From: a virus | IMG/VR virus record: IMGVR_UViG_3300018877_000005 | Coordinates: 1,523 to 65,522 of that record | Length of the DNA: 64,000 nt | Direction: 5' to 3' (one strand) | Part shown: positions 1-64,000 of the stretch, piece by piece | Layout: every line of letters begins with the position of its first letter | How positions within the stretch are numbered: position 1 is the stretch's first letter | Translations under genes and position numbers: made by a program | Notes under the pieces: generated by a model | The model's database searches: none | What the model saw: the letters and a program-made list of their open reading frames with translations, nothing else | Told to the model about the DNA's origin: nothing

Positions 1-490
1 CGTAAATGCCGACGAAGGAATCCCTTAGCTTGTCGCGCCATTCCTCCAGAGAATAGGACTCCGATTGATAGATAGCTATGAACTCATCGGGCTCTAGGCC
101 GGAGTCCTCAACTTCATTCTCTAGGAACTCCACAAAGGCGGCAATGTCGTCCAGACTCGGGTGTTCGCCAAACGATGAAGGGAGTCCTTCGTAGTCGTGT
201 ATCGCCCATTCTTCGGCAGACGGATAGGAGTCGCCGTCCGGCTTCATATCCTGCCCGCAATGCTCGCAAACTGGAGTCTTGTTCTCGGCATAATCCGACA
301 ACGTGACAATGCGAGACTCGCCGCAATCGTCACAATCGAACTTCTGCCGTCGGACGTTCGGATATGGGGAATCCTTCAGAATGTCATTAATTGCCGTTTG
401 CATCTCGGCAACATCTGAGCTTGCATCGATCCAACGTCCATAGAGGACTCCATTGTTGTATGAGGCAAGGCAAGCAACGTATAGGCGCAT
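1..490 (-). CDS. ardA: ArdA-family antirestriction protein (DNA mimic), 3'-truncated by the window edge, with a CxxC..CxxC insertion
   Basis: Hand translation, not in the ORF track: MRLYVACLASYNNGVLYGRWIDA...SPYPNV...AEEWAIHDYEG; very acidic; GGAGTC RBS at 497-502. Confidence 0.85.
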   Translation of the reverse strand, partial: MRLYVACLASYNNGVLYGRWIDASSDVAEMQTAINDILKDSPYPNVRRQKFDCDDCGESRIVTLSDYAENKTPVCEHCGQDMKPDGDSYPSAEEWAIHDYEGLPSSFGEHPSLDDIAAFVEFLENEVEDSGLEPDEFIAIYQSESYSLEEWRDKLRDSFVGIY

Positions 491-502
491 TGGTCGGACT
501 CC

Positions 503-706
503 TTAGTTCTCAATCACAGATGCAAGGGAGTCCGTCACAGACTCCAGATAGGACATAGCGTCATCCATGTTTGAGATAGCCTCTTGCATGGACTCGCCAC
601 GTTCGCCGTCCTGAAGGGACTCGGGCATGTTGTCGAAGGACTCTTGTTCCTCGTCACGGATGGACTCAAGGTCGGACGCGATAGCCTCTAAACGGGCTTT
701 GTTCAT
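503..706 (-). CDS. Small acidic hypothetical phage protein
   Basis: 67 aa ORF, D/E-rich, GGAGTC RBS, directly after a promoter/operator. Confidence 0.75.
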   Translation of the reverse strand: MNKARLEAIASDLESIRDEEQESFDNMPESLQDGERGESMQEAISNMDDAMSYLESVTDSLASVIEN

Positions 707-736
707 TGGATCGACTCCAGTTGGATCAGATGAGTC

Positions 737-766
737 CTTATAGGACCATTAGTCCTATGCCGTCAA
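737..766 (-). promoter_or_regulatory. Sigma70-like promoter TTGACG-N18-TATAAG with palindromic operator ATAGGAC-N5-GTCCTAT (740-758) in the spacer
   Basis: Read directly; same architecture recurs at 2579, 3747 and 18867. Confidence 0.65.
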
Positions 767-792
767 CGTGGAAAAAGCGGCATAGAAGCCAC

Positions 793-1182
793 TTAATCGT
801 CGTCGCCGTATGCGGATGGAATCCGTTCGCCGCTATGGCAGCATAATAACTCGGAGTCCTCATAGTTAATTTCGCAACCTATAACTCTCCATCCTGAACG
901 GGTATCGTTGGATCGGATAGCGTCGGCAATCTGCCGAAACTCTTTACGGGCAGACTCGAAGCTCATAGCCTCTCCATCTGCCATTATGAGGAAAAGAGGA
1001 TAGAAGCCGGGCCAAGTCTTATCCCCTGCCCTAAGAGTTGCCTTCAGTTGCGCAACCGTATCGATCTTTCGGAAGTGATACCGATAGGCGGATCGGAGCG
1101 GCGGCAACGTACCCCATCCCTGGACTCGGGTATCGTATAGGTCGCCGTCATTAGCAATGAACATATGAGCGGGAAGCGGCAT
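793..1182 (-). CDS. Hypothetical protein (129 aa)
   Basis: Start reassigned to the ATG at 1182 behind a GGAGTC RBS. Confidence 0.7.
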   Translation of the reverse strand: MPLPAHMFIANDGDLYDTRVQGWGTLPPLRSAYRYHFRKIDTVAQLKATLRAGDKTWPGFYPLFLIMADGEAMSFESARKEFRQIADAIRSNDTRSGWRVIGCEINYEDSELLCCHSGERIPSAYGDDD

Positions 1183-1447
1183 AGCTGGACTCCAGATCGG
1201 ACAGGTTACGGGCTTAGAGCTTCGAGTTAAGAGAGGTCGCAATGTTGCTCCATGCTTCCTCTTCAGTGTCCCAATATTCCCTGCCGTCCCTGCCGGTTAT
1301 CGCGGCCTCATCCTCATTGGGTTCAATTATGTAAAAGCCGCAATCATGTCGCTTAACCTTAAAACCAAGGGCGACCATGGGCGCAATATCGGAATGGGTA
1401 TAGTGTGTCATAGCTGGACTCCAGATCGGACAGGTTGCGGGCTTAGA
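1180..1447. repeat. 39-bp direct repeat (1180-1218 and 1409-1447, one mismatch) forming two consecutive gene junctions (stop-spacer-RBS-ATG)
   Basis: catagctggactccagatcggacaggtt(a/g)cgggcttaga occurs twice. Confidence 0.9.
1214..1411 (-). CDS. Hypothetical protein (65 aa)
   Basis: ATG at 1411 with GGAGTC RBS; bounded by the 39-bp repeats. Confidence 0.65.
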   Translation of the reverse strand: MTHYTHSDIAPMVALGFKVKRHDCGFYIIEPNEDEAAITGRDGREYWDTEEEAWSNIATSLNSKL

Positions 1448-2309
1448 TGTTTGCGCCTTCGTTGAATGCGGCTTGAAGCTCTTTGGACGGATAGAAGCCG
1501 GGCAACCATTCCGACACATATTCGCCGCTCTTTAGCTTCTCCATCTCGCCTCGTGCCTCGCGGATGTCTTCGAGCATGGACTCCACCTTGGACCTGACCA
1601 AGCCGCAAAGAGTCCCGTATTTGCTTTGATCGTTGTTCAATGCCGACCTAGCAACTCGAAGCTCTTTGATTGCGGCAATGATGGAGCGGCGAGTCGTCTT
1701 CACCTCTTCGGACAATTGACCGTAACGATTGCCAGCTTGCCATGCGGCTTGGTAAGCCCGCTCTTGTTCACCTACCCGTTCGGCAATGGAGTCGGCACGT
1801 CTAGCGGCTTCTCGCGCTCCATCGTGATCTTTTGCGGAATCTGTCCAACTCCAATAACGATACTTCACATTCCATTCTGGCGCTTCACCCTCAAAGATGG
1901 TCCCGAAGTCTAGGCAAACAGGTCCATTAGAGTCCGCCTTGCCGTTGTTCCAATCCTCATACCCGGCAATGAAAAGCGGCTTGCGTCCACGTCCGGCAAT
2001 CTGGAAAACGACTCCTCTCACTACTTCATTTTGATCGTTGTCCACAAACCATCCTGTATGATCCATGCGGACAAGTTCATGGGCATAGCCAACAAAGCGG
2101 AGCCCGGCAGAACGTGGGTTCTCGATCCAGCGCATATGCTTTGAACCGTAAGCCTCAAACGGCTTACCGCTAGAATAACCCGTATAGATCAAGCTCGAAG
2201 GGTATTTGTCCCGATTGTTCGCAACGTCCAGGCGGGCGGCATGTAGCGCGAGAGTCGCAGGCGCTCCTAATAAACGATGATACTGAAAGCAGGTCTTAAG
2301 GTCGGACAT
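1443..2309 (-). CDS. Hypothetical protein (288 aa) with C-terminal coiled coil
   Basis: Long ORF, ATG at 2309 with GGAGTC RBS. Confidence 0.75.
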   Translation of the reverse strand: MSDLKTCFQYHRLLGAPATLALHAARLDVANNRDKYPSSLIYTGYSSGKPFEAYGSKHMRWIENPRSAGLRFVGYAHELVRMDHTGWFVDNDQNEVVRGVVFQIAGRGRKPLFIAGYEDWNNGKADSNGPVCLDFGTIFEGEAPEWNVKYRYWSWTDSAKDHDGAREAARRADSIAERVGEQERAYQAAWQAGNRYGQLSEEVKTTRRSIIAAIKELRVARSALNNDQSKYGTLCGLVRSKVESMLEDIREARGEMEKLKSGEYVSEWLPGFYPSKELQAAFNEGANI

Positions 2310-2354
2310 ATTCGAGACTCCTCTTTGGTGAATGTGCACGGGAATGGTGACGGC

Positions 2355-2555
2355 TTAGACAAGCCGAATTGAGTCGATTGCGTTCAGAGCTTCCTCAATC
2401 AAAGCCTCTTTCTCTCCATCGTCGGGAACAATGATGAAGGGTTTAGCGGCTTGTCGCCTATCGGGCTTGAACTCCACACGGGACGGCTTGCCTGCGTGGG
2501 TTAGATACTGCGCAACGGCATAGGCGAGACCATGGGAGGAATAACGCTGAATCAT
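2355..2555 (-). CDS. Hypothetical protein (66 aa)
   Basis: ATG at 2555 with GGAGTC RBS, downstream of an operator/promoter. Confidence 0.6.
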   Translation of the reverse strand: MIQRYSSHGLAYAVAQYLTHAGKPSRVEFKPDRRQAAKPFIIVPDDGEKEALIEEALNAIDSIRLV

Positions 2556-2575
2556 GTTGTGACTCCTTATGCGCC

Positions 2576-2605
2576 TATTTAGGTCCAATGGTCCTAGTTG
2601 GTCAA
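2576..2605 (-). promoter_or_regulatory. Promoter TTGACC-N18-TAAATA with operator variant TTAGGTC-CAATG-GTCCTAG (2579-2597)
   Basis: 19-mer identical to 17503-17521. Confidence 0.55.
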
Positions 2606-2811
2606 GCCGGTTTTCCACCGTTAGGCCGTTTTCCGAGATAGCCCGCAAACCTGCCGTAAACATGTGGGCGCTTCTCTATGAGTTTCCGCAACTCGTCATC
2701 CGTAATCGGGTTCTGACCATAGAGGGAGTCGAGCATTGCCCGGTTTAGTTCGCCGCTCTTACGGTCGGCAGAATAGAACATCTGAGCTTGTGACATCCGA
2801 GGCTTGGACAT
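2602..2811 (-). CDS. Hypothetical protein (69 aa)
   Basis: ATG overlaps the upstream TAA; GGAGTC RBS. Confidence 0.65.
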   Translation of the reverse strand: MSKPRMSQAQMFYSADRKSGELNRAMLDSLYGQNPITDDELRKLIEKRPHVYGRFAGYLGKRPNGGKPA

Positions 2812-3158
2812 TAGTGCGACTCCTCTTCGGACCAAGTGAATCGAAACCATGCATATGCGGACTCGCCGCTATCATCGTCCGCCGCTCTATCGAGTCCGCG
2901 CTCGAACGTGCCGAACGGATGAGCCCGTTTGAATAGATCGATGATTGCGGCTTTTACCTCATCGTCCGAGATGGACTCGGGCAGTTTATCGCCATAGTTG
3001 CGTGCTTCATCAATGAGGGAGTCCCTAACCTGATGGTTGCGGCTTGAACGATCCACGGCAACGCCTAGCAACATCTCGGAGTCACCGTTGCAATGGTCCT
3101 GAACGTAGCACGGCAGGCAAGTGTCAACGTGCGAGATGGAGAGTTCATACTTTGCCAT
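2811..3158 (-). CDS. Hypothetical protein (115 aa)
   Basis: ORF track; GGAGTC RBS. Confidence 0.7.
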   Translation of the reverse strand: MAKYELSISHVDTCLPCYVQDHCNGDSEMLLGVAVDRSSRNHQVRDSLIDEARNYGDKLPESISDDEVKAAIIDLFKRAHPFGTFERGLDRAADDDSGESAYAWFRFTWSEEESH

Positions 3159-3171
3159 AGCGGCGGACTCC

Positions 3172-3303
3172 TTATGGGGCGAACTTCAGAGTTAAGAGGA
3201 AAGCGGCGACACATGCGGCGGATGTCAAAGCCGGGTGATAATGAGCGGCATAGAACAAACCTGCCGCCGCATGTCCGAGAACGAAAAGAGCGGTCTCAAC
3301 CAT
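3172..3303 (-). CDS. Small hydrophobic membrane peptide (43 aa)
   Basis: MVETALFVLGHAAAGLFYAAHYHPALTSAACVAAFLLTLKFAP; GGAGTC RBS. Confidence 0.55.
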   Translation of the reverse strand: MVETALFVLGHAAAGLFYAAHYHPALTSAACVAAFLLTLKFAP

Positions 3304-3595
3304 TGCTGGACTCCTCGTCATCGTCCTCTTCGTCGTCGGGATAGTCGGGGTCCTCTTGCGCCTCCATCTCCGCCATTTGAGCGGCAAGCCCGGCAAAGTG
3401 GCTCATGTCCTCAACATCACATTCAAGCCGGGCGAGATGGAGTAAGTTTGTAATCAGGTCCTTAATCCGAGTCTGTTTGTCCTCAACATCCTCAGACGCA
3501 AAGCAGATAGAGGTGAAAGTGTCCAAAGCCTCATCTGCCATAGCGGCGCGGTCGGAATTGGTACGGACTCCACCGTCAAGAAGGAACAATGCCAT
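3296..3595 (-). CDS. Hypothetical acidic protein (99 aa)
   Basis: ORF track; poly-D/E tail; GGAGTC RBS. Confidence 0.7.
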   Translation of the reverse strand: MALFLLDGGVRTNSDRAAMADEALDTFTSICFASEDVEDKQTRIKDLITNLLHLARLECDVEDMSHFAGLAAQMAEMEAQEDPDYPDDEEDDDEESSNG

Positions 3596-3609
3596 TAGAT
3601 CGACTCCAG

Positions 3610-3717
3610 TTAGGCGATTAGACCAAGGGCGAGAATCCCGGCAGGGAACCCGACCATGAAAAGGGCGAAACCGGCCGCCTTAGCGGCAACGGATAATAAG
3701 AGCTTTGCAAGGGACAT
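3610..3717 (-). CDS. Small hydrophobic membrane peptide (35 aa), first gene of the early arm
   Basis: Hand translation MSLAKLLLSVAAKAAGFALFMVGFPAGILALGLIA; GGAGTC RBS at 3723-3728. Confidence 0.55.
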   Translation of the reverse strand: MSLAKLLLSVAAKAAGFALFMVGFPAGILALGLIA

Positions 3718-3743
3718 CGGACGACTCCGTTAGAGGTGAAAGG

Positions 3744-3771
3744 GACATAGGACCAAAGGTCCTATAGGCAA
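3744..3771 (-). promoter_or_regulatory. Early promoter TTGCCT-N16-TATGTC with operator ATAGGAC-CAAAG-GTCCTAT (3747-3765)
   Basis: Palindrome read directly; heads the leftward early arm. Confidence 0.6.
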
Positions 3772-3781
3772 CCAATACCGA

Positions 3782-4303
3782 GTCCCATGCCTCGCGTCAA
3801 CACTACGTTGACATATCACGGGAATGGGGCGAACGAAAGAGTCAACGATCCATTAAGCCCGCGACAGGTCGGCAAGCCCATGGTCGCTCGAAGCTCAATC
3901 CGTAGAGCCCGGCAAGGTCGGAGTCCTATGGGACAGGATTCACCTCCACCATGGGACGGGACTAGCGGCGGACAAGCCCGGCAGGTCGGCACGGTGGAGC
4001 GGCGGACGGTTGCTTGTGCCGCGTCTCGGCAGGTCGGCAAGGGCGCTAAACCCTCAATCGGAATCCGTGAATCCAATTCCCCTAATCCGTTCGGCAGGTC
4101 TGAAGGTCGGCAGGTCTACCCGTAATCATGGGACGGCATGGGACAAGCGGCGGATGGTCGGCAGGTCTGAAGGTAATGGGACAACATGGGACAATGGGCA
4201 GATGGATGGAGCGGCAACAGGTCGGCACGGGACAACATGGGACAGATTGAGACGACATCGGACCATCTGGAACGTGGTGAGACGGCTTGGCACGGCATGG
4301 GAC
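3782..4303. repeat. Array of ATGGGAC (8 forward, 1 inverted) and GGCAGGTC (5 copies) left of the candidate cos
   Basis: ATGGGAC at 3928, 3951, 4128, 4138, 4176, 4186, 4237, 4297, inverted at 3782; GGCAGGTC at 3980, 4028, 4093, 4109, 4160. Confidence 0.85.
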
Positions 4304-4346
4304 AGAAGGCGCTCCGGGTCCTTCCTGCGGCGGCGATCCACCGGGG

Positions 4347-4358
4347 GGCGCGCGGAGC
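4347..4358 (+). other. Candidate cohesive-end site cosN (GGCGCGCGGAGC)
   Basis: 10/12 identity to the phage Chi 12-nt end as I recall it (GGTGCGCAGAGC); lies in the 1.1-kb gene-free gap between two repeat arrays; TerL is lambda gpA-type. Confidence 0.55.
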
Positions 4359-4415
4359 GCCCTCTCCGACAGTTTTCAACTTTTTTTCCGAAATGGTTTA
4401 GGGGTGCCTCAGACA

Positions 4416-4688
4416 AACTTTCGTCAACGGGTGCTGCCACAAGTGCTGCCACAAGTGCTGCCACAAGTTCAGAAGCTAAGTGGTTAAAATATATATATAT
4501 ATTCTCTCTATACTAACTTTCGTCAGCACTTGTTACGGGGGGTGGCGCAGGGAGAATCTTACCCCCTCGTGGCTCCCTTCGTGGTCAGGTGTCACAAGTG
4601 CTGCCACAAGTTCGTGAAACCGTTGCTGCGTAAGGGTTTGAGGCGTCATCACTTGTGGCACTTGTGGCAGCACCCGTTGACGGAAGTT
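4416..4688. repeat. GTGCTGCCACAA x3 tandem (4431-4466), 4th copy at 4598, inverted copy at 4662; 31-bp inverted repeat (4416-4446 / 4658-4688) around a TA-dinucleotide run
   Basis: Read directly; IR arms differ at one position. Confidence 0.9.
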
Positions 4689-4841
4689 CACCTCGAAAGG
4701 GTGTCGGTACTGCCGACGCAATCGATGACCTCGTTAGTACCGAGGGCGTCATTTGAACGGACATCCTTTTGAGATGTTCGGTTTTTCCGAATAACTGCGC
4801 AGGACCCCGAGTCCTTGTCCCATGTTGTCTCACGCGCAGAT

Positions 4842-4875
4842 AAAGAAAAACCCCGCCGAAGCGGGGCTCTTTTTC
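4842..4875 (-). terminator. Rho-independent terminator after the primase (ccccgc-TTCG-gcgggg on the minus strand, U tract; possibly bidirectional)
   Basis: Hairpin 4851-4866 flanked by A and T tracts. Confidence 0.8.
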
Positions 4876-7183
4876 ATCGCTTAGTCGAGACATAGGCCGG
4901 TCGCTTCCGACCTCCCGTTCCGACCTCCACGAACTTGATCGCTCCGTCGCGCTTGAGCCGATTAATCACCTCATCCGTCTCGCGGGTGCTCATGCGCTTG
5001 AACGGACGGCAGCGACGGGAGATTTCTCGAATGGTGAGACCCTTCTCGCCGGCACGGTTGATAAGTTCGGCCACGGCGTCACACACGTCCTCCATGTCCG
5101 TCTTTCCAAGGTTCGCCGCAAAGTCCTCGATCATCTGCCCGTGATAATAGCTCACATAGTCCCACGCCCATTTGAGATGCTTCATGCGGATGGTGCGGGA
5201 GCCGCAGCTTACCGCCACGATGAGAGCGAGGCGCATCGCGATCTCGCGGGTACGGATATGGAGCGAGGCCATCCCGTTTTCCTTGTCCATCGCGTTCATC
5301 CGCTTAATCAGGAGCTTCTCATATTCCCGAAGCTCGCGAAGGCACTCCTCATCGAACGGCACGAGCACGGGTTCCGGCGCATGGTTGGAGTCGATGATAA
5401 TCTGGTCATCGTCCTCCTCCCCGCCACCGTGCGCGTTGGCGTGTTCCTTGATCCACTTAATCAGATCACGCGGAACCTCCTCCCTCGCCTCCTCCTCGCG
5501 GCTCAACTGGCGTCCGAGGTTGCTCCTGACGATGATGAAGCGGTTGAGGAAGCCCGAGGCCACTTCCTTACCGGACAGGGCCTCATGGAAGGTCTCAGGC
5601 GTCGTCATGCCGAGCATCGTCATGGCCGGGCGGACAACCTTGCGGTTCTTGAGGAACTCGATCTGTTCCTTCGTCATCTTCGCCATCGAATAGCCGGTCG
5701 GTCGCATGGTGCCGTGCAGACGCCCGAAGGCTTCCATGATGAACTTTTGCGTCTCACGCTTGAGGCTACTTGAGGAGTCCCGCGTCGTGGCGAGATAGAT
5801 TCCGAACTCGTCAACTATGTGGATGGAGATCGGCTCCTCGACAAGCGCGGACAGGATACCCGCGCCCGAGGTGAACTCGCTAGGTGCGATACGCTTTCCG
5901 AGACCGGAAGCCTCAAGGATTTCCTCGATCACCGTCTTGGAGTGCTCTTTGCCGGCTCCGGTTGGTGCCACGTTCAGGAAATACAGGGTTGCGAAGTTTC
6001 GCTTATTGGTTTTCCAGTTGCGCCCGAGTACGGTCGATCCGAGAGCGAGCGCGGCTTGCACGGCGAATTGCGGCTGCGGCTTCTCGGCTGTAGCGTTGTA
6101 GTAGTCAACGGCAAGCTGGAGCACGCCGGGAACGCGCAAAAGGTGATCCGGTACGTCGATCTTGGGTGGCTTGGGTGCCTCGCCCCCATCCTCATCCTCG
6201 AAATCGTCAGCGGTCGCCGTGATCTCGGGCTCGTCATCCTCGATCTCGTCCTCGAACTCGTCCTCGAACTCGTCCGCGTAGCCCTCATACTCACGCTGCC
6301 GGCGTGCTTCCCTCGCAGCCTTGAACACGGTCGCCATGCGAACCGGCTTGTCGGGGTTGCCCCTATCGAACGATTTCCACTGTTGCCACTGGATTGCGCG
6401 GTCGAATTTGGCGGATTGCTTGGAATAGTCGCACCAAACCTCGAATGCTTCCTTCTCACCGTCAAATTCATGGTGAAGCGCCATGCCGAGGCGAATCCAC
6501 CCCTCGCGATCATCGCACCAATAGTCGAAATCGAGGTCTTTGATGGCCGCTTCCGCCTCCTCATAGGTGCATCCGAGCTTCTCGGTTCCGTAACCCCCCT
6601 CCTCGGACGAAGGGTTGATGAGTTCCTCGATCAGACTGGCGTTGATATGCGGGAAGCCATCCACCGGATCGACGCCCTCGATCCACTTATAGGGGCGTTC
6701 CGTGACGGGATGGATCGACGGGGGGGCCACGACCTGCTTGCCGGTGCCGAAAATCTCGATCTCCCATGCGTAGGAGCCCGTACCCGGCATCTTGTCCTCG
6801 CTCTTGGCGATTTTCTTCCCTTGGAACGGCTTATCTGTCACGAAATAGAAGTGGCGAGAGGCTCCGCCCGATCCCGATTGCACGGATGGGAGAGCCCACA
6901 CGTCCACACCATCGAACAGACGCTCAAGCTCCTCGATAGCCTCGCCCTCGCGACCCTCATCGCGAATGTCCATATCGATTGCGTGGAGATACATGCCGTC
7001 GATCTCGGACCATTCACCGAGTCGAATGCCGAGGTTCATCCCATCGCGATACTTCGCTTTGAGTTGTTCAAAGGTGAGCCTGGGCTTTCTCGACCAATCG
7101 TCACCGATAGGTCGCTTTGATTTCTCGTGCAGGAGAATGACGGAAACGCCCATCCTGACGAGGTGTTTGACTTCTGCGAGCAC
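4874..7183 (-). CDS. Primase-helicase (N-terminal Prim-Pol/AEP, PriCT-2-like middle, C-terminal DUF3987-like P-loop helicase)
   Basis: HAIDMD primase motif, SGSGGASRHFYF, REGWIRLGMALH, Walker A APTGAGKE. Confidence 0.85.
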   Translation of the reverse strand: MLAEVKHLVRMGVSVILLHEKSKRPIGDDWSRKPRLTFEQLKAKYRDGMNLGIRLGEWSEIDGMYLHAIDMDIRDEGREGEAIEELERLFDGVDVWALPSVQSGSGGASRHFYFVTDKPFQGKKIAKSEDKMPGTGSYAWEIEIFGTGKQVVAPPSIHPVTERPYKWIEGVDPVDGFPHINASLIEELINPSSEEGGYGTEKLGCTYEEAEAAIKDLDFDYWCDDREGWIRLGMALHHEFDGEKEAFEVWCDYSKQSAKFDRAIQWQQWKSFDRGNPDKPVRMATVFKAAREARRQREYEGYADEFEDEFEDEIEDDEPEITATADDFEDEDGGEAPKPPKIDVPDHLLRVPGVLQLAVDYYNATAEKPQPQFAVQAALALGSTVLGRNWKTNKRNFATLYFLNVAPTGAGKEHSKTVIEEILEASGLGKRIAPSEFTSGAGILSALVEEPISIHIVDEFGIYLATTRDSSSSLKRETQKFIMEAFGRLHGTMRPTGYSMAKMTKEQIEFLKNRKVVRPAMTMLGMTTPETFHEALSGKEVASGFLNRFIIVRSNLGRQLSREEEAREEVPRDLIKWIKEHANAHGGGEEDDDQIIIDSNHAPEPVLVPFDEECLRELREYEKLLIKRMNAMDKENGMASLHIRTREIAMRLALIVAVSCGSRTIRMKHLKWAWDYVSYYHGQMIEDFAANLGKTDMEDVCDAVAELINRAGEKGLTIREISRRCRPFKRMSTRETDEVINRLKRDGAIKFVEVGTGGRKRPAYVSTKR

Positions 7184-7224
7184 GACGCGCCCCTACTGAT
7201 TAGAGTTCCCGAGACGCTGCGAAA

Positions 7225-7494
7225 TCAATCGGTTACGAACTGAATCAGATGGTTTGCTCTGAGGGTGGAGCCGTCGAGCGCGATAAGCTGTTTGACCCGC
7301 TTCGCCGGCAGTTCGCCGGAACCGAGCCACTTGTAGACGGCTTGGTGGGAGATGTTCAGTTCCCGTGCAATCTTGTAGCAATCTAACTGAGTCGGGAACC
7401 GCTCGCTCCGGTGATTGGGGAGACCCCGATAAAGGGCTCTGTAGAGGGGAGTGTCATGGATGGACGCCCCGCCGATGAGATCGTGATCGCTCAT
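7225..7494 (-). CDS. Cro-like HTH transcriptional regulator
   Basis: KIARELNISHQAVYKWL helix-turn-helix; sits between primase and the divergent replication operon. Confidence 0.75.
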   Translation of the reverse strand: MSDHDLIGGASIHDTPLYRALYRGLPNHRSERFPTQLDCYKIARELNISHQAVYKWLGSGELPAKRVKQLIALDGSTLRANHLIQFVTD

Positions 7495-7554
7495 TCTTGA
7501 AACCTTTTTCACGCTGCGGATTGGCGGCGACCATACCTATGCTGAAAAATAATT

Positions 7555-7588
7555 TCAACCCAATGTTGACATCTCACTAACCGCATGT
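7555..7588. promoter_or_regulatory. Paired TCA-N9-TGA sites (7555, 7574) in the divergent promoter region
   Basis: TCAACCCAATGTTGA, second copy 19 bp downstream; overlaps TTGACA. Confidence 0.6.
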
Positions 7589-7654
7589 TCTTTTCCGCGT
7601 CGTCAGCCGAACACGGCACGAGCCAAGCTCAGACGAATTGGAATGGAGAACAGC

Positions 7655-8161
7655 ATGTCACTTGAAGCCGCCCTCGCCGCGCACACTACGGCCCTCGAAG
7701 CCAACACCGCCGCGATCCTGCGTCACAACGAAATCCTCGAAGGTCTGAAGGCCGGCAAGCAGTCCGCAGTCCAGGCTCCGAAGTCGGACGAGAAGGCCGC
7801 TCCTGAGAAGGACGAAGAGGCCCCCAAGCGCACCCGCGCTGCGAAGGCTGACAAGGTCCCGAAGGAAAAGGCTCCGTCCGTGGCCGAGATGAAGGACGCC
7901 GCGACCAAGTACCTCGATGTCGCGGACGAGGACGAATACAATGAGCGCCGGGCCGTGGTCCGCGCCATCACCGATCACTTCAAGGCCGCGAAGTTCACCG
8001 AGATCGAGACCGGCGACCGCCTCATGGCCTCCAAGCTCCTCGAAATGGCCGCGTCCGGCGAGAACTTCGACAAGGACGACATCGACGGCATGATCGCGGA
8101 ACTCACTGGCACCGAAAAGCCCGAGAAGCCCGCTCGCAGCCGGCGCGACGACGACGTGTAA
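7655..8161 (+). CDS. Hypothetical protein of the replication module (Ala/Lys/Glu-rich)
   Basis: GGAGA RBS before the ATG at 7655; ends RRDDDV. Confidence 0.7.
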   Translation: MSLEAALAAHTTALEANTAAILRHNEILEGLKAGKQSAVQAPKSDEKAAPEKDEEAPKRTRAAKADKVPKEKAPSVAEMKDAATKYLDVADEDEYNERRAVVRAITDHFKAAKFTEIETGDRLMASKLLEMAASGENFDKDDIDGMIAELTGTEKPEKPARSRRDDDV

Positions 8162-8171
8162 TCCCGGCGAG

Positions 8172-8196
8172 CCCTGGCCTTCGGGCCGGGGTTCTC
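8172..8196 (+). terminator. Hairpin ccctggcc-TTCG-ggccgggg, terminator-like
   Basis: cUUCGg tetraloop stem right after the stop; weak U tract. Confidence 0.5.
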
Positions 8197-8410
8197 TGGC
8201 GAGAGGTGGTCTCACGTCCCCTGCGGTTAAGCCCAAAGACCGTAGACCGCAGATCACCTCTCACCCGAGAACCTCACATGGGTTTCTCAGAGGGTGAGAT
8301 GGGGCGCGGCGACACCGCCTTAATCACCAAGGGGGCAATGATAGCGGGTTCGTGCCGGCCTGCCTCATCTCACCCTCTGAGGGACTCCAAAATGACGCAA
8401 GCGAGGTGCG

Positions 8411-8608
8411 ATGTCTCCCGAGGACCGGGCAAAAGCCTATTGTGCAAGCATTGGTGCCGATCCCGATGAAATCGTGGTCGGCTTCCGGCGTTACAGGGAC
8501 GGCTTTCTTCACCGTGATCGCAAGCCGCGCTGGCAATGGTACGTCGGGGCAGAGCTTCCACGCCCGCGCACATGCCCTCGTCAGACCTTCATAAAGCTGG
8601 TGGATTGA
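8411..8608 (+). CDS. Hypothetical protein (65 aa)
   Basis: GAGGTG RBS; ORF track. Confidence 0.55.
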   Translation: MSPEDRAKAYCASIGADPDEIVVGFRRYRDGFLHRDRKPRWQWYVGAELPRPRTCPRQTFIKLVD

Positions 8609-8609
8609 C

Positions 8610-9845
8610 ATGGCTCTCCGTTGCGGTGATTGCAAATCGAAGCGGCAAGAGAAGATCGAGCAGACCGGGGACCGGGCACACGCCCGATTAGGGCCGTCCT
8701 CGGCAAGCCGTTGGTTGCGCTGCCCCGGCTCCGTCAATTTCCTTGAGGACACTGAAGCCGAGGACGGGGGTGGCGTTCCGGCTGCTGAAGGGACGATCCT
8801 CCACTCGTTCTGCGAGGATGCGCTCAACAAGAACCTCGACGCCTATTCCTTCGTGGGTGAGACCCGAGAGCACGACGGATTCAAGCTCGAACTCACGGAT
8901 GAGCTTGCTGACATGATGCAAGCCGGACTCGACGTGATCGACACCCTGCCCGGCAAGCTCTATGTCGAGTACCGCGTCAAGTTGGACCGTTGGATGCCGG
9001 GCCAGTTCGGCACTCTCGACGTGGGCCTCGCGGGCAAAAAGAGAATCCACATTTGGGATTGGAAATGGGGCTTCGGTCCCGTCGATCCCGTTGAGAACGA
9101 CCAACTGCGCATCTACGCCCTCGGCTTTTGGGACAACATCGCCCGGCACATTACCGATGCGACCGATTTCACGCTGCATATCTGGCAACCCCGCGCCCCT
9201 GGCGGCGGAGGATCGTGGAACACGACGCTCGATGAGCTTTTGGAGTTCGGCAAGCACGTCAAGAGACAGGCCGCCGCGACCTACGGGAAGGACGCCCCGC
9301 GCATCCCCGGCCCGAAGCAATGCCAGTGGTGCGACGGCGCGAAAACGCTGACCTGCCCCGAATATTCTGCCTACAACATGGCTCTCGTGGTGGCTGACTT
9401 TGACGACCTCGATGACCGCATGGAAATGGGCGTGCCGCCACGGATGCCGAAGTCCGAGGACCTCACGCCGGAACGTCGCAGCTACATCATCGAGCACAAG
9501 GCGATGTTCATCAAATTCCTCGAACGCCTGGAGCGCGACACGCTCGATGAGGCGCTCAAGGGACGCACCACGCCCGGTCTCAAGCCGGTCGCGGGGCGCA
9601 ACCCGCCCGCCAAGTGGAAGGACGAGGACCTCGCCCGCCCGATCCTCGAACGCGCCCTCGAAGAAGAGGCGTACCGCAGGAAGCTCATCACGCCCTCGCA
9701 AGCCTCGAAGCTCCTGCCGGGCAAGATTTTCGCCAAACTCTCGGACTTCATCGAGCGTGGCGATCCGAAGCCCATCCTCGTGTCGGAACACGACAGTCGC
9801 GAGCGTCTGAAGCCGCTTGAGGATGAGTTTGAAGATTTGGTTTGA
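8610..9845 (+). CDS. DUF2800-family Cas4-like PD-(D/E)xK exonuclease
   Basis: HARLGPSSASRWLRCPGS, FGTLDV..IWDWKWG, C-terminal CQWC..C cysteines. Confidence 0.85.
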   Translation: MALRCGDCKSKRQEKIEQTGDRAHARLGPSSASRWLRCPGSVNFLEDTEAEDGGGVPAAEGTILHSFCEDALNKNLDAYSFVGETREHDGFKLELTDELADMMQAGLDVIDTLPGKLYVEYRVKLDRWMPGQFGTLDVGLAGKKRIHIWDWKWGFGPVDPVENDQLRIYALGFWDNIARHITDATDFTLHIWQPRAPGGGGSWNTTLDELLEFGKHVKRQAAATYGKDAPRIPGPKQCQWCDGAKTLTCPEYSAYNMALVVADFDDLDDRMEMGVPPRMPKSEDLTPERRSYIIEHKAMFIKFLERLERDTLDEALKGRTTPGLKPVAGRNPPAKWKDEDLARPILERALEEEAYRRKLITPSQASKLLPGKIFAKLSDFIERGDPKPILVSEHDSRERLKPLEDEFEDLV

Positions 9846-9907
9846 ATGTCACCTTTAAAGTGACTTTTCATCCAAAAAGTGTCAGAACAAACCTCTAGGA
9901 GAAAGCA

Positions 9908-10786
9908 ATGTCTGACCCGTTAAAAATCCAACTGAAGAACGTTCGTATCGGCTACCCGGCCCTCTTCCGCCCGAAGGCTTTCGGCAAGGGTGCAGCCGCC
10001 AGCGACCCCGCCTATCAGGCGTCGTTCTACCTCGATAAAGAGGACAAGCTGCATAAGAAGTTCATCGAGCAGATCAAGGACGCGATTGATCTGGCGAAAG
10101 AGGGTAAGTGGGGCAACAAGATTCCGAAGATCGGCTCGGACAAGATTTGCCTCAAGGACGGCGATAAGCTGGAGGAGCCGGCCCCCGAGGAAGAGGGTCA
10201 CTACATCCTCTCCGCCCGCAACAAGAAGAAGCCGCTCGTGATCGATCTCGACAAGACAGAGCTTGTTGAGGCAGACGGTCGCCCCTACGGCGGCTGCTAC
10301 GTGGACGCCATCGTCCGCATTTGGGCGCAGGACAATGAGTTCGGCAAGCGCATCAACTGTTCGCTCGAAGCTGTTCGCTATCGCGACAAGGGTGAGGCGT
10401 TCGGTGCCGCTCCGGTGAGCGCCGACGAGTTCGATGACGAGGACGACCTTCCGCCTCGCCGCGAGCGCAGCCGTCGAGCCGAACCGGATGATGACGAGGA
10501 TCGCCCCTCGCGCAACAGCCGCAGCCGCCGTGACGCGGATGAGGACGAGGATGAGCGTCCGTCTCGCCGCCGCAACCGCGACGAGGATGACGAGGACGAG
10601 CGTCCGTCCCGCCGCCGCACCCGCGACGAGGATGACGAGGACGAGCGTCCGTCCCGCCGCCGCAGCCGGGATGAGGATGGCGATGACGAGGATCGCCCCT
10701 CGCGCAACAGCCGGTCGCGCAACCGGGACGAGGATGAGGACGAGCGGCCCGCCCGCCGCAGCCGCCGCGATCACGACGACGTGTAA
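9908..10786 (+). CDS. DUF2815-family ssDNA-binding protein with a long D/E-R block-repeat tail
   Basis: LKNVRIGYPALF, PYGGCYVDAIVRIWAQDNEFGKRINCSLEAV; tail of about six DEDDEDERPSRRR units. Confidence 0.85.
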   Translation: MSDPLKIQLKNVRIGYPALFRPKAFGKGAAASDPAYQASFYLDKEDKLHKKFIEQIKDAIDLAKEGKWGNKIPKIGSDKICLKDGDKLEEPAPEEEGHYILSARNKKKPLVIDLDKTELVEADGRPYGGCYVDAIVRIWAQDNEFGKRINCSLEAVRYRDKGEAFGAAPVSADEFDDEDDLPPRRERSRRAEPDDDEDRPSRNSRSRRDADEDEDERPSRRRNRDEDDEDERPSRRRTRDEDDEDERPSRRRSRDEDGDDEDRPSRNSRSRNRDEDEDERPARRSRRDHDDV

Positions 10787-10836
10787 TCCTCCAGTAAAGG
10801 GAACGGTGCCGATCACTCGGCACCGTTCATCTTCTT

Positions 10837-12684
10837 ATGCGCAAACTCGTATTCGACATCGAAATCTACAAAAACTTCTTCTGCGTGATCTTCCTCGACA
10901 TCGAAACCGGGGACGTTTTTTCATGGGAGATGGTTCCAGGCGAACGCCTTGACCGGGAGCGTCTGCGCCGGTTCGTCTCGAAGCATCTCATCATCGGCTT
11001 CAACAGCGCCAACTTCGACCTGCCGGTTCTGTTCGGTGCGATTGCCGGCCTGTCCGTCGAGACCCTCAAGCAGATCGCGGATGACATCATCGTCGGCGGC
11101 TTGAAGCCGTGGGATGTCGAGCGTCAGTACGGGTTCAAGATCGCCCGAGACATCAACCATATCGACCTCATCGAAGTCGCGCCGGGACAAGCCTCGCTCA
11201 AGATTTACTGCGGTCGCCTGCACGGTAAGCGGATGCAGGACCTCCCGATTGAGCCGGACGCGGTTCTCACGCCTCGGGAGATGGATGTCACCTACGACTA
11301 CTGCCTGAACGACCTCCAGGCGACCAAGCTCCTCTACACGTCCCTTCTGCCGCAGATCGAGCTTCGACGCTCGATGTCCAAAGAGTACGGGATCGACCTG
11401 CGCTCAAAATCGGATGCGCAGGTCGCAGAGGCCGTTATCAAGGCTCAGGTGGGGGAAATCCTTGGCGACCTGCCGAAACGCCCTGAGATCGCTCCTGGCA
11501 CGTCCTATTTCTACGATATTCCCCCTTTCATCCGCTATGAGGGTGCGGAGCTTAACGACATCCTCGACATCATCGAGAAAACCAAGTTCCGTGTCGGCCC
11601 TTCCGGCAACATCGTCATGCCGAAGGAACTCTCCGAAGCGGCCATTCGGATCGGCAATGGCGTCTATCGCATGGGGATCGGCGGACTCCATTCATCGGAG
11701 CAATGCGCGGCCCATGTATCGGATGACGAATACGTTCTCATCGACCGTGACGTGGCGTCCTATTATCCGGCGATCATTCTGAACCTGGGCCTCTTCCCGA
11801 AGCATCTCGGCAAGGTGTTCCTGAAGGTCTACCGGGCCATCGTGGAACGCCGCCTCGCGGCCAAGAAAGCCGGTGAAAAGGTTGTCGCAGACTCCCTCAA
11901 GATCACCATCAACGGATCGTTCGGCAAGCTCGGCTCGAAGTGGTCTGCGCTCTACTCGCCGCAGCTTCTCATCCAAGTCACCATCACCGGCCAGTTATCG
12001 CTTCTCATGTTCATCGAGCGCCTTGAGCTTGCCGGCATTCAAGTCGTCTCGGCCAACACCGACGGCATCGTCATCAAATGCAAGCGGTCGATGCTCGGCA
12101 AGCTCGATGAGATCGTCAAGGGATGGGAGCGTGACACGGGCTTTGAGACGGAGGCGACGGAGTACGCCGCCCTCTACTCCCGTGACGTGAACAATTACAT
12201 CGCCGTGAAGCCTGATGGCGCGGCCAAGCGCAAGGGCGCTTACGCCGAGACCGGGATGCAGAAGAATCCGACGAACGACATCTGCGTTGACGCGGTGGTC
12301 GAATACATCACCAAGGGCACGCCGATCTCGCGCACCATCCGCCAGTGCCGGGACATCAAAAAGTTCGTGACCGTCCGCACCGTGCAAGGCGGAGCCGTGA
12401 AGGACGGTGAGTATCTCGGTAAGGCTATCCGCTGGATTTATTCAACCGAGACCGACACGGCGATCCACTACCGCAAGGCTAACAAGACCGGCACGCACAA
12501 CAAGGTGCCGAAGTCCGACGGCGCTCGCCCGGTCATGGAGCTTCCTGACGAGTTCCCGTCTGACATCGATTATGGATGGTACATCCGCGAGGCCCGTTCG
12601 ATCCTGCAAGACATCGGTTATGAGGACGACCTTATCGGGAACGGCCCTGGCCGCAAGCGCAAGCCCGTCGAGGAGGCCGCGTGA
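10837..12684 (+). CDS. DNA polymerase, family B-like, with 3'-5' exonuclease
   Basis: ExoI FDIE, ExoII GFNSANFD, ExoIII YCLND; DVASYYP, KITINGSFGK, ANTDG. Confidence 0.88.
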   Translation: MRKLVFDIEIYKNFFCVIFLDIETGDVFSWEMVPGERLDRERLRRFVSKHLIIGFNSANFDLPVLFGAIAGLSVETLKQIADDIIVGGLKPWDVERQYGFKIARDINHIDLIEVAPGQASLKIYCGRLHGKRMQDLPIEPDAVLTPREMDVTYDYCLNDLQATKLLYTSLLPQIELRRSMSKEYGIDLRSKSDAQVAEAVIKAQVGEILGDLPKRPEIAPGTSYFYDIPPFIRYEGAELNDILDIIEKTKFRVGPSGNIVMPKELSEAAIRIGNGVYRMGIGGLHSSEQCAAHVSDDEYVLIDRDVASYYPAIILNLGLFPKHLGKVFLKVYRAIVERRLAAKKAGEKVVADSLKITINGSFGKLGSKWSALYSPQLLIQVTITGQLSLLMFIERLELAGIQVVSANTDGIVIKCKRSMLGKLDEIVKGWERDTGFETEATEYAALYSRDVNNYIAVKPDGAAKRKGAYAETGMQKNPTNDICVDAVVEYITKGTPISRTIRQCRDIKKFVTVRTVQGGAVKDGEYLGKAIRWIYSTETDTAIHYRKANKTGTHNKVPKSDGARPVMELPDEFPSDIDYGWYIREARSILQDIGYEDDLIGNGPGRKRKPVEEAA

Positions 12685-13010
12685 TGGCGAAGGCCCCGCT
12701 CGATCCCAAAGAAACGTACATCGAGAACAAGGTTGTCGATTACGCCAAAAAGACCGGCTGGAAACAGCGCAAGCTCTCTTGGGTTGGTCGGCACGGTGCG
12801 CCGGATCGCGTGTTCTTCAAGAGCGGCGTCCTCCTGTTTGTCGAGTTCAAGCAGCGCGGAAAGAAGCCGACACCCAATCAAGAGAAAGAGATCGGGGAAC
12901 TTCGCTCGGAAGGGATGCTCGTGTTCGTGATCGACAATATCGACGCGGGCAAGGCGCTCCTCGACTCCTATCGCTCCCGCAACTACCGCCCAACGGATGA
13001 CCTGATATGA
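12684..13010 (+). CDS. VRR-NUC domain nuclease
   Basis: GAPDRVF..LFVEFKQRGKKPTPNQ. Confidence 0.88.
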   Translation: MAKAPLDPKETYIENKVVDYAKKTGWKQRKLSWVGRHGAPDRVFFKSGVLLFVEFKQRGKKPTPNQEKEIGELRSEGMLVFVIDNIDAGKALLDSYRSRNYRPTDDLI

Positions 13011-14509
13011 GGAAGATCGTTCGTAAGCGGAAAGACCTCCGCAAGTACCAGATCGTCTTTACCAACAAGATCAAGAAACTTCCCTACCTCATCCTGGCGC
13101 TCCCCATGGGATCGGGGAAGACCACGACCACGCTCACCGCGATCCTCGATCTGTTGGACGACGGTGTTATCCGTAAGGTGCTCGTGGTCGCCCCGCTCCT
13201 CGTGGCAACCGCCACATGGCCGGACGAGATGGAGGAGTGGGAGCACCTCACCGATCTGACATGGACCCTCGTTCGCGCCGAGGACAAGGACGAGGACATC
13301 CTCGCGGCCAGAAAAGAAGCCTATGAGACGGCTCGAAAGCTCATCGGGCTCGACGCCAAAGAGGCCGCCAAGTTCGCCGGTCGCTTAGCCAACAAAGCAA
13401 AAGTCTGGAAACGGTCCAAACTCGCCCGCGAGAACACCGAAATCCATATCATCAACCGCGAGGCGCTCCCCTGGCTTTGGGAGTTCTTTGACAACGGTAA
13501 GTCCTGGCCCTATGACATGCTCGTTGTGGACGAAGCGTCCATGTTCAAGAACGGCAAAATGCGGACTGAGACCAAGGCTTTGACGCGGTTCGGTGTGATG
13601 GCTAAGGCTCGGAAATCCGCAGAGCGGGTTGTGCTGTTGACGGGCACCCCGGCACCGAAGGGCCTGCAAAACCTTTGGGGCTTGGCCTACATCGCGGACG
13701 GCGGCGAACGCCTCGGCACATCGAAGCACAAGTTCGAGCAGCGGTGGTTCGAGAAGGATCACATGGGCTGGAAGCTGACGCCTAAACCCTACGCCCAAAA
13801 GCAGATCATGGATGAACTCTCCGACATCATGTACTCCCTGTCGGAAGAGGATTGCGTCACCCTCCCTCCCCTCATCCCGGTCCAGGCGAAAGTCACCCTG
13901 CCCCGCAAGGTGATGGACGAGTATCTGCGCTTTGAGGAGACGCTTCTCTCACAACGGTACGATGTGGAGGCGGTCAACAGGGGCGTATTGCACAATAAGC
14001 TCCTGCAATTCGCCAACGGCAGCATGTATAATGAGGACCGCAAGGAAGTCTGGATTCACGATGAGAAGCTAGAGGCCCTTGAGCAGATCGTTGAAGATGC
14101 CAACGGGATGCCCGTTCTCGTCGCCTATTCCTTCAAGTTCGACCTCGCCCGCATCAAAAAAGCCTTTCCGAAAGCGGTTGTGTTCGGAGAAGGTGACGTC
14201 CGTCGCGTCAAAGAGCGTTGGAACAACGGTGAGATTGATATGCTCCTGGCGCACCCGGCATCGGTCGGCCACGGACAAAACATTCAATACGGCTCGAACA
14301 TCTCCGTGTGGTACGGGTTGACCGTCGATCTCGAACTCTACCAACAGCTTACCAAACGCCTCCACCGCTCGGGCCAGAAGGGGGACCGGGTTTGGATGCA
14401 CCATATCATCGCCAAGGGCACCTATGATGAAAAGGTTCTGCCTCTTCTTACCGACAAGAACTCCACACAGAGTCAAATCCTTGAGTCCATACGGTTTAAG
14501 CTGAAATAA
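13007..14509 (+). CDS. SNF2-like superfamily 2 helicase
   Basis: MGSGKT, VVDEAS, LLTGTP, GHGQNIQ, QLTKRLHRSGQ. Confidence 0.9.
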   Translation: MRKIVRKRKDLRKYQIVFTNKIKKLPYLILALPMGSGKTTTTLTAILDLLDDGVIRKVLVVAPLLVATATWPDEMEEWEHLTDLTWTLVRAEDKDEDILAARKEAYETARKLIGLDAKEAAKFAGRLANKAKVWKRSKLARENTEIHIINREALPWLWEFFDNGKSWPYDMLVVDEASMFKNGKMRTETKALTRFGVMAKARKSAERVVLLTGTPAPKGLQNLWGLAYIADGGERLGTSKHKFEQRWFEKDHMGWKLTPKPYAQKQIMDELSDIMYSLSEEDCVTLPPLIPVQAKVTLPRKVMDEYLRFEETLLSQRYDVEAVNRGVLHNKLLQFANGSMYNEDRKEVWIHDEKLEALEQIVEDANGMPVLVAYSFKFDLARIKKAFPKAVVFGEGDVRRVKERWNNGEIDMLLAHPASVGHGQNIQYGSNISVWYGLTVDLELYQQLTKRLHRSGQKGDRVWMHHIIAKGTYDEKVLPLLTDKNSTQSQILESIRFKLK

Positions 14510-14556
14510 GCCTTGCGAAACCTTCGCGTCCCAGGACTAACACCTTCGGATAGATG

Positions 14557-14572
14557 GTTAACGGGGTTTTAA
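14557..14572 (-). promoter_or_regulatory. Perfect CtrA box TTAA-N7-TTAAC upstream of the repressor gene
   Basis: gttaacggggttttaa = TTAA-AACCCCG-TTAAC on the minus strand. Confidence 0.6.
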
Positions 14573-14722
14573 TCCTTTGGGGCGACGGACAAATCCAACC
14601 AAAAAGTGAAAATCTTCTCGGGGGGCCGATTGACTCGGCTCCAACTTTATATATGTATGTCAACATCAGGTTGATACTGAGGCCAGAAGTCAACCCTCGG
14701 CAACGTATATAAGGGAGACAAC

Positions 14723-15439
14723 ATGCTAGAGGTTCAGGTGAGAAACCCAATAATAGCGGCAGACTTCGCAAAGAGATTGGACATCGCGTGTGACAACAGT
14801 GATGTCGTTCCAGAGTATAACCGTGGTCGTCAAAGCTGGATCGCCAATGAACTACTTCGGCGGTACGATGTCAGCGTCAGTAAAGAGACCGTGCGCAAGT
14901 GGTTCGCAGGTGAGGCCCGCCCCCGCCATGACAAGATGAAGGCACTCGCGGCCCTCCTCAAAGTTGACGAGGCGTGGCTCGCCCTCGGCATGAAGCCGGA
15001 CGCTCAGATCAGCGGCGACCGGCGCTTGCGGAGCATCATCACGGACGGGGCGATCCACCTCGTCATCGGAATGGTGACAATGAGCGGCGGAAGCTGCGCC
15101 TTCCCCGACGACAAGGACCCGCGCCGGGAGACGGTTCACTTCTACACGATCATCGGCGGTCGCACGCATCAGGTCTTCGTGTCGGTCGCGCAGGAATATA
15201 ATGACGGTTTCCGGTTCACCCTGACGCACGACTACACGCAGAGCCTCTGCATCGGTGTGGTTCAGAAGACGGCCACCTCGTTTGATCTGTTCGCCTTCCC
15301 GACGGAAACGATTGCCAAGCACGGGAAGAAGCGCGGCGGCTATATCGAGTTGCAGGCTTCCGTCGAAGGCCGCTCCCTCGTGATCGGAGACGAGAAGGTC
15401 GCCCGCGTCACCGATTTCAAGAGCCTTCGCCGCCAATGA
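14723..15439 (+). CDS. XRE-family HTH repressor (candidate immunity repressor), C-terminal domain unassigned
   Basis: VSKETVRKWFAGEARPRHDKMKALAALLKVDEAWLALG; no recognisable S24 autopeptidase. Confidence 0.75.
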   Translation: MLEVQVRNPIIAADFAKRLDIACDNSDVVPEYNRGRQSWIANELLRRYDVSVSKETVRKWFAGEARPRHDKMKALAALLKVDEAWLALGMKPDAQISGDRRLRSIITDGAIHLVIGMVTMSGGSCAFPDDKDPRRETVHFYTIIGGRTHQVFVSVAQEYNDGFRFTLTHDYTQSLCIGVVQKTATSFDLFAFPTETIAKHGKKRGGYIELQASVEGRSLVIGDEKVARVTDFKSLRRQ

Positions 15440-15542
15440 GCCGGGAGACCATTATCAAGCCCTTATTACGGGCACGAGAGAAACCGCCGCCGACACCTCG
15501 CCCGAACCCTTGGGCGAGGTTTTTGATTTCAGGAGAGCCCCC

Positions 15543-15788
15543 ATGAATGAGCTTGAACAGAAGATCGCGGACCTGCGCCTCGCGCCTGGAGGGCCGTCCG
15601 TTGGCGAGGTGTTGATCGCCGGCCTCAAGAGCCTCGGGCGCAAACCCGAAATCGGGCTCGCCAGGGCCTATATCTCTCGCATTGTGGAGATCGCTCAGGC
15701 GGAGCGCGATATTGCCGTGGGCGAGGCTCTCTCGTGGCCTAAAGACGGCAAGCCTCGGGATTGCTTCGGCAACACCCTATCGGACTAA
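15543..15788 (+). CDS. Hypothetical protein (81 aa)
   Basis: AGGAG RBS before the ATG at 15543. Confidence 0.55.
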   Translation: MNELEQKIADLRLAPGGPSVGEVLIAGLKSLGRKPEIGLARAYISRIVEIAQAERDIAVGEALSWPKDGKPRDCFGNTLSD

Positions 15789-15812
15789 AAGAAAAGGGGC
15801 CTCGTGGCCCCT
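15787..15812 (-). terminator. Terminator for the leftward par operon
   Basis: ggggcc-tcgt-ggcccc with an A tract on its left. Confidence 0.6.
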
Positions 15813-15849
15813 ATGAAGTCAATGAAGTCAATGAAGTCATTCACTTCAT
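15813..15849. repeat. Downstream parS-like array: ATGAAGTCA x3 plus one inverted copy
   Basis: Copies at 15813, 15822, 15831; inverted TCACTTCAT at 15841. Confidence 0.8.
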
Positions 15850-15866
15850 TGACAGGCGCGAATGGC

Positions 15867-16292
15867 TTACTTCGCCCGCTCCCGCTCCAGCATATCCATC
15901 AGCATATCGAATGCCTCCCGATAGCTCGGGATACGCTCATCGTGGCACCATTGCAGGAACGCATTGTGCGATCTGACGGAGATGCGTGCCGTGAACGATA
16001 TGGTCGGTTCATCGACCTGCTTGCGGCGGCGCATAGGCATGAACGGTTGCGGAGCCTCGACCTGCGCGACAGGTGATGCTTTGGAATTGGTGCGCGTAGC
16101 CTTCGGGGCCGGATCGGGCTTCTTAGGGGCGGCCTCGTGACCCCCCTCCCCTACTGGCCCATCCGTCTTATCCCAACCCGCCTTGCGTGAAAGCTCAGTC
16201 ACCGCCTTTTCCGCCTCGGGCGGGAGAGGGGGAAGTTCTACTTTCCGCACCCTCGGAATTTGCGGAGTCGGGCGTTCCAACTTCTCACTCAC
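15867..16292 (-). CDS. Type Ib partition centromere-binding protein (disordered N-terminus, C-terminal ribbon-helix-helix-like)
   Basis: GTGA overlap with parA; C-terminal TISFTARIS strand followed by two helices. Confidence 0.6.
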   Translation of the reverse strand: MSEKLERPTPQIPRVRKVELPPLPPEAEKAVTELSRKAGWDKTDGPVGEGGHEAAPKKPDPAPKATRTNSKASPVAQVEAPQPFMPMRRRKQVDEPTISFTARISVRSHNAFLQWCHDERIPSYREAFDMLMDMLERERAK

Positions 16293-16981
16293 GCTGCGTC
16301 CCTCCCCTCTCCTGTAATTTTGCCAAGTGCGATCTCAACCTCGTCAACCCATTTATCGGCGTTTGCGATGGCCTCCTCTACACCGTTCACTTCCTTGATC
16401 CCAAGCCTGATGAAGTCGTCCAGGGTTGCGGCGAAAGTGAACATGGATTCGTAGGCCACCCGAAGTTGAATGCGGGTCTCAAAAAGCGGGAGTTGGAGCT
16501 TCTCAATGTCGGCCCGAATGTTCCTCTCACCAATCGTAGGTCTCGCCCGACATTTGGTCATGAGCATGTGAAATGGGATTCTCTTCCCCAACACCTCTTC
16601 CTCGTCTTGCACGAGACCTGCGGACTTGAATGCCTCGTCCGCATCCAACTGAGTTGCGCCAAGCGGGACGATGACCATTGTCGCACGGGCGATGGCCCGT
16701 GAAGCGGTCATGTTGGTGGACCCCTCAAGATCGACAAGCACCATGTCAGACTCGCGGTACGCCCTGTCGATCTCTTTGATGACGTTCTCCGTCTTCACGT
16801 CGGAGATCACATCGAAAACCTTGTTCTTAGCGCGGCTGTGCCACCGGGAGATTGGTTGGTTCCGGTCGGCGTCCAGAATTGTTACTTTGTAGCCGCGTGC
16901 GGCGAGGCGCGTCCCGAGAATGGCGCAGGAGGTGGACTTACCCGCGCCCCCTTTGGCTGACGTGAATGGAACGATTGGCAT
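16289..16981 (-). CDS. parA: ParA partition ATPase, short type Ib (no N-terminal HTH)
   Basis: Deviant Walker A SAKGGAGKSTS, LDADRN, VLVDLEG, IVPLG; AGGAAGG RBS supports a start at 16981. Confidence 0.9.
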   Translation of the reverse strand: MPIVPFTSAKGGAGKSTSCAILGTRLAARGYKVTILDADRNQPISRWHSRAKNKVFDVISDVKTENVIKEIDRAYRESDMVLVDLEGSTNMTASRAIARATMVIVPLGATQLDADEAFKSAGLVQDEEEVLGKRIPFHMLMTKCRARPTIGERNIRADIEKLQLPLFETRIQLRVAYESMFTFAATLDDFIRLGIKEVNGVEEAIANADKWVDEVEIALGKITGEGRDAA

Positions 16982-17017
16982 GAATGGCTTCCTTCCTGTC
17001 ATTGGCATCACCGACAC

Positions 17018-17235
17018 CAATGACTTACCTGCTTTCAATGCGGTCACGTCACTCAATGCCATCCATGAATTAACGTCAGGTAAAGAAGTCAGTTAAATGA
17101 CTTCATTGAATTACATGACTTCATTGACTTCATTAAACGCGGTCAACGCATTGACCTATTCTAATGAAGTGATGGCATTGACGGCGGTTAACGCCTTGAC
17201 TGGCATTAATGAAATGACCGGGGTGACTTACTCCA
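17018..17235. repeat. Upstream parS/operator array: degenerate 9-bp periodic TGACTTCAT repeats
   Basis: Exact copies at 17098, 17116, 17125, with many in-phase variants; same 9-mer as at 15813. Confidence 0.75.
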
Positions 17236-17239
17236 GTGA

Positions 17240-17269
17240 GCGGGCTCCCGAGGTGACTCGGGAGCCCGC
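17240..17269. repeat. Perfect 13-bp-stem hairpin GCGGGCTCCCGAG-gtga-CTCGGGAGCCCGC
   Basis: Read directly. Confidence 0.85.
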
Positions 17270-17493
17270 CACCTTGGTTCTCAGGCGCGGCCTTGAAACC
17301 GGGTCCGTTCCCCTCTATCTTAGCCAAGGAACCGAGGGGATTTTTAGCCCCCCTCGGAACCTTCGGCGTTTTAAAGGGTCACGGAAAGGGTCAGTTTCCG
17401 TTTCCCCCACCGAAGCTCGATTGTGAACTTGATGCTCACTTTCTTGCCTCCGTGAAGTGTCAGGCACCGCGCCTGACCCATTCTTGATACAGC

Positions 17494-17530
17494 AAAGCCT
17501 CATTAGGTCCAATGGTCCTAGTGAGGCTTT
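17494..17530. promoter_or_regulatory. 37-bp near-palindrome (16/18 arm match) containing the TTAGGTC-N5-GTCCTAG operator
   Basis: AAAGCCTCATTAGGTCCA-A-TGGTCCTAGTGAGGCTTT. Confidence 0.7.
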
Positions 17531-17591
17531 CTGCATTTTTGGGGAGTTGTCCACAGGTGAGGTGGCCTTGACCGGGGACTCGTGGGGAATC

Positions 17592-17864
17592 ATGATTCCC
17601 CACATGGCTGCATGTGATCCCGCCTCGACCATCAAAAGCTCTGCGTTCCTGCGGAAAATCGACCCCGGTAAGAACTGCCACCGCTTTTATGCACTTCTCA
17701 TTGAGCGGGACCTTTTCGGGAATACGTGCCTCGTGCGCCACTATGGCCGGATCGGCACCCAAGGTCATGAAATGGTTGAGTCTTTCCCCTCGGAAGGGGA
17801 GGCGCAACGCGCCCTCGAAAGTCTCCTCCGCCGGAAACTGTCACGCGGATATATCACCCTCTAG
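17592..17864 (+). CDS. Stand-alone WGR-domain protein
   Basis: LRKIDPGKNCHRFYAL..DLFG..LVRHYGRIGTQG..KLSRGY. Confidence 0.85.
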   Translation: MIPHMAACDPASTIKSSAFLRKIDPGKNCHRFYALLIERDLFGNTCLVRHYGRIGTQGHEMVESFPSEGEAQRALESLLRRKLSRGYITL

Positions 17865-18112
17865 TTGATATTGAGCCTTGACGGCGGAGCGATTCCCACG
17901 CTTCCTACGCAATTATTGTTCTGAGAGGAGCGGACACGCTGCGATGAGCTAGAAAAGGAAAGGGCTCCGAGACGGCAATCTCGAAGCCCTTTAAATCCGG
18001 TGGGTTGGTCAACCCCTAAGCAAGAGCGACCTTCCCACAAAATTCGGAACTCGTCAACGGAGATCGATTCTCCGAACGGTCCCTTTTTGTGCAAAGCGCA
18101 GCCCGTAAGGGA

Positions 18113-18772
18113 ATGACGCAAACGAATACCTACGCGGCTATCGAGGCCGCGCTTCGTGCTGACTTGGCGGCACTGCCTCGGTGCCGGGTCCGTGAGGACG
18201 CGCTCAGGATCGGGCTCTTTATCGCCCGCACCCATGCCGCCTATGACCGGCTGTTCACGTTCCCCCGCGAAATCATGGCCGGACACAAGGCGCTCCTGGC
18301 CGCGTGCGGGGAGATGACCGCCTCGCGGGTACGCTCGTGCCTGAAAGCCCTTATCAAGCTCGGATGGATCGAGCAGACGAACGAGGATACGTTCTTCTAT
18401 CGGCGCTTTGGCGTGTGGAAGGACACCCCCAACCAATACCGCTCGGGCTCTAAGCTCTCAGCGTTTTTCCCCGAAACTGCCACGATAAGAGAATCCTCTG
18501 ACGAGATTCTAGAGATAGTGGCAGTTAAGGACCTGCCGCCGATCAAGCCCAAGGGGAAGTCTCGCCGGGCGATCAATCTGGCGCTCAAGCTCAAGCGCCT
18601 CGCGGCGGCCATAGCTCTGCGGAAGGCGGAAGCCGCCAAGCCTCGGGAGCGCCTCTCGCGGCCCGTGATGCCGCACTCGACCGAACAGAGCCCGGCGTTC
18701 AACTCGTGGCTCGACCGGCTGCAAGCGACCCTCGCGCCCAACGCTCTCGCGGCGAGTACCGGATCAGCGTAG
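18113..18772 (+). CDS. Candidate plasmid replication initiator (winged-helix-like), family unassigned
   Basis: TASRVRSCLKALIKLGWIEQ wHTH-like segment, basic C-terminus, position next to the par locus. Confidence 0.4.
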   Translation: MTQTNTYAAIEAALRADLAALPRCRVREDALRIGLFIARTHAAYDRLFTFPREIMAGHKALLAACGEMTASRVRSCLKALIKLGWIEQTNEDTFFYRRFGVWKDTPNQYRSGSKLSAFFPETATIRESSDEILEIVAVKDLPPIKPKGKSRRAINLALKLKRLAAAIALRKAEAAKPRERLSRPVMPHSTEQSPAFNSWLDRLQATLAPNALAASTGSA

Positions 18773-18859
18773 GGGAGGGGGGTTTCACTACGCTTGCTCG
18801 GGAAAAGTCGTGGCAACTCAAGGGCGATATTGGTTAATGAAAATTCATCATTTTTCCGC

Positions 18860-18888
18860 TTGACCTATAGGACTAACGGTCCTATGTA
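18860..18888 (+). promoter_or_regulatory. Promoter TTGACC-N17-TATGTA with operator ATAGGAC-TAACG-GTCCTAT (18867-18885)
   Basis: Read directly. Confidence 0.7.
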
Positions 18889-18913
18889 TAGTTCACCGCA
18901 ACGGAGAACACAC

Positions 18914-19114
18914 ATGACCGAGACAGCCGACGTTGAAGATCGCAAGACAGCCACGGGGAACAAGCTACGCGCCGCCATTGATGCTTTTAACAGCGCGGCC
19001 AGAGAAGCCGCAGATTTGGGTCTCCGTGTGGAGTTGGAGCATCTAGACCTCCGACGGACGGACCTCCCCTTTCCGGTCCCGGTTCTGTCGGTCGAGATTT
19101 ACGAACGGCGGTAA
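18914..19114 (+). CDS. Hypothetical protein (66 aa)
   Basis: GGAG RBS; first gene after the operator-controlled promoter. Confidence 0.65.
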   Translation: MTETADVEDRKTATGNKLRAAIDAFNSAAREAADLGLRVELEHLDLRRTDLPFPVPVLSVEIYERR

Positions 19115-19147
19115 CGCCCCTCCACCCCATCACAGTAGGAAACGATC

Positions 19148-19408
19148 ATGACCGACAAAGAATTCGCCGACGCCCTCAAGTCTGACGCGGGCGAACTCGT
19201 CAAGGTGCTCACCGCAGCCCTCCAGACGGCAGAGCGCCTCGTTATCACCTCGGAGATGCCGGCCCTTGCCACGCAGGACCTCGGCGTCCTTGAGGTGGAA
19301 CTGAGCACCGCTAACCGGCTCTGCAAAGACGCCCGCAAGCTGTTCACGGAAAAGGACGCCTCCGATCTTCTGGAGTCGGAGCCCGCGAGCGGAAGGAACG
19401 CGCTTTGA
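19148..19408 (+). CDS. Hypothetical protein
   Basis: ORF track; AGGA RBS. Confidence 0.6.
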   Translation: MTDKEFADALKSDAGELVKVLTAALQTAERLVITSEMPALATQDLGVLEVELSTANRLCKDARKLFTEKDASDLLESEPASGRNAL

Positions 19409-19617
19409 CACCCGCGCAACTTAGGGCAGGGGCGGCGGAGTCCCGCGCCGTCGCAACGAAGCTCAGTGAGACGGTAGACAAGATCAAGGGACACCCGCTC
19501 ACCGTGGATCAAGCCATAGCCTATCAAACCCTGTCTGCCTTGTTCGCCGGGACGGCTCGCGTCCTCACCGCCATGGCAGACGCCGCAGAACCTCAGAAGG
19601 GGCAAGGCGCAGCATGA
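19405..19617 (+). CDS. Hypothetical protein
   Basis: Overlapping start/stop with neighbours. Confidence 0.5.
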   Translation: MTPAQLRAGAAESRAVATKLSETVDKIKGHPLTVDQAIAYQTLSALFAGTARVLTAMADAAEPQKGQGAA

Positions 19618-19877
19618 CAAAAGAAAAACCAATGACGGCGGCGGAGTACCGTGAGGCGCTCCGCAAGCTCGATCTCTCGCAGGTCTCGGGGGCGACGGTC
19701 CTCGGGATCACCCCGCGATCCTCCAGGCGCTACGCCAGTGACCGCAGGGTGCCGACCAACATAGCGCGGACCCTGCGCTACCTCCTCAAGACCAAGACCG
19801 CGCCAGCGGACTACCTTGCAACTCTCGGGATCAAGGCCGAACTGACGCCCTACCATGAAACGGAGTACGACTCGTGA
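19614..19877 (+). CDS. XRE-like HTH protein (Cro/antirepressor-like)
   Basis: MTAAEYREALRKLDLSQVSGATVLGITPRSSRRYAS. Confidence 0.75.
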   Translation: MTKEKPMTAAEYREALRKLDLSQVSGATVLGITPRSSRRYASDRRVPTNIARTLRYLLKTKTAPADYLATLGIKAELTPYHETEYDS

Positions 19878-20803
19878 CTCTCCTGGCGCAAGAGATACTC
19901 GAACTCGATACCGTTGATCTGAGCGAAAGCTACCCGAATAGGCGGCGTGCAATCTCGATGCTCGCCTACATCCAGGAGCACTTGACCGGGGGGAAGATCA
20001 AGGGTCGCCCCATCCCACGGGCCGAACGCTTCGTGTTCGAGGAATCTCCCACCCGTGCCATGGAGAGATTGATCGAGGTCGGGCAAATCGAATACCCAAG
20101 CATTCTGCCAACACTCCGATACCCTTTCGAGAGCATGTGGTTTGAATGGCCGATTGAGCAGGACGGACTCAAAGGGCGTGAAGGGATACACGTTGATTCT
20201 CGCTTCGTCGGCTCGACAGGTGAGGGCGCATGGAAGGGCTTCAACTCGCTCCTACCTGTCCGAATGAGCCTAATCCGCCGCTTTGACGGCGCGGGTGTTC
20301 CGGTCAACGTGTTCCCCGTCGCCCACGGTCTTTATGCGCCCCTGCCTCGGGAGGAAGGTGAGGGGGATCAAGTGCGGAAGCATTTTTCTCTCCGAAAGGA
20401 GATGGGGGTTGATCTTGAGCATGACGATGACGAGTTCGCCTATCTGAGAACCGCCGTGGAGGTGGCGATCTTCCTCCTGATAACCCCTCGCGTGGCGCAG
20501 CAACATGAAGTCACTCATGGTCCGGCAATCCAGAAGAAGCGGGTCATGCGGGGGAAGCCACCCCTCGTTGACTATAAGAGGGTGACGCTCACGGTCGGCG
20601 TCCGCTCTCCGACATCACCACGGTCGGCGATCTCGTCAGGCAACGCCGCCGCGCAACGCAAGCTGCATCCGGTCATGGGCCACTTCCGCACCTATACTGA
20701 GGGGCGGGAGACTCCCAAAATCTCGTGGGTTCTGCCTCACTGGCGCGGCGATCCCGAACTCGGCGTCGTGCATAGAACCCGCAACGTGAAGGTGCCGAAA
20801 TGA
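19874..20803 (+). CDS. Conserved phage hypothetical protein
   Basis: C-terminal HPVMGHFR..WVLPHWRGD motif common in phage proteins. Confidence 0.65.
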   Translation: MTLLAQEILELDTVDLSESYPNRRRAISMLAYIQEHLTGGKIKGRPIPRAERFVFEESPTRAMERLIEVGQIEYPSILPTLRYPFESMWFEWPIEQDGLKGREGIHVDSRFVGSTGEGAWKGFNSLLPVRMSLIRRFDGAGVPVNVFPVAHGLYAPLPREEGEGDQVRKHFSLRKEMGVDLEHDDDEFAYLRTAVEVAIFLLITPRVAQQHEVTHGPAIQKKRVMRGKPPLVDYKRVTLTVGVRSPTSPRSAISSGNAAAQRKLHPVMGHFRTYTEGRETPKISWVLPHWRGDPELGVVHRTRNVKVPK

Positions 20804-21066
20804 TCGACCCCTTGAGATGGGAGCAGCAATCCGAGGGCTCATGGTACGGCTATAGCGGCAAGATGGTTGTCGCTATGGTGGTGCGACGTGCCGAGGGGGA
20901 GTGGGCGTGGGAAGTCTCGGGCGGTCGCGTGCCGCACGGATGGAAGAACTACGGTGGGACGCGGACGGAGAGGTTCGCCAAGCGTGCCGCAAGCGACTAC
21001 TGGCGGGAATGGCTCGATCACGTCGGGCTTATGCCCTACAGCCCAACGGAAGGGGGAGAGGAATGA
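20800..21066 (+). CDS. Hypothetical Trp-rich protein
   Basis: ATGA overlap with the previous gene. Confidence 0.6.
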   Translation: MIDPLRWEQQSEGSWYGYSGKMVVAMVVRRAEGEWAWEVSGGRVPHGWKNYGGTRTERFAKRAASDYWREWLDHVGLMPYSPTEGGEE

Positions 21067-21233
21067 GTATAGGTGGCGGGAAGAAGATCAAACAGACGCA
21101 GCAACCGCAGGTCGGGTGGTCGAAGGCCATGAAAGCGGTCGCGTCCCGATTCCAGACCATTGACGAGAGGGCGCAGGAACGGGCGCAGCGCATAAAGGAC
21201 CGTCTTGCGGCGCGGGACAAAGATCAAGGGTGA
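21063..21233 (+). CDS. Small basic hypothetical protein (56 aa)
   Basis: ATGA overlap, GAGG RBS. Confidence 0.45.
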   Translation: MSIGGGKKIKQTQQPQVGWSKAMKAVASRFQTIDERAQERAQRIKDRLAARDKDQG

Positions 21234-21251
21234 GGCGGGCGGCGTGTTCGT

Positions 21252-21293
21252 CTGACATGGAAAGGGGCGCTTCGGCGTCCCTTTCCATGTCAG
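21252..21293. terminator. 19-bp stem with UUCG loop, terminator-like
   Basis: ctgacatggaaaggggcgc-ttcg-gcgtccctttccatgtcag. Confidence 0.65.
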
Positions 21294-21388
21294 GGGATGC
21301 CATGTTGTCGCATGTCGTCCCAAAACCAGGCTTGAATGTCACCATTAAAGTGACTATACAACTGTCCATTGAGACAACATGGGACACC

Positions 21389-21619
21389 ATGACAACCATT
21401 GACACAAGAGACGAGGACCTGCGCCTCCTGCGGATCGATCAAGTCTTAGAGCTTGTTCCGTTCGCCCGCTCGTCCCTCTATCGCGCAATCAAGGCGGGGG
21501 AGTTCCCGGCCCCGATCAAGTTCGGCGGCGTGTCGCTTTGGAGCAATCAGGAAATCCGCGCCTGGAAAGGCCGCCTCATGGCGTCCCGGTTCGACCGCGA
21601 CAATGACGACTTAGTGTGA
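21389..21619 (+). CDS. alpA: AlpA/excisionase-like DNA-binding protein
   Basis: RLLRIDQVLELVPFARSSLYRAIKAGEFPAPIKFG..LW. Confidence 0.85.
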   Translation: MTTIDTRDEDLRLLRIDQVLELVPFARSSLYRAIKAGEFPAPIKFGGVSLWSNQEIRAWKGRLMASRFDRDNDDLV

Positions 21620-21623
21620 CGGT

Positions 21624-22247
21624 ATGGCTCGGAGAGATGATGATCTGATAGGCGGGGGTGAGCCCGTCGAACAAGTGTCCCTGCGGACGGCGGACGTTCA
21701 TAGCGTCCTCGGCGGCGTGTCGGTCCCGTGGCTCATGAAGGCGTTCCGCATGGGGCGCGGCACGGTCGAGAAGAAGTTGCGCGGATGCCAGCCCATCGGC
21801 CACGGCAAGCACAACACGCCCCTCTATGACCTGCCGGAAGCGGCGAGCTACCTCGTCAAGCCTCGCGTCAACATGGAGGAGTACCTTCGCAGCCTGAAGC
21901 CTGACAACCTGCCTGAGCGGCTGCGCGAGAGCTATTGGAGCGCCAAGCTCAAAGAGCAGCGGTGGCGCGAAAAGGCCGGCGATCTCTGGCGCACCTCGGA
22001 CGTGCTGACCGTGTTCGGTGAGGTGCTCCAAAACATGCGGACCCGGCTCCAACTCCTGCCGGACGCCATCGAACGCGCAGCCGGACTCGATGAGCGCCAG
22101 TTCGCAGCCGCCAGGGCGGCGGTCGATGAGGTTCAGGACGACATCTATCAGGAGCTTCAATCCCTCGCCAAGACCGGCAGGACCTTGAGCCAACTCGGGG
22201 AAGAGGAGGGTGGCGATACTCGGGACGATGAGGACGATCTGATATGA
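21624..22247 (+). CDS. terS: Terminase small subunit (Chi-like/DUF1441-like)
   Basis: Directly upstream of TerL; N-terminal wHTH-like region, helical C-terminus. Confidence 0.75.
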   Translation: MARRDDDLIGGGEPVEQVSLRTADVHSVLGGVSVPWLMKAFRMGRGTVEKKLRGCQPIGHGKHNTPLYDLPEAASYLVKPRVNMEEYLRSLKPDNLPERLRESYWSAKLKEQRWREKAGDLWRTSDVLTVFGEVLQNMRTRLQLLPDAIERAAGLDERQFAAARAAVDEVQDDIYQELQSLAKTGRTLSQLGEEEGGDTRDDEDDLI

Positions 22248-24322
22248 CCTATCACACCATGGAGGAGATGCTGCGCTCGACCGCCGAGGCGATCCGACCC
22301 CCCGAGCGGCTCACCGTGTCCGAGGCGGCAGAGAAGTACCGTCAACTGAACAACCCCGGCCACTATGTCGGCCCGTGGGACAACTCCATGGCCCCGTACC
22401 TCACGGAAATCATGGATGAGATGAACTCACTCGATTACACGGGCTTGATCTTCGCCGGCCCCGCCCGTTGTGGCAAGTCGGACATCTTTTTCAACTGGCT
22501 CACGCACATTTCGATCTGCGACCCGTCCGACACCATGCTCGTGCATATGACGCAGAGCACGGCCCGAGATTGGTCACAAGGCGACCTGCGCAAGTTCTTC
22601 CGCACGACCAAGGAAGTCGGTAAGCGCGTCACGCCGGGCCGTCAGAACATGAACGTGCATGACATCCGGTTCCTGAGCGGAATGCGGCTTCTCGTGAAGT
22701 GGCCGACCATCACCGAACTGTCGGGAAAGACCATCCGCAATCTGTGGTGCATGGACTATGATCGTATGCCGCAGGACGTGGACAAGGAAGGGACCCCCTT
22801 CGACCTCGCCCGCAAGCGTGCTCAGACCTTCAAGCGGTACGGCATGGCCGTCGCGGAAAGCTCGCCGGGCTACGAGATCACCAATCACCGTTGGGTGGCG
22901 CAGACGCCGCACGAGGCCCCTCCGACCGAAGGAATCCTCTCGCTCTACAACCGTGGCGACCGCCGTCGGTTCTACTGGCGTTGCGCCCAATGCAAGCGGG
23001 CGTTCGAGGGTGACTTCAAGTGCATCTCCTACCCCGACTCCAAGGATCATCTCGAAGCCGCCGAGATGGCGACCCTCGATTGCCCCTACCTCGATTGCGG
23101 CTACTCGCACACCCATGAGCCCGGCCCCGGCCAGCCCGGCAAGCATGAACTCAACTACTATGGGAAGTGGATCAAGGACGGGCAGAAGTGGGACGATGAC
23201 GGTTCCGTCGTGGGGGAGGCCGCCCGCTCGGACATCGCGAGCTTTTGGCTCAAGGGCGTGGCCGCTGCCTTCGTAGATTGGAAGTCGCTGGTATTCAAAT
23301 ACCTCAAAGCCATGGAGGAGTTCGAGCGCACCGGATCGGACTCGGCGCTCAAGACGACCGTCAACACGGACCAGGGCCTTCCGTACCTCCCGCCGTCCCT
23401 CGAAGGTGAGCGTCTACCGGAAGACCTGAAAAAGCGGGCGACCGATCTCGGGGAGCAGGTTGTCCCGGCAGGCGTCCGGTTCCTCGTGGCGTCCATCGAC
23501 GTGCAGAAACGACGCTTCGAGGTGCAGGTCCACGGTATCGGCGTTGGCGGCGACATCACGGTCATCGACCGCTTCAACATCAAAAAGTCGAACCGTAAGG
23601 ACGAGGACGGTGAGCGGCTTCCGCTGAGCCCGGCGAGCCACCTCGAAGATTGGCAGTTGCTTGTCGAGGCGGTGATCGAGAAAACCTACCCGCTCGGGGA
23701 CGGCTCGGGCCGACACATGAAGATCAAGGTGATTGGCTGCGACTCGGGCGGTCGCGCAGGCACCACGGCAAAGGCTTACGAGTTCTGGCGGTGGCTCAGG
23801 GACGAGCATCCCGGCCAACATCATCTGCGGTTCCAATTGCTGAAGGGTGAGCCGAACGCCGCCGCTCCTCGCGCCCGCATCTCCTATCCCGACTCGGATC
23901 GCAAGGACCGCAGGGCAGGGGCTCGCGGCGAGGTGCCGGTGCTCATGCTCAATTCCAACGCGATCAAGGATCAAGTTCACGCCATGCTCGGACGCACGGA
24001 GCCGTTCGGCGGCTGCGTCAACTTTCCCGATTGGCTCGAAATGTGGTTCTACATGGAACTCACGGCGGAGATCAGAACCCCGAAGGGGTGGGACAACCCG
24101 AAGAAGCAGCGCAACGAAGCCTGGGACCTGCTTTACTACTGCGTCGGAGTGTGCCTGTCCCGGCACGTCAAGGTTGAATCAATCGATTGGGATACCCCGC
24201 CCGCGTGGGCGAAGGAATGGGACGAAAACGATATGGTGTTCTCACCGGAGGAAGCGAAGCCGTTCGAGCAACAAGGCTCCAGAACGGTCGATCTGGCCGC
24301 TCTCGGGCGGACTCTTGCCTAG
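22244..24322 (+). CDS. terL: Terminase large subunit, lambda gpA family
   Basis: GPARCGKS, MDYDR, ESSPG, RRRFYWRCAQC, SIDVQ, NEAWDLLYY. Confidence 0.95.
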   Translation: MTYHTMEEMLRSTAEAIRPPERLTVSEAAEKYRQLNNPGHYVGPWDNSMAPYLTEIMDEMNSLDYTGLIFAGPARCGKSDIFFNWLTHISICDPSDTMLVHMTQSTARDWSQGDLRKFFRTTKEVGKRVTPGRQNMNVHDIRFLSGMRLLVKWPTITELSGKTIRNLWCMDYDRMPQDVDKEGTPFDLARKRAQTFKRYGMAVAESSPGYEITNHRWVAQTPHEAPPTEGILSLYNRGDRRRFYWRCAQCKRAFEGDFKCISYPDSKDHLEAAEMATLDCPYLDCGYSHTHEPGPGQPGKHELNYYGKWIKDGQKWDDDGSVVGEAARSDIASFWLKGVAAAFVDWKSLVFKYLKAMEEFERTGSDSALKTTVNTDQGLPYLPPSLEGERLPEDLKKRATDLGEQVVPAGVRFLVASIDVQKRRFEVQVHGIGVGGDITVIDRFNIKKSNRKDEDGERLPLSPASHLEDWQLLVEAVIEKTYPLGDGSGRHMKIKVIGCDSGGRAGTTAKAYEFWRWLRDEHPGQHHLRFQLLKGEPNAAAPRARISYPDSDRKDRRAGARGEVPVLMLNSNAIKDQVHAMLGRTEPFGGCVNFPDWLEMWFYMELTAEIRTPKGWDNPKKQRNEAWDLLYYCVGVCLSRHVKVESIDWDTPPAWAKEWDENDMVFSPEEAKPFEQQGSRTVDLAALGRTLA

Positions 24323-24388
24323 AAAGTCACTAAAAGGTTGAAGATACACCTATGACGTGGCACCCTGCAAGCCAAATGGAGGCCCTTT

Positions 24389-25537
24389 ATGGCTAAACGA
24401 AACAAGGATGATTTATCCTCCAAGCGGCCTTTGTCGCAGGACGATAACAAGATTACACGGGCGACCCGAAAGCAGGTGCTCGATGACCTGCGCAAGATGG
24501 CGACGGACAACCCCGACAAGGTGATCTCGCGCAACTTCTACCGGATCAACTCGCAGTACGCGGAATCGGCCTGGAACGCGCATTTCGGCACCTTCGCGGA
24601 GTTCAAGCGACATGCCGGCATCACGCTCTCGCGCCACGCCCACCGCATGGAAAAGGACATCGCGAAGCACGCCTCGAAGGACCTGCAACGGCAGATGACC
24701 GGCGAGAAGATGGGCTATGAGGGCAAGTATCTCCGCCCGTGCAACAAGCGGTTTCAGACCATCGTCAATGTGTCGGACCTGCACGACATCACTTGCGACC
24801 CGTTCTTGCGCCGTCTCTTCATTGAGGCGTGTCGGCGTATCAAGCCGGAAAAGATCGTGCTCAATGGCGATACCTTCGATCTGCCCGAGTTCGGCAAATA
24901 CACGCAGGACCCTCGCGCCTACAAGCTCATCGAGCGCGTCGAGTGGGTGCATACCCTCCTCAAAGAGCTTCGCGAGATTTGCCCCGAGGCGGAAATCGTC
25001 ATGGTGGAGGGCAATCACGAGTTTCGCTTGATCCGGCATCTGACGGAGGCCACGCCCGCCCTCGTGACGGTGCTCTCCGATCTGCACGGCTTTACCGTCG
25101 CCTCGCTCCTCGGCCTCGACAAGTTCGAGGTGAACTACGTCGCCAGGATGGACTTGGCCGCCTTCAATGAGCGCGACATCAAATCGGAACTCGCCAAGAA
25201 CTACTTCATCGCCTATGACGCGGTGCTGTTCCATCACTTCCCCGAAGGTGCGAAGATGGGCTATCCCGGCACCAACGGGCACCATCACAAGTACCAAGCC
25301 GCCTCGTACTATTCCCCGATCTTCGGCCCCTATCAGTGGGTGCAGACCGGCTCAGGGCATATGCGTTCGGCCTCGTACTGCGCGGCGGAGAAGTGGTCGA
25401 ACGGCTTCCTCGTGATCCACGTCGATACGCACACCCGGCATAGCGTGTTCGAGTACGTGGACATTCGAGACTTCGCGGTCCTGGGCGGCGAGTTCTACAC
25501 CCGCCAGGAGGGGGAGGGCGTCTATCCCTTGCGGTAG
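24389..25537 (+). CDS. Calcineurin-like metallophosphoesterase with an N-terminal homing-endonuclease-repeat-like domain
   Basis: SDLH, LNGDTFD, EGNHE, FHH, GHHH; N-terminal W..HFGTFAEF...AG. Confidence 0.8.
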   Translation: MAKRNKDDLSSKRPLSQDDNKITRATRKQVLDDLRKMATDNPDKVISRNFYRINSQYAESAWNAHFGTFAEFKRHAGITLSRHAHRMEKDIAKHASKDLQRQMTGEKMGYEGKYLRPCNKRFQTIVNVSDLHDITCDPFLRRLFIEACRRIKPEKIVLNGDTFDLPEFGKYTQDPRAYKLIERVEWVHTLLKELREICPEAEIVMVEGNHEFRLIRHLTEATPALVTVLSDLHGFTVASLLGLDKFEVNYVARMDLAAFNERDIKSELAKNYFIAYDAVLFHHFPEGAKMGYPGTNGHHHKYQAASYYSPIFGPYQWVQTGSGHMRSASYCAAEKWSNGFLVIHVDTHTRHSVFEYVDIRDFAVLGGEFYTRQEGEGVYPLR

Positions 25538-25613
25538 CTTTGGGTGGAATGTCACTATTAAGTTGAAATGGCAACTGTGCCGTGTTACAGCGGACAAATC
25601 AGACAGGTGGGGC

Positions 25614-25850
25614 ATGGTTTTAACGGCTGAACAGAGGGTAGTGCTGACCGCTCGGCTCGCGGAAGCCGAGAAGGCTTACCATGAGCTACAGACCGGCCAG
25701 CAGGCCCGCGTCCTCGTGGATCAGTCGGGTGAGCGCATTGAGTTCACGCCGGCCACCGCGTCTCGCCTCGCGGCCTACATCACGGACCTGAAGCGGCAAC
25801 TCGGGATGCTCGGCATCTCGTCCACGGGTCCTATGGGGTACTGGTTCTAA
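25614..25850 (+). CDS. Head completion protein gpW-like
   Basis: LAEAEKAYHELQTG..GERIEF..LAAYITDLKRQL; immediately before the portal. Confidence 0.85.
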   Translation: MVLTAEQRVVLTARLAEAEKAYHELQTGQQARVLVDQSGERIEFTPATASRLAAYITDLKRQLGMLGISSTGPMGYWF

Positions 25851-27571
25851 TGAGCTTCCTCGCGAACGATCCCGAAATGCAGGCGTTACTCTCCGTCCCT
25901 GGAGAGGCAACGGAGCCCGTGCGTGTCGAAGTTCTCCCGGCTCGCACGGGCAACGATTCCATGATCGCGGGCGGTGCCTATGACAGCGCGTCCAAGATCG
26001 ACCGGGAGCTTGCCCTGTGGCAACCCCCGATCAATTCGGCGGACGGCGACATCCTTCCCGTGAAGGAAACCCTCGACGCCCGCACTCGCGACCGCTTGCG
26101 TAACGATGCTTACGTGGCGGGCGGCTCGAACATCCACAAGGACTCCATCGTGGGGTCGATGTTCGTCCTCAACGCCAAGCCGGAATGGCGGGTCCTCGGA
26201 CTCGATCAGACTTGGGCGGAGGAGTTTCAGGTTGAGGTAGAGGCCAAGTTCACGCTTTGGGCCGAGAGCCTCAACGCTTGGCCGGATGCCGCCCGCCGCA
26301 ACACGCTCACCGAGATCGTCCGACTCGCCGTCGGCATCTATCTATCGTCCGGTGAGTTCCTCGCGTCCGTCGAATGGCTGCGGGAAGCGGATCGTCACTT
26401 CAACACCGCGATTCAGGTGATCGACCTCGACCGGCTCTCAACCCCGCCGACCAAGGTCGAGAACCGCCTCCTGCGCGGCGGCGTCGAGATGAACGCCCAC
26501 GGTGCGGCCACGGGCTATTACGTGCGCAAGTCGCACCCGAACGACTATGACGTGTTCAGCAAGCCCGAGGCGTATGAGTGGAAATACGTACCTGCCCGCA
26601 AGCCGTGGGGCCGGTTGCAGATGATCCATATCTTCGAGCAAATGCGGGCCGATCAGACACGCGGCATCTCGGAGATGGTTGCGGCCCTCAAAGAGATCAA
26701 GATGACGAAGAACTTCCGAAGCATCATGCTTCAGAACGCCGTCGTCAACGCGACCTATGCCGCCAGCATCGAGTCTGAGCTTCCGACCGAAGCCGTCTAT
26801 CAGGCTCTCGGCGGCGGCAACGTCAGCGCCGATCAGGTGGCGCAGACCATCGCGGCCTTCACGGGCGGTTATCTCGACTCGATCTCGGCCTACACGGGCG
26901 CTCGCGGCCACCGCATCGACGGGGTGAAGGTGCCGCACCTCTTCCCCGGCACCAAGCTCCAGCTTCGTCCAGCAGGGCAGGGCGGCCCACTCGGAACCGA
27001 GTTCGAGGCGTCCCTCCTGCGCTACCTCGCGGCCAATCTCGGCGTCTCCTATGAGGAGCTTGCCAAGGACTTTTCCAAGACGAACTACTCGTCGGCCAAG
27101 GCCGCCATGGCGCAGACCGAACGCTTCATGGCCTCGCGCAAAAAGATCGTCGCGGATCGTCTCGCCTCGATCATCTACATGCTGTGGCTCGAAGAGGCGA
27201 TCTCCAAGGGCGAGATCACCTCCATGTCGAAGAAGGCCCCGAACTTTTGGGAGGGTTTGAACCGCGAAGCCTACAGCGCGTGCGAGTGGATCGGTGCCTC
27301 GAAGGGGCAGATCGATGAACTCAAAGAAACGCAGGCCGCCGTGCTGCGTCTCAAGTACGGCCTCTCGACCCGCGAGTCTGAGCTTATGCGGCTCGGCAAG
27401 GATTGGCGCAGGGTCTTCGCGCAGTTGGAGCGCGAGAAGAAAGAGGCTGACCGCCTCGGCCTCGTGTTCACTGAGGACGACAACATGATGAACGCCGCAA
27501 CCGGCGCTCCTCGCGAAAAGGAAGCGAAGGGCGAGAAGGATGACGGCTCGGAGGACAACACCGATGCTTAA
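25850..27571 (+). CDS. Portal protein, lambda family
   Basis: HIFEQMRADQTRG, LGVSYEEL..DFSKTNYSSAKAA. Confidence 0.93.
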   Translation: MSFLANDPEMQALLSVPGEATEPVRVEVLPARTGNDSMIAGGAYDSASKIDRELALWQPPINSADGDILPVKETLDARTRDRLRNDAYVAGGSNIHKDSIVGSMFVLNAKPEWRVLGLDQTWAEEFQVEVEAKFTLWAESLNAWPDAARRNTLTEIVRLAVGIYLSSGEFLASVEWLREADRHFNTAIQVIDLDRLSTPPTKVENRLLRGGVEMNAHGAATGYYVRKSHPNDYDVFSKPEAYEWKYVPARKPWGRLQMIHIFEQMRADQTRGISEMVAALKEIKMTKNFRSIMLQNAVVNATYAASIESELPTEAVYQALGGGNVSADQVAQTIAAFTGGYLDSISAYTGARGHRIDGVKVPHLFPGTKLQLRPAGQGGPLGTEFEASLLRYLAANLGVSYEELAKDFSKTNYSSAKAAMAQTERFMASRKKIVADRLASIIYMLWLEEAISKGEITSMSKKAPNFWEGLNREAYSACEWIGASKGQIDELKETQAAVLRLKYGLSTRESELMRLGKDWRRVFAQLEREKKEADRLGLVFTEDDNMMNAATGAPREKEAKGEKDDGSEDNTDA

Positions 27572-28916
27572 CACGCTCCTGGCCCTGTTTACCTCGGCCC
27601 CGTGCCTCGTCGCCCCTGAGATGCAGATTCAGTTCGAGGCGTGCGTCAAGGGTATGGCCGCGCACGAGAAAACCGCCGAACTCATGAACGCCCCCATGAT
27701 GGCGGCGGGTGACAACTTCTGGCCCGATCAAAACGATTGGCGCTCGCAGCTTCGCCCGTACAACGTGAAGGACGGGGTTCTCTACATCCCCGTGCGCGGC
27801 GTGCTCATGCACGATTTCCCGTGGCAGTTCTATTCCTACGCGACCGGCTACGCCTACATCGAGAAGGCGATCCAACGCGGCCAAGAGGATAGCAACGTCA
27901 AGGGGATCGCGCTTGTGATCCACTCGCCGGGCGGCATGGTGTCCGGCTGCTTCGATCTCGTGGAGCGCATCGAGAAGATCGAGAACCGCAAGCCCATCCG
28001 CGCCTTCGCGCATGAGTACGCGGCGTCCGCAGCCTACGCGATTGCCGCCGTGGCCGATCATATCGCCATATCCCGCACGGGCATGGTGGGCTCCATCGGC
28101 GTCGTCACCTCGCACACGGACATCAGTGAGGCGATGGACAAGGCCGGTGTGAAGATCACGTTCGTCCATGCGGGCAAGTACAAGGTCGCGGGCAATCCTT
28201 ACGAGAAGCTCGACGCCGACACCAAGGCGCGGATGCAGGCCCGCGTCGACTCGCACTATGAGATTTTCGTGTCCTCCGTGGCACGGAATAGGGGGATGGA
28301 TGAGAAGGCCGTTCGGGAGACCGAAGCCCTCATCTTCACCGCCAAGGAAGCCGTAGCTAACGGACTGGCCGACTCCATCGGCCCGCTCGATGACGCGGTA
28401 GCGGCGTTCGCATCCGAACTATCTGCAAACGACACAGGAGATGAGCAGATGAAGACGTTTACTCAGGAACAGCTTGACGCCGCCGTCGCCTCGGCGCGGA
28501 CGGAAGGTCATGCCGCCGGCAAGGCCGACGGCGTGAAGGAGGGGGCCACGGGCGAGCGTGCTCGCATCAACGCCATCCTCGAATCCGACGAGGCCAAGGA
28601 TCGCCCCGCCGCCGCGATGGCTGCGGCCCTCTCGACCGACATGAGCGTTGAGGCCACCGCCTCGTTCCTCGCCAAGCTGCCGAAGGAAACGCCGGCTGCG
28701 ACGGTGCAGGGGTCCAAGCAGGACGACAAGGCCACCACGCAGGGCGACAACGGCAACCGCCAGAAGTTCGACTCCGCCATGGAACAGTCTGACAACCCGA
28801 ACCTCGGCGCGTCGGACGGTAGCCGACGCCAGGACGCGGACGAGGATTCCGCCGATAGCGTGCTCGCCCTCGCGGGTGGTGCGGCTCTACCCGGCCTTCG
28901 TCGCAAGAGCGCCTAA
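27564..28916 (+). CDS. S49-family prohead protease with C-terminal scaffold
   Basis: IHSPGGMVSG, AASAAYAIA, VGSIGV, HAGKYK; Ala-rich C-terminus. Confidence 0.9.
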   Translation: MLNTLLALFTSAPCLVAPEMQIQFEACVKGMAAHEKTAELMNAPMMAAGDNFWPDQNDWRSQLRPYNVKDGVLYIPVRGVLMHDFPWQFYSYATGYAYIEKAIQRGQEDSNVKGIALVIHSPGGMVSGCFDLVERIEKIENRKPIRAFAHEYAASAAYAIAAVADHIAISRTGMVGSIGVVTSHTDISEAMDKAGVKITFVHAGKYKVAGNPYEKLDADTKARMQARVDSHYEIFVSSVARNRGMDEKAVRETEALIFTAKEAVANGLADSIGPLDDAVAAFASELSANDTGDEQMKTFTQEQLDAAVASARTEGHAAGKADGVKEGATGERARINAILESDEAKDRPAAAMAAALSTDMSVEATASFLAKLPKETPAATVQGSKQDDKATTQGDNGNRQKFDSAMEQSDNPNLGASDGSRRQDADEDSADSVLALAGGAALPGLRRKSA

Positions 28917-28969
28917 CCGCGCTCTCCCCATCCCTCCCGCAACTAGCCAACATCAACGGAGTTTGAAAC

Positions 28970-29383
28970 ATGGCTACTTACGCTTCTCCCTACATGGACG
29001 TTGGCGTTGCCGCCTTCGAGGAACTCGACACCTACGTCCAGAGCTACCTCATCTCGGGGTCGCATCCGGTTCTCGCCGCCGCGATCTCGCAGAAGGTCAA
29101 GACCGGCGTCACCCTGAAGAAGTTTCAGGTGGTCGGCTACGATGAGAACAACCTCCTCGTGCCTGCCGTGAAGGGCACCGTCCAGGCGGCGGGCATCGTC
29201 ACCGAGGCCATCGTCGGCACGGGCGAGCCCGGCAACGAGACGAAGATTCCGACGTGGTATTCCGGCTGCTTCGAGCCGTCCGCGCTTGCGTGGGACGAGT
29301 CGTATGCGACGGACGAGGACAAGGCGACCGCCTTCGTCGGCGCTCCGACCCCGACCACGATTGCCATCCGCAAGCGTCTCTAA
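28970..29383 (+). CDS. Head decoration protein, gpD-like
   Basis: Position and size between protease and capsid genes. Confidence 0.75.
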   Translation: MATYASPYMDVGVAAFEELDTYVQSYLISGSHPVLAAAISQKVKTGVTLKKFQVVGYDENNLLVPAVKGTVQAAGIVTEAIVGTGEPGNETKIPTWYSGCFEPSALAWDESYATDEDKATAFVGAPTPTTIAIRKRL

Positions 29384-29445
29384 ACACCCCTCTCGCAGCA
29401 ACAGCTATCGGCACCGCCAGAAGCTAAATTCAGGGAAAGACGAAA

Positions 29446-30537
29446 ATGTCTCAGCCTTACAATGTGTGGAACACCCGCAAGTCGCTCGGCGTCATGCGGG
29501 ACGTGGAGCCCGCCTTCACGTATTGGTCGCAGATCGGGTTCTCCCGTTCGATGACCTCGACGGACGAATGGATCGACTTCGAGAAGCTGCCGCGTGTCGG
29601 TCGTGCCCTCGCTCCGTTCGTGCGCCCGCTCGCGCCCGGTAAGGCGGTCTACACGGACAGCGCGACCGGCTTCCGCTTCAAGCCCGCCTATATCAAGCTC
29701 AAGGACGTGATCGACCCGCTCATGCCGCTCGTGAAGCGGGCCGGCATCGACCGCTCGATGATCGCGGAGTCTGAGCTTTCCGCCGAACAGCGCCGTGATC
29801 TCATCCGTGTCGCCATGACCGTCGCCCACGTCAACGCCATCGAGCGCCGTTGGGAATGGATGGCCTCGAAGGCGATCATCGACGCCAAGTACGTCGTGAA
29901 GGGTGAGGACTATCCCGAAGTGCTCGTGGACTTCCGCCGCGATCCGAACCATACCGTCGTGCTCACCTCGGGCAACCGTTGGGGCGACTCGGGCGTGTCC
30001 ATCTTCGACTTCATTCAGCACTCGTGCGACACGATGTTCAACTCGCCGTTCGGCGGCTTCCCGACCCGCATGACCATCGGTTCCGACGTGTGGAAGGTCA
30101 TGCGAAAAGACAAGGAAGTCATGGAACACATGGATACCAACATCCGCAACCCGCGTGCGACCGTCGAGCGCGGCCTCATCTCCGCCGACAAGGTGGTCAA
30201 GGTGGGCGAGCTTTCGGTCGGCGGACAGTCGGGCGCGGTCATTGAGGTGTTCCTCTACCGTGATACCTTCCTTGACGATGAGACCGGCGTCGAGAAGCCG
30301 TTCTTGGAGGCGAGTGATATGGTCCTGACGTGCTCGGATGAGCGCATCATGGGCTACCGCTGCTTCGGGGCGATCATCGATCCCTATGCGAAGTATCAGG
30401 CGCTCGAAATCTTCCCGCGCAACTGGATGGAACAGGGCGACCCGGCGAACGAGTACCTCCTCCACCAATCGGCCCCGCTCTACGTGCCGATCAATCCGAA
30501 CGCCACCTTCAAGGCAACGGTGGTCGCGCCCAACTGA
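29446..30537 (+). CDS. Major capsid protein, lambda gpE family
   Basis: RALAPFVRPLAPG, FKPAYIKLKD, LHQSAPLYVP. Confidence 0.9.
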   Translation: MSQPYNVWNTRKSLGVMRDVEPAFTYWSQIGFSRSMTSTDEWIDFEKLPRVGRALAPFVRPLAPGKAVYTDSATGFRFKPAYIKLKDVIDPLMPLVKRAGIDRSMIAESELSAEQRRDLIRVAMTVAHVNAIERRWEWMASKAIIDAKYVVKGEDYPEVLVDFRRDPNHTVVLTSGNRWGDSGVSIFDFIQHSCDTMFNSPFGGFPTRMTIGSDVWKVMRKDKEVMEHMDTNIRNPRATVERGLISADKVVKVGELSVGGQSGAVIEVFLYRDTFLDDETGVEKPFLEASDMVLTCSDERIMGYRCFGAIIDPYAKYQALEIFPRNWMEQGDPANEYLLHQSAPLYVPINPNATFKATVVAPN

Positions 30538-30550
30538 GGCGAATGATACC

Positions 30551-30576
30551 GACGGCGGAGCTTTGGCCCCGCCGTC
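30551..30576 (+). terminator. Hairpin after the capsid gene
   Basis: gacggcggag...cccgccgtc followed by catttt. Confidence 0.5.
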
Positions 30577-30612
30577 ACCATTTTCGTGACATCAACATGA
30601 AAGGTTGAAACG

Positions 30613-30933
30613 ATGTCGAAACTTCTGGCCGCTCTCTCCTCCATCCTCTACGTCGCGCTCCATGTGGTTCACTACACGGACGATGCCGGCAAGCGCAGGG
30701 TCGCAAAGCCCGGTGACGCCTTCTATCCGCCCGAGTCCGAGGTGGCCTTCCTGAATCGGGCCGGTGCCGTCCGCAAGGCGACCGAGGCCGAGATCGCGCT
30801 CTATGAGAAACAGAACGGCGGTAAGGCCAAGGCCGCAGGCTCGCGCTCGAAGAAGGGCTCCGGTGCCGAGGGCGGAGGCGGCGAAAGCGGCGATGCCTCT
30901 GGCGGCGACGGCTCGAACGAGAGTCTCGTCTGA
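30613..30933 (+). CDS. Hypothetical head-associated/packaging accessory protein
   Basis: Position after the capsid gene. Confidence 0.6.
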   Translation: MSKLLAALSSILYVALHVVHYTDDAGKRRVAKPGDAFYPPESEVAFLNRAGAVRKATEAEIALYEKQNGGKAKAAGSRSKKGSGAEGGGGESGDASGGDGSNESLV

Positions 30934-30935
30934 CC

Positions 30936-31337
30936 ATGGGCGGCAAGTTCCACGAGCAATTGAACCGTGGACGCCGGGTGTTGCATGACTACATGCAGCG
31001 CCCGGCGCTTTGCTTCGACCATCCACGTCAGGACGATGACGCCGGAAAGCGCATCTCGGTTCGTGTCCACGATCACTACTTGCGCTTGGGCGATCTGAAG
31101 GGGACCAACTTCAACTATGCGGAGGTGGAGGAGGACGTGCCGACGATCATCTTCATGCGCGACGAACTGGCGGCGAAGGGGATCACGTTGAAGCGCAACA
31201 TGATCGTGAGCGTGGAGCCGGGCCTCGCGTACCGGATCGCCACTATCAAGCCGCCGAACGGCATCACCATTACATCGACCGTCGCTCGCCTCGATGAGAC
31301 TGACGCGGCGGGTCTGCCGGTGCCCGCGAATGTCTAG
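30936..31337 (+). CDS. Head-tail joining protein (FII-like position)
   Basis: Synteny; beta-rich. Confidence 0.6.
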   Translation: MGGKFHEQLNRGRRVLHDYMQRPALCFDHPRQDDDAGKRISVRVHDHYLRLGDLKGTNFNYAEVEEDVPTIIFMRDELAAKGITLKRNMIVSVEPGLAYRIATIKPPNGITITSTVARLDETDAAGLPVPANV

Positions 31338-31941
31338 CGTCTACGTCTTTGCCATCGAAGGGCTTGGGGACCTCGGCAATCTGGAGGACCTCAAGCCCGA
31401 AATCGTGAGAGCCGCGTACCGGGCGATCAACGCCGCATCGGATCGCGCCCGCGTGCTTTCGTCCAAGGAAATTCGCAAGCAGGTCAATTTCCCCGCCGCG
31501 TATTTGCAGGGGGAAAAGAGCCGCTTGAAGGTGACGCAGCGTGCCTCGGCCAACCGCCTAGAGGGCATCATCACCGGACGCCAGCGCCCAACCTCGCTTG
31601 CCCGCTTCGCCTCGGGGAATCTGAAGGGCGGAGAGCGCGGCAACATCCGCGTGCAAGTCAAGCCCGGTAAATCGGAAAACCTCGCTCGCGCCTTCATGAT
31701 GAAGCTGAAGGCCGGCACAGGTGCCATCGACACCGCGCACAACCTCGGCCTCGCCATCCGCGTCCCCAAAGGGACCAAGCCTGACAAAGCCTACAAGCCA
31801 ATGAAGGTCGCGGACGGCATCTATCTCCTCTACGGCCCGTCGGTCGATCAGGTGTTCAAGAAAGTGCGCGAGGACGTGACGCCGGAAGTCAGCGACTACC
31901 TCGCGAAAGAGTTCAACCGCCTATTGGAAGTGAAGCTATGA
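31330..31941 (+). CDS. Tail completion / minor tail protein Z-like
   Basis: Basic, RAINAASDRAR, LYGPSVDQVF; synteny. Confidence 0.65.
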   Translation: MSSVYVFAIEGLGDLGNLEDLKPEIVRAAYRAINAASDRARVLSSKEIRKQVNFPAAYLQGEKSRLKVTQRASANRLEGIITGRQRPTSLARFASGNLKGGERGNIRVQVKPGKSENLARAFMMKLKAGTGAIDTAHNLGLAIRVPKGTKPDKAYKPMKVADGIYLLYGPSVDQVFKKVREDVTPEVSDYLAKEFNRLLEVKL

Positions 31942-32453
31942 CGAAACTGAGTGACCTCGATCCCGACCGGATTCCGTTCCGGCTGCGCGTCCTGCGCAAT
32001 CTGACGGACGCCCTTGAGACGATCACCCCGGCCAACGGCTACACCTTCGATCTGACCGGGCGTGTGCATCGCGGAATCCTTGTGTTCGGAGAGGACACGA
32101 AACCGCCCATGGTGACGATCCTCGAAGCTCCGATCCCGGCAGACGTGTTGCAGAGCGGCGGGCCGAACCCGAACTCGACCGGGCCTTGGGAGGTTCTCGT
32201 GCAGGGTTTCGTCAAGGACGATCCCGATCACCCGTCCGACATGGCGCACATTCTCATGGCAGAGGTGAAGGCGGCCCTCGTCAAAGAGAAGCGCCGGGAG
32301 CGCGGGCGCGACATCCTCGGTATGAGGGGGCGCGTGACGGAGATGTATCTCGGCCAGGGCTCGGTTCGGCCCGAGGACGGCACCTCGACCACGTTCTTTT
32401 GGCTCACGCTGACGCTGCGCCTCGTAGAGAACCTTGAGGACCCGTATTTCTAG
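31938..32453 (+). CDS. Tail terminator protein (gpU-like position)
   Basis: LETITPANGYTFDL; synteny. Confidence 0.65.
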   Translation: MTKLSDLDPDRIPFRLRVLRNLTDALETITPANGYTFDLTGRVHRGILVFGEDTKPPMVTILEAPIPADVLQSGGPNPNSTGPWEVLVQGFVKDDPDHPSDMAHILMAEVKAALVKEKRRERGRDILGMRGRVTEMYLGQGSVRPEDGTSTTFFWLTLTLRLVENLEDPYF

Positions 32454-32533
32454 CACTGGAAATCGTGTCAACCCCGTGTTAGATGGTCACTATAGAGTTG
32501 ACACTTCACTCTAAAGCCAACAGGAGAAAACCC

Positions 32534-33346
32534 ATGGCGGAACCGCAGAACTACACCCTTGGTCGTGGCGAATTACACTTCGCCCGCTTCAAGCCGGGCA
32601 CCAGGATTCCCGGTGGTGAGCGTTACATCGGCAACTCGCCCGAGTTCAATGCCACCATCGAGACCGAGTCGCTCGATCACTACAACTCGGATCGCGGCAT
32701 CCGCGAGAAGGACGAGTCGATCACGCTCCAGGCCAACCGGACGGGCTCGTTCATCACCGACAACGTGAACCCGGCCAACATCGCTCTGTTCTTCCTCGGC
32801 TCCTCCTCGATCATCACCGCGACCGCACAGGAGGTGACGGACGAACAGATCGCGGACATCGAGCCGGGTCTGACCTACCAGCTTGGACTCACGGCCACCA
32901 ATCCGGTCGGCGTGCGCGGTCTCGAACCCCACACCACAGGGGCAACCCCGGCGAACATCATCGTCAAGAACGCCTCGGGCGACACCTTCACCGAGGGGCT
33001 CGACGGGGACTACCTCATCGACATGGAGCTTGGTCGCCTGACGATCAATCCCGAGGGCGACATCCCGGCGGGCTCCGCGATCCTCGTGAGCTACAAGGTG
33101 GGTGCCGGCAGCTTCGAGCGCGTGATCTCGGGCAATCAGCCGGTCGAGGGTGCTCTGCGCTACATCTCCTACAACCCGGCAGGTAAGCAGTTCGATTGGT
33201 ACATGCCGTGGGTGAAGCTCGCCCCGAACGGCGACTATGCCCTGAAGGGTGACGAGTGGCAGCAAATCCCCTTCACCGTCGAAATCCTGAAGCTCGCGGG
33301 CAAGGAAGCGATCTACATCGACGGTCGCCCCATGGCCGCCGCCTAA
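32534..33346 (+). CDS. Major tail tube protein
   Basis: NYTLGRGELHF..RYIGNSPEF; synteny. Confidence 0.8.
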   Translation: MAEPQNYTLGRGELHFARFKPGTRIPGGERYIGNSPEFNATIETESLDHYNSDRGIREKDESITLQANRTGSFITDNVNPANIALFFLGSSSIITATAQEVTDEQIADIEPGLTYQLGLTATNPVGVRGLEPHTTGATPANIIVKNASGDTFTEGLDGDYLIDMELGRLTINPEGDIPAGSAILVSYKVGAGSFERVISGNQPVEGALRYISYNPAGKQFDWYMPWVKLAPNGDYALKGDEWQQIPFTVEILKLAGKEAIYIDGRPMAAA

Positions 33347-33377
33347 GCGATCAACAGCCATTAGCAGGAGAACCTAA

Positions 33378-33845
33378 GTGGCATTGAAAGACTACCGGAT
33401 TCCCGAAAGGGTAATCGAACTCTCGGACGGCGTGACCTTCGCCGTCCGAGGGCTTTCGCTCCCGCAGGTCACGCATATCCTCACCAAGTACGGTGAGCAG
33501 GTGCGCAATCTGTTCGTCAAGTATCAGGCCAACGTCGAGGCGAGCAATCTCTCGCTCACGGACATGGAAGCCATCGGCAACACGGTCCTGCTAACCTCTC
33601 CCGATCTGGCGGCGGAGATCATCGCCGTCGCGGCGGGGGAAGAGGATGCCATCGACGTGATTAAGGCCCTCCCGTTCCCGGCTCAAATTGCGGCTCTCGA
33701 AGCCGTGGCGGACCTCACATTTGATTCGGCAGGTGGGCCAAAAAAGTTGTGGGAGACCGTCATTCGAGTGTTCACGGGGATCGGGAGCTTCATCGCGGAC
33801 CTGCGTCAATCGAAGAGTGGCTCGCTTCAATCCGGCGTCAGGTAA
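33378..33845 (+). CDS. Tail assembly chaperone G
   Basis: Between tube and tape measure; contains slippery site. Confidence 0.75.
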   Translation: MALKDYRIPERVIELSDGVTFAVRGLSLPQVTHILTKYGEQVRNLFVKYQANVEASNLSLTDMEAIGNTVLLTSPDLAAEIIAVAAGEEDAIDVIKALPFPAQIAALEAVADLTFDSAGGPKKLWETVIRVFTGIGSFIADLRQSKSGSLQSGVR

Positions 33846-34048
33846 GCCTTCTCCTGGCGCACGGGCATAAGGACGCCCAAAGCTATCCCGTCGGGATGGT
33901 GTATGCCGAGGCCGGGTGGGTGGCGCAGAACATCAACCAGCAAGAGGCAAGTCGGGCGGTCCTTCTGCAATTGGCGGTCTCGTCCATCCTCTCGAAGAAG
34001 GCCGGAAAAAACTTCGAGAAAACAATCAAGAACCTGACGGGCGGCTAG
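33740..34048 (+). CDS. Tail assembly chaperone GT extension via programmed -1 frameshift at A AAA AAG (33740-33746)
   Basis: In-frame slippery heptamer and an open -1 frame to 34048. Confidence 0.8.
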   Translation, partial: KKVVGDRHSSVHGDRELHRGPASIEEWLASIRRQVSLLLAHGHKDAQSYPVGMVYAEAGWVAQNINQQEASRAVLLQLAVSSILSKKAGKNFEKTIKNLTGG

Positions 34049-34111
34049 TCTGCCCGTCAACTTTATGGTAAGCCGTCACCTTAATGTTGAAATTCAAGGG
34101 ACGCGCTCTCA

Positions 34112-37100
34112 ATGGCTGACAAGGATGTCAAGCTCGTAATCCGAGCCCGTAACGAAGCCTCCAAGGCGATTGACTCGGTAGCCGAGGCGCTCAAAGACCT
34201 CACCAAAGCACAAAAGCAGACCGCCGACACGGCGGACAAAACCTCCGATCTCATCGGGGACTTAGGCTCCGCCTTCGACACTCTGAAGAAGGAAGCGCAG
34301 GGCCTCGAAGTGCTCAGTAAGGTGGCCGGCGCTATCGGTAAGATCGAGGCGGCGGTTTCGACCCTTGAGGACGACGTGAAGAAGTCCTCCGCCGCCCTCG
34401 AAGCGCACAAGCAGGAACTCGCAGAGGCGACCGCCGCGACGGCCAAATACGAAGCCGAGGCGAAGAAGGTCGCCGCCGCCCTCGACGCCGAGAAGGCCGC
34501 CACCAAGGCGTTGCGGACGGAGCGCACGACGGCCAATCGGGAACTGACAAAGGCGCAGGCCGCTTACGACAAGCTGAACGAGGCTCTGCAAAAGAAGCCT
34601 GCCGGTGCGGCGGGAAAATCGGCCCTCGCGTTCCTGGCGGGCGACGTGGACAATGCCAAGAGCAAACTCGCGGAAGTCGAGAAGGCGCTCGACTCGCAGG
34701 TCCGCAAGCAGAACAGCCTCAAGAAAACCCTCTCCAGCGTCAACGCCGAGGTGCGCTCCTCGCAGACCGCGCAAGCCAAGCTGGCCGACCAGATCGAGCG
34801 GGCCGGTGCGGCGGCGAAGAAGAGTGAGGCCAACCTCGCAGACGGGAGGAAGCACCTCACCGAGATCAAGGCCGCCGCCACGCAAGCGGCAACTGCCCTC
34901 GGAGGCGTCACGGTCTCGCAAGAGGCTCTTGAGGCGGCGTCCAAGCAGACGGCGGAAGCGATCAGCCGGGCGCAGGCCGAACTTGCGGCGATGCAGCGGT
35001 TCTCGGACGGGCAGGGGGGATTCACCGACCCCAAGACCGCCGCAGCCCTGCGTCAGCAGACCGCCGCCGTGACCGAGGCTCGCCAGAATTGGGAATTGCT
35101 GGAGGCCCGTGTCACGCTCTTGGCCGAGGCCATGCGCAAGGCTGCGGCTCCGACCGAACAGATGTCGCGGGAGCTTCAGCAAGCCAGGACCGCCGCAGCC
35201 GCCGCCCGCAAAGAGTTCGAGGCGCAGACCGCAGCCCTCAATAAGATGCCCGGCGCGGCACAGAACGCCGGTCGCGGAATGCGCGGCATCTTCTCGCCCA
35301 TCTACGGCGAGTCCCGCCAAGCCATGTCCATGCTTCAGCGTGTGCGCGGTGAAGTCCTGGCCCTCACCACGGCCTATCTCGGCCTCTATGGCACGATTGA
35401 GAGCTTCCGTGGCGTCCTCAAGACCTATCAGGCCATGGAGGCGGCGCAGAGCCGCTTGGGCGTCGTGTTCCAGCAGAACGGGACGCTCATCCGTGCTGAA
35501 ATCGATTGGATCGAGCGTCAGGCCTCCCGCCTCGGCATCACCTTCACCACGCTCTCGGATTCCTACGGCAAGTTCGCGGTCGCGGCGTCGAAGTCGAACT
35601 TCTCGGCTCAGGCGACCCGTGACGTGTTCCTCGCGGTGGCCGAGGCCGGGCGCGTCAACAAGCTCTCCATGGACGACATGCGCGGCGTCTTTGTGGCGCT
35701 TGAGCAAATGATCTCGAAGGGTAAGGTCAGCGCCGAAGAGTTGCGTCAGCAAATGGGTGAGCGTCTGCCGGGCGCATTCGCCCTCATGGCGCGAGCCCTC
35801 GGCAAGACGACCGCCGAACTCGATAAGATGCTGGAGCTTGGCGAGGTGTTCTCGAACGAGGCGACCATGCTCGCCTTCGCCCGCCAACTGAACAAAGAGT
35901 TCGGCTCGCAGCTTGCTAGGTCCCTCAGTTCGACCACGACCCTCATGGGCCGGTTCGGCTATGAGCTTGAGCAAGCGCAAATGCGCGTGGCGAACGGCGG
36001 TTTCATCGACGGGTTCAATGAACTCCTCGAAGAGATGAACAAGTGGTTCCAATCCAGGGAAGGACGAGACTTCTTCCTTGAGCTTGGGGCCGTGGCCGGC
36101 AATTTCGCGAAGGCCCTGGCGCTCATCCCGCCGAACATCGACGCAATCACCTTCGGCGTCAAAGCCTTCATCGCGGTCAAGCTCGCGCAGGTCCTCCAGG
36201 GCGTCATTGCGAACCTCGCCAAGACGCGGGTCGAAGCCTCCGCAACCGTCGCCCAATTCAACCAAGCGACCGGAGCCACGAACGCCCTCGGGGCGGCTCA
36301 GACGACTCTCGGCGCTCGCATCTCGGCGGCAAGTAGCTCCCTCGCAGCCCTGCGCTTCGCCCTCGTCAACACCGCCTCCACCATGACTCTCGCGCAAGCC
36401 CGCACCCTCGGCTTGAACGCGGGCCTCCTGGCCTTCCGTACCGCCGCGAATGCTGCCGCAACGGCAGCGCGGATGCTCTACATGGCTGTTGGCGGGTGGG
36501 CCGGCATTCTCCTCACGGCGGGCTCATTCCTGGCGACAAGCCTCCTCACGGATTGGGTTTCCGGCGTCGATGAAGCGACGACCGCCATGGATGAGCACAA
36601 GCGCATCATGGGCGAGGTGATCGGAGCCTACGAGCGCGTCGGCAAGCTCACGAAGGATTGGGCGAAGGAAATCAAGAACGTCACCGAGGTTGACGCCGCC
36701 CGCAACTTCGCCAAGCGATTTGAAACCTACGAAAAGTCCATGAAGGACTTGAAGAAGGCTATCATCGACGTGGCCGAGCCGATGGGTGAGCGGTGGACCT
36801 TCGGCCTTCTCCGCAGCGATGCGAAGAAGAAGATCGATGACCTGCTTGCTTCGTTCGACGGGGGCAAGCTCGAAGACTTCCGTAAGAAGCTCCTCGACCT
36901 CCACGGCGAGATCGAGGATTTCGAGGCGCAGAAGCTCATCCAGGCGCTTGACGAGGTGATCGTCAAGGCCATGCAGGAAGAACGCGCCTTGGGAGAGGCG
37001 GCCCTCGCGGCACAGGCCAAGGGCGTCAAGAACGAGTTGCTCGCCAAGGTCCTGAAGCTGACCGGCGCGACCATGGAGTCCGTCTCGCAGGCGGCAGAGG

Positions 37101-38980
37101 GGAACAAGGAAGCTCTCGACGCCGCCGCGAAGGCGGTAGACGCCTACAAGAACGCCCTCGACAAAGTGAAGGGGATGATCCCCGAGCTTGCGAACGAGAT
37201 GAAGAAGCTGGAGGAGCTTCGCAAACTCGATGCGGAACTCGACGCCATCGGGCCGGGTCCTCTGTCGCCCGAGATGCAGCAATACGCCAACCGGGCTCGC
37301 CAAGCCATCGAGGCAGCGTACATCGACACGACGCCCCTGCAAAACAGCCTCGACACCAACTCGGCGGAACTGAAGAAGTTCTACGAGGAGATCAAGGGCC
37401 GGGCGAACCTCATGTCGAGCGATCCGAGCCGGTGGGGCAACCCGCGTGATCGCTCGTGGCAGACGAATTTCCTCACGAGCATTGAGACGCAATCGGGCCA
37501 GAAGGCGCTTGTTCACAAGTCGGCCGCCGCCGCATTCCAAGGCTTCATCAATGAGCTTGAGCAAGCCATCGGCTACGAGATCAAGAGCCTCGGCGGCTGG
37601 AAAATTCGCCCCAACACGAGCGATCCGAGCCGCCTCTCGGAGCACGCCTGGGGTAACGCCATCGACATCAACCCCGAGCAAAACCCGTACCTGAAGAAGC
37701 TCGTTACGGACATGCCCGATCTCGTCGGCATGATCGCGGCAAAGTACGGCCTCTCGTGGGGTGGCGATTGGAAGTCCGTCAAGGACCCGATGCACTTTGA
37801 ATGGACCGGCCAGCAAGCGCCGGGGGCTGTTCGCGCCACCAAGGACGAACTCGACATCCAGAAGCAGAAGACTCAGGAGCTTATCAAGCAGAATGAGGAA
37901 CTTCTGAAGGGCCACGAGCACACGCAGAAGGCCCTTGAGGACCTCGGGTTCGAGATCACGCAACAAGACCTCAAGATCGCCGGCAAGGACAAAGAGGCGT
38001 TTATCGAGGAGAAGATTCGCGGGCTCAAAGAGGGCAACAAGAACATCACAGACGAGCAGATCGCGAAGGCGAAGGAACTTCTCGGCACGCTCTACGATCA
38101 AGAACACCGCCTCGACGGCGTGAAGAAGGCCGAGGAAGAAGTCAACCGGCTCATGCAACTCCGCAAAGAGTTGATGGAGCAGATCGAGTTCTTCGAGAAC
38201 CAGGGCGAGCACGCCAAGGCCGAGCAACTCAAGACGCAGCTTGAGCAGGTCAACGAACAGCTTATGCGGGCGGCGGACAACGCCATCGCCATGTGGCGGG
38301 CTATCGGCGGACCCGATGCGGAACTTGCGATTGCCAAGCTCCAGACCACGAAGCTGCAAGTTCAGGACCTCGGCAACAAGTCGCAGATCACCGGCAAGCA
38401 GATTAACGACATGCTGGCCGACGGGCTCACCAACGCCTTCGACTCGTTCGCTCAGGCTATCGCCAGGGGCGAGAACGCGGTTGACGCGCTCTGGCGTGCC
38501 TTCCTGCAATTCGCCTCGGACTTCCTGATTCAGATCGGCAAGATGATCTTGAAACAGGCCCTCCTCAACGCTCTGCAAGCCGGTGGCGGGGCAGGGGGCG
38601 GCGTCGGAGGATTCCTCGCGGCGGCCATCGGCGCAGCCTTCCACTCGGGCGGCGTCGTCGGCTCAGGGGGAACACCGCGCCTCGTGTCGCCGGGATGGTA
38701 CGCCAACGCCGTGAAGTACCACCAGGGCGGCATCGTCGGTCTCAAGCCTGGGGAGATGCCCGCCGTTCTCAAAGAGGGTGAGGTGGTTGATCCTGGCGAC
38801 GGCTCCGTCTTCAACAAGGTCTTTGGCGGGGCTCAGGCGCAGCCGCCCGTCGTCAAGATCGTGAACGCCATCGACTCGGCGGATGTCGTCTCGCAGGGCA
38901 TCAACAGCGCGGTCGGAGAACAAGCGGTCCTCAACTTCATCCGCGCCAACCGGGGCGCGGTCAAGGAAATCCTCGGGTAA
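34112..38980 (+). CDS. Tape measure protein with an embedded M15-type peptidoglycan peptidase domain
   Basis: 1622 aa, Ala-rich, EELRQQMGERLPGA; SEHAWGNAIDIN..WGGDW..DPMHFEW at about 37500-37803. Confidence 0.92.
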   Translation: MADKDVKLVIRARNEASKAIDSVAEALKDLTKAQKQTADTADKTSDLIGDLGSAFDTLKKEAQGLEVLSKVAGAIGKIEAAVSTLEDDVKKSSAALEAHKQELAEATAATAKYEAEAKKVAAALDAEKAATKALRTERTTANRELTKAQAAYDKLNEALQKKPAGAAGKSALAFLAGDVDNAKSKLAEVEKALDSQVRKQNSLKKTLSSVNAEVRSSQTAQAKLADQIERAGAAAKKSEANLADGRKHLTEIKAAATQAATALGGVTVSQEALEAASKQTAEAISRAQAELAAMQRFSDGQGGFTDPKTAAALRQQTAAVTEARQNWELLEARVTLLAEAMRKAAAPTEQMSRELQQARTAAAAARKEFEAQTAALNKMPGAAQNAGRGMRGIFSPIYGESRQAMSMLQRVRGEVLALTTAYLGLYGTIESFRGVLKTYQAMEAAQSRLGVVFQQNGTLIRAEIDWIERQASRLGITFTTLSDSYGKFAVAASKSNFSAQATRDVFLAVAEAGRVNKLSMDDMRGVFVALEQMISKGKVSAEELRQQMGERLPGAFALMARALGKTTAELDKMLELGEVFSNEATMLAFARQLNKEFGSQLARSLSSTTTLMGRFGYELEQAQMRVANGGFIDGFNELLEEMNKWFQSREGRDFFLELGAVAGNFAKALALIPPNIDAITFGVKAFIAVKLAQVLQGVIANLAKTRVEASATVAQFNQATGATNALGAAQTTLGARISAASSSLAALRFALVNTASTMTLAQARTLGLNAGLLAFRTAANAAATAARMLYMAVGGWAGILLTAGSFLATSLLTDWVSGVDEATTAMDEHKRIMGEVIGAYERVGKLTKDWAKEIKNVTEVDAARNFAKRFETYEKSMKDLKKAIIDVAEPMGERWTFGLLRSDAKKKIDDLLASFDGGKLEDFRKKLLDLHGEIEDFEAQKLIQALDEVIVKAMQEERALGEAALAAQAKGVKNELLAKVLKLTGATMESVSQAAEGNKEALDAAAKAVDAYKNALDKVKGMIPELANEMKKLEELRKLDAELDAIGPGPLSPEMQQYANRARQAIEAAYIDTTPLQNSLDTNSAELKKFYEEIKGRANLMSSDPSRWGNPRDRSWQTNFLTSIETQSGQKALVHKSAAAAFQGFINELEQAIGYEIKSLGGWKIRPNTSDPSRLSEHAWGNAIDINPEQNPYLKKLVTDMPDLVGMIAAKYGLSWGGDWKSVKDPMHFEWTGQQAPGAVRATKDELDIQKQKTQELIKQNEELLKGHEHTQKALEDLGFEITQQDLKIAGKDKEAFIEEKIRGLKEGNKNITDEQIAKAKELLGTLYDQEHRLDGVKKAEEEVNRLMQLRKELMEQIEFFENQGEHAKAEQLKTQLEQVNEQLMRAADNAIAMWRAIGGPDAELAIAKLQTTKLQVQDLGNKSQITGKQINDMLADGLTNAFDSFAQAIARGENAVDALWRAFLQFASDFLIQIGKMILKQALLNALQAGGGAGGGVGGFLAAAIGAAFHSGGVVGSGGTPRLVSPGWYANAVKYHQGGIVGLKPGEMPAVLKEGEVVDPGDGSVFNKVFGGAQAQPPVVKIVNAIDSADVVSQGINSAVGEQAVLNFIRANRGAVKEILG

Positions 38981-38984
38981 AGTC

Positions 38985-40241
38985 ATGGCGATCATATCCA
39001 CCCTTCGCCCGTGGGATGTGCCGAATCTGCGCATCCTGCCGGCCCGCCCCAACTGGCGCGATTCCTACCGCGTCACGCTGGAGTTCAAGACAGACATCAT
39101 CACCTCGGGAGACGGACGCACGCAGCGGCGGGCGACCCGCGCCAACCCGCGCAAAACAGTCGAGTTCTCGTGCGACTATTCCAGAACCGCGAAGCGCATG
39201 ATCGACATGCACCTCTCGACCGCCCAAACCGTCCCCTGCCTCATGCCGGATTGGGTGCGATATGTGACATTATCATCACCGATCGACCCCCCTGACGAGG
39301 AGACGCCGGGCTACGTGCAGACCCTCCGCTTCCCTGCGAGCGGCACCGGCAGGGCTCCCGATTGGATGCAGCCGGGCAAGACGGTCATCCTCGTCAACGG
39401 TTGGCACATGGAGACGCGGGAGATCGCGGGGGCCTCTGACGGTTCCGCAACCGTCAAGGAATACAGCTTCTCGGAGTTCCCCGTCGGGACGAGAATCTAT
39501 CCGGCGCTCAAGGGTTATCCTCAGTTGGAGCCCACGGGCCGCCGCCACACCAACACCGTCACGACCATGGGCTTCACGTTCAAGGTCGATCCCGGATTCG
39601 AGCAATACCCCGACACCTCGGCTCCCGTGCGCGTCGGGGTGCTGGAATTTTGGGGCAAGCGTCCGAATTGGGCGAACCCGGTCGAGGTGACGTTCAACAC
39701 GACCCGCGAGGAGATCGATTACGGCATTGGTGTCGTCGGCAGCTTCGTCCCGTATGACTTCCCCTCGCGGATGACGCGCCTGTCCTATGTCGGGCGCAAC
39801 GCGGACGAGGTGCAGGCCCTCATCGAGTTCTTCGTTCGGATGCGCGGTCAACAAGGCGAGTTCATCACCCTCACATGGGAGGACGACGTGCCGTTCAACG
39901 CCATCGCGGGCGGCGGCAATGCCATCCTCATGACGGGAACCGCCTTCGGGCACGCCTACAAGGACAATCCGGTCTTTCGCCGCGTCACCATCCGCAAGGC
40001 CGACGGGACCTACATCCATCGCCTTGTCGATAGCATCGAGCCTCTGCCCGACACGGACTCATCCGTCGTGTGGCTGAAAGAGCCGCTCCCGTTCGAGGCG
40101 TTCACGCCGCAGACCGTCAACGGCATCTCGTGGGCGATCACGTCGCGCCTCGCCTCGGACGTGCTCACCATCGATTACCTCACTGACAGCGTGGCGCAAT
40201 TCACTCTCACCTACCAATCCCTTGAGGACTTCGAGCTATGA
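38985..40241 (+). CDS. Distal tail protein
   Basis: RPNW..V.LEFKTDII, follows the tape measure. Confidence 0.65.
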   Translation: MAIISTLRPWDVPNLRILPARPNWRDSYRVTLEFKTDIITSGDGRTQRRATRANPRKTVEFSCDYSRTAKRMIDMHLSTAQTVPCLMPDWVRYVTLSSPIDPPDEETPGYVQTLRFPASGTGRAPDWMQPGKTVILVNGWHMETREIAGASDGSATVKEYSFSEFPVGTRIYPALKGYPQLEPTGRRHTNTVTTMGFTFKVDPGFEQYPDTSAPVRVGVLEFWGKRPNWANPVEVTFNTTREEIDYGIGVVGSFVPYDFPSRMTRLSYVGRNADEVQALIEFFVRMRGQQGEFITLTWEDDVPFNAIAGGGNAILMTGTAFGHAYKDNPVFRRVTIRKADGTYIHRLVDSIEPLPDTDSSVVWLKEPLPFEAFTPQTVNGISWAITSRLASDVLTIDYLTDSVAQFTLTYQSLEDFEL

Positions 40242-41071
40242 GCTTTGATTCAATCGAGAGATCGACGGCGACGGGCCGCCCGGTCGAACTGTATGAGTTC
40301 CGGTACGGTAGCGCCAAGGACGCGGTTTACCGTTACACCAATGCCGATAAGGACATCACGGATGGCGGCGTCGTCTACAAGGCGATTCCGATCCGGCGCG
40401 AGACCTACAAGTCATCGGGCAAAACCGACAAGACCACGATGTCGATCAAGGTCCCCGAGAACGCCGACATCTCGCAACTGTTCACCGCCTACCCGCCCAC
40501 GCAGCCGGTCACGGTCATCATGCGGGCGGGACATTTGAGCGACGGCCAAAAGCAGTATCTCGCGGTGTGGAGCGGTCGCGTTCTCTCGACGGCCAAGAAC
40601 GGCAACGAAACCGAACTGACCTGCGAGAACACGCTCGTCTCCCTCAAGCGGCCAGGGCTTCGCGCCAACTGGCAATACGGGTGTCGGCATGTCCTTTACG
40701 GCGACGGCTGCAAGGCCGACCAGATCAAGGCGACCCGCAACACGACGGTTGCCGAAATCACGACGGACGGCACCATCGTTCTGCCGCACAATTGGAATGC
40801 CGGGACGGATTTTTCCTACTTCAACGGCGGTATGCTGCGCTGGAGCGCGCCGAACGGCACCGAGTACCGCACCATCCGCAAATGCACGGAAACCGGCCTC
40901 GCGTTCAACGGCCCTCTGCGCGGTCTCGAAGTCGGCATGGACATCGCGGTTATCCTCGGCTGCAACCACAAGACCGATCAGTGCCTCGCGGTTCACGACA
41001 ACATTCTGAACTACGGCGGTCAGCCGTGGATTCCGCTCAAGAACCCCGCAAAACATCATCCCTTCTGGTGA
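40238..41071 (+). CDS. Tail hub protein, DUF2163/BR0599-like (gpL-like)
   Basis: GRPVELYEF, CRHVLYGDGC, LGCNHKTDQC..NYGGQPWIP. Confidence 0.8.
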   Translation: MSFDSIERSTATGRPVELYEFRYGSAKDAVYRYTNADKDITDGGVVYKAIPIRRETYKSSGKTDKTTMSIKVPENADISQLFTAYPPTQPVTVIMRAGHLSDGQKQYLAVWSGRVLSTAKNGNETELTCENTLVSLKRPGLRANWQYGCRHVLYGDGCKADQIKATRNTTVAEITTDGTIVLPHNWNAGTDFSYFNGGMLRWSAPNGTEYRTIRKCTETGLAFNGPLRGLEVGMDIAVILGCNHKTDQCLAVHDNILNYGGQPWIPLKNPAKHHPFW

Positions 41072-41080
41072 GGACACGTC

Positions 41081-41317
41081 ATGTTCTGGAACATCATCAT
41101 CGGCCTCACCCTCATGATCCTCGGCTACCTCTTGCAGCCGAAGCCGAAGCCGCAAAAGCCGTCCGAGGTGACGGAAATGGAGGGGCCGACCGCCGAGGCG
41201 GGTAAGCCGATCCCGGTCATCTTCGGAGACATTTGGGTGAAGTCGCCGAACTTCCTGTGGTGGGGCGACAAGACCTATGTGACGCGCAGCGCCAGGGCGA
41301 AGAAGAAAGACAAATGA
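41081..41317 (+). CDS. Small tail tip assembly protein (gpI-like)
   Basis: GPTAEAGKPIPVIFG. Confidence 0.7.
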   Translation: MFWNIIIGLTLMILGYLLQPKPKPQKPSEVTEMEGPTAEAGKPIPVIFGDIWVKSPNFLWWGDKTYVTRSARAKKKDK

Positions 41318-41511
41318 GCGACGACATCGTGACCATCGCAGACGTGCGCAAGGCCGGTTACTGCGTGAGGGGGAGTCGTGAAGCCGCGAGGCTGCGTGGC
41401 ATCGACTTCAAGGATTTTCTGAAGAACGGCATCCCGGTCAAAAAGATCGAGCACATGAACGATGCCATGGTTCAACACATTCTGCGCGTGAAGAGGGGCG
41501 AGAAGCGATGA
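41314..41511 (+). CDS. Small tail-module protein
   Basis: VTIADVRKAGYCVRG; synteny. Confidence 0.65.
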   Translation: MSDDIVTIADVRKAGYCVRGSREAARLRGIDFKDFLKNGIPVKKIEHMNDAMVQHILRVKRGEKR

Positions 41512-43811
41512 GTAAGAAGAAGCCGAAAAAGTATTGGGTAGACTACCTCCTATCGTTCCATCTCGGCTTCTGCCATGGGCCGGTGGACGAGCTTGTCGCC
41601 GTTAAGATGAAGGAGCGCGACATCCTCGACAACCCGATGAGCGGGAACGGTGCCGTCGTGATCGACAAGCCCGATCTGTTCGGCGGTAATGAGCGCGAGG
41701 GCGGAGCCATGGGACTCCTGACCTTCATGAACGGCAACGAGGATCAGGTTGCTCCGCAGGCCCTCGCAAGCCGCGTCGGTAAGACGCCCTCGACCATGCC
41801 GGGCTTCCGCCAGATCGCGAGCCTCCTCTTCACGGGCACCGGCAACGAAGGCTTTACGGTCGCCTCGAACTACCCGAACGTGCCTGACGTGTGGGCTCGC
41901 TTCCGTCGCCGCTCGCGGGGCCTCAACGCGCCCGGCGCGATCATCGAGAACGACAAGGGCTATCGCGACAGCAATCCCGCTCACATGATTTGGGAGTGCA
42001 TCGTCAACACCGAATGGGGCATGGGCGCTCTCCCGCAGCAACTCGACTACCCCTCGTTCGTCGCCGCAGCCGAGACCCTCGCAGACGAGAAGTTCGGACT
42101 GTCGATGATCTGGACTCGTCAGATGACGATTGAGGCGTTCATTCAGGAAATCCTCAACCACATTAACGCGCTCCTCTTCTTCAATCCGCTCACGGGCCTC
42201 CTGCAAATCAAGCTCCTGCGCAACGATTACGACATCAACACGCTGCCGCAGGTTGGCCCCAATCATGCGTCTCTCGTGACCTTCCGGCGCAAGCTATGGG
42301 GCGAGACCATTAACGAGATCGTGGTCTCGTGGACGAACCCCGAGACGGAGGAGCAGGAAACGCTCACCTATCAGGACCTCGGCAATATTGCGATGCAGGG
42401 TTCCGTCGTGTCGGAGAACCGGAACTACTACGGTATCAGGTCGGCAACGCTCGCCTCGCAGGTCGGCGCTCGCGACATCGTGGCCGAGGCGAGCCCGCGT
42501 GCCACCGCCACCATCACGGCGAAGCGCAACCTGTGGAACTACCTACCCGGCGACGTGGTGCTGTTCACATGGCCGCGCTACGACATCGGACAGATCGTCA
42601 TGCGCGTCATGGAGGTGGATTACGGCACGCCGACGGACTCGAAGATCAAGATCAATCTTATCGAGGACGTATGGGGGCTCAACCACGCCGAGTATCTCGA
42701 TCCGCCCGAGACGGAATGGGAGGACCCGGCGCGTGATCCGAACCAACCGAACCTGAACCTTGGGGCGAAGTTCCTGGCCGTGCCATATTCGTGGATTCAG
42801 ATGAACGTCGGTGAGGAACATCTCTCGGACGATATGTATCCCGACATCATCATTGCGGCCCTCGTCTCGCCCACGAAGGACCAAAAGGACATCATGTCGT
42901 TCGTCCTCCACGGCGAGGAAGTGATGTTGAACGGCGAGACGGTTTGGTCCTCTGCCGGCGAGAAGAACACCGTCGGCAAGGCGACACTCAAGGACCCGCT
43001 GCGCCAGGAAGCGACGAGCGTGATCTACATCGAGGATGTCACGGGCGGTCCCGGTCCCGAGGTGGGCGAGTTCGCGATCATCGGTTCGGGCGAGGAGCAC
43101 GAGTCCGAGATCGTCCTCATTGACGCCAACTTGGGTGACGGCAATTGGCGCGTGTGGCGCGGCGTGCTCGATACGGTGCCGCACGATTGGTCCTCGGGTG
43201 ACACGATTTGGTTCATCGGCTCGACATTCAACGCCTATGACGGCAACGTCCGTCCGGCGAACACGCAGGTCAGCTACAAAATCCAGCCGCGCACCTCGAA
43301 GGGCTTGCGCGATCTGTCGCTCTGTCCCGAACTGACGACAGTCCGACCGGATCGCCCGTACCGTCCCTATCGTCCGGCGAACGTGAAGGTCAACCTCGTG
43401 CCGTTCTACCTGTCGGACGAGAGCGCGGACTACGGGCTTCGCCATTGGACGATGGATGTCTCGTGGTCGAACCGTCATCGCAAGATGGAGGACTCGATCA
43501 TTCGCCGTTGGGACGAGGGTGATGTTGCGCCCGAGGACGGGCAGACGACCGAAGTCATCCTCATGGATGCGAGTGAAAAGGAAGTCTATCGGTGGACCGG
43601 ACTGGAAGGCACGCGGACGACGCTGCAAATCCCGGTCGAGTTGAGCGGTCGCATCGAGAACTTCAAGATCAAGGTCGTGTCGCGGCGAGACGGTTTCGAG
43701 TCGCTCCAGGGTTTGACAATCGACCTGCGCCTCTATCGCAAGGGCTACGGTTCGGATTACGGTTATTTCTACGGCGGCTGGCCTGAAGAGACGGAGTTTG
43801 GCAATGCGTAA
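41508..43811 (+). CDS. Central tail tip protein (TipJ / phage-tail-3-like)
   Basis: GFCHGPVDEL, NPAHMIWECIVNTEWGMG, ETINEIVVSW. Confidence 0.82.
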   Translation: MSKKKPKKYWVDYLLSFHLGFCHGPVDELVAVKMKERDILDNPMSGNGAVVIDKPDLFGGNEREGGAMGLLTFMNGNEDQVAPQALASRVGKTPSTMPGFRQIASLLFTGTGNEGFTVASNYPNVPDVWARFRRRSRGLNAPGAIIENDKGYRDSNPAHMIWECIVNTEWGMGALPQQLDYPSFVAAAETLADEKFGLSMIWTRQMTIEAFIQEILNHINALLFFNPLTGLLQIKLLRNDYDINTLPQVGPNHASLVTFRRKLWGETINEIVVSWTNPETEEQETLTYQDLGNIAMQGSVVSENRNYYGIRSATLASQVGARDIVAEASPRATATITAKRNLWNYLPGDVVLFTWPRYDIGQIVMRVMEVDYGTPTDSKIKINLIEDVWGLNHAEYLDPPETEWEDPARDPNQPNLNLGAKFLAVPYSWIQMNVGEEHLSDDMYPDIIIAALVSPTKDQKDIMSFVLHGEEVMLNGETVWSSAGEKNTVGKATLKDPLRQEATSVIYIEDVTGGPGPEVGEFAIIGSGEEHESEIVLIDANLGDGNWRVWRGVLDTVPHDWSSGDTIWFIGSTFNAYDGNVRPANTQVSYKIQPRTSKGLRDLSLCPELTTVRPDRPYRPYRPANVKVNLVPFYLSDESADYGLRHWTMDVSWSNRHRKMEDSIIRRWDEGDVAPEDGQTTEVILMDASEKEVYRWTGLEGTRTTLQIPVELSGRIENFKIKVVSRRDGFESLQGLTIDLRLYRKGYGSDYGYFYGGWPEETEFGNA

Positions 43812-44499
43812 TATCGGCGGTTTCGGAAGTTTCCAAATCTTCCCGATTCGATCCCATACGTGGAAGGACGGGATGGACCTCAACATGCTCAAGGCTTCGA
43901 CCTTGCTGCATCCTTCGGTCAAGAGCCGCTCGACGCCCCTCCCGGCGTCGGGTGCCGATCTGGATTGCTACGTCGATCCGGCGTCGGGGAATCTCTGCGT
44001 CTGGTTCGACGGGGATTGGAACGCGATTGCGCCTCGGCGCGGCGTATGGGTGCATGTGGAGGACACCAACTCCTATGACACCTACGATCCGACCAACGGC
44101 GGGTGGGTGACGGTCATCGAACTCGGCAAGACCTATCCGGCGCTCCCGCGCACGATGGGCGTCTATGTGCCGGGCAAGATCAGGCCGAGTGCGACGGTGT
44201 TCGATTACGTGGCCGGGATGGAGTTCGTGCTGCCGGCAGGCGCTCCCGGCTCGACGGCCACCCTCGAAATCCCGCCGACGGCGCAGATCGCGTTCACCAT
44301 GCCGGGCGGACGCATCGTATTCGCAGCCGGGGCGACGACGGGAGCCTTCGAGGTGCCCGAGGATGTCTATGTGCAACCTACGCAGCAAGAGGGCATGTTC
44401 ACGAGGGCGCAGCGGTTCCGCATCACGTCGCCCGCTAACCTGCATGACGCCGAGGGGCTCGCGATCACGTTTTCGGGCATGATGAGGGGGATGAGCTAA
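43804..44499 (+). CDS. DUF2793-like tail protein
   Basis: W.DGMDLNM..VWFDGDW.AIAPRRG.WV. Confidence 0.6.
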   Translation: MRNIGGFGSFQIFPIRSHTWKDGMDLNMLKASTLLHPSVKSRSTPLPASGADLDCYVDPASGNLCVWFDGDWNAIAPRRGVWVHVEDTNSYDTYDPTNGGWVTVIELGKTYPALPRTMGVYVPGKIRPSATVFDYVAGMEFVLPAGAPGSTATLEIPPTAQIAFTMPGGRIVFAAGATTGAFEVPEDVYVQPTQQEGMFTRAQRFRITSPANLHDAEGLAITFSGMMRGMS

Positions 44500-45230
44500 T
44501 GGCGGACGAGGACAATCCTGAGCGCATGATCGAGCGGGGATACCCCGACATCGAGAGGCCGGATCACAGTCGCGAGCTTCGCAACAAGTTCCGCGCCTAT
44601 TGGGCGAAGGGCGAGCAGCTTTGGGACGTGGACCTGAACAACAATTTCCGGTTCATGAATTGGTGGAACGCCCTCGCGGTGGACTTCCGGCGCAAGCCCT
44701 ATGGCCCGTATCCCGACCGCCAGGGCGGTTATACCGCGATCATCGACTCGGGGGAGTGGAAGGATTGCATCGGCTTCCTCGGATCGGCAGAGCCCGAGTT
44801 CCTGCGTCCCTTCAAAGGCGCAATGGTCTACATCGTGGCCGACCGGATGTTCGTCGGCTATGACGGCTCGCAATGGCATCCCGTGGTCGAGAGTCCGTTC
44901 TTCTGGCGGCCCTCGGTTGAGGTGGCCCTGTTCGCCACGCAGCCGCACCCGAACGCGGTCTTCGTCAGCCACACCCTCGACAAGCCCGTGATGTTCAAGG
45001 CCGACGGGCGAGGATGTCGGACGCGCAGCATCAGTTCTTGGGTTCAGGTGGAGGTGCTCAAGAACGGCGATCCGGTCGGCACCCTGTCCACGAGCGCCGA
45101 CGGCTTGAGCCGTGTGCGGTTCAACGGGGACACGACGTTTGCAGCCGGCGACGTTTTGGCCCTAAAGTCACCATTGAAGTTACTCGGCACTAGAAACGTG
45201 TCGGTGAGTCTGTTGGGGAAACTGCTATGA
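44499..45230 (+). CDS. Second DUF2793-like tail protein (paralog)
   Basis: WDVDLNNNF..LRPFKGAMVYIV..YDGSQW. Confidence 0.6.
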   Translation: MADEDNPERMIERGYPDIERPDHSRELRNKFRAYWAKGEQLWDVDLNNNFRFMNWWNALAVDFRRKPYGPYPDRQGGYTAIIDSGEWKDCIGFLGSAEPEFLRPFKGAMVYIVADRMFVGYDGSQWHPVVESPFFWRPSVEVALFATQPHPNAVFVSHTLDKPVMFKADGRGCRTRSISSWVQVEVLKNGDPVGTLSTSADGLSRVRFNGDTTFAAGDVLALKSPLKLLGTRNVSVSLLGKLL

Positions 45231-48200
45231 GCTACTTTTCGGTGAAGCCTCTCGCCTCCTGGCCGTATGTGGAGGTGTCGGAGGTTGACGAGCGCACGGG
45301 CGCGGCAACGCCCATCGAGATCGAGCCGCCGTTGATCGTGGCTCCGACCGCGTTCCGCGTCTCGCCCGAGGCCGACCAAGCCGCCTTCGTCTACAGCATG
45401 CGCCAGGGGCAGACACCCGGTCTCGGCAACCCCAATGAGCCGCCTCCGCCCGAGGGGATCAAGGTGTTCTCCCACGATGACGCCTATCTCCTCTTCGGCG
45501 GCAACGCGGGCGACGGTCCCGCGCTCTATCGGCGCAGCGGCCCGACCTATATCCACCTCGAAGCTGACCCCCTACCGTTCTCGGGCGGCTACATCACGCT
45601 CGCGGCGTTCGCGCCTGGCACCCATAAGCTCGCCCTCGTGCGGTCGAGCGAGCCGGCCAAAGTGTATGTCTTAGATCGGGGGGAGAACAAATACCTCGCG
45701 GGAGCCTCGCTGACGGCCTCGGGCAACGTTTGGGATGTCTGGTACTCGGAGGGTGGGAAATTCCTGTGTGTGACGCTGGAATCCGCGTCCACGCTCTATC
45801 TCGCGGACAACCTCGCGCCCGTGAGTGGACTTCCTGCCGGGAAGGTGCTCGCAATCTCCCCCGACGAGCAGTACGCGGTTGTCGATGATCGTACCTTTGC
45901 GGGAACCCTCAAGGTGTATCGGTTCGACGGGAGCGCCTTCAGCCTCTATTCAGACGCACCGGGAACCGAAGGCTCGAACCGAAGGGCGAAGTTCTCACCG
46001 GATGGCGTGACTCTCCTCGCCTCGTGCGCCACGACGGAGAGCATCAAATCGCCCGTAATCCTGGCGCAGCACGAGGGCGCATTCAAGCTCGTCGCGTCAA
46101 AGTCCCGTGTGGGATCGGGGGGCTCGTTTGACGACATCGTGTTCAGCGCAGACTCGCAGCGCATGTTCCACTCTCTCAAAGAGACCGCCGCCTCGGAATC
46201 CGTCATTGAGGCATACATGCGGGGGGCTGTCGAGGTGGGCTCCCTTCAGGCGCTCGACTTTCCGGCAACGAAGCCGACCAGCGTCAACGGGCAATCCGTC
46301 GCCTTTTCGCCGGGGGGCGACTATCTCGCGGCGACGGGTGGGCTACTCTACATCTACAAGCGGGAGGGCTCCACCTTCACGCGACTTACACCCTCCAACA
46401 GCGCCACCGGGGCGATTTCCGCAGCCTTCTCGCCCGATGATGTCTATCTCGCCGTAGGCTATGCGGGTGCGAGCAGCGGCACGGGCGCGGTCTCACTGTT
46501 CAAGCGGGACGGAGATACCTTTACGCACGTCCACCGCTCTACCATTTCTCTCGACGGGGCGGCCAAACTGGCATGGTCGCCGGACGGAGTTCACCTCGCA
46601 CTCACGAACGGGCAGAACACCGGCTACCGCATGTTCAAGCGCAGCGGGGATAGTTTCGTCAGCCTCACCATCCCGACCGAAGCCACCGTCGGCACGATCA
46701 CCGTTTTGACGTTCTCTCCTGACGGTCAGAACTTCGCTATCGGGTGGAACGGAGGGGCGGCGTACCCCACGGGGGGCGGCCTTGTGATTTACAGCCGCAG
46801 CGGTGACACGTTCGCCCGGCAGACCGTACTCACCTCACTCTTGTCAGCCGTCGGCCCGACCTGCGCAGCCTATTCGCCGGACGCCTCACAATTCCTCGTG
46901 GGTGACGGCTCGGACATCGTTCAGTTCACACGCAGCGGGAATGACTACACAAAGCTCGACTCCGTTGCGGCGGAGGGAGTCCTAACAGCAATCGCCTTCG
47001 CGTCCAATGGATCGAGTGTGGCGGTCGCGCACAATGGGGGAACCTTCCTGTCGGTCTATGGGGTTTCGGGGGCGTCTCTGACGCTCAGGAACGACGCGGC
47101 CACGGCCCCATCAGGCGTTCCAAAGAGTGTCGCCATCACGCCCGACGGCGACTACATCGCAACGCTCCACAACGCATCGCCTTACTTGACGGTGTTCCAT
47201 GAGGAGGAGCCCTACACACTCACAACCTACCTCTTGGAAGCCTCAATCCCGACGGGTGCAGCCCTGCGCAAGATTTGGTGCCTGTCCCCCGAGGGTGATC
47301 TCCTCCACTTCGGATCGGGCGGAACCAACTGGCATATCAGGACCTCAAGCCCATTCGGGGACGTGCTCTACGTGCCGTTCGAGGGCGATTACGAGGCTCG
47401 CTTCGTCTCGGACGTGCTCTACAGCCCGACCGGGCGCACGGTGATTTGGACGAGCCCTGCCGGACTCCAGGCGGCCACCTCGGACTATGACAATCAATAC
47501 ACGAAGTTCTCCCGCCTGAACGGCGTGTTCGTGAGCGTCTACACCCGCAAGGATGACAGCTTGGTTGAGAAGGGCTTCGTCACCCATGCCGAGGGGAGCC
47601 GGATCAGCAACATCGTGTTCTCGAAGACACCCCTGAGCCTGAGCTACTTCGTGGCGCACGACCAGGGCTCGGCGGCGGTGCGCGGTCGCCATATCTTCGA
47701 CACCCACGGCAACGTGCTCGCGCTCAAGGGCGTCGAGTTCGAGGATGGGATGACGGCTTCGTTCCTGGCCTACTCGCCGTTCGAGGAGCATTTCGCCGTC
47801 ACCTACCAATACACGGGCAAACCAAGCGAGATCGTCCTTTATCGCTTCGACGCGCAACTGAACTACGTTGAGCTTGATCGTGAGCCCGTGCCGTTCGGCC
47901 CGGTCGCCTATTCCTCGTGTGAGGACATTGTGGTTGCACACGGCGGCACGGCGAAACCCTTCACGATTTACAAGCGTATCGAAACCGAGCTTGTGGAACA
48001 GCCTTACCCTGAGATGGATTGGCAGCACGAGGGGCTCATCCTCGACATCGCGTTCATGAACAACTGCGAGCAACTTGTCGTGGTGACGCCGGACAAGATT
48101 GTCGTGGTCGAGAAGGACGAGGACGGGGTTGAGGAGAGCGACTCGGATCAGACGGACGGCGGCGAGGGTGATCCTCAACTTGACGTGCGCCCCGATGGAA

Positions 48201-48337
48201 CGGTGGGCGTGACCTATCCGACACCGGGCGGGGGCGGCACCGGGGGCGGGGGTGAATGGCAGGTCGATCCTGGCGGCAACCTCGTCGCGGTCAAATACAT
48301 CCCCTACGCGACGGTTCATGTGACCTATCGACTCTAG
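45227..48337 (+). CDS. Large multi-beta-propeller virion protein, candidate receptor-binding protein
   Basis: Repeated FSPDG-type WD40-like blades over 1036 aa. Confidence 0.7.
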   Translation: MSYFSVKPLASWPYVEVSEVDERTGAATPIEIEPPLIVAPTAFRVSPEADQAAFVYSMRQGQTPGLGNPNEPPPPEGIKVFSHDDAYLLFGGNAGDGPALYRRSGPTYIHLEADPLPFSGGYITLAAFAPGTHKLALVRSSEPAKVYVLDRGENKYLAGASLTASGNVWDVWYSEGGKFLCVTLESASTLYLADNLAPVSGLPAGKVLAISPDEQYAVVDDRTFAGTLKVYRFDGSAFSLYSDAPGTEGSNRRAKFSPDGVTLLASCATTESIKSPVILAQHEGAFKLVASKSRVGSGGSFDDIVFSADSQRMFHSLKETAASESVIEAYMRGAVEVGSLQALDFPATKPTSVNGQSVAFSPGGDYLAATGGLLYIYKREGSTFTRLTPSNSATGAISAAFSPDDVYLAVGYAGASSGTGAVSLFKRDGDTFTHVHRSTISLDGAAKLAWSPDGVHLALTNGQNTGYRMFKRSGDSFVSLTIPTEATVGTITVLTFSPDGQNFAIGWNGGAAYPTGGGLVIYSRSGDTFARQTVLTSLLSAVGPTCAAYSPDASQFLVGDGSDIVQFTRSGNDYTKLDSVAAEGVLTAIAFASNGSSVAVAHNGGTFLSVYGVSGASLTLRNDAATAPSGVPKSVAITPDGDYIATLHNASPYLTVFHEEEPYTLTTYLLEASIPTGAALRKIWCLSPEGDLLHFGSGGTNWHIRTSSPFGDVLYVPFEGDYEARFVSDVLYSPTGRTVIWTSPAGLQAATSDYDNQYTKFSRLNGVFVSVYTRKDDSLVEKGFVTHAEGSRISNIVFSKTPLSLSYFVAHDQGSAAVRGRHIFDTHGNVLALKGVEFEDGMTASFLAYSPFEEHFAVTYQYTGKPSEIVLYRFDAQLNYVELDREPVPFGPVAYSSCEDIVVAHGGTAKPFTIYKRIETELVEQPYPEMDWQHEGLILDIAFMNNCEQLVVVTPDKIVVVEKDEDGVEESDSDQTDGGEGDPQLDVRPDGTVGVTYPTPGGGGTGGGGEWQVDPGGNLVAVKYIPYATVHVTYRL

Positions 48338-48405
48338 CTTTCTTGTGAAAGTCAACAAAAACGTGTAAGTCCAACTTTGAGGTTCTAAGCAAAGGAGTCA
48401 GAACC

Positions 48406-48834
48406 ATGGGTGTGAGATTATCCGCCGTTGCCGCCATTGCAGCGTGCAACGCCATCAATCGCCTCCTCGATATGTCGGACACGCCGGGCTCGCTCGTGGT
48501 CTATGACGGGGCTCGCCCGGCCAATGTCGATACGGCGATCTCGACGCAGAAGGCGCTTGTCACCTTCGTCTTGCCGAATCCGGCCTTCAACAATGCCGTG
48601 GATACCACGAACGGCGGCCACGCGACGGCAGGGGCGGTCACGCCCGTCAAGGCGGCTCAGACCGGCACCGCGACGTTCTTTCGCATCTTCGACGGTGATG
48701 GCGTGGCGGTGTTCGACGGTACGGTCACGGACACGACCGGCAACGGCGATCTCAAGCTCTCCTCGACCGCCGTCATCAAGGACATTGACGTAACCGTCGT
48801 CTCTCTGACGACCACGATGCCGAAGGGAGCCTAA
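48406..48834 (+). CDS. Conserved virion structural protein
   Basis: GSLVVYDGARPA, GTATFFRI.D, DLKLSST. Confidence 0.65.
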   Translation: MGVRLSAVAAIAACNAINRLLDMSDTPGSLVVYDGARPANVDTAISTQKALVTFVLPNPAFNNAVDTTNGGHATAGAVTPVKAAQTGTATFFRIFDGDGVAVFDGTVTDTTGNGDLKLSSTAVIKDIDVTVVSLTTTMPKGA

Positions 48835-48838
48835 CACC

Positions 48839-50326
48839 ATGGCACAGGGCAATCCCCTCCTCGCCGCCTGGGGTAGCGATACTCTCCGTCTCTTCGAGTT
48901 GAGCGAGGCGGGGTTTGTCCAGCGTGCCTCAACGGCATTCGCGCATAACGTAAATGCAGGTCCCGATTATCCCCCGCAGTTCTTTTTCCCTCGCGATAGT
49001 GGATTCGTCGGCGGGGTTCGGGCGAGCACCAACACTGTCCGAACGGCGACCACGTTTACGCAGACGCTCTCGCAAATATCAGCACAAAGCGTCTCGGGTG
49101 GGGGCGCGGTAGGGGCTCAGAACGGGTTCTTGACATTCAATCCGGTTGACAACCTCTACATCAGCATCGCGCAAGTTCACCCGTCGAGTACAAACGCGGT
49201 GGGCCTCGTGAACGCCGACGGGACCATCAGTGCGGTCGGCTCAACCACTCTCGCTTATGCCAACCTTCCGCTGCTTGGGGCAAAGCTGCGCATGGCGTCG
49301 ATGGCACCGGACGGGACCATTGTTGCCCGTGGTGCGGCGGTGGATGCCTCGACGTACAACGATATATTCGTTCGCCCTGTTGACGATACTACCAAGTACG
49401 GGTTCCTCGCAGCCACACGCAAGCCGTACCACAACCTCTATGCCTGGGACGTACACGGGTGGTCGGCAGACAGCCGGTTCTTCCTGGCCGGGACTAAGAG
49501 CCCGAACGGCTTTGTCGAGATCAACAAGAGGTACGCTTATGACACGCTGACGAAGGTCGGAGAAATCCGCCTCGCGGGGTTCTATCCGACCGCAATCGCG
49601 TTCTCTCCCAACACGCGATATGTCGCGATCACATGGACAGATGGTACGGCGGTCAAGACCGTCATCTATCGCCGCTACGGCAACACGTTCTCGCATGCGA
49701 TGGAAGTTCCGGTCTTCGGGGCGATCAACGGTTACGTGATCGGCTGGACGGCGGACGGCCAGTATCTCATCGACGCCGCCAACCGGAAGGCCATGAAATA
49801 CGAGGGGGGCGTATTCTCACCCGCCGACGAGATCATGGCGAACGTCCCGGCGGGCATCGTGTCGATGGCCGTGAGTACGCATGTCAAGCACGTCACCGGA
49901 CGCGGGATGCTCTATGACGGCGCGGTCTCCGATCTCGTCCGTGGGCGCGTCAACCTTGCATCGCTGAAGCTCGCACTCCTCAAGGACGGGGCCGGGTTCA
50001 TTCAATCGCAAACCTCCCTGGCCGCCGTCACGGCGAACGGCACACTTGAGGCGTGGGGCAACGGTTGGCCGCTCGGAGGCAAGCCGATCCCGAACGTTCG
50101 CATGGTCGAGACCTCACCCTCGACGTTCTCGTATCGCGGCGACTCGATCAAGCAGGTGATTGTCGATGGCAACCTCACGGCCCGCTACGGCGTGATCTAT
50201 GACGACGCGAACGCCAATAAGAAGCCGCTTCTCTTCATCGATTTCCAGAGGGAGTTGTTTGCCGAGAAGGATACGGAGGTGACGCTCACGTTCGACTCGC
50301 TCGGCTTCATCACCTACAGCGCATAA
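48839..50326 (+). CDS. Beta-propeller plus C-terminal tail-protein domain
   Basis: WSADSRF, FSPNTRY, WTADGQY blades; LKLALL..RYGVIYDD..PLLFIDF. Confidence 0.65.
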   Translation: MAQGNPLLAAWGSDTLRLFELSEAGFVQRASTAFAHNVNAGPDYPPQFFFPRDSGFVGGVRASTNTVRTATTFTQTLSQISAQSVSGGGAVGAQNGFLTFNPVDNLYISIAQVHPSSTNAVGLVNADGTISAVGSTTLAYANLPLLGAKLRMASMAPDGTIVARGAAVDASTYNDIFVRPVDDTTKYGFLAATRKPYHNLYAWDVHGWSADSRFFLAGTKSPNGFVEINKRYAYDTLTKVGEIRLAGFYPTAIAFSPNTRYVAITWTDGTAVKTVIYRRYGNTFSHAMEVPVFGAINGYVIGWTADGQYLIDAANRKAMKYEGGVFSPADEIMANVPAGIVSMAVSTHVKHVTGRGMLYDGAVSDLVRGRVNLASLKLALLKDGAGFIQSQTSLAAVTANGTLEAWGNGWPLGGKPIPNVRMVETSPSTFSYRGDSIKQVIVDGNLTARYGVIYDDANANKKPLLFIDFQRELFAEKDTEVTLTFDSLGFITYSA

Positions 50327-50335
50327 GGGGCGGTC

Positions 50336-51418
50336 ATGGCCGAGGATTTTACGTCTGACGAGGATATTGTCCAAACCCCTGCATACATCATCCTCCCTGA
50401 CGTAATCACGGTTGGGGCGAGGGGGGCGACGGGTGCCGCCCCCATCACTTCCGATAACGTCCCCATGAGCTTTGACCTGGGCGGGGCGGTCATCGACGTG
50501 AACGGTCTCGGCACAACTGACTCCTGGCGTCTGCCGGACTTCAACTATGGCTATGGGGACCTCGGGTTCCCGGCCTTCGGCGCGTCCGCTCGCCTCAAAT
50601 TCGAGTACACGGTCAGGTCCTCGTCGCGCTTCCCGGCCTTCGGCGCGTCCGGCCTCGCGACCTTCCCCCTCAAACTCTATGGCGGGGATGCCACCTTCCC
50701 GGCCTTCGAGGTGTCGGGCGTAGCCGAGCCGTCCGTCATCGACGTTCGCGGCGAGGTGCGATTCCCGGCCTTCGGAGTCGAGGGGCAGGTCGCCGTCCCG
50801 TTCGCCATGACGGGCGAGACGCGATTCCCGGCCTTCGGGGCGGCGGGGCGGGCTTCCTTCCCCATCGAGCTACGCGCTGCGGTGGGCTTCCCGCCATTCA
50901 TCCTGAGCGTCGAAGTCGATTACACGCGCCCGCCCGATGTCGATGTCACGGGCTCCCCGACCTTCCCGACCTTCGAGGCGGCGGGCGACCTCTACATGCC
51001 GACATGGGGGAGGGGCGTGTCCGCGTTCCCGACCTTCCGTGCGATGGGCGAGGCGACATCGCCGCTGTGGCTCAGGGCGGACGCCACGTTCCCGGCCATG
51101 GCCTCGGACGGTTTGGTCTTCATCCCGATCCGAGGCAACGGGCACGCCACGTTCCCGACGTTCACGGCGGAGGCGCGAGGCGGTCGCCCGGTCTCCCTCG
51201 ACGCCAACACGGTGTTTCCGAAGTTCGGCGTCACGGCGAGCGCCATGCAGGCTATCGAGATCGTCGGGGACGCCACGTTCCCCGGCTTCAGGACCCGCAT
51301 CATCGTCAACGGACTACCGGCAGAGGGTGGCGGCGGTACGCGCTTCGGATCGTTTGGCGGGGTCGCCATCGGAGGAAGCGTGATGTTCGGACACGGCAAC
51401 ACAATGAGGATTGGATAA
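50336..51418 (+). CDS. Repeat fibre-like protein with about 12 FPxF repeats of about 21 aa
   Basis: FPAF/FPTF units from about 50560 to 51300. Confidence 0.65.
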   Translation: MAEDFTSDEDIVQTPAYIILPDVITVGARGATGAAPITSDNVPMSFDLGGAVIDVNGLGTTDSWRLPDFNYGYGDLGFPAFGASARLKFEYTVRSSSRFPAFGASGLATFPLKLYGGDATFPAFEVSGVAEPSVIDVRGEVRFPAFGVEGQVAVPFAMTGETRFPAFGAAGRASFPIELRAAVGFPPFILSVEVDYTRPPDVDVTGSPTFPTFEAAGDLYMPTWGRGVSAFPTFRAMGEATSPLWLRADATFPAMASDGLVFIPIRGNGHATFPTFTAEARGGRPVSLDANTVFPKFGVTASAMQAIEIVGDATFPGFRTRIIVNGLPAEGGGGTRFGSFGGVAIGGSVMFGHGNTMRIG

Positions 51419-51694
51419 ATGGCAAGCACGCTCGCCCATGATGTCACACAAGACGAGTGGACCCTCGTCGCAGAGGGATCGAAGAACGTCGCGATCCAGC
51501 TTGCGGAGCAAGGGCAAATCCGCATCCACGTCGGGGAGGTGGAACCGTCGGTCGGCTCTGCCGGCATCCTTATCGGCGTGGGTACGCCGGGGCTCCCGTC
51601 GGAGTTCTCGTGCGCGGGTCTTCCCGACGGCGTTCGGGTCTGGAGTCGCGCCAACGATGACGACGTTGTGAGCATTGTCGTGATGCAATACTGA
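51419..51694 (+). CDS. Small hypothetical virion protein
   Basis: End of the tail operon. Confidence 0.55.
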   Translation: MASTLAHDVTQDEWTLVAEGSKNVAIQLAEQGQIRIHVGEVEPSVGSAGILIGVGTPGLPSEFSCAGLPDGVRVWSRANDDDVVSIVVMQY

Positions 51695-51772
51695 AAAAAT
51701 CCACGGCTGCGCTTTGCCCCGTGTCAACCCTATGGTAGAGATTCACCAGAAAGTTGACATGGGGCTTTTCTT

Positions 51773-52858
51773 ATGCAGATCACACGAGCGGAGCTTGCCG
51801 CCGTCGAGGCGAAGGCCAAGCAACACGGATGGGAGTTAGCTGCGCTCCTGTCCGTTATCAAGACCGAGAGTGACGGGGTATTCCTGACTCCGGTCAATGG
51901 GCGACCGGAGCCCGTCATTCGGTGGGAGGGGCATTACTTCGACCGGCTCCTCTCCGGTGCCAAGCGGGAGAAGGCCCGCAAGCAGAAGCTCGCAAGTCCC
52001 AAGGCGGGCGCGATCAAGAACCCGAAATCCCAAGCCGACCGCTACGCGCTCCTCGAACGCGCCAAGCTCATTGACGAGGACGCGGCCCTGATGTCGTGCT
52101 CCTGGGGCGGCGGGCAGGTCATGGGCTCCCATTGGGAGGACCTCGGCTACCCAAGCGTTCAAGCGTTCGTCGCAAAGGCCCGCTCGGGCTTCGCCGGGCA
52201 GCTTGAAATCATGTGCCAGTTCATCGTCAAGAACGGCCTCGGGGACGAGATCGAGCGCCTCGACTTCGCAGGGTTCGCCCGTGGATACAACGGCCCGAAC
52301 TTCCGCGCCCTCGGGTACGATAAGAAGCTCAAGGCGAACTACGAGTTCTTCGCCGGTAAGCCGGTCGCCACCTCCCCGGCCTCGGGTATGCTGCGCATGG
52401 GCGCGAAGGGTGCCGCCGTGCGCGAGCTTCAAACCCTCCTCGGACGTGCCGGCCTCGTGGTGAAGGTGGATGGGGACTTCGGCCCGGCGACCCGCGATGC
52501 CGTGAAGGTGTTCCAAGAGCTTTCGGGCCTCACCGTGGACGGCGTTGCCGGTCCCGCCACCATGAAGCTCCTCCTGGCCCGCAAGGCGAGCCCTGACGAG
52601 GTTCCCGGCAAGATCGCCCTCGCGGACCTGCCGGAAGCCAAGACGGCCCTCGGCGGCGTTCTGAGCGGCCTTACCTCGGCCACGGCGGCGGGTGAGATCA
52701 ACACCCTTGCCGACAAGCTCAATTCGACCGGCTTGCAGTTCTTCGAGTACGCCGCGAGCGGCCTCTACCTCGTGGCGGGCGTCCTTGTGGTCGGGGGTCT
52801 CGCTTACGGCCTCTATGGTCGCCTCAAGTCGAACCGGACCTTCGAGGGGACGACCTGA
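51773..52858 (+). CDS. Endolysin: DUF3380-type N-acetylmuramidase, peptidoglycan-binding domain and hydrophobic C-terminus
   Basis: KTESDG, IRWEGHYF, SWGGGQVMG, FARGYNG; VDGDFGPAT..FQ..GL.VDGVAGPAT. Confidence 0.88.
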   Translation: MQITRAELAAVEAKAKQHGWELAALLSVIKTESDGVFLTPVNGRPEPVIRWEGHYFDRLLSGAKREKARKQKLASPKAGAIKNPKSQADRYALLERAKLIDEDAALMSCSWGGGQVMGSHWEDLGYPSVQAFVAKARSGFAGQLEIMCQFIVKNGLGDEIERLDFAGFARGYNGPNFRALGYDKKLKANYEFFAGKPVATSPASGMLRMGAKGAAVRELQTLLGRAGLVVKVDGDFGPATRDAVKVFQELSGLTVDGVAGPATMKLLLARKASPDEVPGKIALADLPEAKTALGGVLSGLTSATAAGEINTLADKLNSTGLQFFEYAASGLYLVAGVLVVGGLAYGLYGRLKSNRTFEGTT

Positions 52859-53196
52859 TGTTCGACGCCCTCAAAGAGTTCGTCACCTACACCGTGCCGT
52901 GGTGGACGTGGATCGTCCCCGCTGGCGCGGCAGGGGTGGCTATCTTCGTCAGCGTCAGCCGTGTGGTCGGCTGGCGCAACGCCCTCATCATCACCCTCGG
53001 TTACGTCATGGCCGTCATCACCGCCCTCGCACAATCCCGTGGCCGGCAGCAGGGGTGGAAGGATCGCATCAAACAGGAGAACAGAGATGCAGAGACGCTT
53101 GTTTCTCGGGCGAATGCTGCGCGTGAGCGCACTCGTCGCGACAATGGCACTCGTGAGCGGCTGTATCACGACGACGGGTTCAAGCGGGGCAGCTAA
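52858..53196 (+). CDS. Inner-membrane spanin (Rz-like)
   Basis: N-terminal hydrophobic segments, helical C-terminus overlapping a lipoprotein gene. Confidence 0.6.
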   Translation: MFDALKEFVTYTVPWWTWIVPAGAAGVAIFVSVSRVVGWRNALIITLGYVMAVITALAQSRGRQQGWKDRIKQENRDAETLVSRANAARERTRRDNGTRERLYHDDGFKRGS

Positions 53197-53323
53197 GGCC
53201 CTCTGCGAGACCTTCCGACCGACAACGTGGTCTGATGGGGACACCCCCGAGACCGTGGCACAGATCAAGGAACACAACGCCGTCTGGAAAGACCTCTGCG
53301 GCAGGAACCGGGGACCGACATGA
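53087..53323 (+). CDS. Outer-membrane spanin lipoprotein (Rz1-like)
   Basis: Signal peptide with lipobox LVSG-C; overlaps the i-spanin 3' end; CAGGAG RBS. Confidence 0.7.
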   Translation: MQRRLFLGRMLRVSALVATMALVSGCITTTGSSGAAKALCETFRPTTWSDGDTPETVAQIKEHNAVWKDLCGRNRGPT

Positions 53324-53595
53324 GTGAGGATACACTAACCGCAATCAAGGTCGCCCTTGGCAAGATCGAGGTGACGACAGAGGCAACGAGCCGCCGCATG
53401 GAGGTTATCGAGACAAAGTTGAGTGGTGTCATGGTTGACAAGGACCTTGATCCCATGCGTGAGCAAATCAAGTCGATCTCGATCCGTTTGAAATCCCTTG
53501 AGAGCTTTCAAACATGGCTCCAGCGGGGAATCCTGGCCCTCGTGTTCGCGGCCCTCTTCGGGCTCCTCGTGACGACGAAGAAAGCCGGAATGTGA
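53320..53595 (+). CDS. Coiled-coil protein with a C-terminal TM segment, possible holin-type lysis protein
   Basis: WLQRGILALVFAALFGLLV; last gene of the lysis cassette. Confidence 0.45.
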   Translation: MSEDTLTAIKVALGKIEVTTEATSRRMEVIETKLSGVMVDKDLDPMREQIKSISIRLKSLESFQTWLQRGILALVFAALFGLLVTTKKAGM

Positions 53596-53611
53596 TCCGC
53601 CGCCACGGCTG

Positions 53612-53654
53612 AAAAGAAGAAGCCCGCGATGACGATCATCGCGGGCTTTCTTTA
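53612..53654. terminator. Bidirectional terminator between the late operon and the right arm
   Basis: AAGCCCGCGATGA-cga-TCATCGCGGGCTT flanked by A and T tracts. Confidence 0.85.
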
Positions 53655-53659
53655 AAGGA

Positions 53660-53887
53660 TCAGTTTGTCGGGATCGCGCCCGCTTGGACGGCATCGAGCA
53701 CATAAATGGACTGGCTCCATTTGATGTAGCTCTCAGGCAGTCCAGCGTTGATAGCGGGCCTACTGTCGAGAATGGTTTGAAGACGCTCAACCTCGGCCCG
53801 TAATTGCTCGTTCTCATTCTCCAACTTCGCAACACGCTTGGACGTGGACCGCTGACCTCGGCGGTAGGCTGCTTGAAATTCACTCAT
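53660..53887 (-). CDS. Hypothetical protein
   Basis: ATG at 53887 overlapping the upstream stop. Confidence 0.55.
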   Translation of the reverse strand: MSEFQAAYRRGQRSTSKRVAKLENENEQLRAEVERLQTILDSRPAINAGLPESYIKWSQSIYVLDAVQAGAIPTN

Positions 53888-54186
53888 GGTGCTTCCTCGA
53901 CTTTGCATCGCATCCAGCGGGTTTTGAGGGCGCGATAAGAGCGGGCGTCTAAGGCCACGGTCTCAATGATGTCGCCGTTGTCATCCAAGACATCGGCAAG
54001 GTGGTCTTCGATCTTCCCCCCCACCTCAACGCGGCCAGATATTGCAGCTCGTCGCAGAACCGTATCGACCGCCGTAGCACCTTCAGCAAACCGGACAGCC
54101 TCGCACGCGATCAAGCGCCCGCTCCGATCAATCCTGAATAGCTTTATTCCGACCGCATCTTGGGGGACTGATAGGTCCATATTCAC
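53884..54186 (-). CDS. Hypothetical protein
   Basis: ORF track. Confidence 0.55.
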   Translation of the reverse strand: MNMDLSVPQDAVGIKLFRIDRSGRLIACEAVRFAEGATAVDTVLRRAAISGRVEVGGKIEDHLADVLDDNGDIIETVALDARSYRALKTRWMRCKVEEAP

Positions 54187-54237
54187 ATTCCTATTGAGGA
54201 AAATCGTTCGTGGGAGTACCTACAAACGAGCAGAAGG

Positions 54238-54531
54238 TCACGAGTCCATGAGCACGAAGCCAAGCCCGTCGAGAAAGGCGGTCGCGGTCGCCCCCAACAC
54301 GCCGTTGTCGTCGGGCTTGATTGCCAGGACGATCTTACGCAGGATCATAGGCTCCTCGTGCTGGCGGATGAAGCTCCGCACCTCGCCTAAGAGTTCCCGC
54401 CCTCGGATCAAATCGGCCTCGTTATTCCCACTGTCCTTCACGTCCCAATAGTTGAGCGTGTCGTTCGCGCCGACGCTGACGCAAGAAAGGGACGAGTGCC
54501 GTTCAATCTTCGTGATCTGCCCCAACATCAT
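54238..54531 (-). CDS. Hypothetical protein
   Basis: ORF track, start reassigned. Confidence 0.5.
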   Translation of the reverse strand: MMLGQITKIERHSSLSCVSVGANDTLNYWDVKDSGNNEADLIRGRELLGEVRSFIRQHEEPMILRKIVLAIKPDDNGVLGATATAFLDGLGFVLMDS

Positions 54532-54842
54532 TCTTCTACCTACCTTTTGGATTTCAACATCAGGTTGACACTTCGCCACAAGACTTTTCGCCCGCTTTAC
54601 TTGCGCAGGTCAAATAGATGTTGTTTGCTGCCCTGTTAATGTGAGTTGTCGAGGTGTGGCGGGTTCGATGTCCAGAGGGTTTCAGCCGCGCCACCTCGAT
54701 AGGTTTGGATTTAGCGGAGACATTTACTTAGGTAAAGCGGAATTTCACCATTCATCTCACTTTTATGTTGGAATCTGACTCCATTATGGTGACAGATTTT
54801 CACAGATTGCACCGTGGATTCTGTGGGTTAATACCTAGGCTG

Positions 54843-55847
54843 TCACGCGACAAGTGACCGCAGGATGGCCGCGTAACCGCCTTCCGCCTCCTCGTGGTCA
54901 AGGTCAAATCTACGTTTGATGTCAGCAATGTAGTCGGTTTCGCGCTCGACCAAGATTGCATTCCTCCCTTCATCCAGCGCGGCTTGTCCTGTCGTACCCG
55001 ATCCTGAGAACGGATCGAGAACAAAACCATACTTGGGAGTCACCAGTCTGACAAGATGTCGCAGAAGTGCGACGGGCTTAACGGTTGCGTGATCGGAGCC
55101 GGCGCGGTCCTCTTTCGTGGCCTTGCCGTGGTGGAAGATATTGGCCTCCAAGGGAAAGCTCGCGAAATACTCCAGGGGCACCCGTGCTCCGACCTCGGGC
55201 GAACCATCTGTGAGTAAGTTCGACGGCCAGCGGTCGCCGGGACCGCGACAGGCATCGACGTTCATCGCCCCTGCGCCATGCTTCAGGACGTTCGCGATCC
55301 CGGTCTTTTCCGAGAACGGCTTCTGAGCGACGTAGATCGGCTCCAGGGCCGGTTTCAGGGTTTGGGTGGAATGATACCATCCCTCCCACTCTTCCGTGCC
55401 GACCGGGCTCTTTCCCGGCTTGTGGATCGCGTGCGCCTTCGGGAAGCCGGTATGATAGGTCCAGGCGATGAACGGGTGCATCTTGAAGCCCGCCGCTTCC
55501 ATGGCGACGGCTTGGTGATGCCCGGTCGAGGCGTGCGAGAAGGCGAGGCAGTAGCCGCCCGGCAGGAGCAGGTCATAGACCCGCCGCCAGAACGTCGGAT
55601 CATGCGCAATCTTGTAACCGTTGTCGCCGCCGTCCCATGTGCGCTCCATGAAGCCTCGGGATTGCCGGGCGAACCGTCCGTCGGAGCCCGCCTTCGCGGC
55701 CTTCGAGCCCTCTTTGCCGAACCGCTTGACGATGGATTCGAGGTAGTAGGGCGGGTCTGTGACGCACGAATGAACCTGCACGCCCTCGGCGGCAAGCTCC
55801 ACGAGGACATCGTTCGCGTCCCCCTCACATAAACGGACGGTCGCCAT
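54843..55847 (-). CDS. DNA methyltransferase, N6-adenine/N4-cytosine beta class
   Basis: Motif IV VTDPPY before motif I VLDPFSGSGTT; HATVKP. Confidence 0.9.
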   Translation of the reverse strand: MATVRLCEGDANDVLVELAAEGVQVHSCVTDPPYYLESIVKRFGKEGSKAAKAGSDGRFARQSRGFMERTWDGGDNGYKIAHDPTFWRRVYDLLLPGGYCLAFSHASTGHHQAVAMEAAGFKMHPFIAWTYHTGFPKAHAIHKPGKSPVGTEEWEGWYHSTQTLKPALEPIYVAQKPFSEKTGIANVLKHGAGAMNVDACRGPGDRWPSNLLTDGSPEVGARVPLEYFASFPLEANIFHHGKATKEDRAGSDHATVKPVALLRHLVRLVTPKYGFVLDPFSGSGTTGQAALDEGRNAILVERETDYIADIKRRFDLDHEEAEGGYAAILRSLVA

Positions 55848-56080
55848 TAGATCAGGTCCTCGTTCTGGCGCTTTTTGATGGGGTTGTCGCGCTTCTGTTC
55901 GTCCCGATGGCAGAGCGCGTTGTAGAGGGCGTCCACAGGGTCGGCCTGTATCTCGACCTTGTAGGCACCGGAGTCGTCCATGCGGGCGCTCACTTGGAAT
56001 CCGTCCATGACGGGCACGAGCATGATTGTTCTAATGGAGCCGTCCGCGAACGCTCGCCGGATCATCTCTTCGAGGGACAT
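55847..56080 (-). CDS. Hypothetical protein, paralog of 56080-56328
   Basis: MSLEEMIRRA...NEDLI. Confidence 0.6.
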   Translation of the reverse strand: MSLEEMIRRAFADGSIRTIMLVPVMDGFQVSARMDDSGAYKVEIQADPVDALYNALCHRDEQKRDNPIKKRQNEDLI

Positions 56081-56328
56081 CAGATCAAATCCTCAGAACG
56101 GCCCCGTAGAGGCGCGGCAGGAGGGGTTGTGGGGGTTCGGGAGGGCTTGACGTTCATCGCGCCTAGAATGGCCGCTACAACGTCCTTATCGCGGTGCCTG
56201 ACGTTGGCCTTGGCCTTCACGTCCACGTAGGCGACATCCCATCCCTTGCCGTCAGAGGAGGGAGCGATGCTCAGGTAGTTGAGACGCCCGCTCTCGGCGG
56301 CTTTGCGGAGGGTATCTTCGAGGCTCAT
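56080..56328 (-). CDS. Hypothetical protein, paralog of 55847-56080
   Basis: MSLEDTLRKA...SEDLI. Confidence 0.6.
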   Translation of the reverse strand: MSLEDTLRKAAESGRLNYLSIAPSSDGKGWDVAYVDVKAKANVRHRDKDVVAAILGAMNVKPSRTPTTPPAAPLRGRSEDLI

Positions 56329-56426
56329 CGGATGGCCCCGAGGGTGATCGCCACGGGGAGTCCGAACGCTGCAACGAAGATGAGGGCGAGGACGACTCTA
56401 GCGCCGATCTTCTCAACCTTACGCAT
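56325..56426 (-). CDS. Small membrane peptide (33 aa)
   Basis: MRKVEKIGARVVLALIFVAAFGLPVAITLGAIR. Confidence 0.4.
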   Translation of the reverse strand: MRKVEKIGARVVLALIFVAAFGLPVAITLGAIR

Positions 56427-56427
56427 C

Positions 56428-56718
56428 TCAGCCTGCCATCCCGAGGGCCTGCATGTAGAGTTCGAGGATTGCCTCTTCCTCCTGGCGCTCGGCGTAGTCG
56501 CGTTTGCGCAGGGCGATGATGCGACGGATGACCTTCGTGTCGAAGCCGTTGCCCTTGGCCTCGGCATACACCTCGCGGATGTCGCCCGAGATGCCGGCCT
56601 TCTCTTCTTCGAGGCGCTCGATCCTCTCGACAAACGCCTTCAGTTGATCGCCCGCAACCGACTCCGTGTTGAACGCACGGTCGGAGTTGTGGCCGATCAA
56701 ATCGTCATTGCGTGACAT
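56428..56718 (-). CDS. gapR: GapR (DUF2312/UPF0335) nucleoid-associated protein
   Basis: [54 protein letters not shown]. Confidence 0.93.
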
Positions 56719-56754
56719 GCTGTTCTCCTAGTCACTATTTGGTTGAAATTCAGG

Positions 56755-57186
56755 TCAAGCCATTTGGATCGGTTGTCCCGCGACCTCGGCCTCTGCGAAG
56801 GTGATGTAGCGGTCCAGGGCGTCCATAAAGCGGATGCGGGCAGGGACGGGACGGCGACCGGCCATATACCAACCCTCCAGGGCGTAGAACACCACGTCCT
56901 CGCCAGCCGGGATTTTGTTCGCCTCGACGTACTCGTTCATGGTGATGCGGCGATGCACGAAGCCCTGCGGCGGGTAGATGAACTCGCAATCAAGCTCGAT
57001 CCGAAGTTCTGCGACGTGCCGGGCTTTGTATAAGTCCTGCAAGCCGCCCTTGTCCCGCCAGCGGGTGAGGTACTTGAGGATCGTGTGACAGAACGAGTCC
57101 AGTTGGTTGTAGCCGCTGAACATGAACGGCTGGATGCCTCGGTTCTTGTAATGGTCGCCGCCGACCTGCGTAGCAATGGCACTCAT
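56755..57186 (-). CDS. DUF3310-like protein
   Basis: QVGGDHYK..IQP..LKYLTRWRDKGGLQDLYKA. Confidence 0.8.
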   Translation of the reverse strand: MSAIATQVGGDHYKNRGIQPFMFSGYNQLDSFCHTILKYLTRWRDKGGLQDLYKARHVAELRIELDCEFIYPPQGFVHRRITMNEYVEANKIPAGEDVVFYALEGWYMAGRRPVPARIRFMDALDRYITFAEAEVAGQPIQMA

Positions 57187-57250
57187 GATTTGCCCCTTGT
57201 TCGGTAAGGCTTGGCTCACCGTAGTTGATTTGTCAATGTTAGGTTGAGAT

Positions 57251-57997
57251 TTACCACAAATCTTCGGAGAAAAGAATGGTCGGATTACCATGCTTTTTGA
57301 TAATCTGCCCTGCCTTCGTGGCGATCTCCAGGGCTTCTTTGCGACCCACGAAGCGACCTCGCGTCGTCACGAAACCTTGCTCGCCCGTGATCGGCGTCTT
57401 GTGGCCGTTATCGGCCATGGCGCGAATGATGTCGTGGTGTCGGGCAGGGCGGGGGAGGCAGACCGGGCGTCCCTCGGAATCCTTGATCGCGGCTACGAAG
57501 ATTTCCTCGTGATCGGCGCGAATATAGTGACCCGCCTCGGTCTGCCTTAACCATACGCGAGGCTCGCTCATATGCTCCGCACAGACGACCTGACCGAACT
57601 CTTGCTGACAAACGCAATCCTCGCGGCAGAACTTCGGCTTATCGAGGCTGCGGTCATGCTCAATCGGCACGTCGCCGGCAACCTTCCGGTACACCCGTTG
57701 GTCGAGGACGACTTGCTTCGCGTCCATGGCGTCATTGAGTTGCTCACAGGTATGGCCGGCGCGATACATGGAGTCGAGCACGAGGAACATGAGGTCCGCA
57801 AACTCCATGATGTCTCTCGGAGCCTCGGCGGCTTCGAGGGCTTCCTTCGAGAGATGCTTCAGGGGGCCGACAGGGCCGCGCTCATCGCGGTCCCCGAAGT
57901 TCCTTACCGACCACTCGCGATGTCTTGCGACGGTCTCGGCCCGCAGGACAAAACCGTACTGCGGGGATGCGTCTCGTGTTGCAATGTTCGTTGTCAT
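57251..57997 (-). CDS. DUF550-like dATP/dGTP pyrophosphohydrolase fused to a phage hypothetical domain
   Basis: GPVGPLKHLSKEALEA..EFADLMFLVLD..RAG; C-terminal PARHHDII..QGFVT..GRFVGR.EA..IA. Confidence 0.75.
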   Translation of the reverse strand: MTTNIATRDASPQYGFVLRAETVARHREWSVRNFGDRDERGPVGPLKHLSKEALEAAEAPRDIMEFADLMFLVLDSMYRAGHTCEQLNDAMDAKQVVLDQRVYRKVAGDVPIEHDRSLDKPKFCREDCVCQQEFGQVVCAEHMSEPRVWLRQTEAGHYIRADHEEIFVAAIKDSEGRPVCLPRPARHHDIIRAMADNGHKTPITGEQGFVTTRGRFVGRKEALEIATKAGQIIKKHGNPTILFSEDLW

Positions 57998-58009
57998 GAT
58001 CGTTCGTCC

Positions 58010-58792
58010 TTAAACGGCAACTTTGCCTTTGATGGATGGGTGAGCTTGATAATCGAGGACGAGGAAATCCTCGAACTTGTAATCGAAGATGGAGTCCGGC
58101 TTGCGGGCGAACTTCAGCGTCGGAAGAGGGTAGGGCTTCCGCGTCATTTGGAGCGCCAGTTGCGGGACATGGTTCTTGTAGATATGCACGTCACCGCCGC
58201 TCCAAATAAGCTCGCCAGGATGCAGGTCGCATTGCTGCGCAAGCATGTGGAGGAGGGACGCATAGAACGCGATGTTGAAGGGTACGCCGATGAACACGTC
58301 TGCGGACCTCTGTTGCACCATGAGATTGAGCTTGCCGTTAATCACCATGACCTGAAAAGCCATGTGGCACGGGTGTAGCGCCATGTCGTCAAGTTCACCC
58401 ACGTTCCACGCTGAAACGACCATGCGGCGGGAGTCGGGGTTCGTCTTGATCTCATGCACGAGCCACGAGATTTGATCGATGCGATCATCCCACTTGCGCC
58501 ATTGCGCACCATACACCGGCCCGAGATTGCCGTACTCGTCCGCCCATTTATCCCAAATGCTGACGCCGTTCTCTTGCAGGTAGCGGACGTTCGTGTCACC
58601 GCTCAACATCCACAGAAGCTCATGGATGATCGATTTGAGGTGGAGCTTCTTCGTGGTGAGGAGTGGAAACCCGTCACGCATGTCAAAGCGCATCATGTGA
58701 CCCGAGAGCCGGATCGTGCCGGTTCCCGTGCGGTCCTCGGACTCTTCACCTTCGTTGAGGATGCGCTCGACCAGATCGAGATATTGCTTCAT
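58010..58792 (-). CDS. thyA: Thymidylate synthase
   Basis: [49 protein letters not shown]. Confidence 0.97.
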
Positions 58793-58925
58793 TGGACAAC
58801 CCTATTGTCACCATTAGGTTGACGTTATGAGCGCGGTTTTATCGTTTTGCAAGGGGAAGATCGCAAAGACAGCCTCACACAAGCATCTCGGGCTTAGGTG
58901 CCGACTGAGATCATAGGGGGTTCGG

Positions 58926-60422
58926 ATGAGTCTTTACGGCGTTCTGCGTAGCGGCGTCTCTGGCATGAATGCGCAATCGAATAAGCTAGGGACCGTGGCC
59001 GATAACATTCAGAACTCAAGCACGAACGGCTACAAGCGTGCCTCGACGGAGTTCTCATCCCTCATCCTGCCGTCGGGCGAGGGGAGCTATAACTCGGGCT
59101 CCGTGACGAGTCGGGTCCGCTATACAATATCCGACCAAGGGCCGATTGCTTACACGACATCCTCGTCAGACTTGGCGATCTCGGGCAACGGCTTCTTTGT
59201 GGTCACTGACGCAAGCGGCTCACCCTACCTGACCCGCGCCGGAAACTTCGTCAAAGACGGGCGGACGGGCGACCTTGTCAATGCTGCCGGCTTTACCCTG
59301 ATGGGCTACAAGTTAGGGGAGGGGGCCGTGAACCCCGCTCTGAACAGCCTCGACGGTGCCGTGCCGGTCAACATGGCGTCTTTCGCTATGCAGGCGACCG
59401 CCTCGACGCAGGGGACGTTCACGGGCAATCTGCCGTATGGTGCCCCTATCGCGGTGGCGGTAGGGGTGGGCACCCCCGCCGATCCGGCAGCAACCCCACC
59501 TGTGTCTGGAAGCGTGCTTTTCCCGCCACCCGCTATGCAGAGCGGGGAGAAGGTCAAGTTCTCGGTTGGAGGTGGACCGGAGCAAACGTTTGTCATCACG
59601 ACACAAAAGACCGTTGCCGATCTCGCAGACGACATTAACGCCGCCGTAGCTGCCGGCACTCTCACCGGAGTCAGTGCATCGACAACAGCCGATGGTGAAT
59701 TGGTACTGACCTCGACCGACCCCCTCAACAATACGGACGTAACGGGGACCTACACGTCCGTAACCAAAGCCTCGTCGCTTCAGGTTTACGATAAGGTTGG
59801 CAACCCGATCAAGATCGATATTGCCCTGTCCAAGATCAGCGCGACACAATGGAGTATCACCGTTCTCAACGGCTCCGATCCCACGTCGTCGCTGACCGGC
59901 ACGACAACAATGATGTTGAACTTCGATGCCGACGGACAGCTTACCGGCCCATCGACGCTGACGTTTGACATCCCTGGCGGCGAACCGTTCACGCTCGATA
60001 TGGGCGGTACTACGCACCTCGCGGGCGACTACAGCGTCACCGGCACGTCGAACGGCAATGCCCCCTCGGCGGTGAAGGATGTCGAGTTCGGAGCCGACGG
60101 GACGGTCTACGCGGTCTATGAGGATGGCACCCGAGTCGGCGCTTATCGGATTCCGCTTGCGAACGTCGCGAGCCCTGACAACCTCAACCCTCGTGCCGGG
60201 AATGTCTATGAGCCGACCGCAAGCTCAGGCGGCTACCAAGTCGGCTTTCCCGAGGAGTCGGGCTTCGGCTCTATCGCCTCGGGAGCCCTGGAAGGATCGA
60301 ACGTCGATATTGGTACGGAGCTAACGGCCATGATCGAAGCTCAGACCAGCTACACGGCCAACTCGAAGGTGTTCCAGACGGGTTCCGAGTTGCTCGATGT
60401 CCTTATGAACCTGAAGCGTTAA
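58926..60422 (+). CDS. flgE: Flagellar hook protein FlgE, rhizobial type, with an internal extra domain
   Basis: GVSGMNAQSNKLGTVADNIQNSSTNGYK, DLAISGNGFFVV, YLTRAGNF, LEGSNVDIGTELTAMIEAQTSYTANSKVFQT; AGGGGG RBS. Confidence 0.95.
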   Translation: MSLYGVLRSGVSGMNAQSNKLGTVADNIQNSSTNGYKRASTEFSSLILPSGEGSYNSGSVTSRVRYTISDQGPIAYTTSSSDLAISGNGFFVVTDASGSPYLTRAGNFVKDGRTGDLVNAAGFTLMGYKLGEGAVNPALNSLDGAVPVNMASFAMQATASTQGTFTGNLPYGAPIAVAVGVGTPADPAATPPVSGSVLFPPPAMQSGEKVKFSVGGGPEQTFVITTQKTVADLADDINAAVAAGTLTGVSASTTADGELVLTSTDPLNNTDVTGTYTSVTKASSLQVYDKVGNPIKIDIALSKISATQWSITVLNGSDPTSSLTGTTTMMLNFDADGQLTGPSTLTFDIPGGEPFTLDMGGTTHLAGDYSVTGTSNGNAPSAVKDVEFGADGTVYAVYEDGTRVGAYRIPLANVASPDNLNPRAGNVYEPTASSGGYQVGFPEESGFGSIASGALEGSNVDIGTELTAMIEAQTSYTANSKVFQTGSELLDVLMNLKR

Positions 60423-61138
60423 TCTCCTACCTTTGAGGAAGCGGCTTCGGCCGCTTCAGCACGTCGGATTGCTTGTTCCAGAGATTCACGGTTCTCACGC
60501 CGTAGCTGACGATATGCCTTGTTCTCCTCCTCCAGTTCCTTGTTCTTCTGGTGGAGGGTGAGGAGTTCGGAATACTCTGAACGATCCCCGAGGATGCCGA
60601 GGTATTCACGAAATAGCTTTTCAGGGAGAACCCTGGTCGCCCATGCGTAGATGCGTGTCAGCAAGTCTTTCCGGCGTTTGTCGCTCTGCTGGAGGGTGAG
60701 GAGGGCTTGGAGAACCATCGTCACGGCATGCCCGGCAGATGCAGGCTGTTCACGTTCAGGGATCAGCCCCTCCAGTTTATCGAGCGCAGAGGACAGGCCG
60801 TCCCAATACTCCTGCGGAACCTCTGGAGGGTTTGCGTTTGCCGTGTTGTCGCAAAGGTTCCATGCTGCCCGAACGACTTCACGGGTGGCCTCCACCAGCC
60901 CCGCATAGTCCGTCCCGGTGGGGAGGGGGGAGGCGAGAACCGCAATGAGCTTAAGAGCATCCTCAGCCGTGCTGCGGTACTCTGCTTTGTGCGGCTCATC
61001 TTCCCATTCAATATGGTGTTCGGGCGCGAAGCGGTGCCAGAGCAGTTTAGCAAGTTCTTCGCTTGCCTCACTCCCGGTAGTCTCAGGAAGTGAGGGAGTT
61101 GCGCTATTGACCCGTTCCTGTCTGTCATTGAGTTCCAT
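60419..61138 (-). CDS. Hypothetical protein with C-terminal coiled coil
   Basis: GGAGG RBS, upstream TATAAT on the minus strand; shares the TTAA stop overlap with flgE. Confidence 0.6.
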   Translation of the reverse strand: MELNDRQERVNSATPSLPETTGSEASEELAKLLWHRFAPEHHIEWEDEPHKAEYRSTAEDALKLIAVLASPLPTGTDYAGLVEATREVVRAAWNLCDNTANANPPEVPQEYWDGLSSALDKLEGLIPEREQPASAGHAVTMVLQALLTLQQSDKRRKDLLTRIYAWATRVLPEKLFREYLGILGDRSEYSELLTLHQKNKELEEENKAYRQLRRENRESLEQAIRRAEAAEAASSKVGD

Positions 61139-61213
61139 TGACCACCTCCAATTCCTTAATCATTTCAAGGACTTAGGTTCCATAATCTTCATTATACGAA
61201 TCCGCGATCGATC

Positions 61214-61396
61214 TTAAATCGTCGGGTAGTTGTCCCGCACAATCTCCAGAAGGACGCGCTTCAAATCCTCGACCGTCTGCGCACCTTCGATCTCTTGCAC
61301 TAGCTCCTCCCCCCGAACGATCTTCGCGGCGGTTTGGACGCTAATGCCGTGCGCATCTCGAAGCTCCCTTACACGATCCCCGTCCATCTCACGCAC
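61214..61396 (-). CDS. Small hypothetical protein, possibly HTH-like
   Basis: ORF track. Confidence 0.5.
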   Translation of the reverse strand: MREMDGDRVRELRDAHGISVQTAAKIVRGEELVQEIEGAQTVEDLKRVLLEIVRDNYPTI

Positions 61397-61913
61397 CCTC
61401 CGGTAGCTCGTACCAAGCGTCGAATTGGTTGAGCCATTGATTGAGCGTCATCTCCGGTGGGTAGTTATCGGACCCGAACGCTTCGACGTTCCCATTCCAT
61501 TCCCGCTTGAACCTCTCCACGATCCTGCGCATGTGAAGGACGAACGTGTCAACGCAGACGGGATCAATCTCTGAAATGTTCCCCACATCCGAGGCACCGA
61601 CGTTCATAGCCCCGCGCAACTGTGCAAAGATCGCGTCAATCTCAGCGTTCACGCGGTTGAGCGGCTGCTTCAGGATTTCCTCACACCGGGCGTCGTTCTC
61701 GAAACCGAGTACGAGGGCATTTTGAAAGGCCCGCTCGATCCTCAGTTTCGCATTGCCGCTCAGAACGTCTCGGATCACCATACGCAGCCGGGCGTTCTCG
61801 TTCTCGGACGCCACAAGGGCCTTTGCAAGACCCTCCCGCAGAGACTCCGTGTGACAATGTGCTTGGTGAAGCTGCTTGTAGTCCTCGTCCGTGTAGTGTT
61901 GCTTGCTCATCAT
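61389..61913 (-). CDS. Hypothetical protein
   Basis: ATGA overlap, GGAGG RBS. Confidence 0.55.
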   Translation of the reverse strand: MMSKQHYTDEDYKQLHQAHCHTESLREGLAKALVASENENARLRMVIRDVLSGNAKLRIERAFQNALVLGFENDARCEEILKQPLNRVNAEIDAIFAQLRGAMNVGASDVGNISEIDPVCVDTFVLHMRRIVERFKREWNGNVEAFGSDNYPPEMTLNQWLNQFDAWYELPEGA

Positions 61914-62308
61914 ACACCTCCCATCTTCACGCCGGCCAGGACGAGCCCGCGCTCGAAGGCTTCGAGAACCTCGTCCGTGAACGTCTCGAAGTGCATGTGT
62001 TCGATCTCGCGCTTGATCTTCCACATGCGGTCCCGGCGCTTGGTTCGCTCGATCTGCACCGAAATCTCTGCGTCCGCCGTCTCGTCCCAAATTATGAGTG
62101 ATGGGCGATTGTAGCTATACTCTCCCGCTTGGTACGCCGTGCGACCGTCAGGCCAGGGACTCCATTGCTTGCGTGTCTTGTCGCCTGTGAGGATGAAGCG
62201 CCCGGTCTTATAGACCTTCTCAACAAAAGCCTCTTTGTATCTGGCGTCACCATGGCGACCGTAACGGAGTGCAACGCGGGCACCCTCCACGAACTTTGAT
62301 TCAGCCAC
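61910..62308 (-). CDS. Hypothetical protein
   Basis: ORF track. Confidence 0.6.
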   Translation of the reverse strand: MAESKFVEGARVALRYGRHGDARYKEAFVEKVYKTGRFILTGDKTRKQWSPWPDGRTAYQAGEYSYNRPSLIIWDETADAEISVQIERTKRRDRMWKIKREIEHMHFETFTDEVLEAFERGLVLAGVKMGGV

Positions 62309-62603
62309 GGTTCTTCTCCGCTCTGCGCTGCATCTGGCGGAGACGGCGAGACGCCTCCCTCCCCTGCTTTCCGCGCCACGTTGCCAGATCGACCGCCGTC
62401 GTCACCCTCTCTCGCGTAGTTGGTCGCGGTGTCGGGCGCTCGGGCGGAGGAGGATGCTTGTAGATGTCCCCGTGCATCATATGAGCCTCGTCTACGATGA
62501 TGACTTCCACACCCTCAAGGTCTTTGGGGATTGCCGCACCCAAAGCACCGAGTCCGCCGCACGCAGCGATGAGGTGCATGTGCTTTCCGATACCGACAAC
62601 CAT
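62301..62603 (-). CDS. Hypothetical protein
   Basis: TGATG overlap with the HD gene. Confidence 0.55.
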   Translation of the reverse strand: MVVGIGKHMHLIAACGGLGALGAAIPKDLEGVEVIIVDEAHMMHGDIYKHPPPPERPTPRPTTRERVTTAVDLATWRGKQGREASRRLRQMQRRAEKNRG

Positions 62604-63367
62604 CACAAGTCCTTCCACAGATCGGCAGCGAAGCCGTAGAGCCGATTAAACGCCCGTCCAGCGGCCAAACGCACCGGCCCGGCCAGGAACCACGGGTGAA
62701 GCTCGAAAGGCACCTCATCGCCCGCCTCTATGGCTTTATGCAGCGTCAGGAAGGCGTGCTTCGCCTGCTTCGGACTCCAGAATTGGAGCGTGATGCCGAG
62801 TCCCTCCCCTTCAATTGCCCAATCGGCAGGGGGATCGGCCATGTTTTGATCGCGCTCGTCTAACAGCGCCCGGCGATCCATGTCCTTCACGATGAACGGG
62901 ATACTCTCAGGGAGATTGAAGGCGTATGCGATCACGCCGTAGAGATCGTCCTCGATCTCCTCGTAGCCTTTAAGCTCGGGCTTAATCGGCTTGGCGACAT
63001 CGGTGAGGTACGCTTCGGGATCGTCATGATGGAGCGCGACCTTGCGCAGATGACGCGGAGCCATGAGCGCGATTAGGACGCAATGCTCGGCCACGCTATA
63101 GAAGCGGATGCAATGACCCGTGTAGCGGCATTGCATGGAGAGTGCGTGCGCGACATCGAGAATGTCGATCTCGTCGGGACGCGCATCGAGCGGCCAGAAC
63201 TGGCGACCTGTGTAGGTCTGAATCCACGAGCCTTTGCGGGGTAGGTACTTCGTTAATCCCGGCGTCCCCTGAGCTAGTGCGTTCATGCTTATCTCGTGGT
63301 TTGGTGAGTACGTGTCGAGTTTCGCAAATCGACGGAGAGTTTTGAGATGGTCGGGGTGGGGGGTCAT
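62603..63367 (-). CDS. HD-domain phosphohydrolase (YfbR / 5'-deoxynucleotidase-like)
   Basis: IQTYTG, DVAHALS..CRYTGH..YSVAEHCV, ALHHDDPEAYLTD; true start may be later (about 63283). Confidence 0.82.
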   Translation of the reverse strand: MTPHPDHLKTLRRFAKLDTYSPNHEISMNALAQGTPGLTKYLPRKGSWIQTYTGRQFWPLDARPDEIDILDVAHALSMQCRYTGHCIRFYSVAEHCVLIALMAPRHLRKVALHHDDPEAYLTDVAKPIKPELKGYEEIEDDLYGVIAYAFNLPESIPFIVKDMDRRALLDERDQNMADPPADWAIEGEGLGITLQFWSPKQAKHAFLTLHKAIEAGDEVPFELHPWFLAGPVRLAAGRAFNRLYGFAADLWKDL

Positions 63368-63795
63368 ACGCCGAACACTCGCTTGTATGGATCGTTCACG
63401 ACGCGAAGTCGCTCGCCCTGCATGAGAGGATGACTTTTGAGGGCCTCCCTCACCTCCTCGCTAACGCCGACCTCGATACGGCAGACGGTGACGTTCGCCG
63501 GGTGCTTCGGATCATCGAGCTTGCGCAGTTCCTCGCGAGCCTCGCGAATGGTGTCCTGGCGTCCCTGCTTGCGGGCAGCGGTGACGAGGGCGATGATCTG
63601 ATCTGCGGTGCATGTGAACACCTCGGCATCATCGTCCGTGATCTCGAAGCCGTAGTGCATCGCAGCTTCGATCATGAAGCATTGCGCTTCGGTACGCTCG
63701 ACAACGGTCTTTGCGGGCAGGCCGGGATCATCACTCTTGACAATCCCGTTTTCAATCATGAAGCGGCTGAAGCCGACGCCTAAATCGGTGCTCAT
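63364..63795 (-). CDS. Hypothetical protein
   Basis: ATG at 63795. Confidence 0.55.
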   Translation of the reverse strand: MSTDLGVGFSRFMIENGIVKSDDPGLPAKTVVERTEAQCFMIEAAMHYGFEITDDDAEVFTCTADQIIALVTAARKQGRQDTIREAREELRKLDDPKHPANVTVCRIEVGVSEEVREALKSHPLMQGERLRVVNDPYKRVFGV

Positions 63796-63797
63796 TC

Positions 63798-64000
63798 TCA
63801 CTGTCCTTCCTTGATCCTGAGACGGCCCTTGCCGGTTTTGCCGCCGTAAAATTCGATCTTCCCGAGAGCCTGGAGCTTGTTCCAAGTGGAGCGCATGAAC
63901 GGGGCGCTCTCCCCTGCCGCCAGAACGACTCCGTTCTTGTCGAACATCCCGTCGCCGTTGCGTCTGCGCAGCCATTCGAGTGCGTGTTCCGTCGCCCTCG
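63798..64000 (-). CDS. Hypothetical protein, 5'-truncated by the window edge
   Basis: Hand translation ...EHALEWLRRRNGDGMFDKNGVVLAAGESAPFMRSTWNKL... Confidence 0.6.
   Translation of the reverse strand, partial: RATEHALEWLRRRNGDGMFDKNGVVLAAGESAPFMRSTWNKLQALGKIEFYGGKTGKGRLRIKEGQ

Follow-up and report, generated by a model that had tools for sequence, protein, structure and literature searches.

The closest precedent for the locus described here is the FliC_P/TldR system of the Enterobacter phage FRphi. As a prophage it carries the flagellin FliC_P together with TldR, and the flagellum of the lysogen is rebuilt (bioRxiv 10.1101/2025.07.22.666180; PMC13418256). The D0 and D1 domains of FliC_P are constant, while its outer domains are divergent (bioRxiv 10.1101/2025.07.22.666180). 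Hook genes have so far surfaced in virome surveys, which list flgE as an 'auxiliary metabolic gene' on predicted viral contigs (bioRxiv 10.1101/2024.06.11.598143). These entries differ from the present case in being a catalogue only, with context, origin, selection and regulation unchecked there. Our literature search found flgE as such an 'AMG' in catalogues only and no characterised phage hook gene, in agreement with a preliminary description of this DNA, which knew of none. The same description had proposed a search of phage databases for flgE. A tblastn search with FlgE against 50,697 deposited phage records gave nothing convincing: the only matches, at 29–33%, come from Listeria 'phage' fragments that carry no annotation and from two gut contigs, all of which look like host DNA or unverified contigs. 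A gene of phage G mentioned in the literature belongs to a family that merely neighbours flgE and is not a hook gene. A further point of comparison are the Chi-like phages, for which a long tail fibre of the Chi/YSD1_29 type is regarded as the hallmark of flagellum binding (PMC12264135).

The window, the whole stretch of 64,000 nucleotides that was analysed, covers positions 1523-65522 of a 67,072-bp IMG/VR virus record from a biological soil crust sample, rated by CheckV as 100% complete. It encodes a siphovirus gene set (TerL, portal, protease, major capsid protein, a 1622-aa tape measure and tail proteins) and a replication set composed of a primase-helicase, a DNA polymerase, an exonuclease, a Gp2.5-like SSB and an SNF2-type helicase. 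Among 509 matched phage records, its TerL is closest to that of Loktanella pCB2051-A (62% identity); it is 54–59% identical to TerL of Casjensviridae-type phages of Achromobacter, Rhizobium, Ruegeria and Klebsiella, and also matches many Salmonella Chi-like phages. From these matches, together with the PHROG assignments of the packaging and head genes, the earlier label 'Chi-like' is correct for the backbone. The phage thus resembles Casjensviridae such as Chi, YSD1, Loktanella pCB2051-A and Ruegeria DSS3-P1 in its packaging, head, tail and replication modules (TerL 54–62%), but differs in lacking a fibre of the Chi/YSD1 type and in belonging to an apparently temperate subgroup with an integrase or ParA. 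The features on which the following discussion depends are, in window coordinates:

22244..30537, plus strand: Chi-like packaging and head module (TerL, portal, protease, major capsid), from family matches and the TerL comparison
58010..58792, minus strand: thyA (thymidylate synthase) by family matches, the divergent neighbour of flgE, which it also adjoins in the second phage copy (L002)
58808..58822, plus strand: one copy of the phage-wide motif TCAMY-N5-GTTGA between thyA and flgE, from a scan for intergenic motifs
58859..58925, plus strand: host-derived leader, homologous by alignment to the host fliI-flgE intergenic region
58870..58899, plus strand: promoter-like flagellar element found by comparison across hosts, made up of the box CAGCCTCACACAAGC (58870-58884), a 9-nt spacer and TTAGGT (58894-58899)
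58926..60422, plus strand: flgE, a complete hook subunit (D0-D1-insert-D2-D1-D0), from Pfam, PDB and NCBIfam matches, tree and dN/dS
60419..61138, minus strand: a 239-aa ORF convergent with flgE, for which no family was found and which is absent from L002 and from the Amorphus phage (G001) described below
60438..60457, strand not assigned: GC-rich hairpin with an 8-bp stem and a TTCG loop (-21 kcal/mol, z -1.96), without a U-tract, a weak terminator candidate

Around flgE, the minus strand carries thyA and genes for a dATP/dGTP pyrophosphohydrolase, a DUF3310/kinase-like protein, a DNA methylase and a dNMP phosphatase. Within this nucleotide-metabolism arm flgE is the only plus-strand gene, far from the structural module at 22-53 kb. 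The strands of all neighbours bear out this lone position, which had been remarked on before, as had the lack of other flagellar genes nearby; the whole 67-kb record has no gene for flagellin or FlgD. The span 58823-60422 originally assigned to the gene comprises an upstream region (58823-58925) and the ORF itself.

That the gene might owe its place to a misassembly had been raised from the start; this was checked and ruled out by public contigs that span positions 57500-61500 and come from the source run and a second sample as well as from two further studies. A 4388-bp contig of the source run bridges the thyA|flgE junction with zero differences, and the same junction is also crossed in another biocrust sample and in runs from rhizosphere and soil. 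The window's own junction between flgE and its downstream neighbour is crossed by the source-run contig only: the rhizosphere contig (8690 bp, depth 127) and the soil run represent a related phage and diverge directly after the flgE stop codon. On an 8.9-kb Logan contig from another study, a 97%-identical FlgE has the same neighbours, thyA and the pyrophosphohydrolase gene. Two exact-pattern scans for the junction in JGI metagenome contigs gave no match, and a scan of IMG/VR for close relatives of the phage FlgE found none.

The ORF at 58926-60422 translates into a full-length FlgE of 498 aa. Its Pfam architecture runs from Flg_bb_rod (7-37) over D1 (84-157), Flagellin_IN (211-265) and FlgE_D2 (264-373) to Flg_bbr_C (452-496). 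The D0 segments at both ends score above the cut-off (PF00460, 31.5 bits; PF06429, 57.4 bits), and the D1 and D2 matches, which set hook apart from rod proteins, score 42.4 bits (PF22692) and 34.2 bits (PF07559). Among solved structures the Salmonella FlgE hooks (6jzt, 3a69) are closest, with FlgG and FlgF behind. The protein passes the NCBIfam subfamily model for hook-basal-body proteins, TIGR03506, with 269 bits against a cut-off of 70. Its best NCBIfam model, NF004243 for FlgE, reaches 535 bits and stays under the equivalog cut-off of 801 because the insert splits the match, in a comparison that covered the phage protein. Both phage FlgE copies, that of the window and that of a second Microvirga phage (L002), keep 223 of the 227 columns in which 41 Microvirga FlgE sequences show conservation of at least 95%, and the sole deviation common to both is M362T. 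Together with the Pfam architecture this upholds the view of an intact 498-aa FlgE with conserved ends. AlphaFold2 with an alignment of 11 rows gave a poor model (pLDDT 57), which was discarded.

Where does this gene come from? The nearest named relative of its product is the chromosomal FlgE of Microvirga zambiensis WSM3693, with 85% identity, and the nearest homologues of the gene sit in fliI-flgE-flgK-flgL-flaF clusters. A phylogeny against host FlgE had been proposed at the outset: in the maximum-likelihood tree the two phage proteins form a pair (100/100) nested within the Microvirga clade (98/96), and on this placement the phage flgE is derived from a Microvirga host. The M. zambiensis gene shares with it the length of 498 aa, the domain order including the insert, and the upstream box; unlike it, the phage copy stands alone, between thyA and an ORF of no known family. 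Homology to host DNA extends from about 65 bp ahead of the ATG to 2 nt past the stop codon, and the two Microvirga phages diverge from each other straight after it. The unit that moved was therefore the leader plus the coding sequence, including an RBS, GGGGG, at 58916-58920.

Relative to its nearest known host, which is not necessarily the true one, the window-phage FlgE is 92% identical in the core and 83% in D2. The phage product had been thought of as a variant hook subunit. For the Microvirga phage this does not hold: the insert of about 95 aa is also present in the chromosomal FlgE of several Microvirga species, and hosts of the M. zambiensis type have a similar insert and D2. A chimeric protein with core and surface from different hosts is likewise unsupported, M. 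zambiensis ranking among the closest in the core (0.924, with 0.928 as the best value) and as the closest in the insert and D2. Long and short forms of FlgE are patchily spread over the host tree, and one biocrust sample also contains a host-like flgE of the short form.

The leader came with a conserved element. In about 75 Hyphomicrobiales loci, among them Microvirga, Chelatococcus, Tardiphaga, Bradyrhizobium and Amorphus, the 15-mer CAGCYYCRCRCAAGC ends about 41 nt before the flgE ATG. The same box precedes motA and the DUF1217/flgF operon, in the correct orientation in both cases. Box and TTAGGT hexamer are conserved, while the spacer between them has diverged. All three phage flgE copies known to us keep the box despite a dS of 0.6–1.2 from hosts, and within the phages it has no further occurrence outside the flgE leader. 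Of the GCAAG, GCAAAG and CACAAG elements pointed out previously, the box at 58870-58884, which contains CACAAGC, is conserved and the others are not. Rfam gave no match in the leader or in the rest of the window, and RNAalifold on 23 leaders gave no conserved base pairs; the box is therefore read as a DNA and not an RNA element. Together with the hexamer it looks like a promoter or operator of the host flagellar regulon, an assignment that is putative. By eye it fits none of the sigma-54, sigma-28 and CtrA consensus sequences, a scan of the upstream region detected no sigma-70-like promoter, and the flg-Rhizobiales motif matches neither this leader nor the host loci.

At the other end of the gene, the candidate hairpin starts 16 nt after the flgE stop codon, and the second Microvirga phage has a different, stronger hairpin of 17 bp at the same place (z -6.0). 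Opposite orientation, host-type box with hexamer and candidate hairpin suggest a moron-like cassette. No public RNA run among those searched contains the phage flgE.

Selection was assessed by dN/dS, as the preliminary description had suggested. Between the two phage copies of flgE, dS is 0.18 and dN 0.015, a ratio of 0.08 that indicates purifying selection. The hosts among themselves give 0.095 (dS 0.95, dN 0.090) and phage against known hosts 0.085; the phage FlgE is thus no further from known hosts than these are from one another. Flanking genes compared between the same phages are looser, with 0.18 for thyA (dS 0.44, dN 0.078) and 0.25 for the pyrophosphohydrolase (dS 0.55, dN 0.135). By these ratios the phage flgE is under strong purifying selection, equal to that in hosts and stricter than in the neighbouring phage genes. 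Part of this constraint may have acted in an unsampled host lineage, yet no host sequence branches within the phage pair. At the host-conserved columns nothing points to decay or to a dominant-negative design.

A second phage adds an independent view. The record UViG_2926584956_000001 (G001; 64,173 bp), which came out of an alignment-based IMG/VR scan and is rated 100% complete, is a separate contig within the isolate assembly of Amorphus orientalis (GCA_030814015.1). G001 and the window phage are collinear (identities: TerL 68%, capsid 67%, portal 62%, helicase 67%). The corresponding arm of G001 likewise has one gene alone on the plus strand, a 574-aa flgE oriented as in the window phage and located between a DUF3310 gene and ArdA. 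The assembly also holds a chromosomal flgE of 410 aa in a normal cluster, so a related phage does reside in a cultured isolate that has its own hook gene. Residues 1-170 and the last ~130 of the phage protein, that is D0/D1, are about 94% identical to the Amorphus host FlgE; at the DNA level these conserved ends are 85% identical to the host (dS 0.63, dN/dS 0.09-0.10). Its D2 is diverged and doubled, with 33% identity between the two copies.

A set of 25 related viral records, of which 12 are at least 90% complete, contains flgE in G001 only. This sporadic occurrence points to independent, convergent captures, and two such captures by related phages are the likelier history. A single ancestral acquisition is disfavoured by closer TerL relatives that have no flgE and by the fact that each phage gene is nearest to its own host genus. 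In a predicted provirus (L084/G002) an FlgE N-terminus lies at the edge, beside an amidase and SocA, and could be either host flank or cargo.

Compared with FliC_P/TldR, the likeness is that a phage of apparently temperate type carries an axial subunit of the flagellum and that the Amorphus phage FlgE combines a host-like core with different outer domains. The differences are that the subunit belongs to the hook and not the filament, that TnpB/TldR and a guide RNA are lacking, that the gene retains a host flagellar box upstream, and that soil Hyphomicrobiales are the hosts and a Chi-like phage the carrier.

Is the window phage carried stably by its host? An integrase of 410-428 aa adjoining terS is encoded by all five relatives tested, G001 included, and several relatives are flagged as proviruses; by its gene content the group is temperate. 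The window phage record has no tyrosine integrase or resolvase. The position of the relatives' integrase is filled by an XRE regulator and a ParA/VirC1 ATPase (14723..17062) and by a WGR protein; the first two have these coordinates:

14723-15439, plus strand: XRE-type HTH regulator, from a family match
16289-17062, minus strand: ParA/VirC1 ATPase, from a family match

This ParA is absent from the relatives. Integration has probably been swapped for a plasmid-like episome partitioned by ParA, and stable carriage is suggested because of ParA and the integrase-bearing kin. The earlier picture of a prophage in a lysogen therefore survives as to the temperate kin and the ParA module, but not as to the record itself, which is a free metagenomic contig without integrase or resolvase and is not integrated.

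Flagellum dependence is a separate matter. No fibre of the Chi/YSD1 type was found: a 1036-aa candidate (45227-48337), which carries a beta-propeller, is without a match in Chi-like Salmonella phages, in a comparison that covered this candidate among the tail genes. Flagellotropism of the window phage is therefore treated as a possibility and not as a premise.

Taken together, we consider that a temperate Chi-like phage of Microvirga carries a host-derived flgE moron which would convert the hook of its carrier, and give this reading a probability of about 60%. The cassette, consisting of the coding sequence and about 65 bp of host leader, is inserted against the direction of the phage nucleotide-metabolism operon. 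In carrier cells it would be transcribed together with the host flagellar regulon, and the product exported by the flagellar type III system to polymerise alongside or in place of host FlgE, as may be expected because the D0/D1 core is essentially identical to that of hosts. An altered outer layer of D2 and insert would then change the surface and mechanics of the hook. Neither the window phage nor G001 encodes the TnpB/TldR domain PF07282, and no repressor of host flgE is present; mixed hooks are therefore expected, unless gene dosage favours the phage copy. As pay-off, protection of the carrier from flagellum-dependent phages, possibly including the phage itself, or a change in motility seems most likely. 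The specific proposal that converted hooks make carriers refractory to such phages, own progeny included and without a repressor, is a tentative one that we would sooner doubt than rely on. A change in immune visibility, which had also been suggested, is irrelevant for a host living in soil crust. Of the original idea of hook conversion by a resident phage, what stands is a gene that is phage-borne, intact, host-derived, selected and preceded by a flagellar box, in a phage with temperate kin, together with a second capture by a relative; its expression, export, co-assembly and benefit we infer.

An alternative that we hold to be unlikely is a role in the lytic cycle, in which FlgE made during productive infection perturbs flagellar export or assembly, or keeps the infected cell motile. 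The location in an early-type nucleotide-metabolism arm and the lack of an integrase in the window record are in keeping with this, as is the motif TCAMY-N5-GTTGA. It occurs in intergenic regions across the phage with 17 matches against 0.45 expected, and the site that lies 47 nt before the box recurs unchanged in L002. Such a tool would not, however, account for a host flagellar box and hexamer kept in three phage copies at a dS of 0.6–1.2 from hosts, or for a gene that opposes the surrounding operon. All polymerisation residues are retained and a dominant-negative signature is absent. Once basal bodies are completed, export of hook subunits has ceased, and the kin of the window phage are temperate.

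Slightly less likely still is the view that flgE is a passenger, gained by illegitimate recombination without benefit to the phage, which would at most shuttle hook alleles among Microvirga. The gene is sporadic (1/25 related records), orphan flgE genes beside small ORFs or a transposase do occur in bacterial contigs, and the patchy long and short forms on the host tree would suit such traffic. A passenger would not be expected to show a dN/dS of 0.08 between two phage copies whose downstream neighbours were exchanged, to be better conserved than the flanking phage genes, or to keep its regulatory box, and an independent capture by a related phage has placed flgE in the same arm, facing the same way.

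Very improbable is a role outside the hook, as an FlgE-like virion part, a secreted decoy or an adsorption blocker. It would explain why flgE stands alone, with no companion flagellar genes; but PHROG has no family for this protein, all regions including the export and polymerisation ends are conserved as in hosts, and the gene is remote from the structural module. That the locus is a chimeric assembly or host DNA binned as viral is practically negligible even for a metagenomic contig, given junctions spanned by independent contigs in several samples and studies, one at 127x, and phage copies that form a separate clade 15% from any host.

Hook conversion by a carried phage thus remains the reading that we prefer, and from two captures, strong selection and a retained flagellar box we argue that the phage flgE pays its way. 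With the phage-borne flagellin, the rebuilding of a flagellum by a phage was described for the first time, and only recently; a hook gene would add a second part. The hook is not known to be important for phage entry. If the tentative proposal of refractory carriers is true, the hook surface would be a checkpoint in flagellotropic infection, and the cassette a hook-level counterpart of FliC_P/TldR. The cultured Amorphus orientalis strain, which holds both host and phage hook genes, makes the idea directly testable. Beyond the phages themselves, the box that precedes flgE, motA and the flgF operon offers a candidate flagellar promoter for Hyphomicrobiales.

The phage surrounding the window flgE carries several further features, and a related phage has one beside its own hook gene.

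Features in the window and in the flgE locus of the Amorphus phage (L083)
window 34112-38980: tape measure protein, 1622 aa
window 24327, 32487, 34076, 51743, 56732 and 58808: example sites among the 17 matches to TCAMY-N5-GTTGA
L083:10166-10251, + strand: C4 antisense RNA (RF01695), 58.5 bits, exceeding the gathering score

Within the tape measure protein, residues ~1096-1349 resemble a lysozyme or endolysin (phrog_1768). Window 14510-21620 occupies the position held in relatives by a tyrosine integrase beside terS. Besides an XRE regulator and a ParA/VirC1 ATPase, it encodes a protein with a WGR domain and a number of unknown ORFs. It looks as if the integrase has been replaced by a partition module.

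Between 3797 and 58822 of the window, the 17 intergenic matches to TCAMY-N5-GTTGA compare with 0.45 expected. They lie 15-50 nt upstream of start codons, several with a GTCAAC partner ~20 nt further upstream, and all asymmetric copies (10/10) are on the + strand, also where genes run on the - strand. The motif is probably an operator for a phage regulator. In the Amorphus phage, the C4 antisense RNA, an immunity RNA of the P1/P7 type, is located 440 bp downstream of flgE; a search of the window for RF01695 gave no match.

The flagellar box CAGCYYCRCRCAAGC, together with its T-rich hexamer, is conserved upstream of several flagellar operons across the Hyphomicrobiales. The pair is found 41-56 nt before flgE in L005, L092, L044, L076 and about 70 further loci, and the same box also precedes motA and DUF1217/flgF. 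Searches for an Rfam family and for conserved RNA structure at this element found none, and neither a sigma-70 scan nor comparison by eye with sigma-54, sigma-28 and CtrA consensus sequences gave a match. Box and hexamer are a candidate flagellar-class promoter.

Orphan and partial flgE copies
L178:6001-7497: orphan flgE outside a flagellar cluster, on a bacterial-looking contig
L180:1015-2922: orphan flgE outside a flagellar cluster, on a bacterial-looking contig
L084:8001-8603: FlgE N-terminus in a predicted IMG/VR provirus, 56% identity over 170 aa

One of the two orphans is 81% identical to the window flgE and is surrounded by small unknown ORFs, with a giant RTX-like gene alongside; the other encodes a 635-aa form and adjoins a transposase-like HTH. 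Within the group holding these copies, flgE seems to be mobile. The provirus fragment lies at the extreme edge of the prediction, next to an amidase and a SocA-like antitoxin, and may be either host flank or phage cargo.

A 2037-bp contig from a second biocrust sample (run X2) matches only the flgE ends (window 58926-59075 and 60279-60422), separated by 894 bases versus 1203 in the window. It is a short-form, host-like flgE coexisting with the phage. Comparing L003 with L023, plus loci L005-L043, separates a short form of Microvirga FlgE, with about 400 aa, from a long one of 480-498 aa; the two differ by a ~95-aa insert. Both are scattered patchily over the FlgE tree, the 394-aa protein of M. 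lupini Lut6 being sister to the 498-aa L003. This pattern implies that the FlgE outer domain has been repeatedly gained, lost or recombined in Microvirga.
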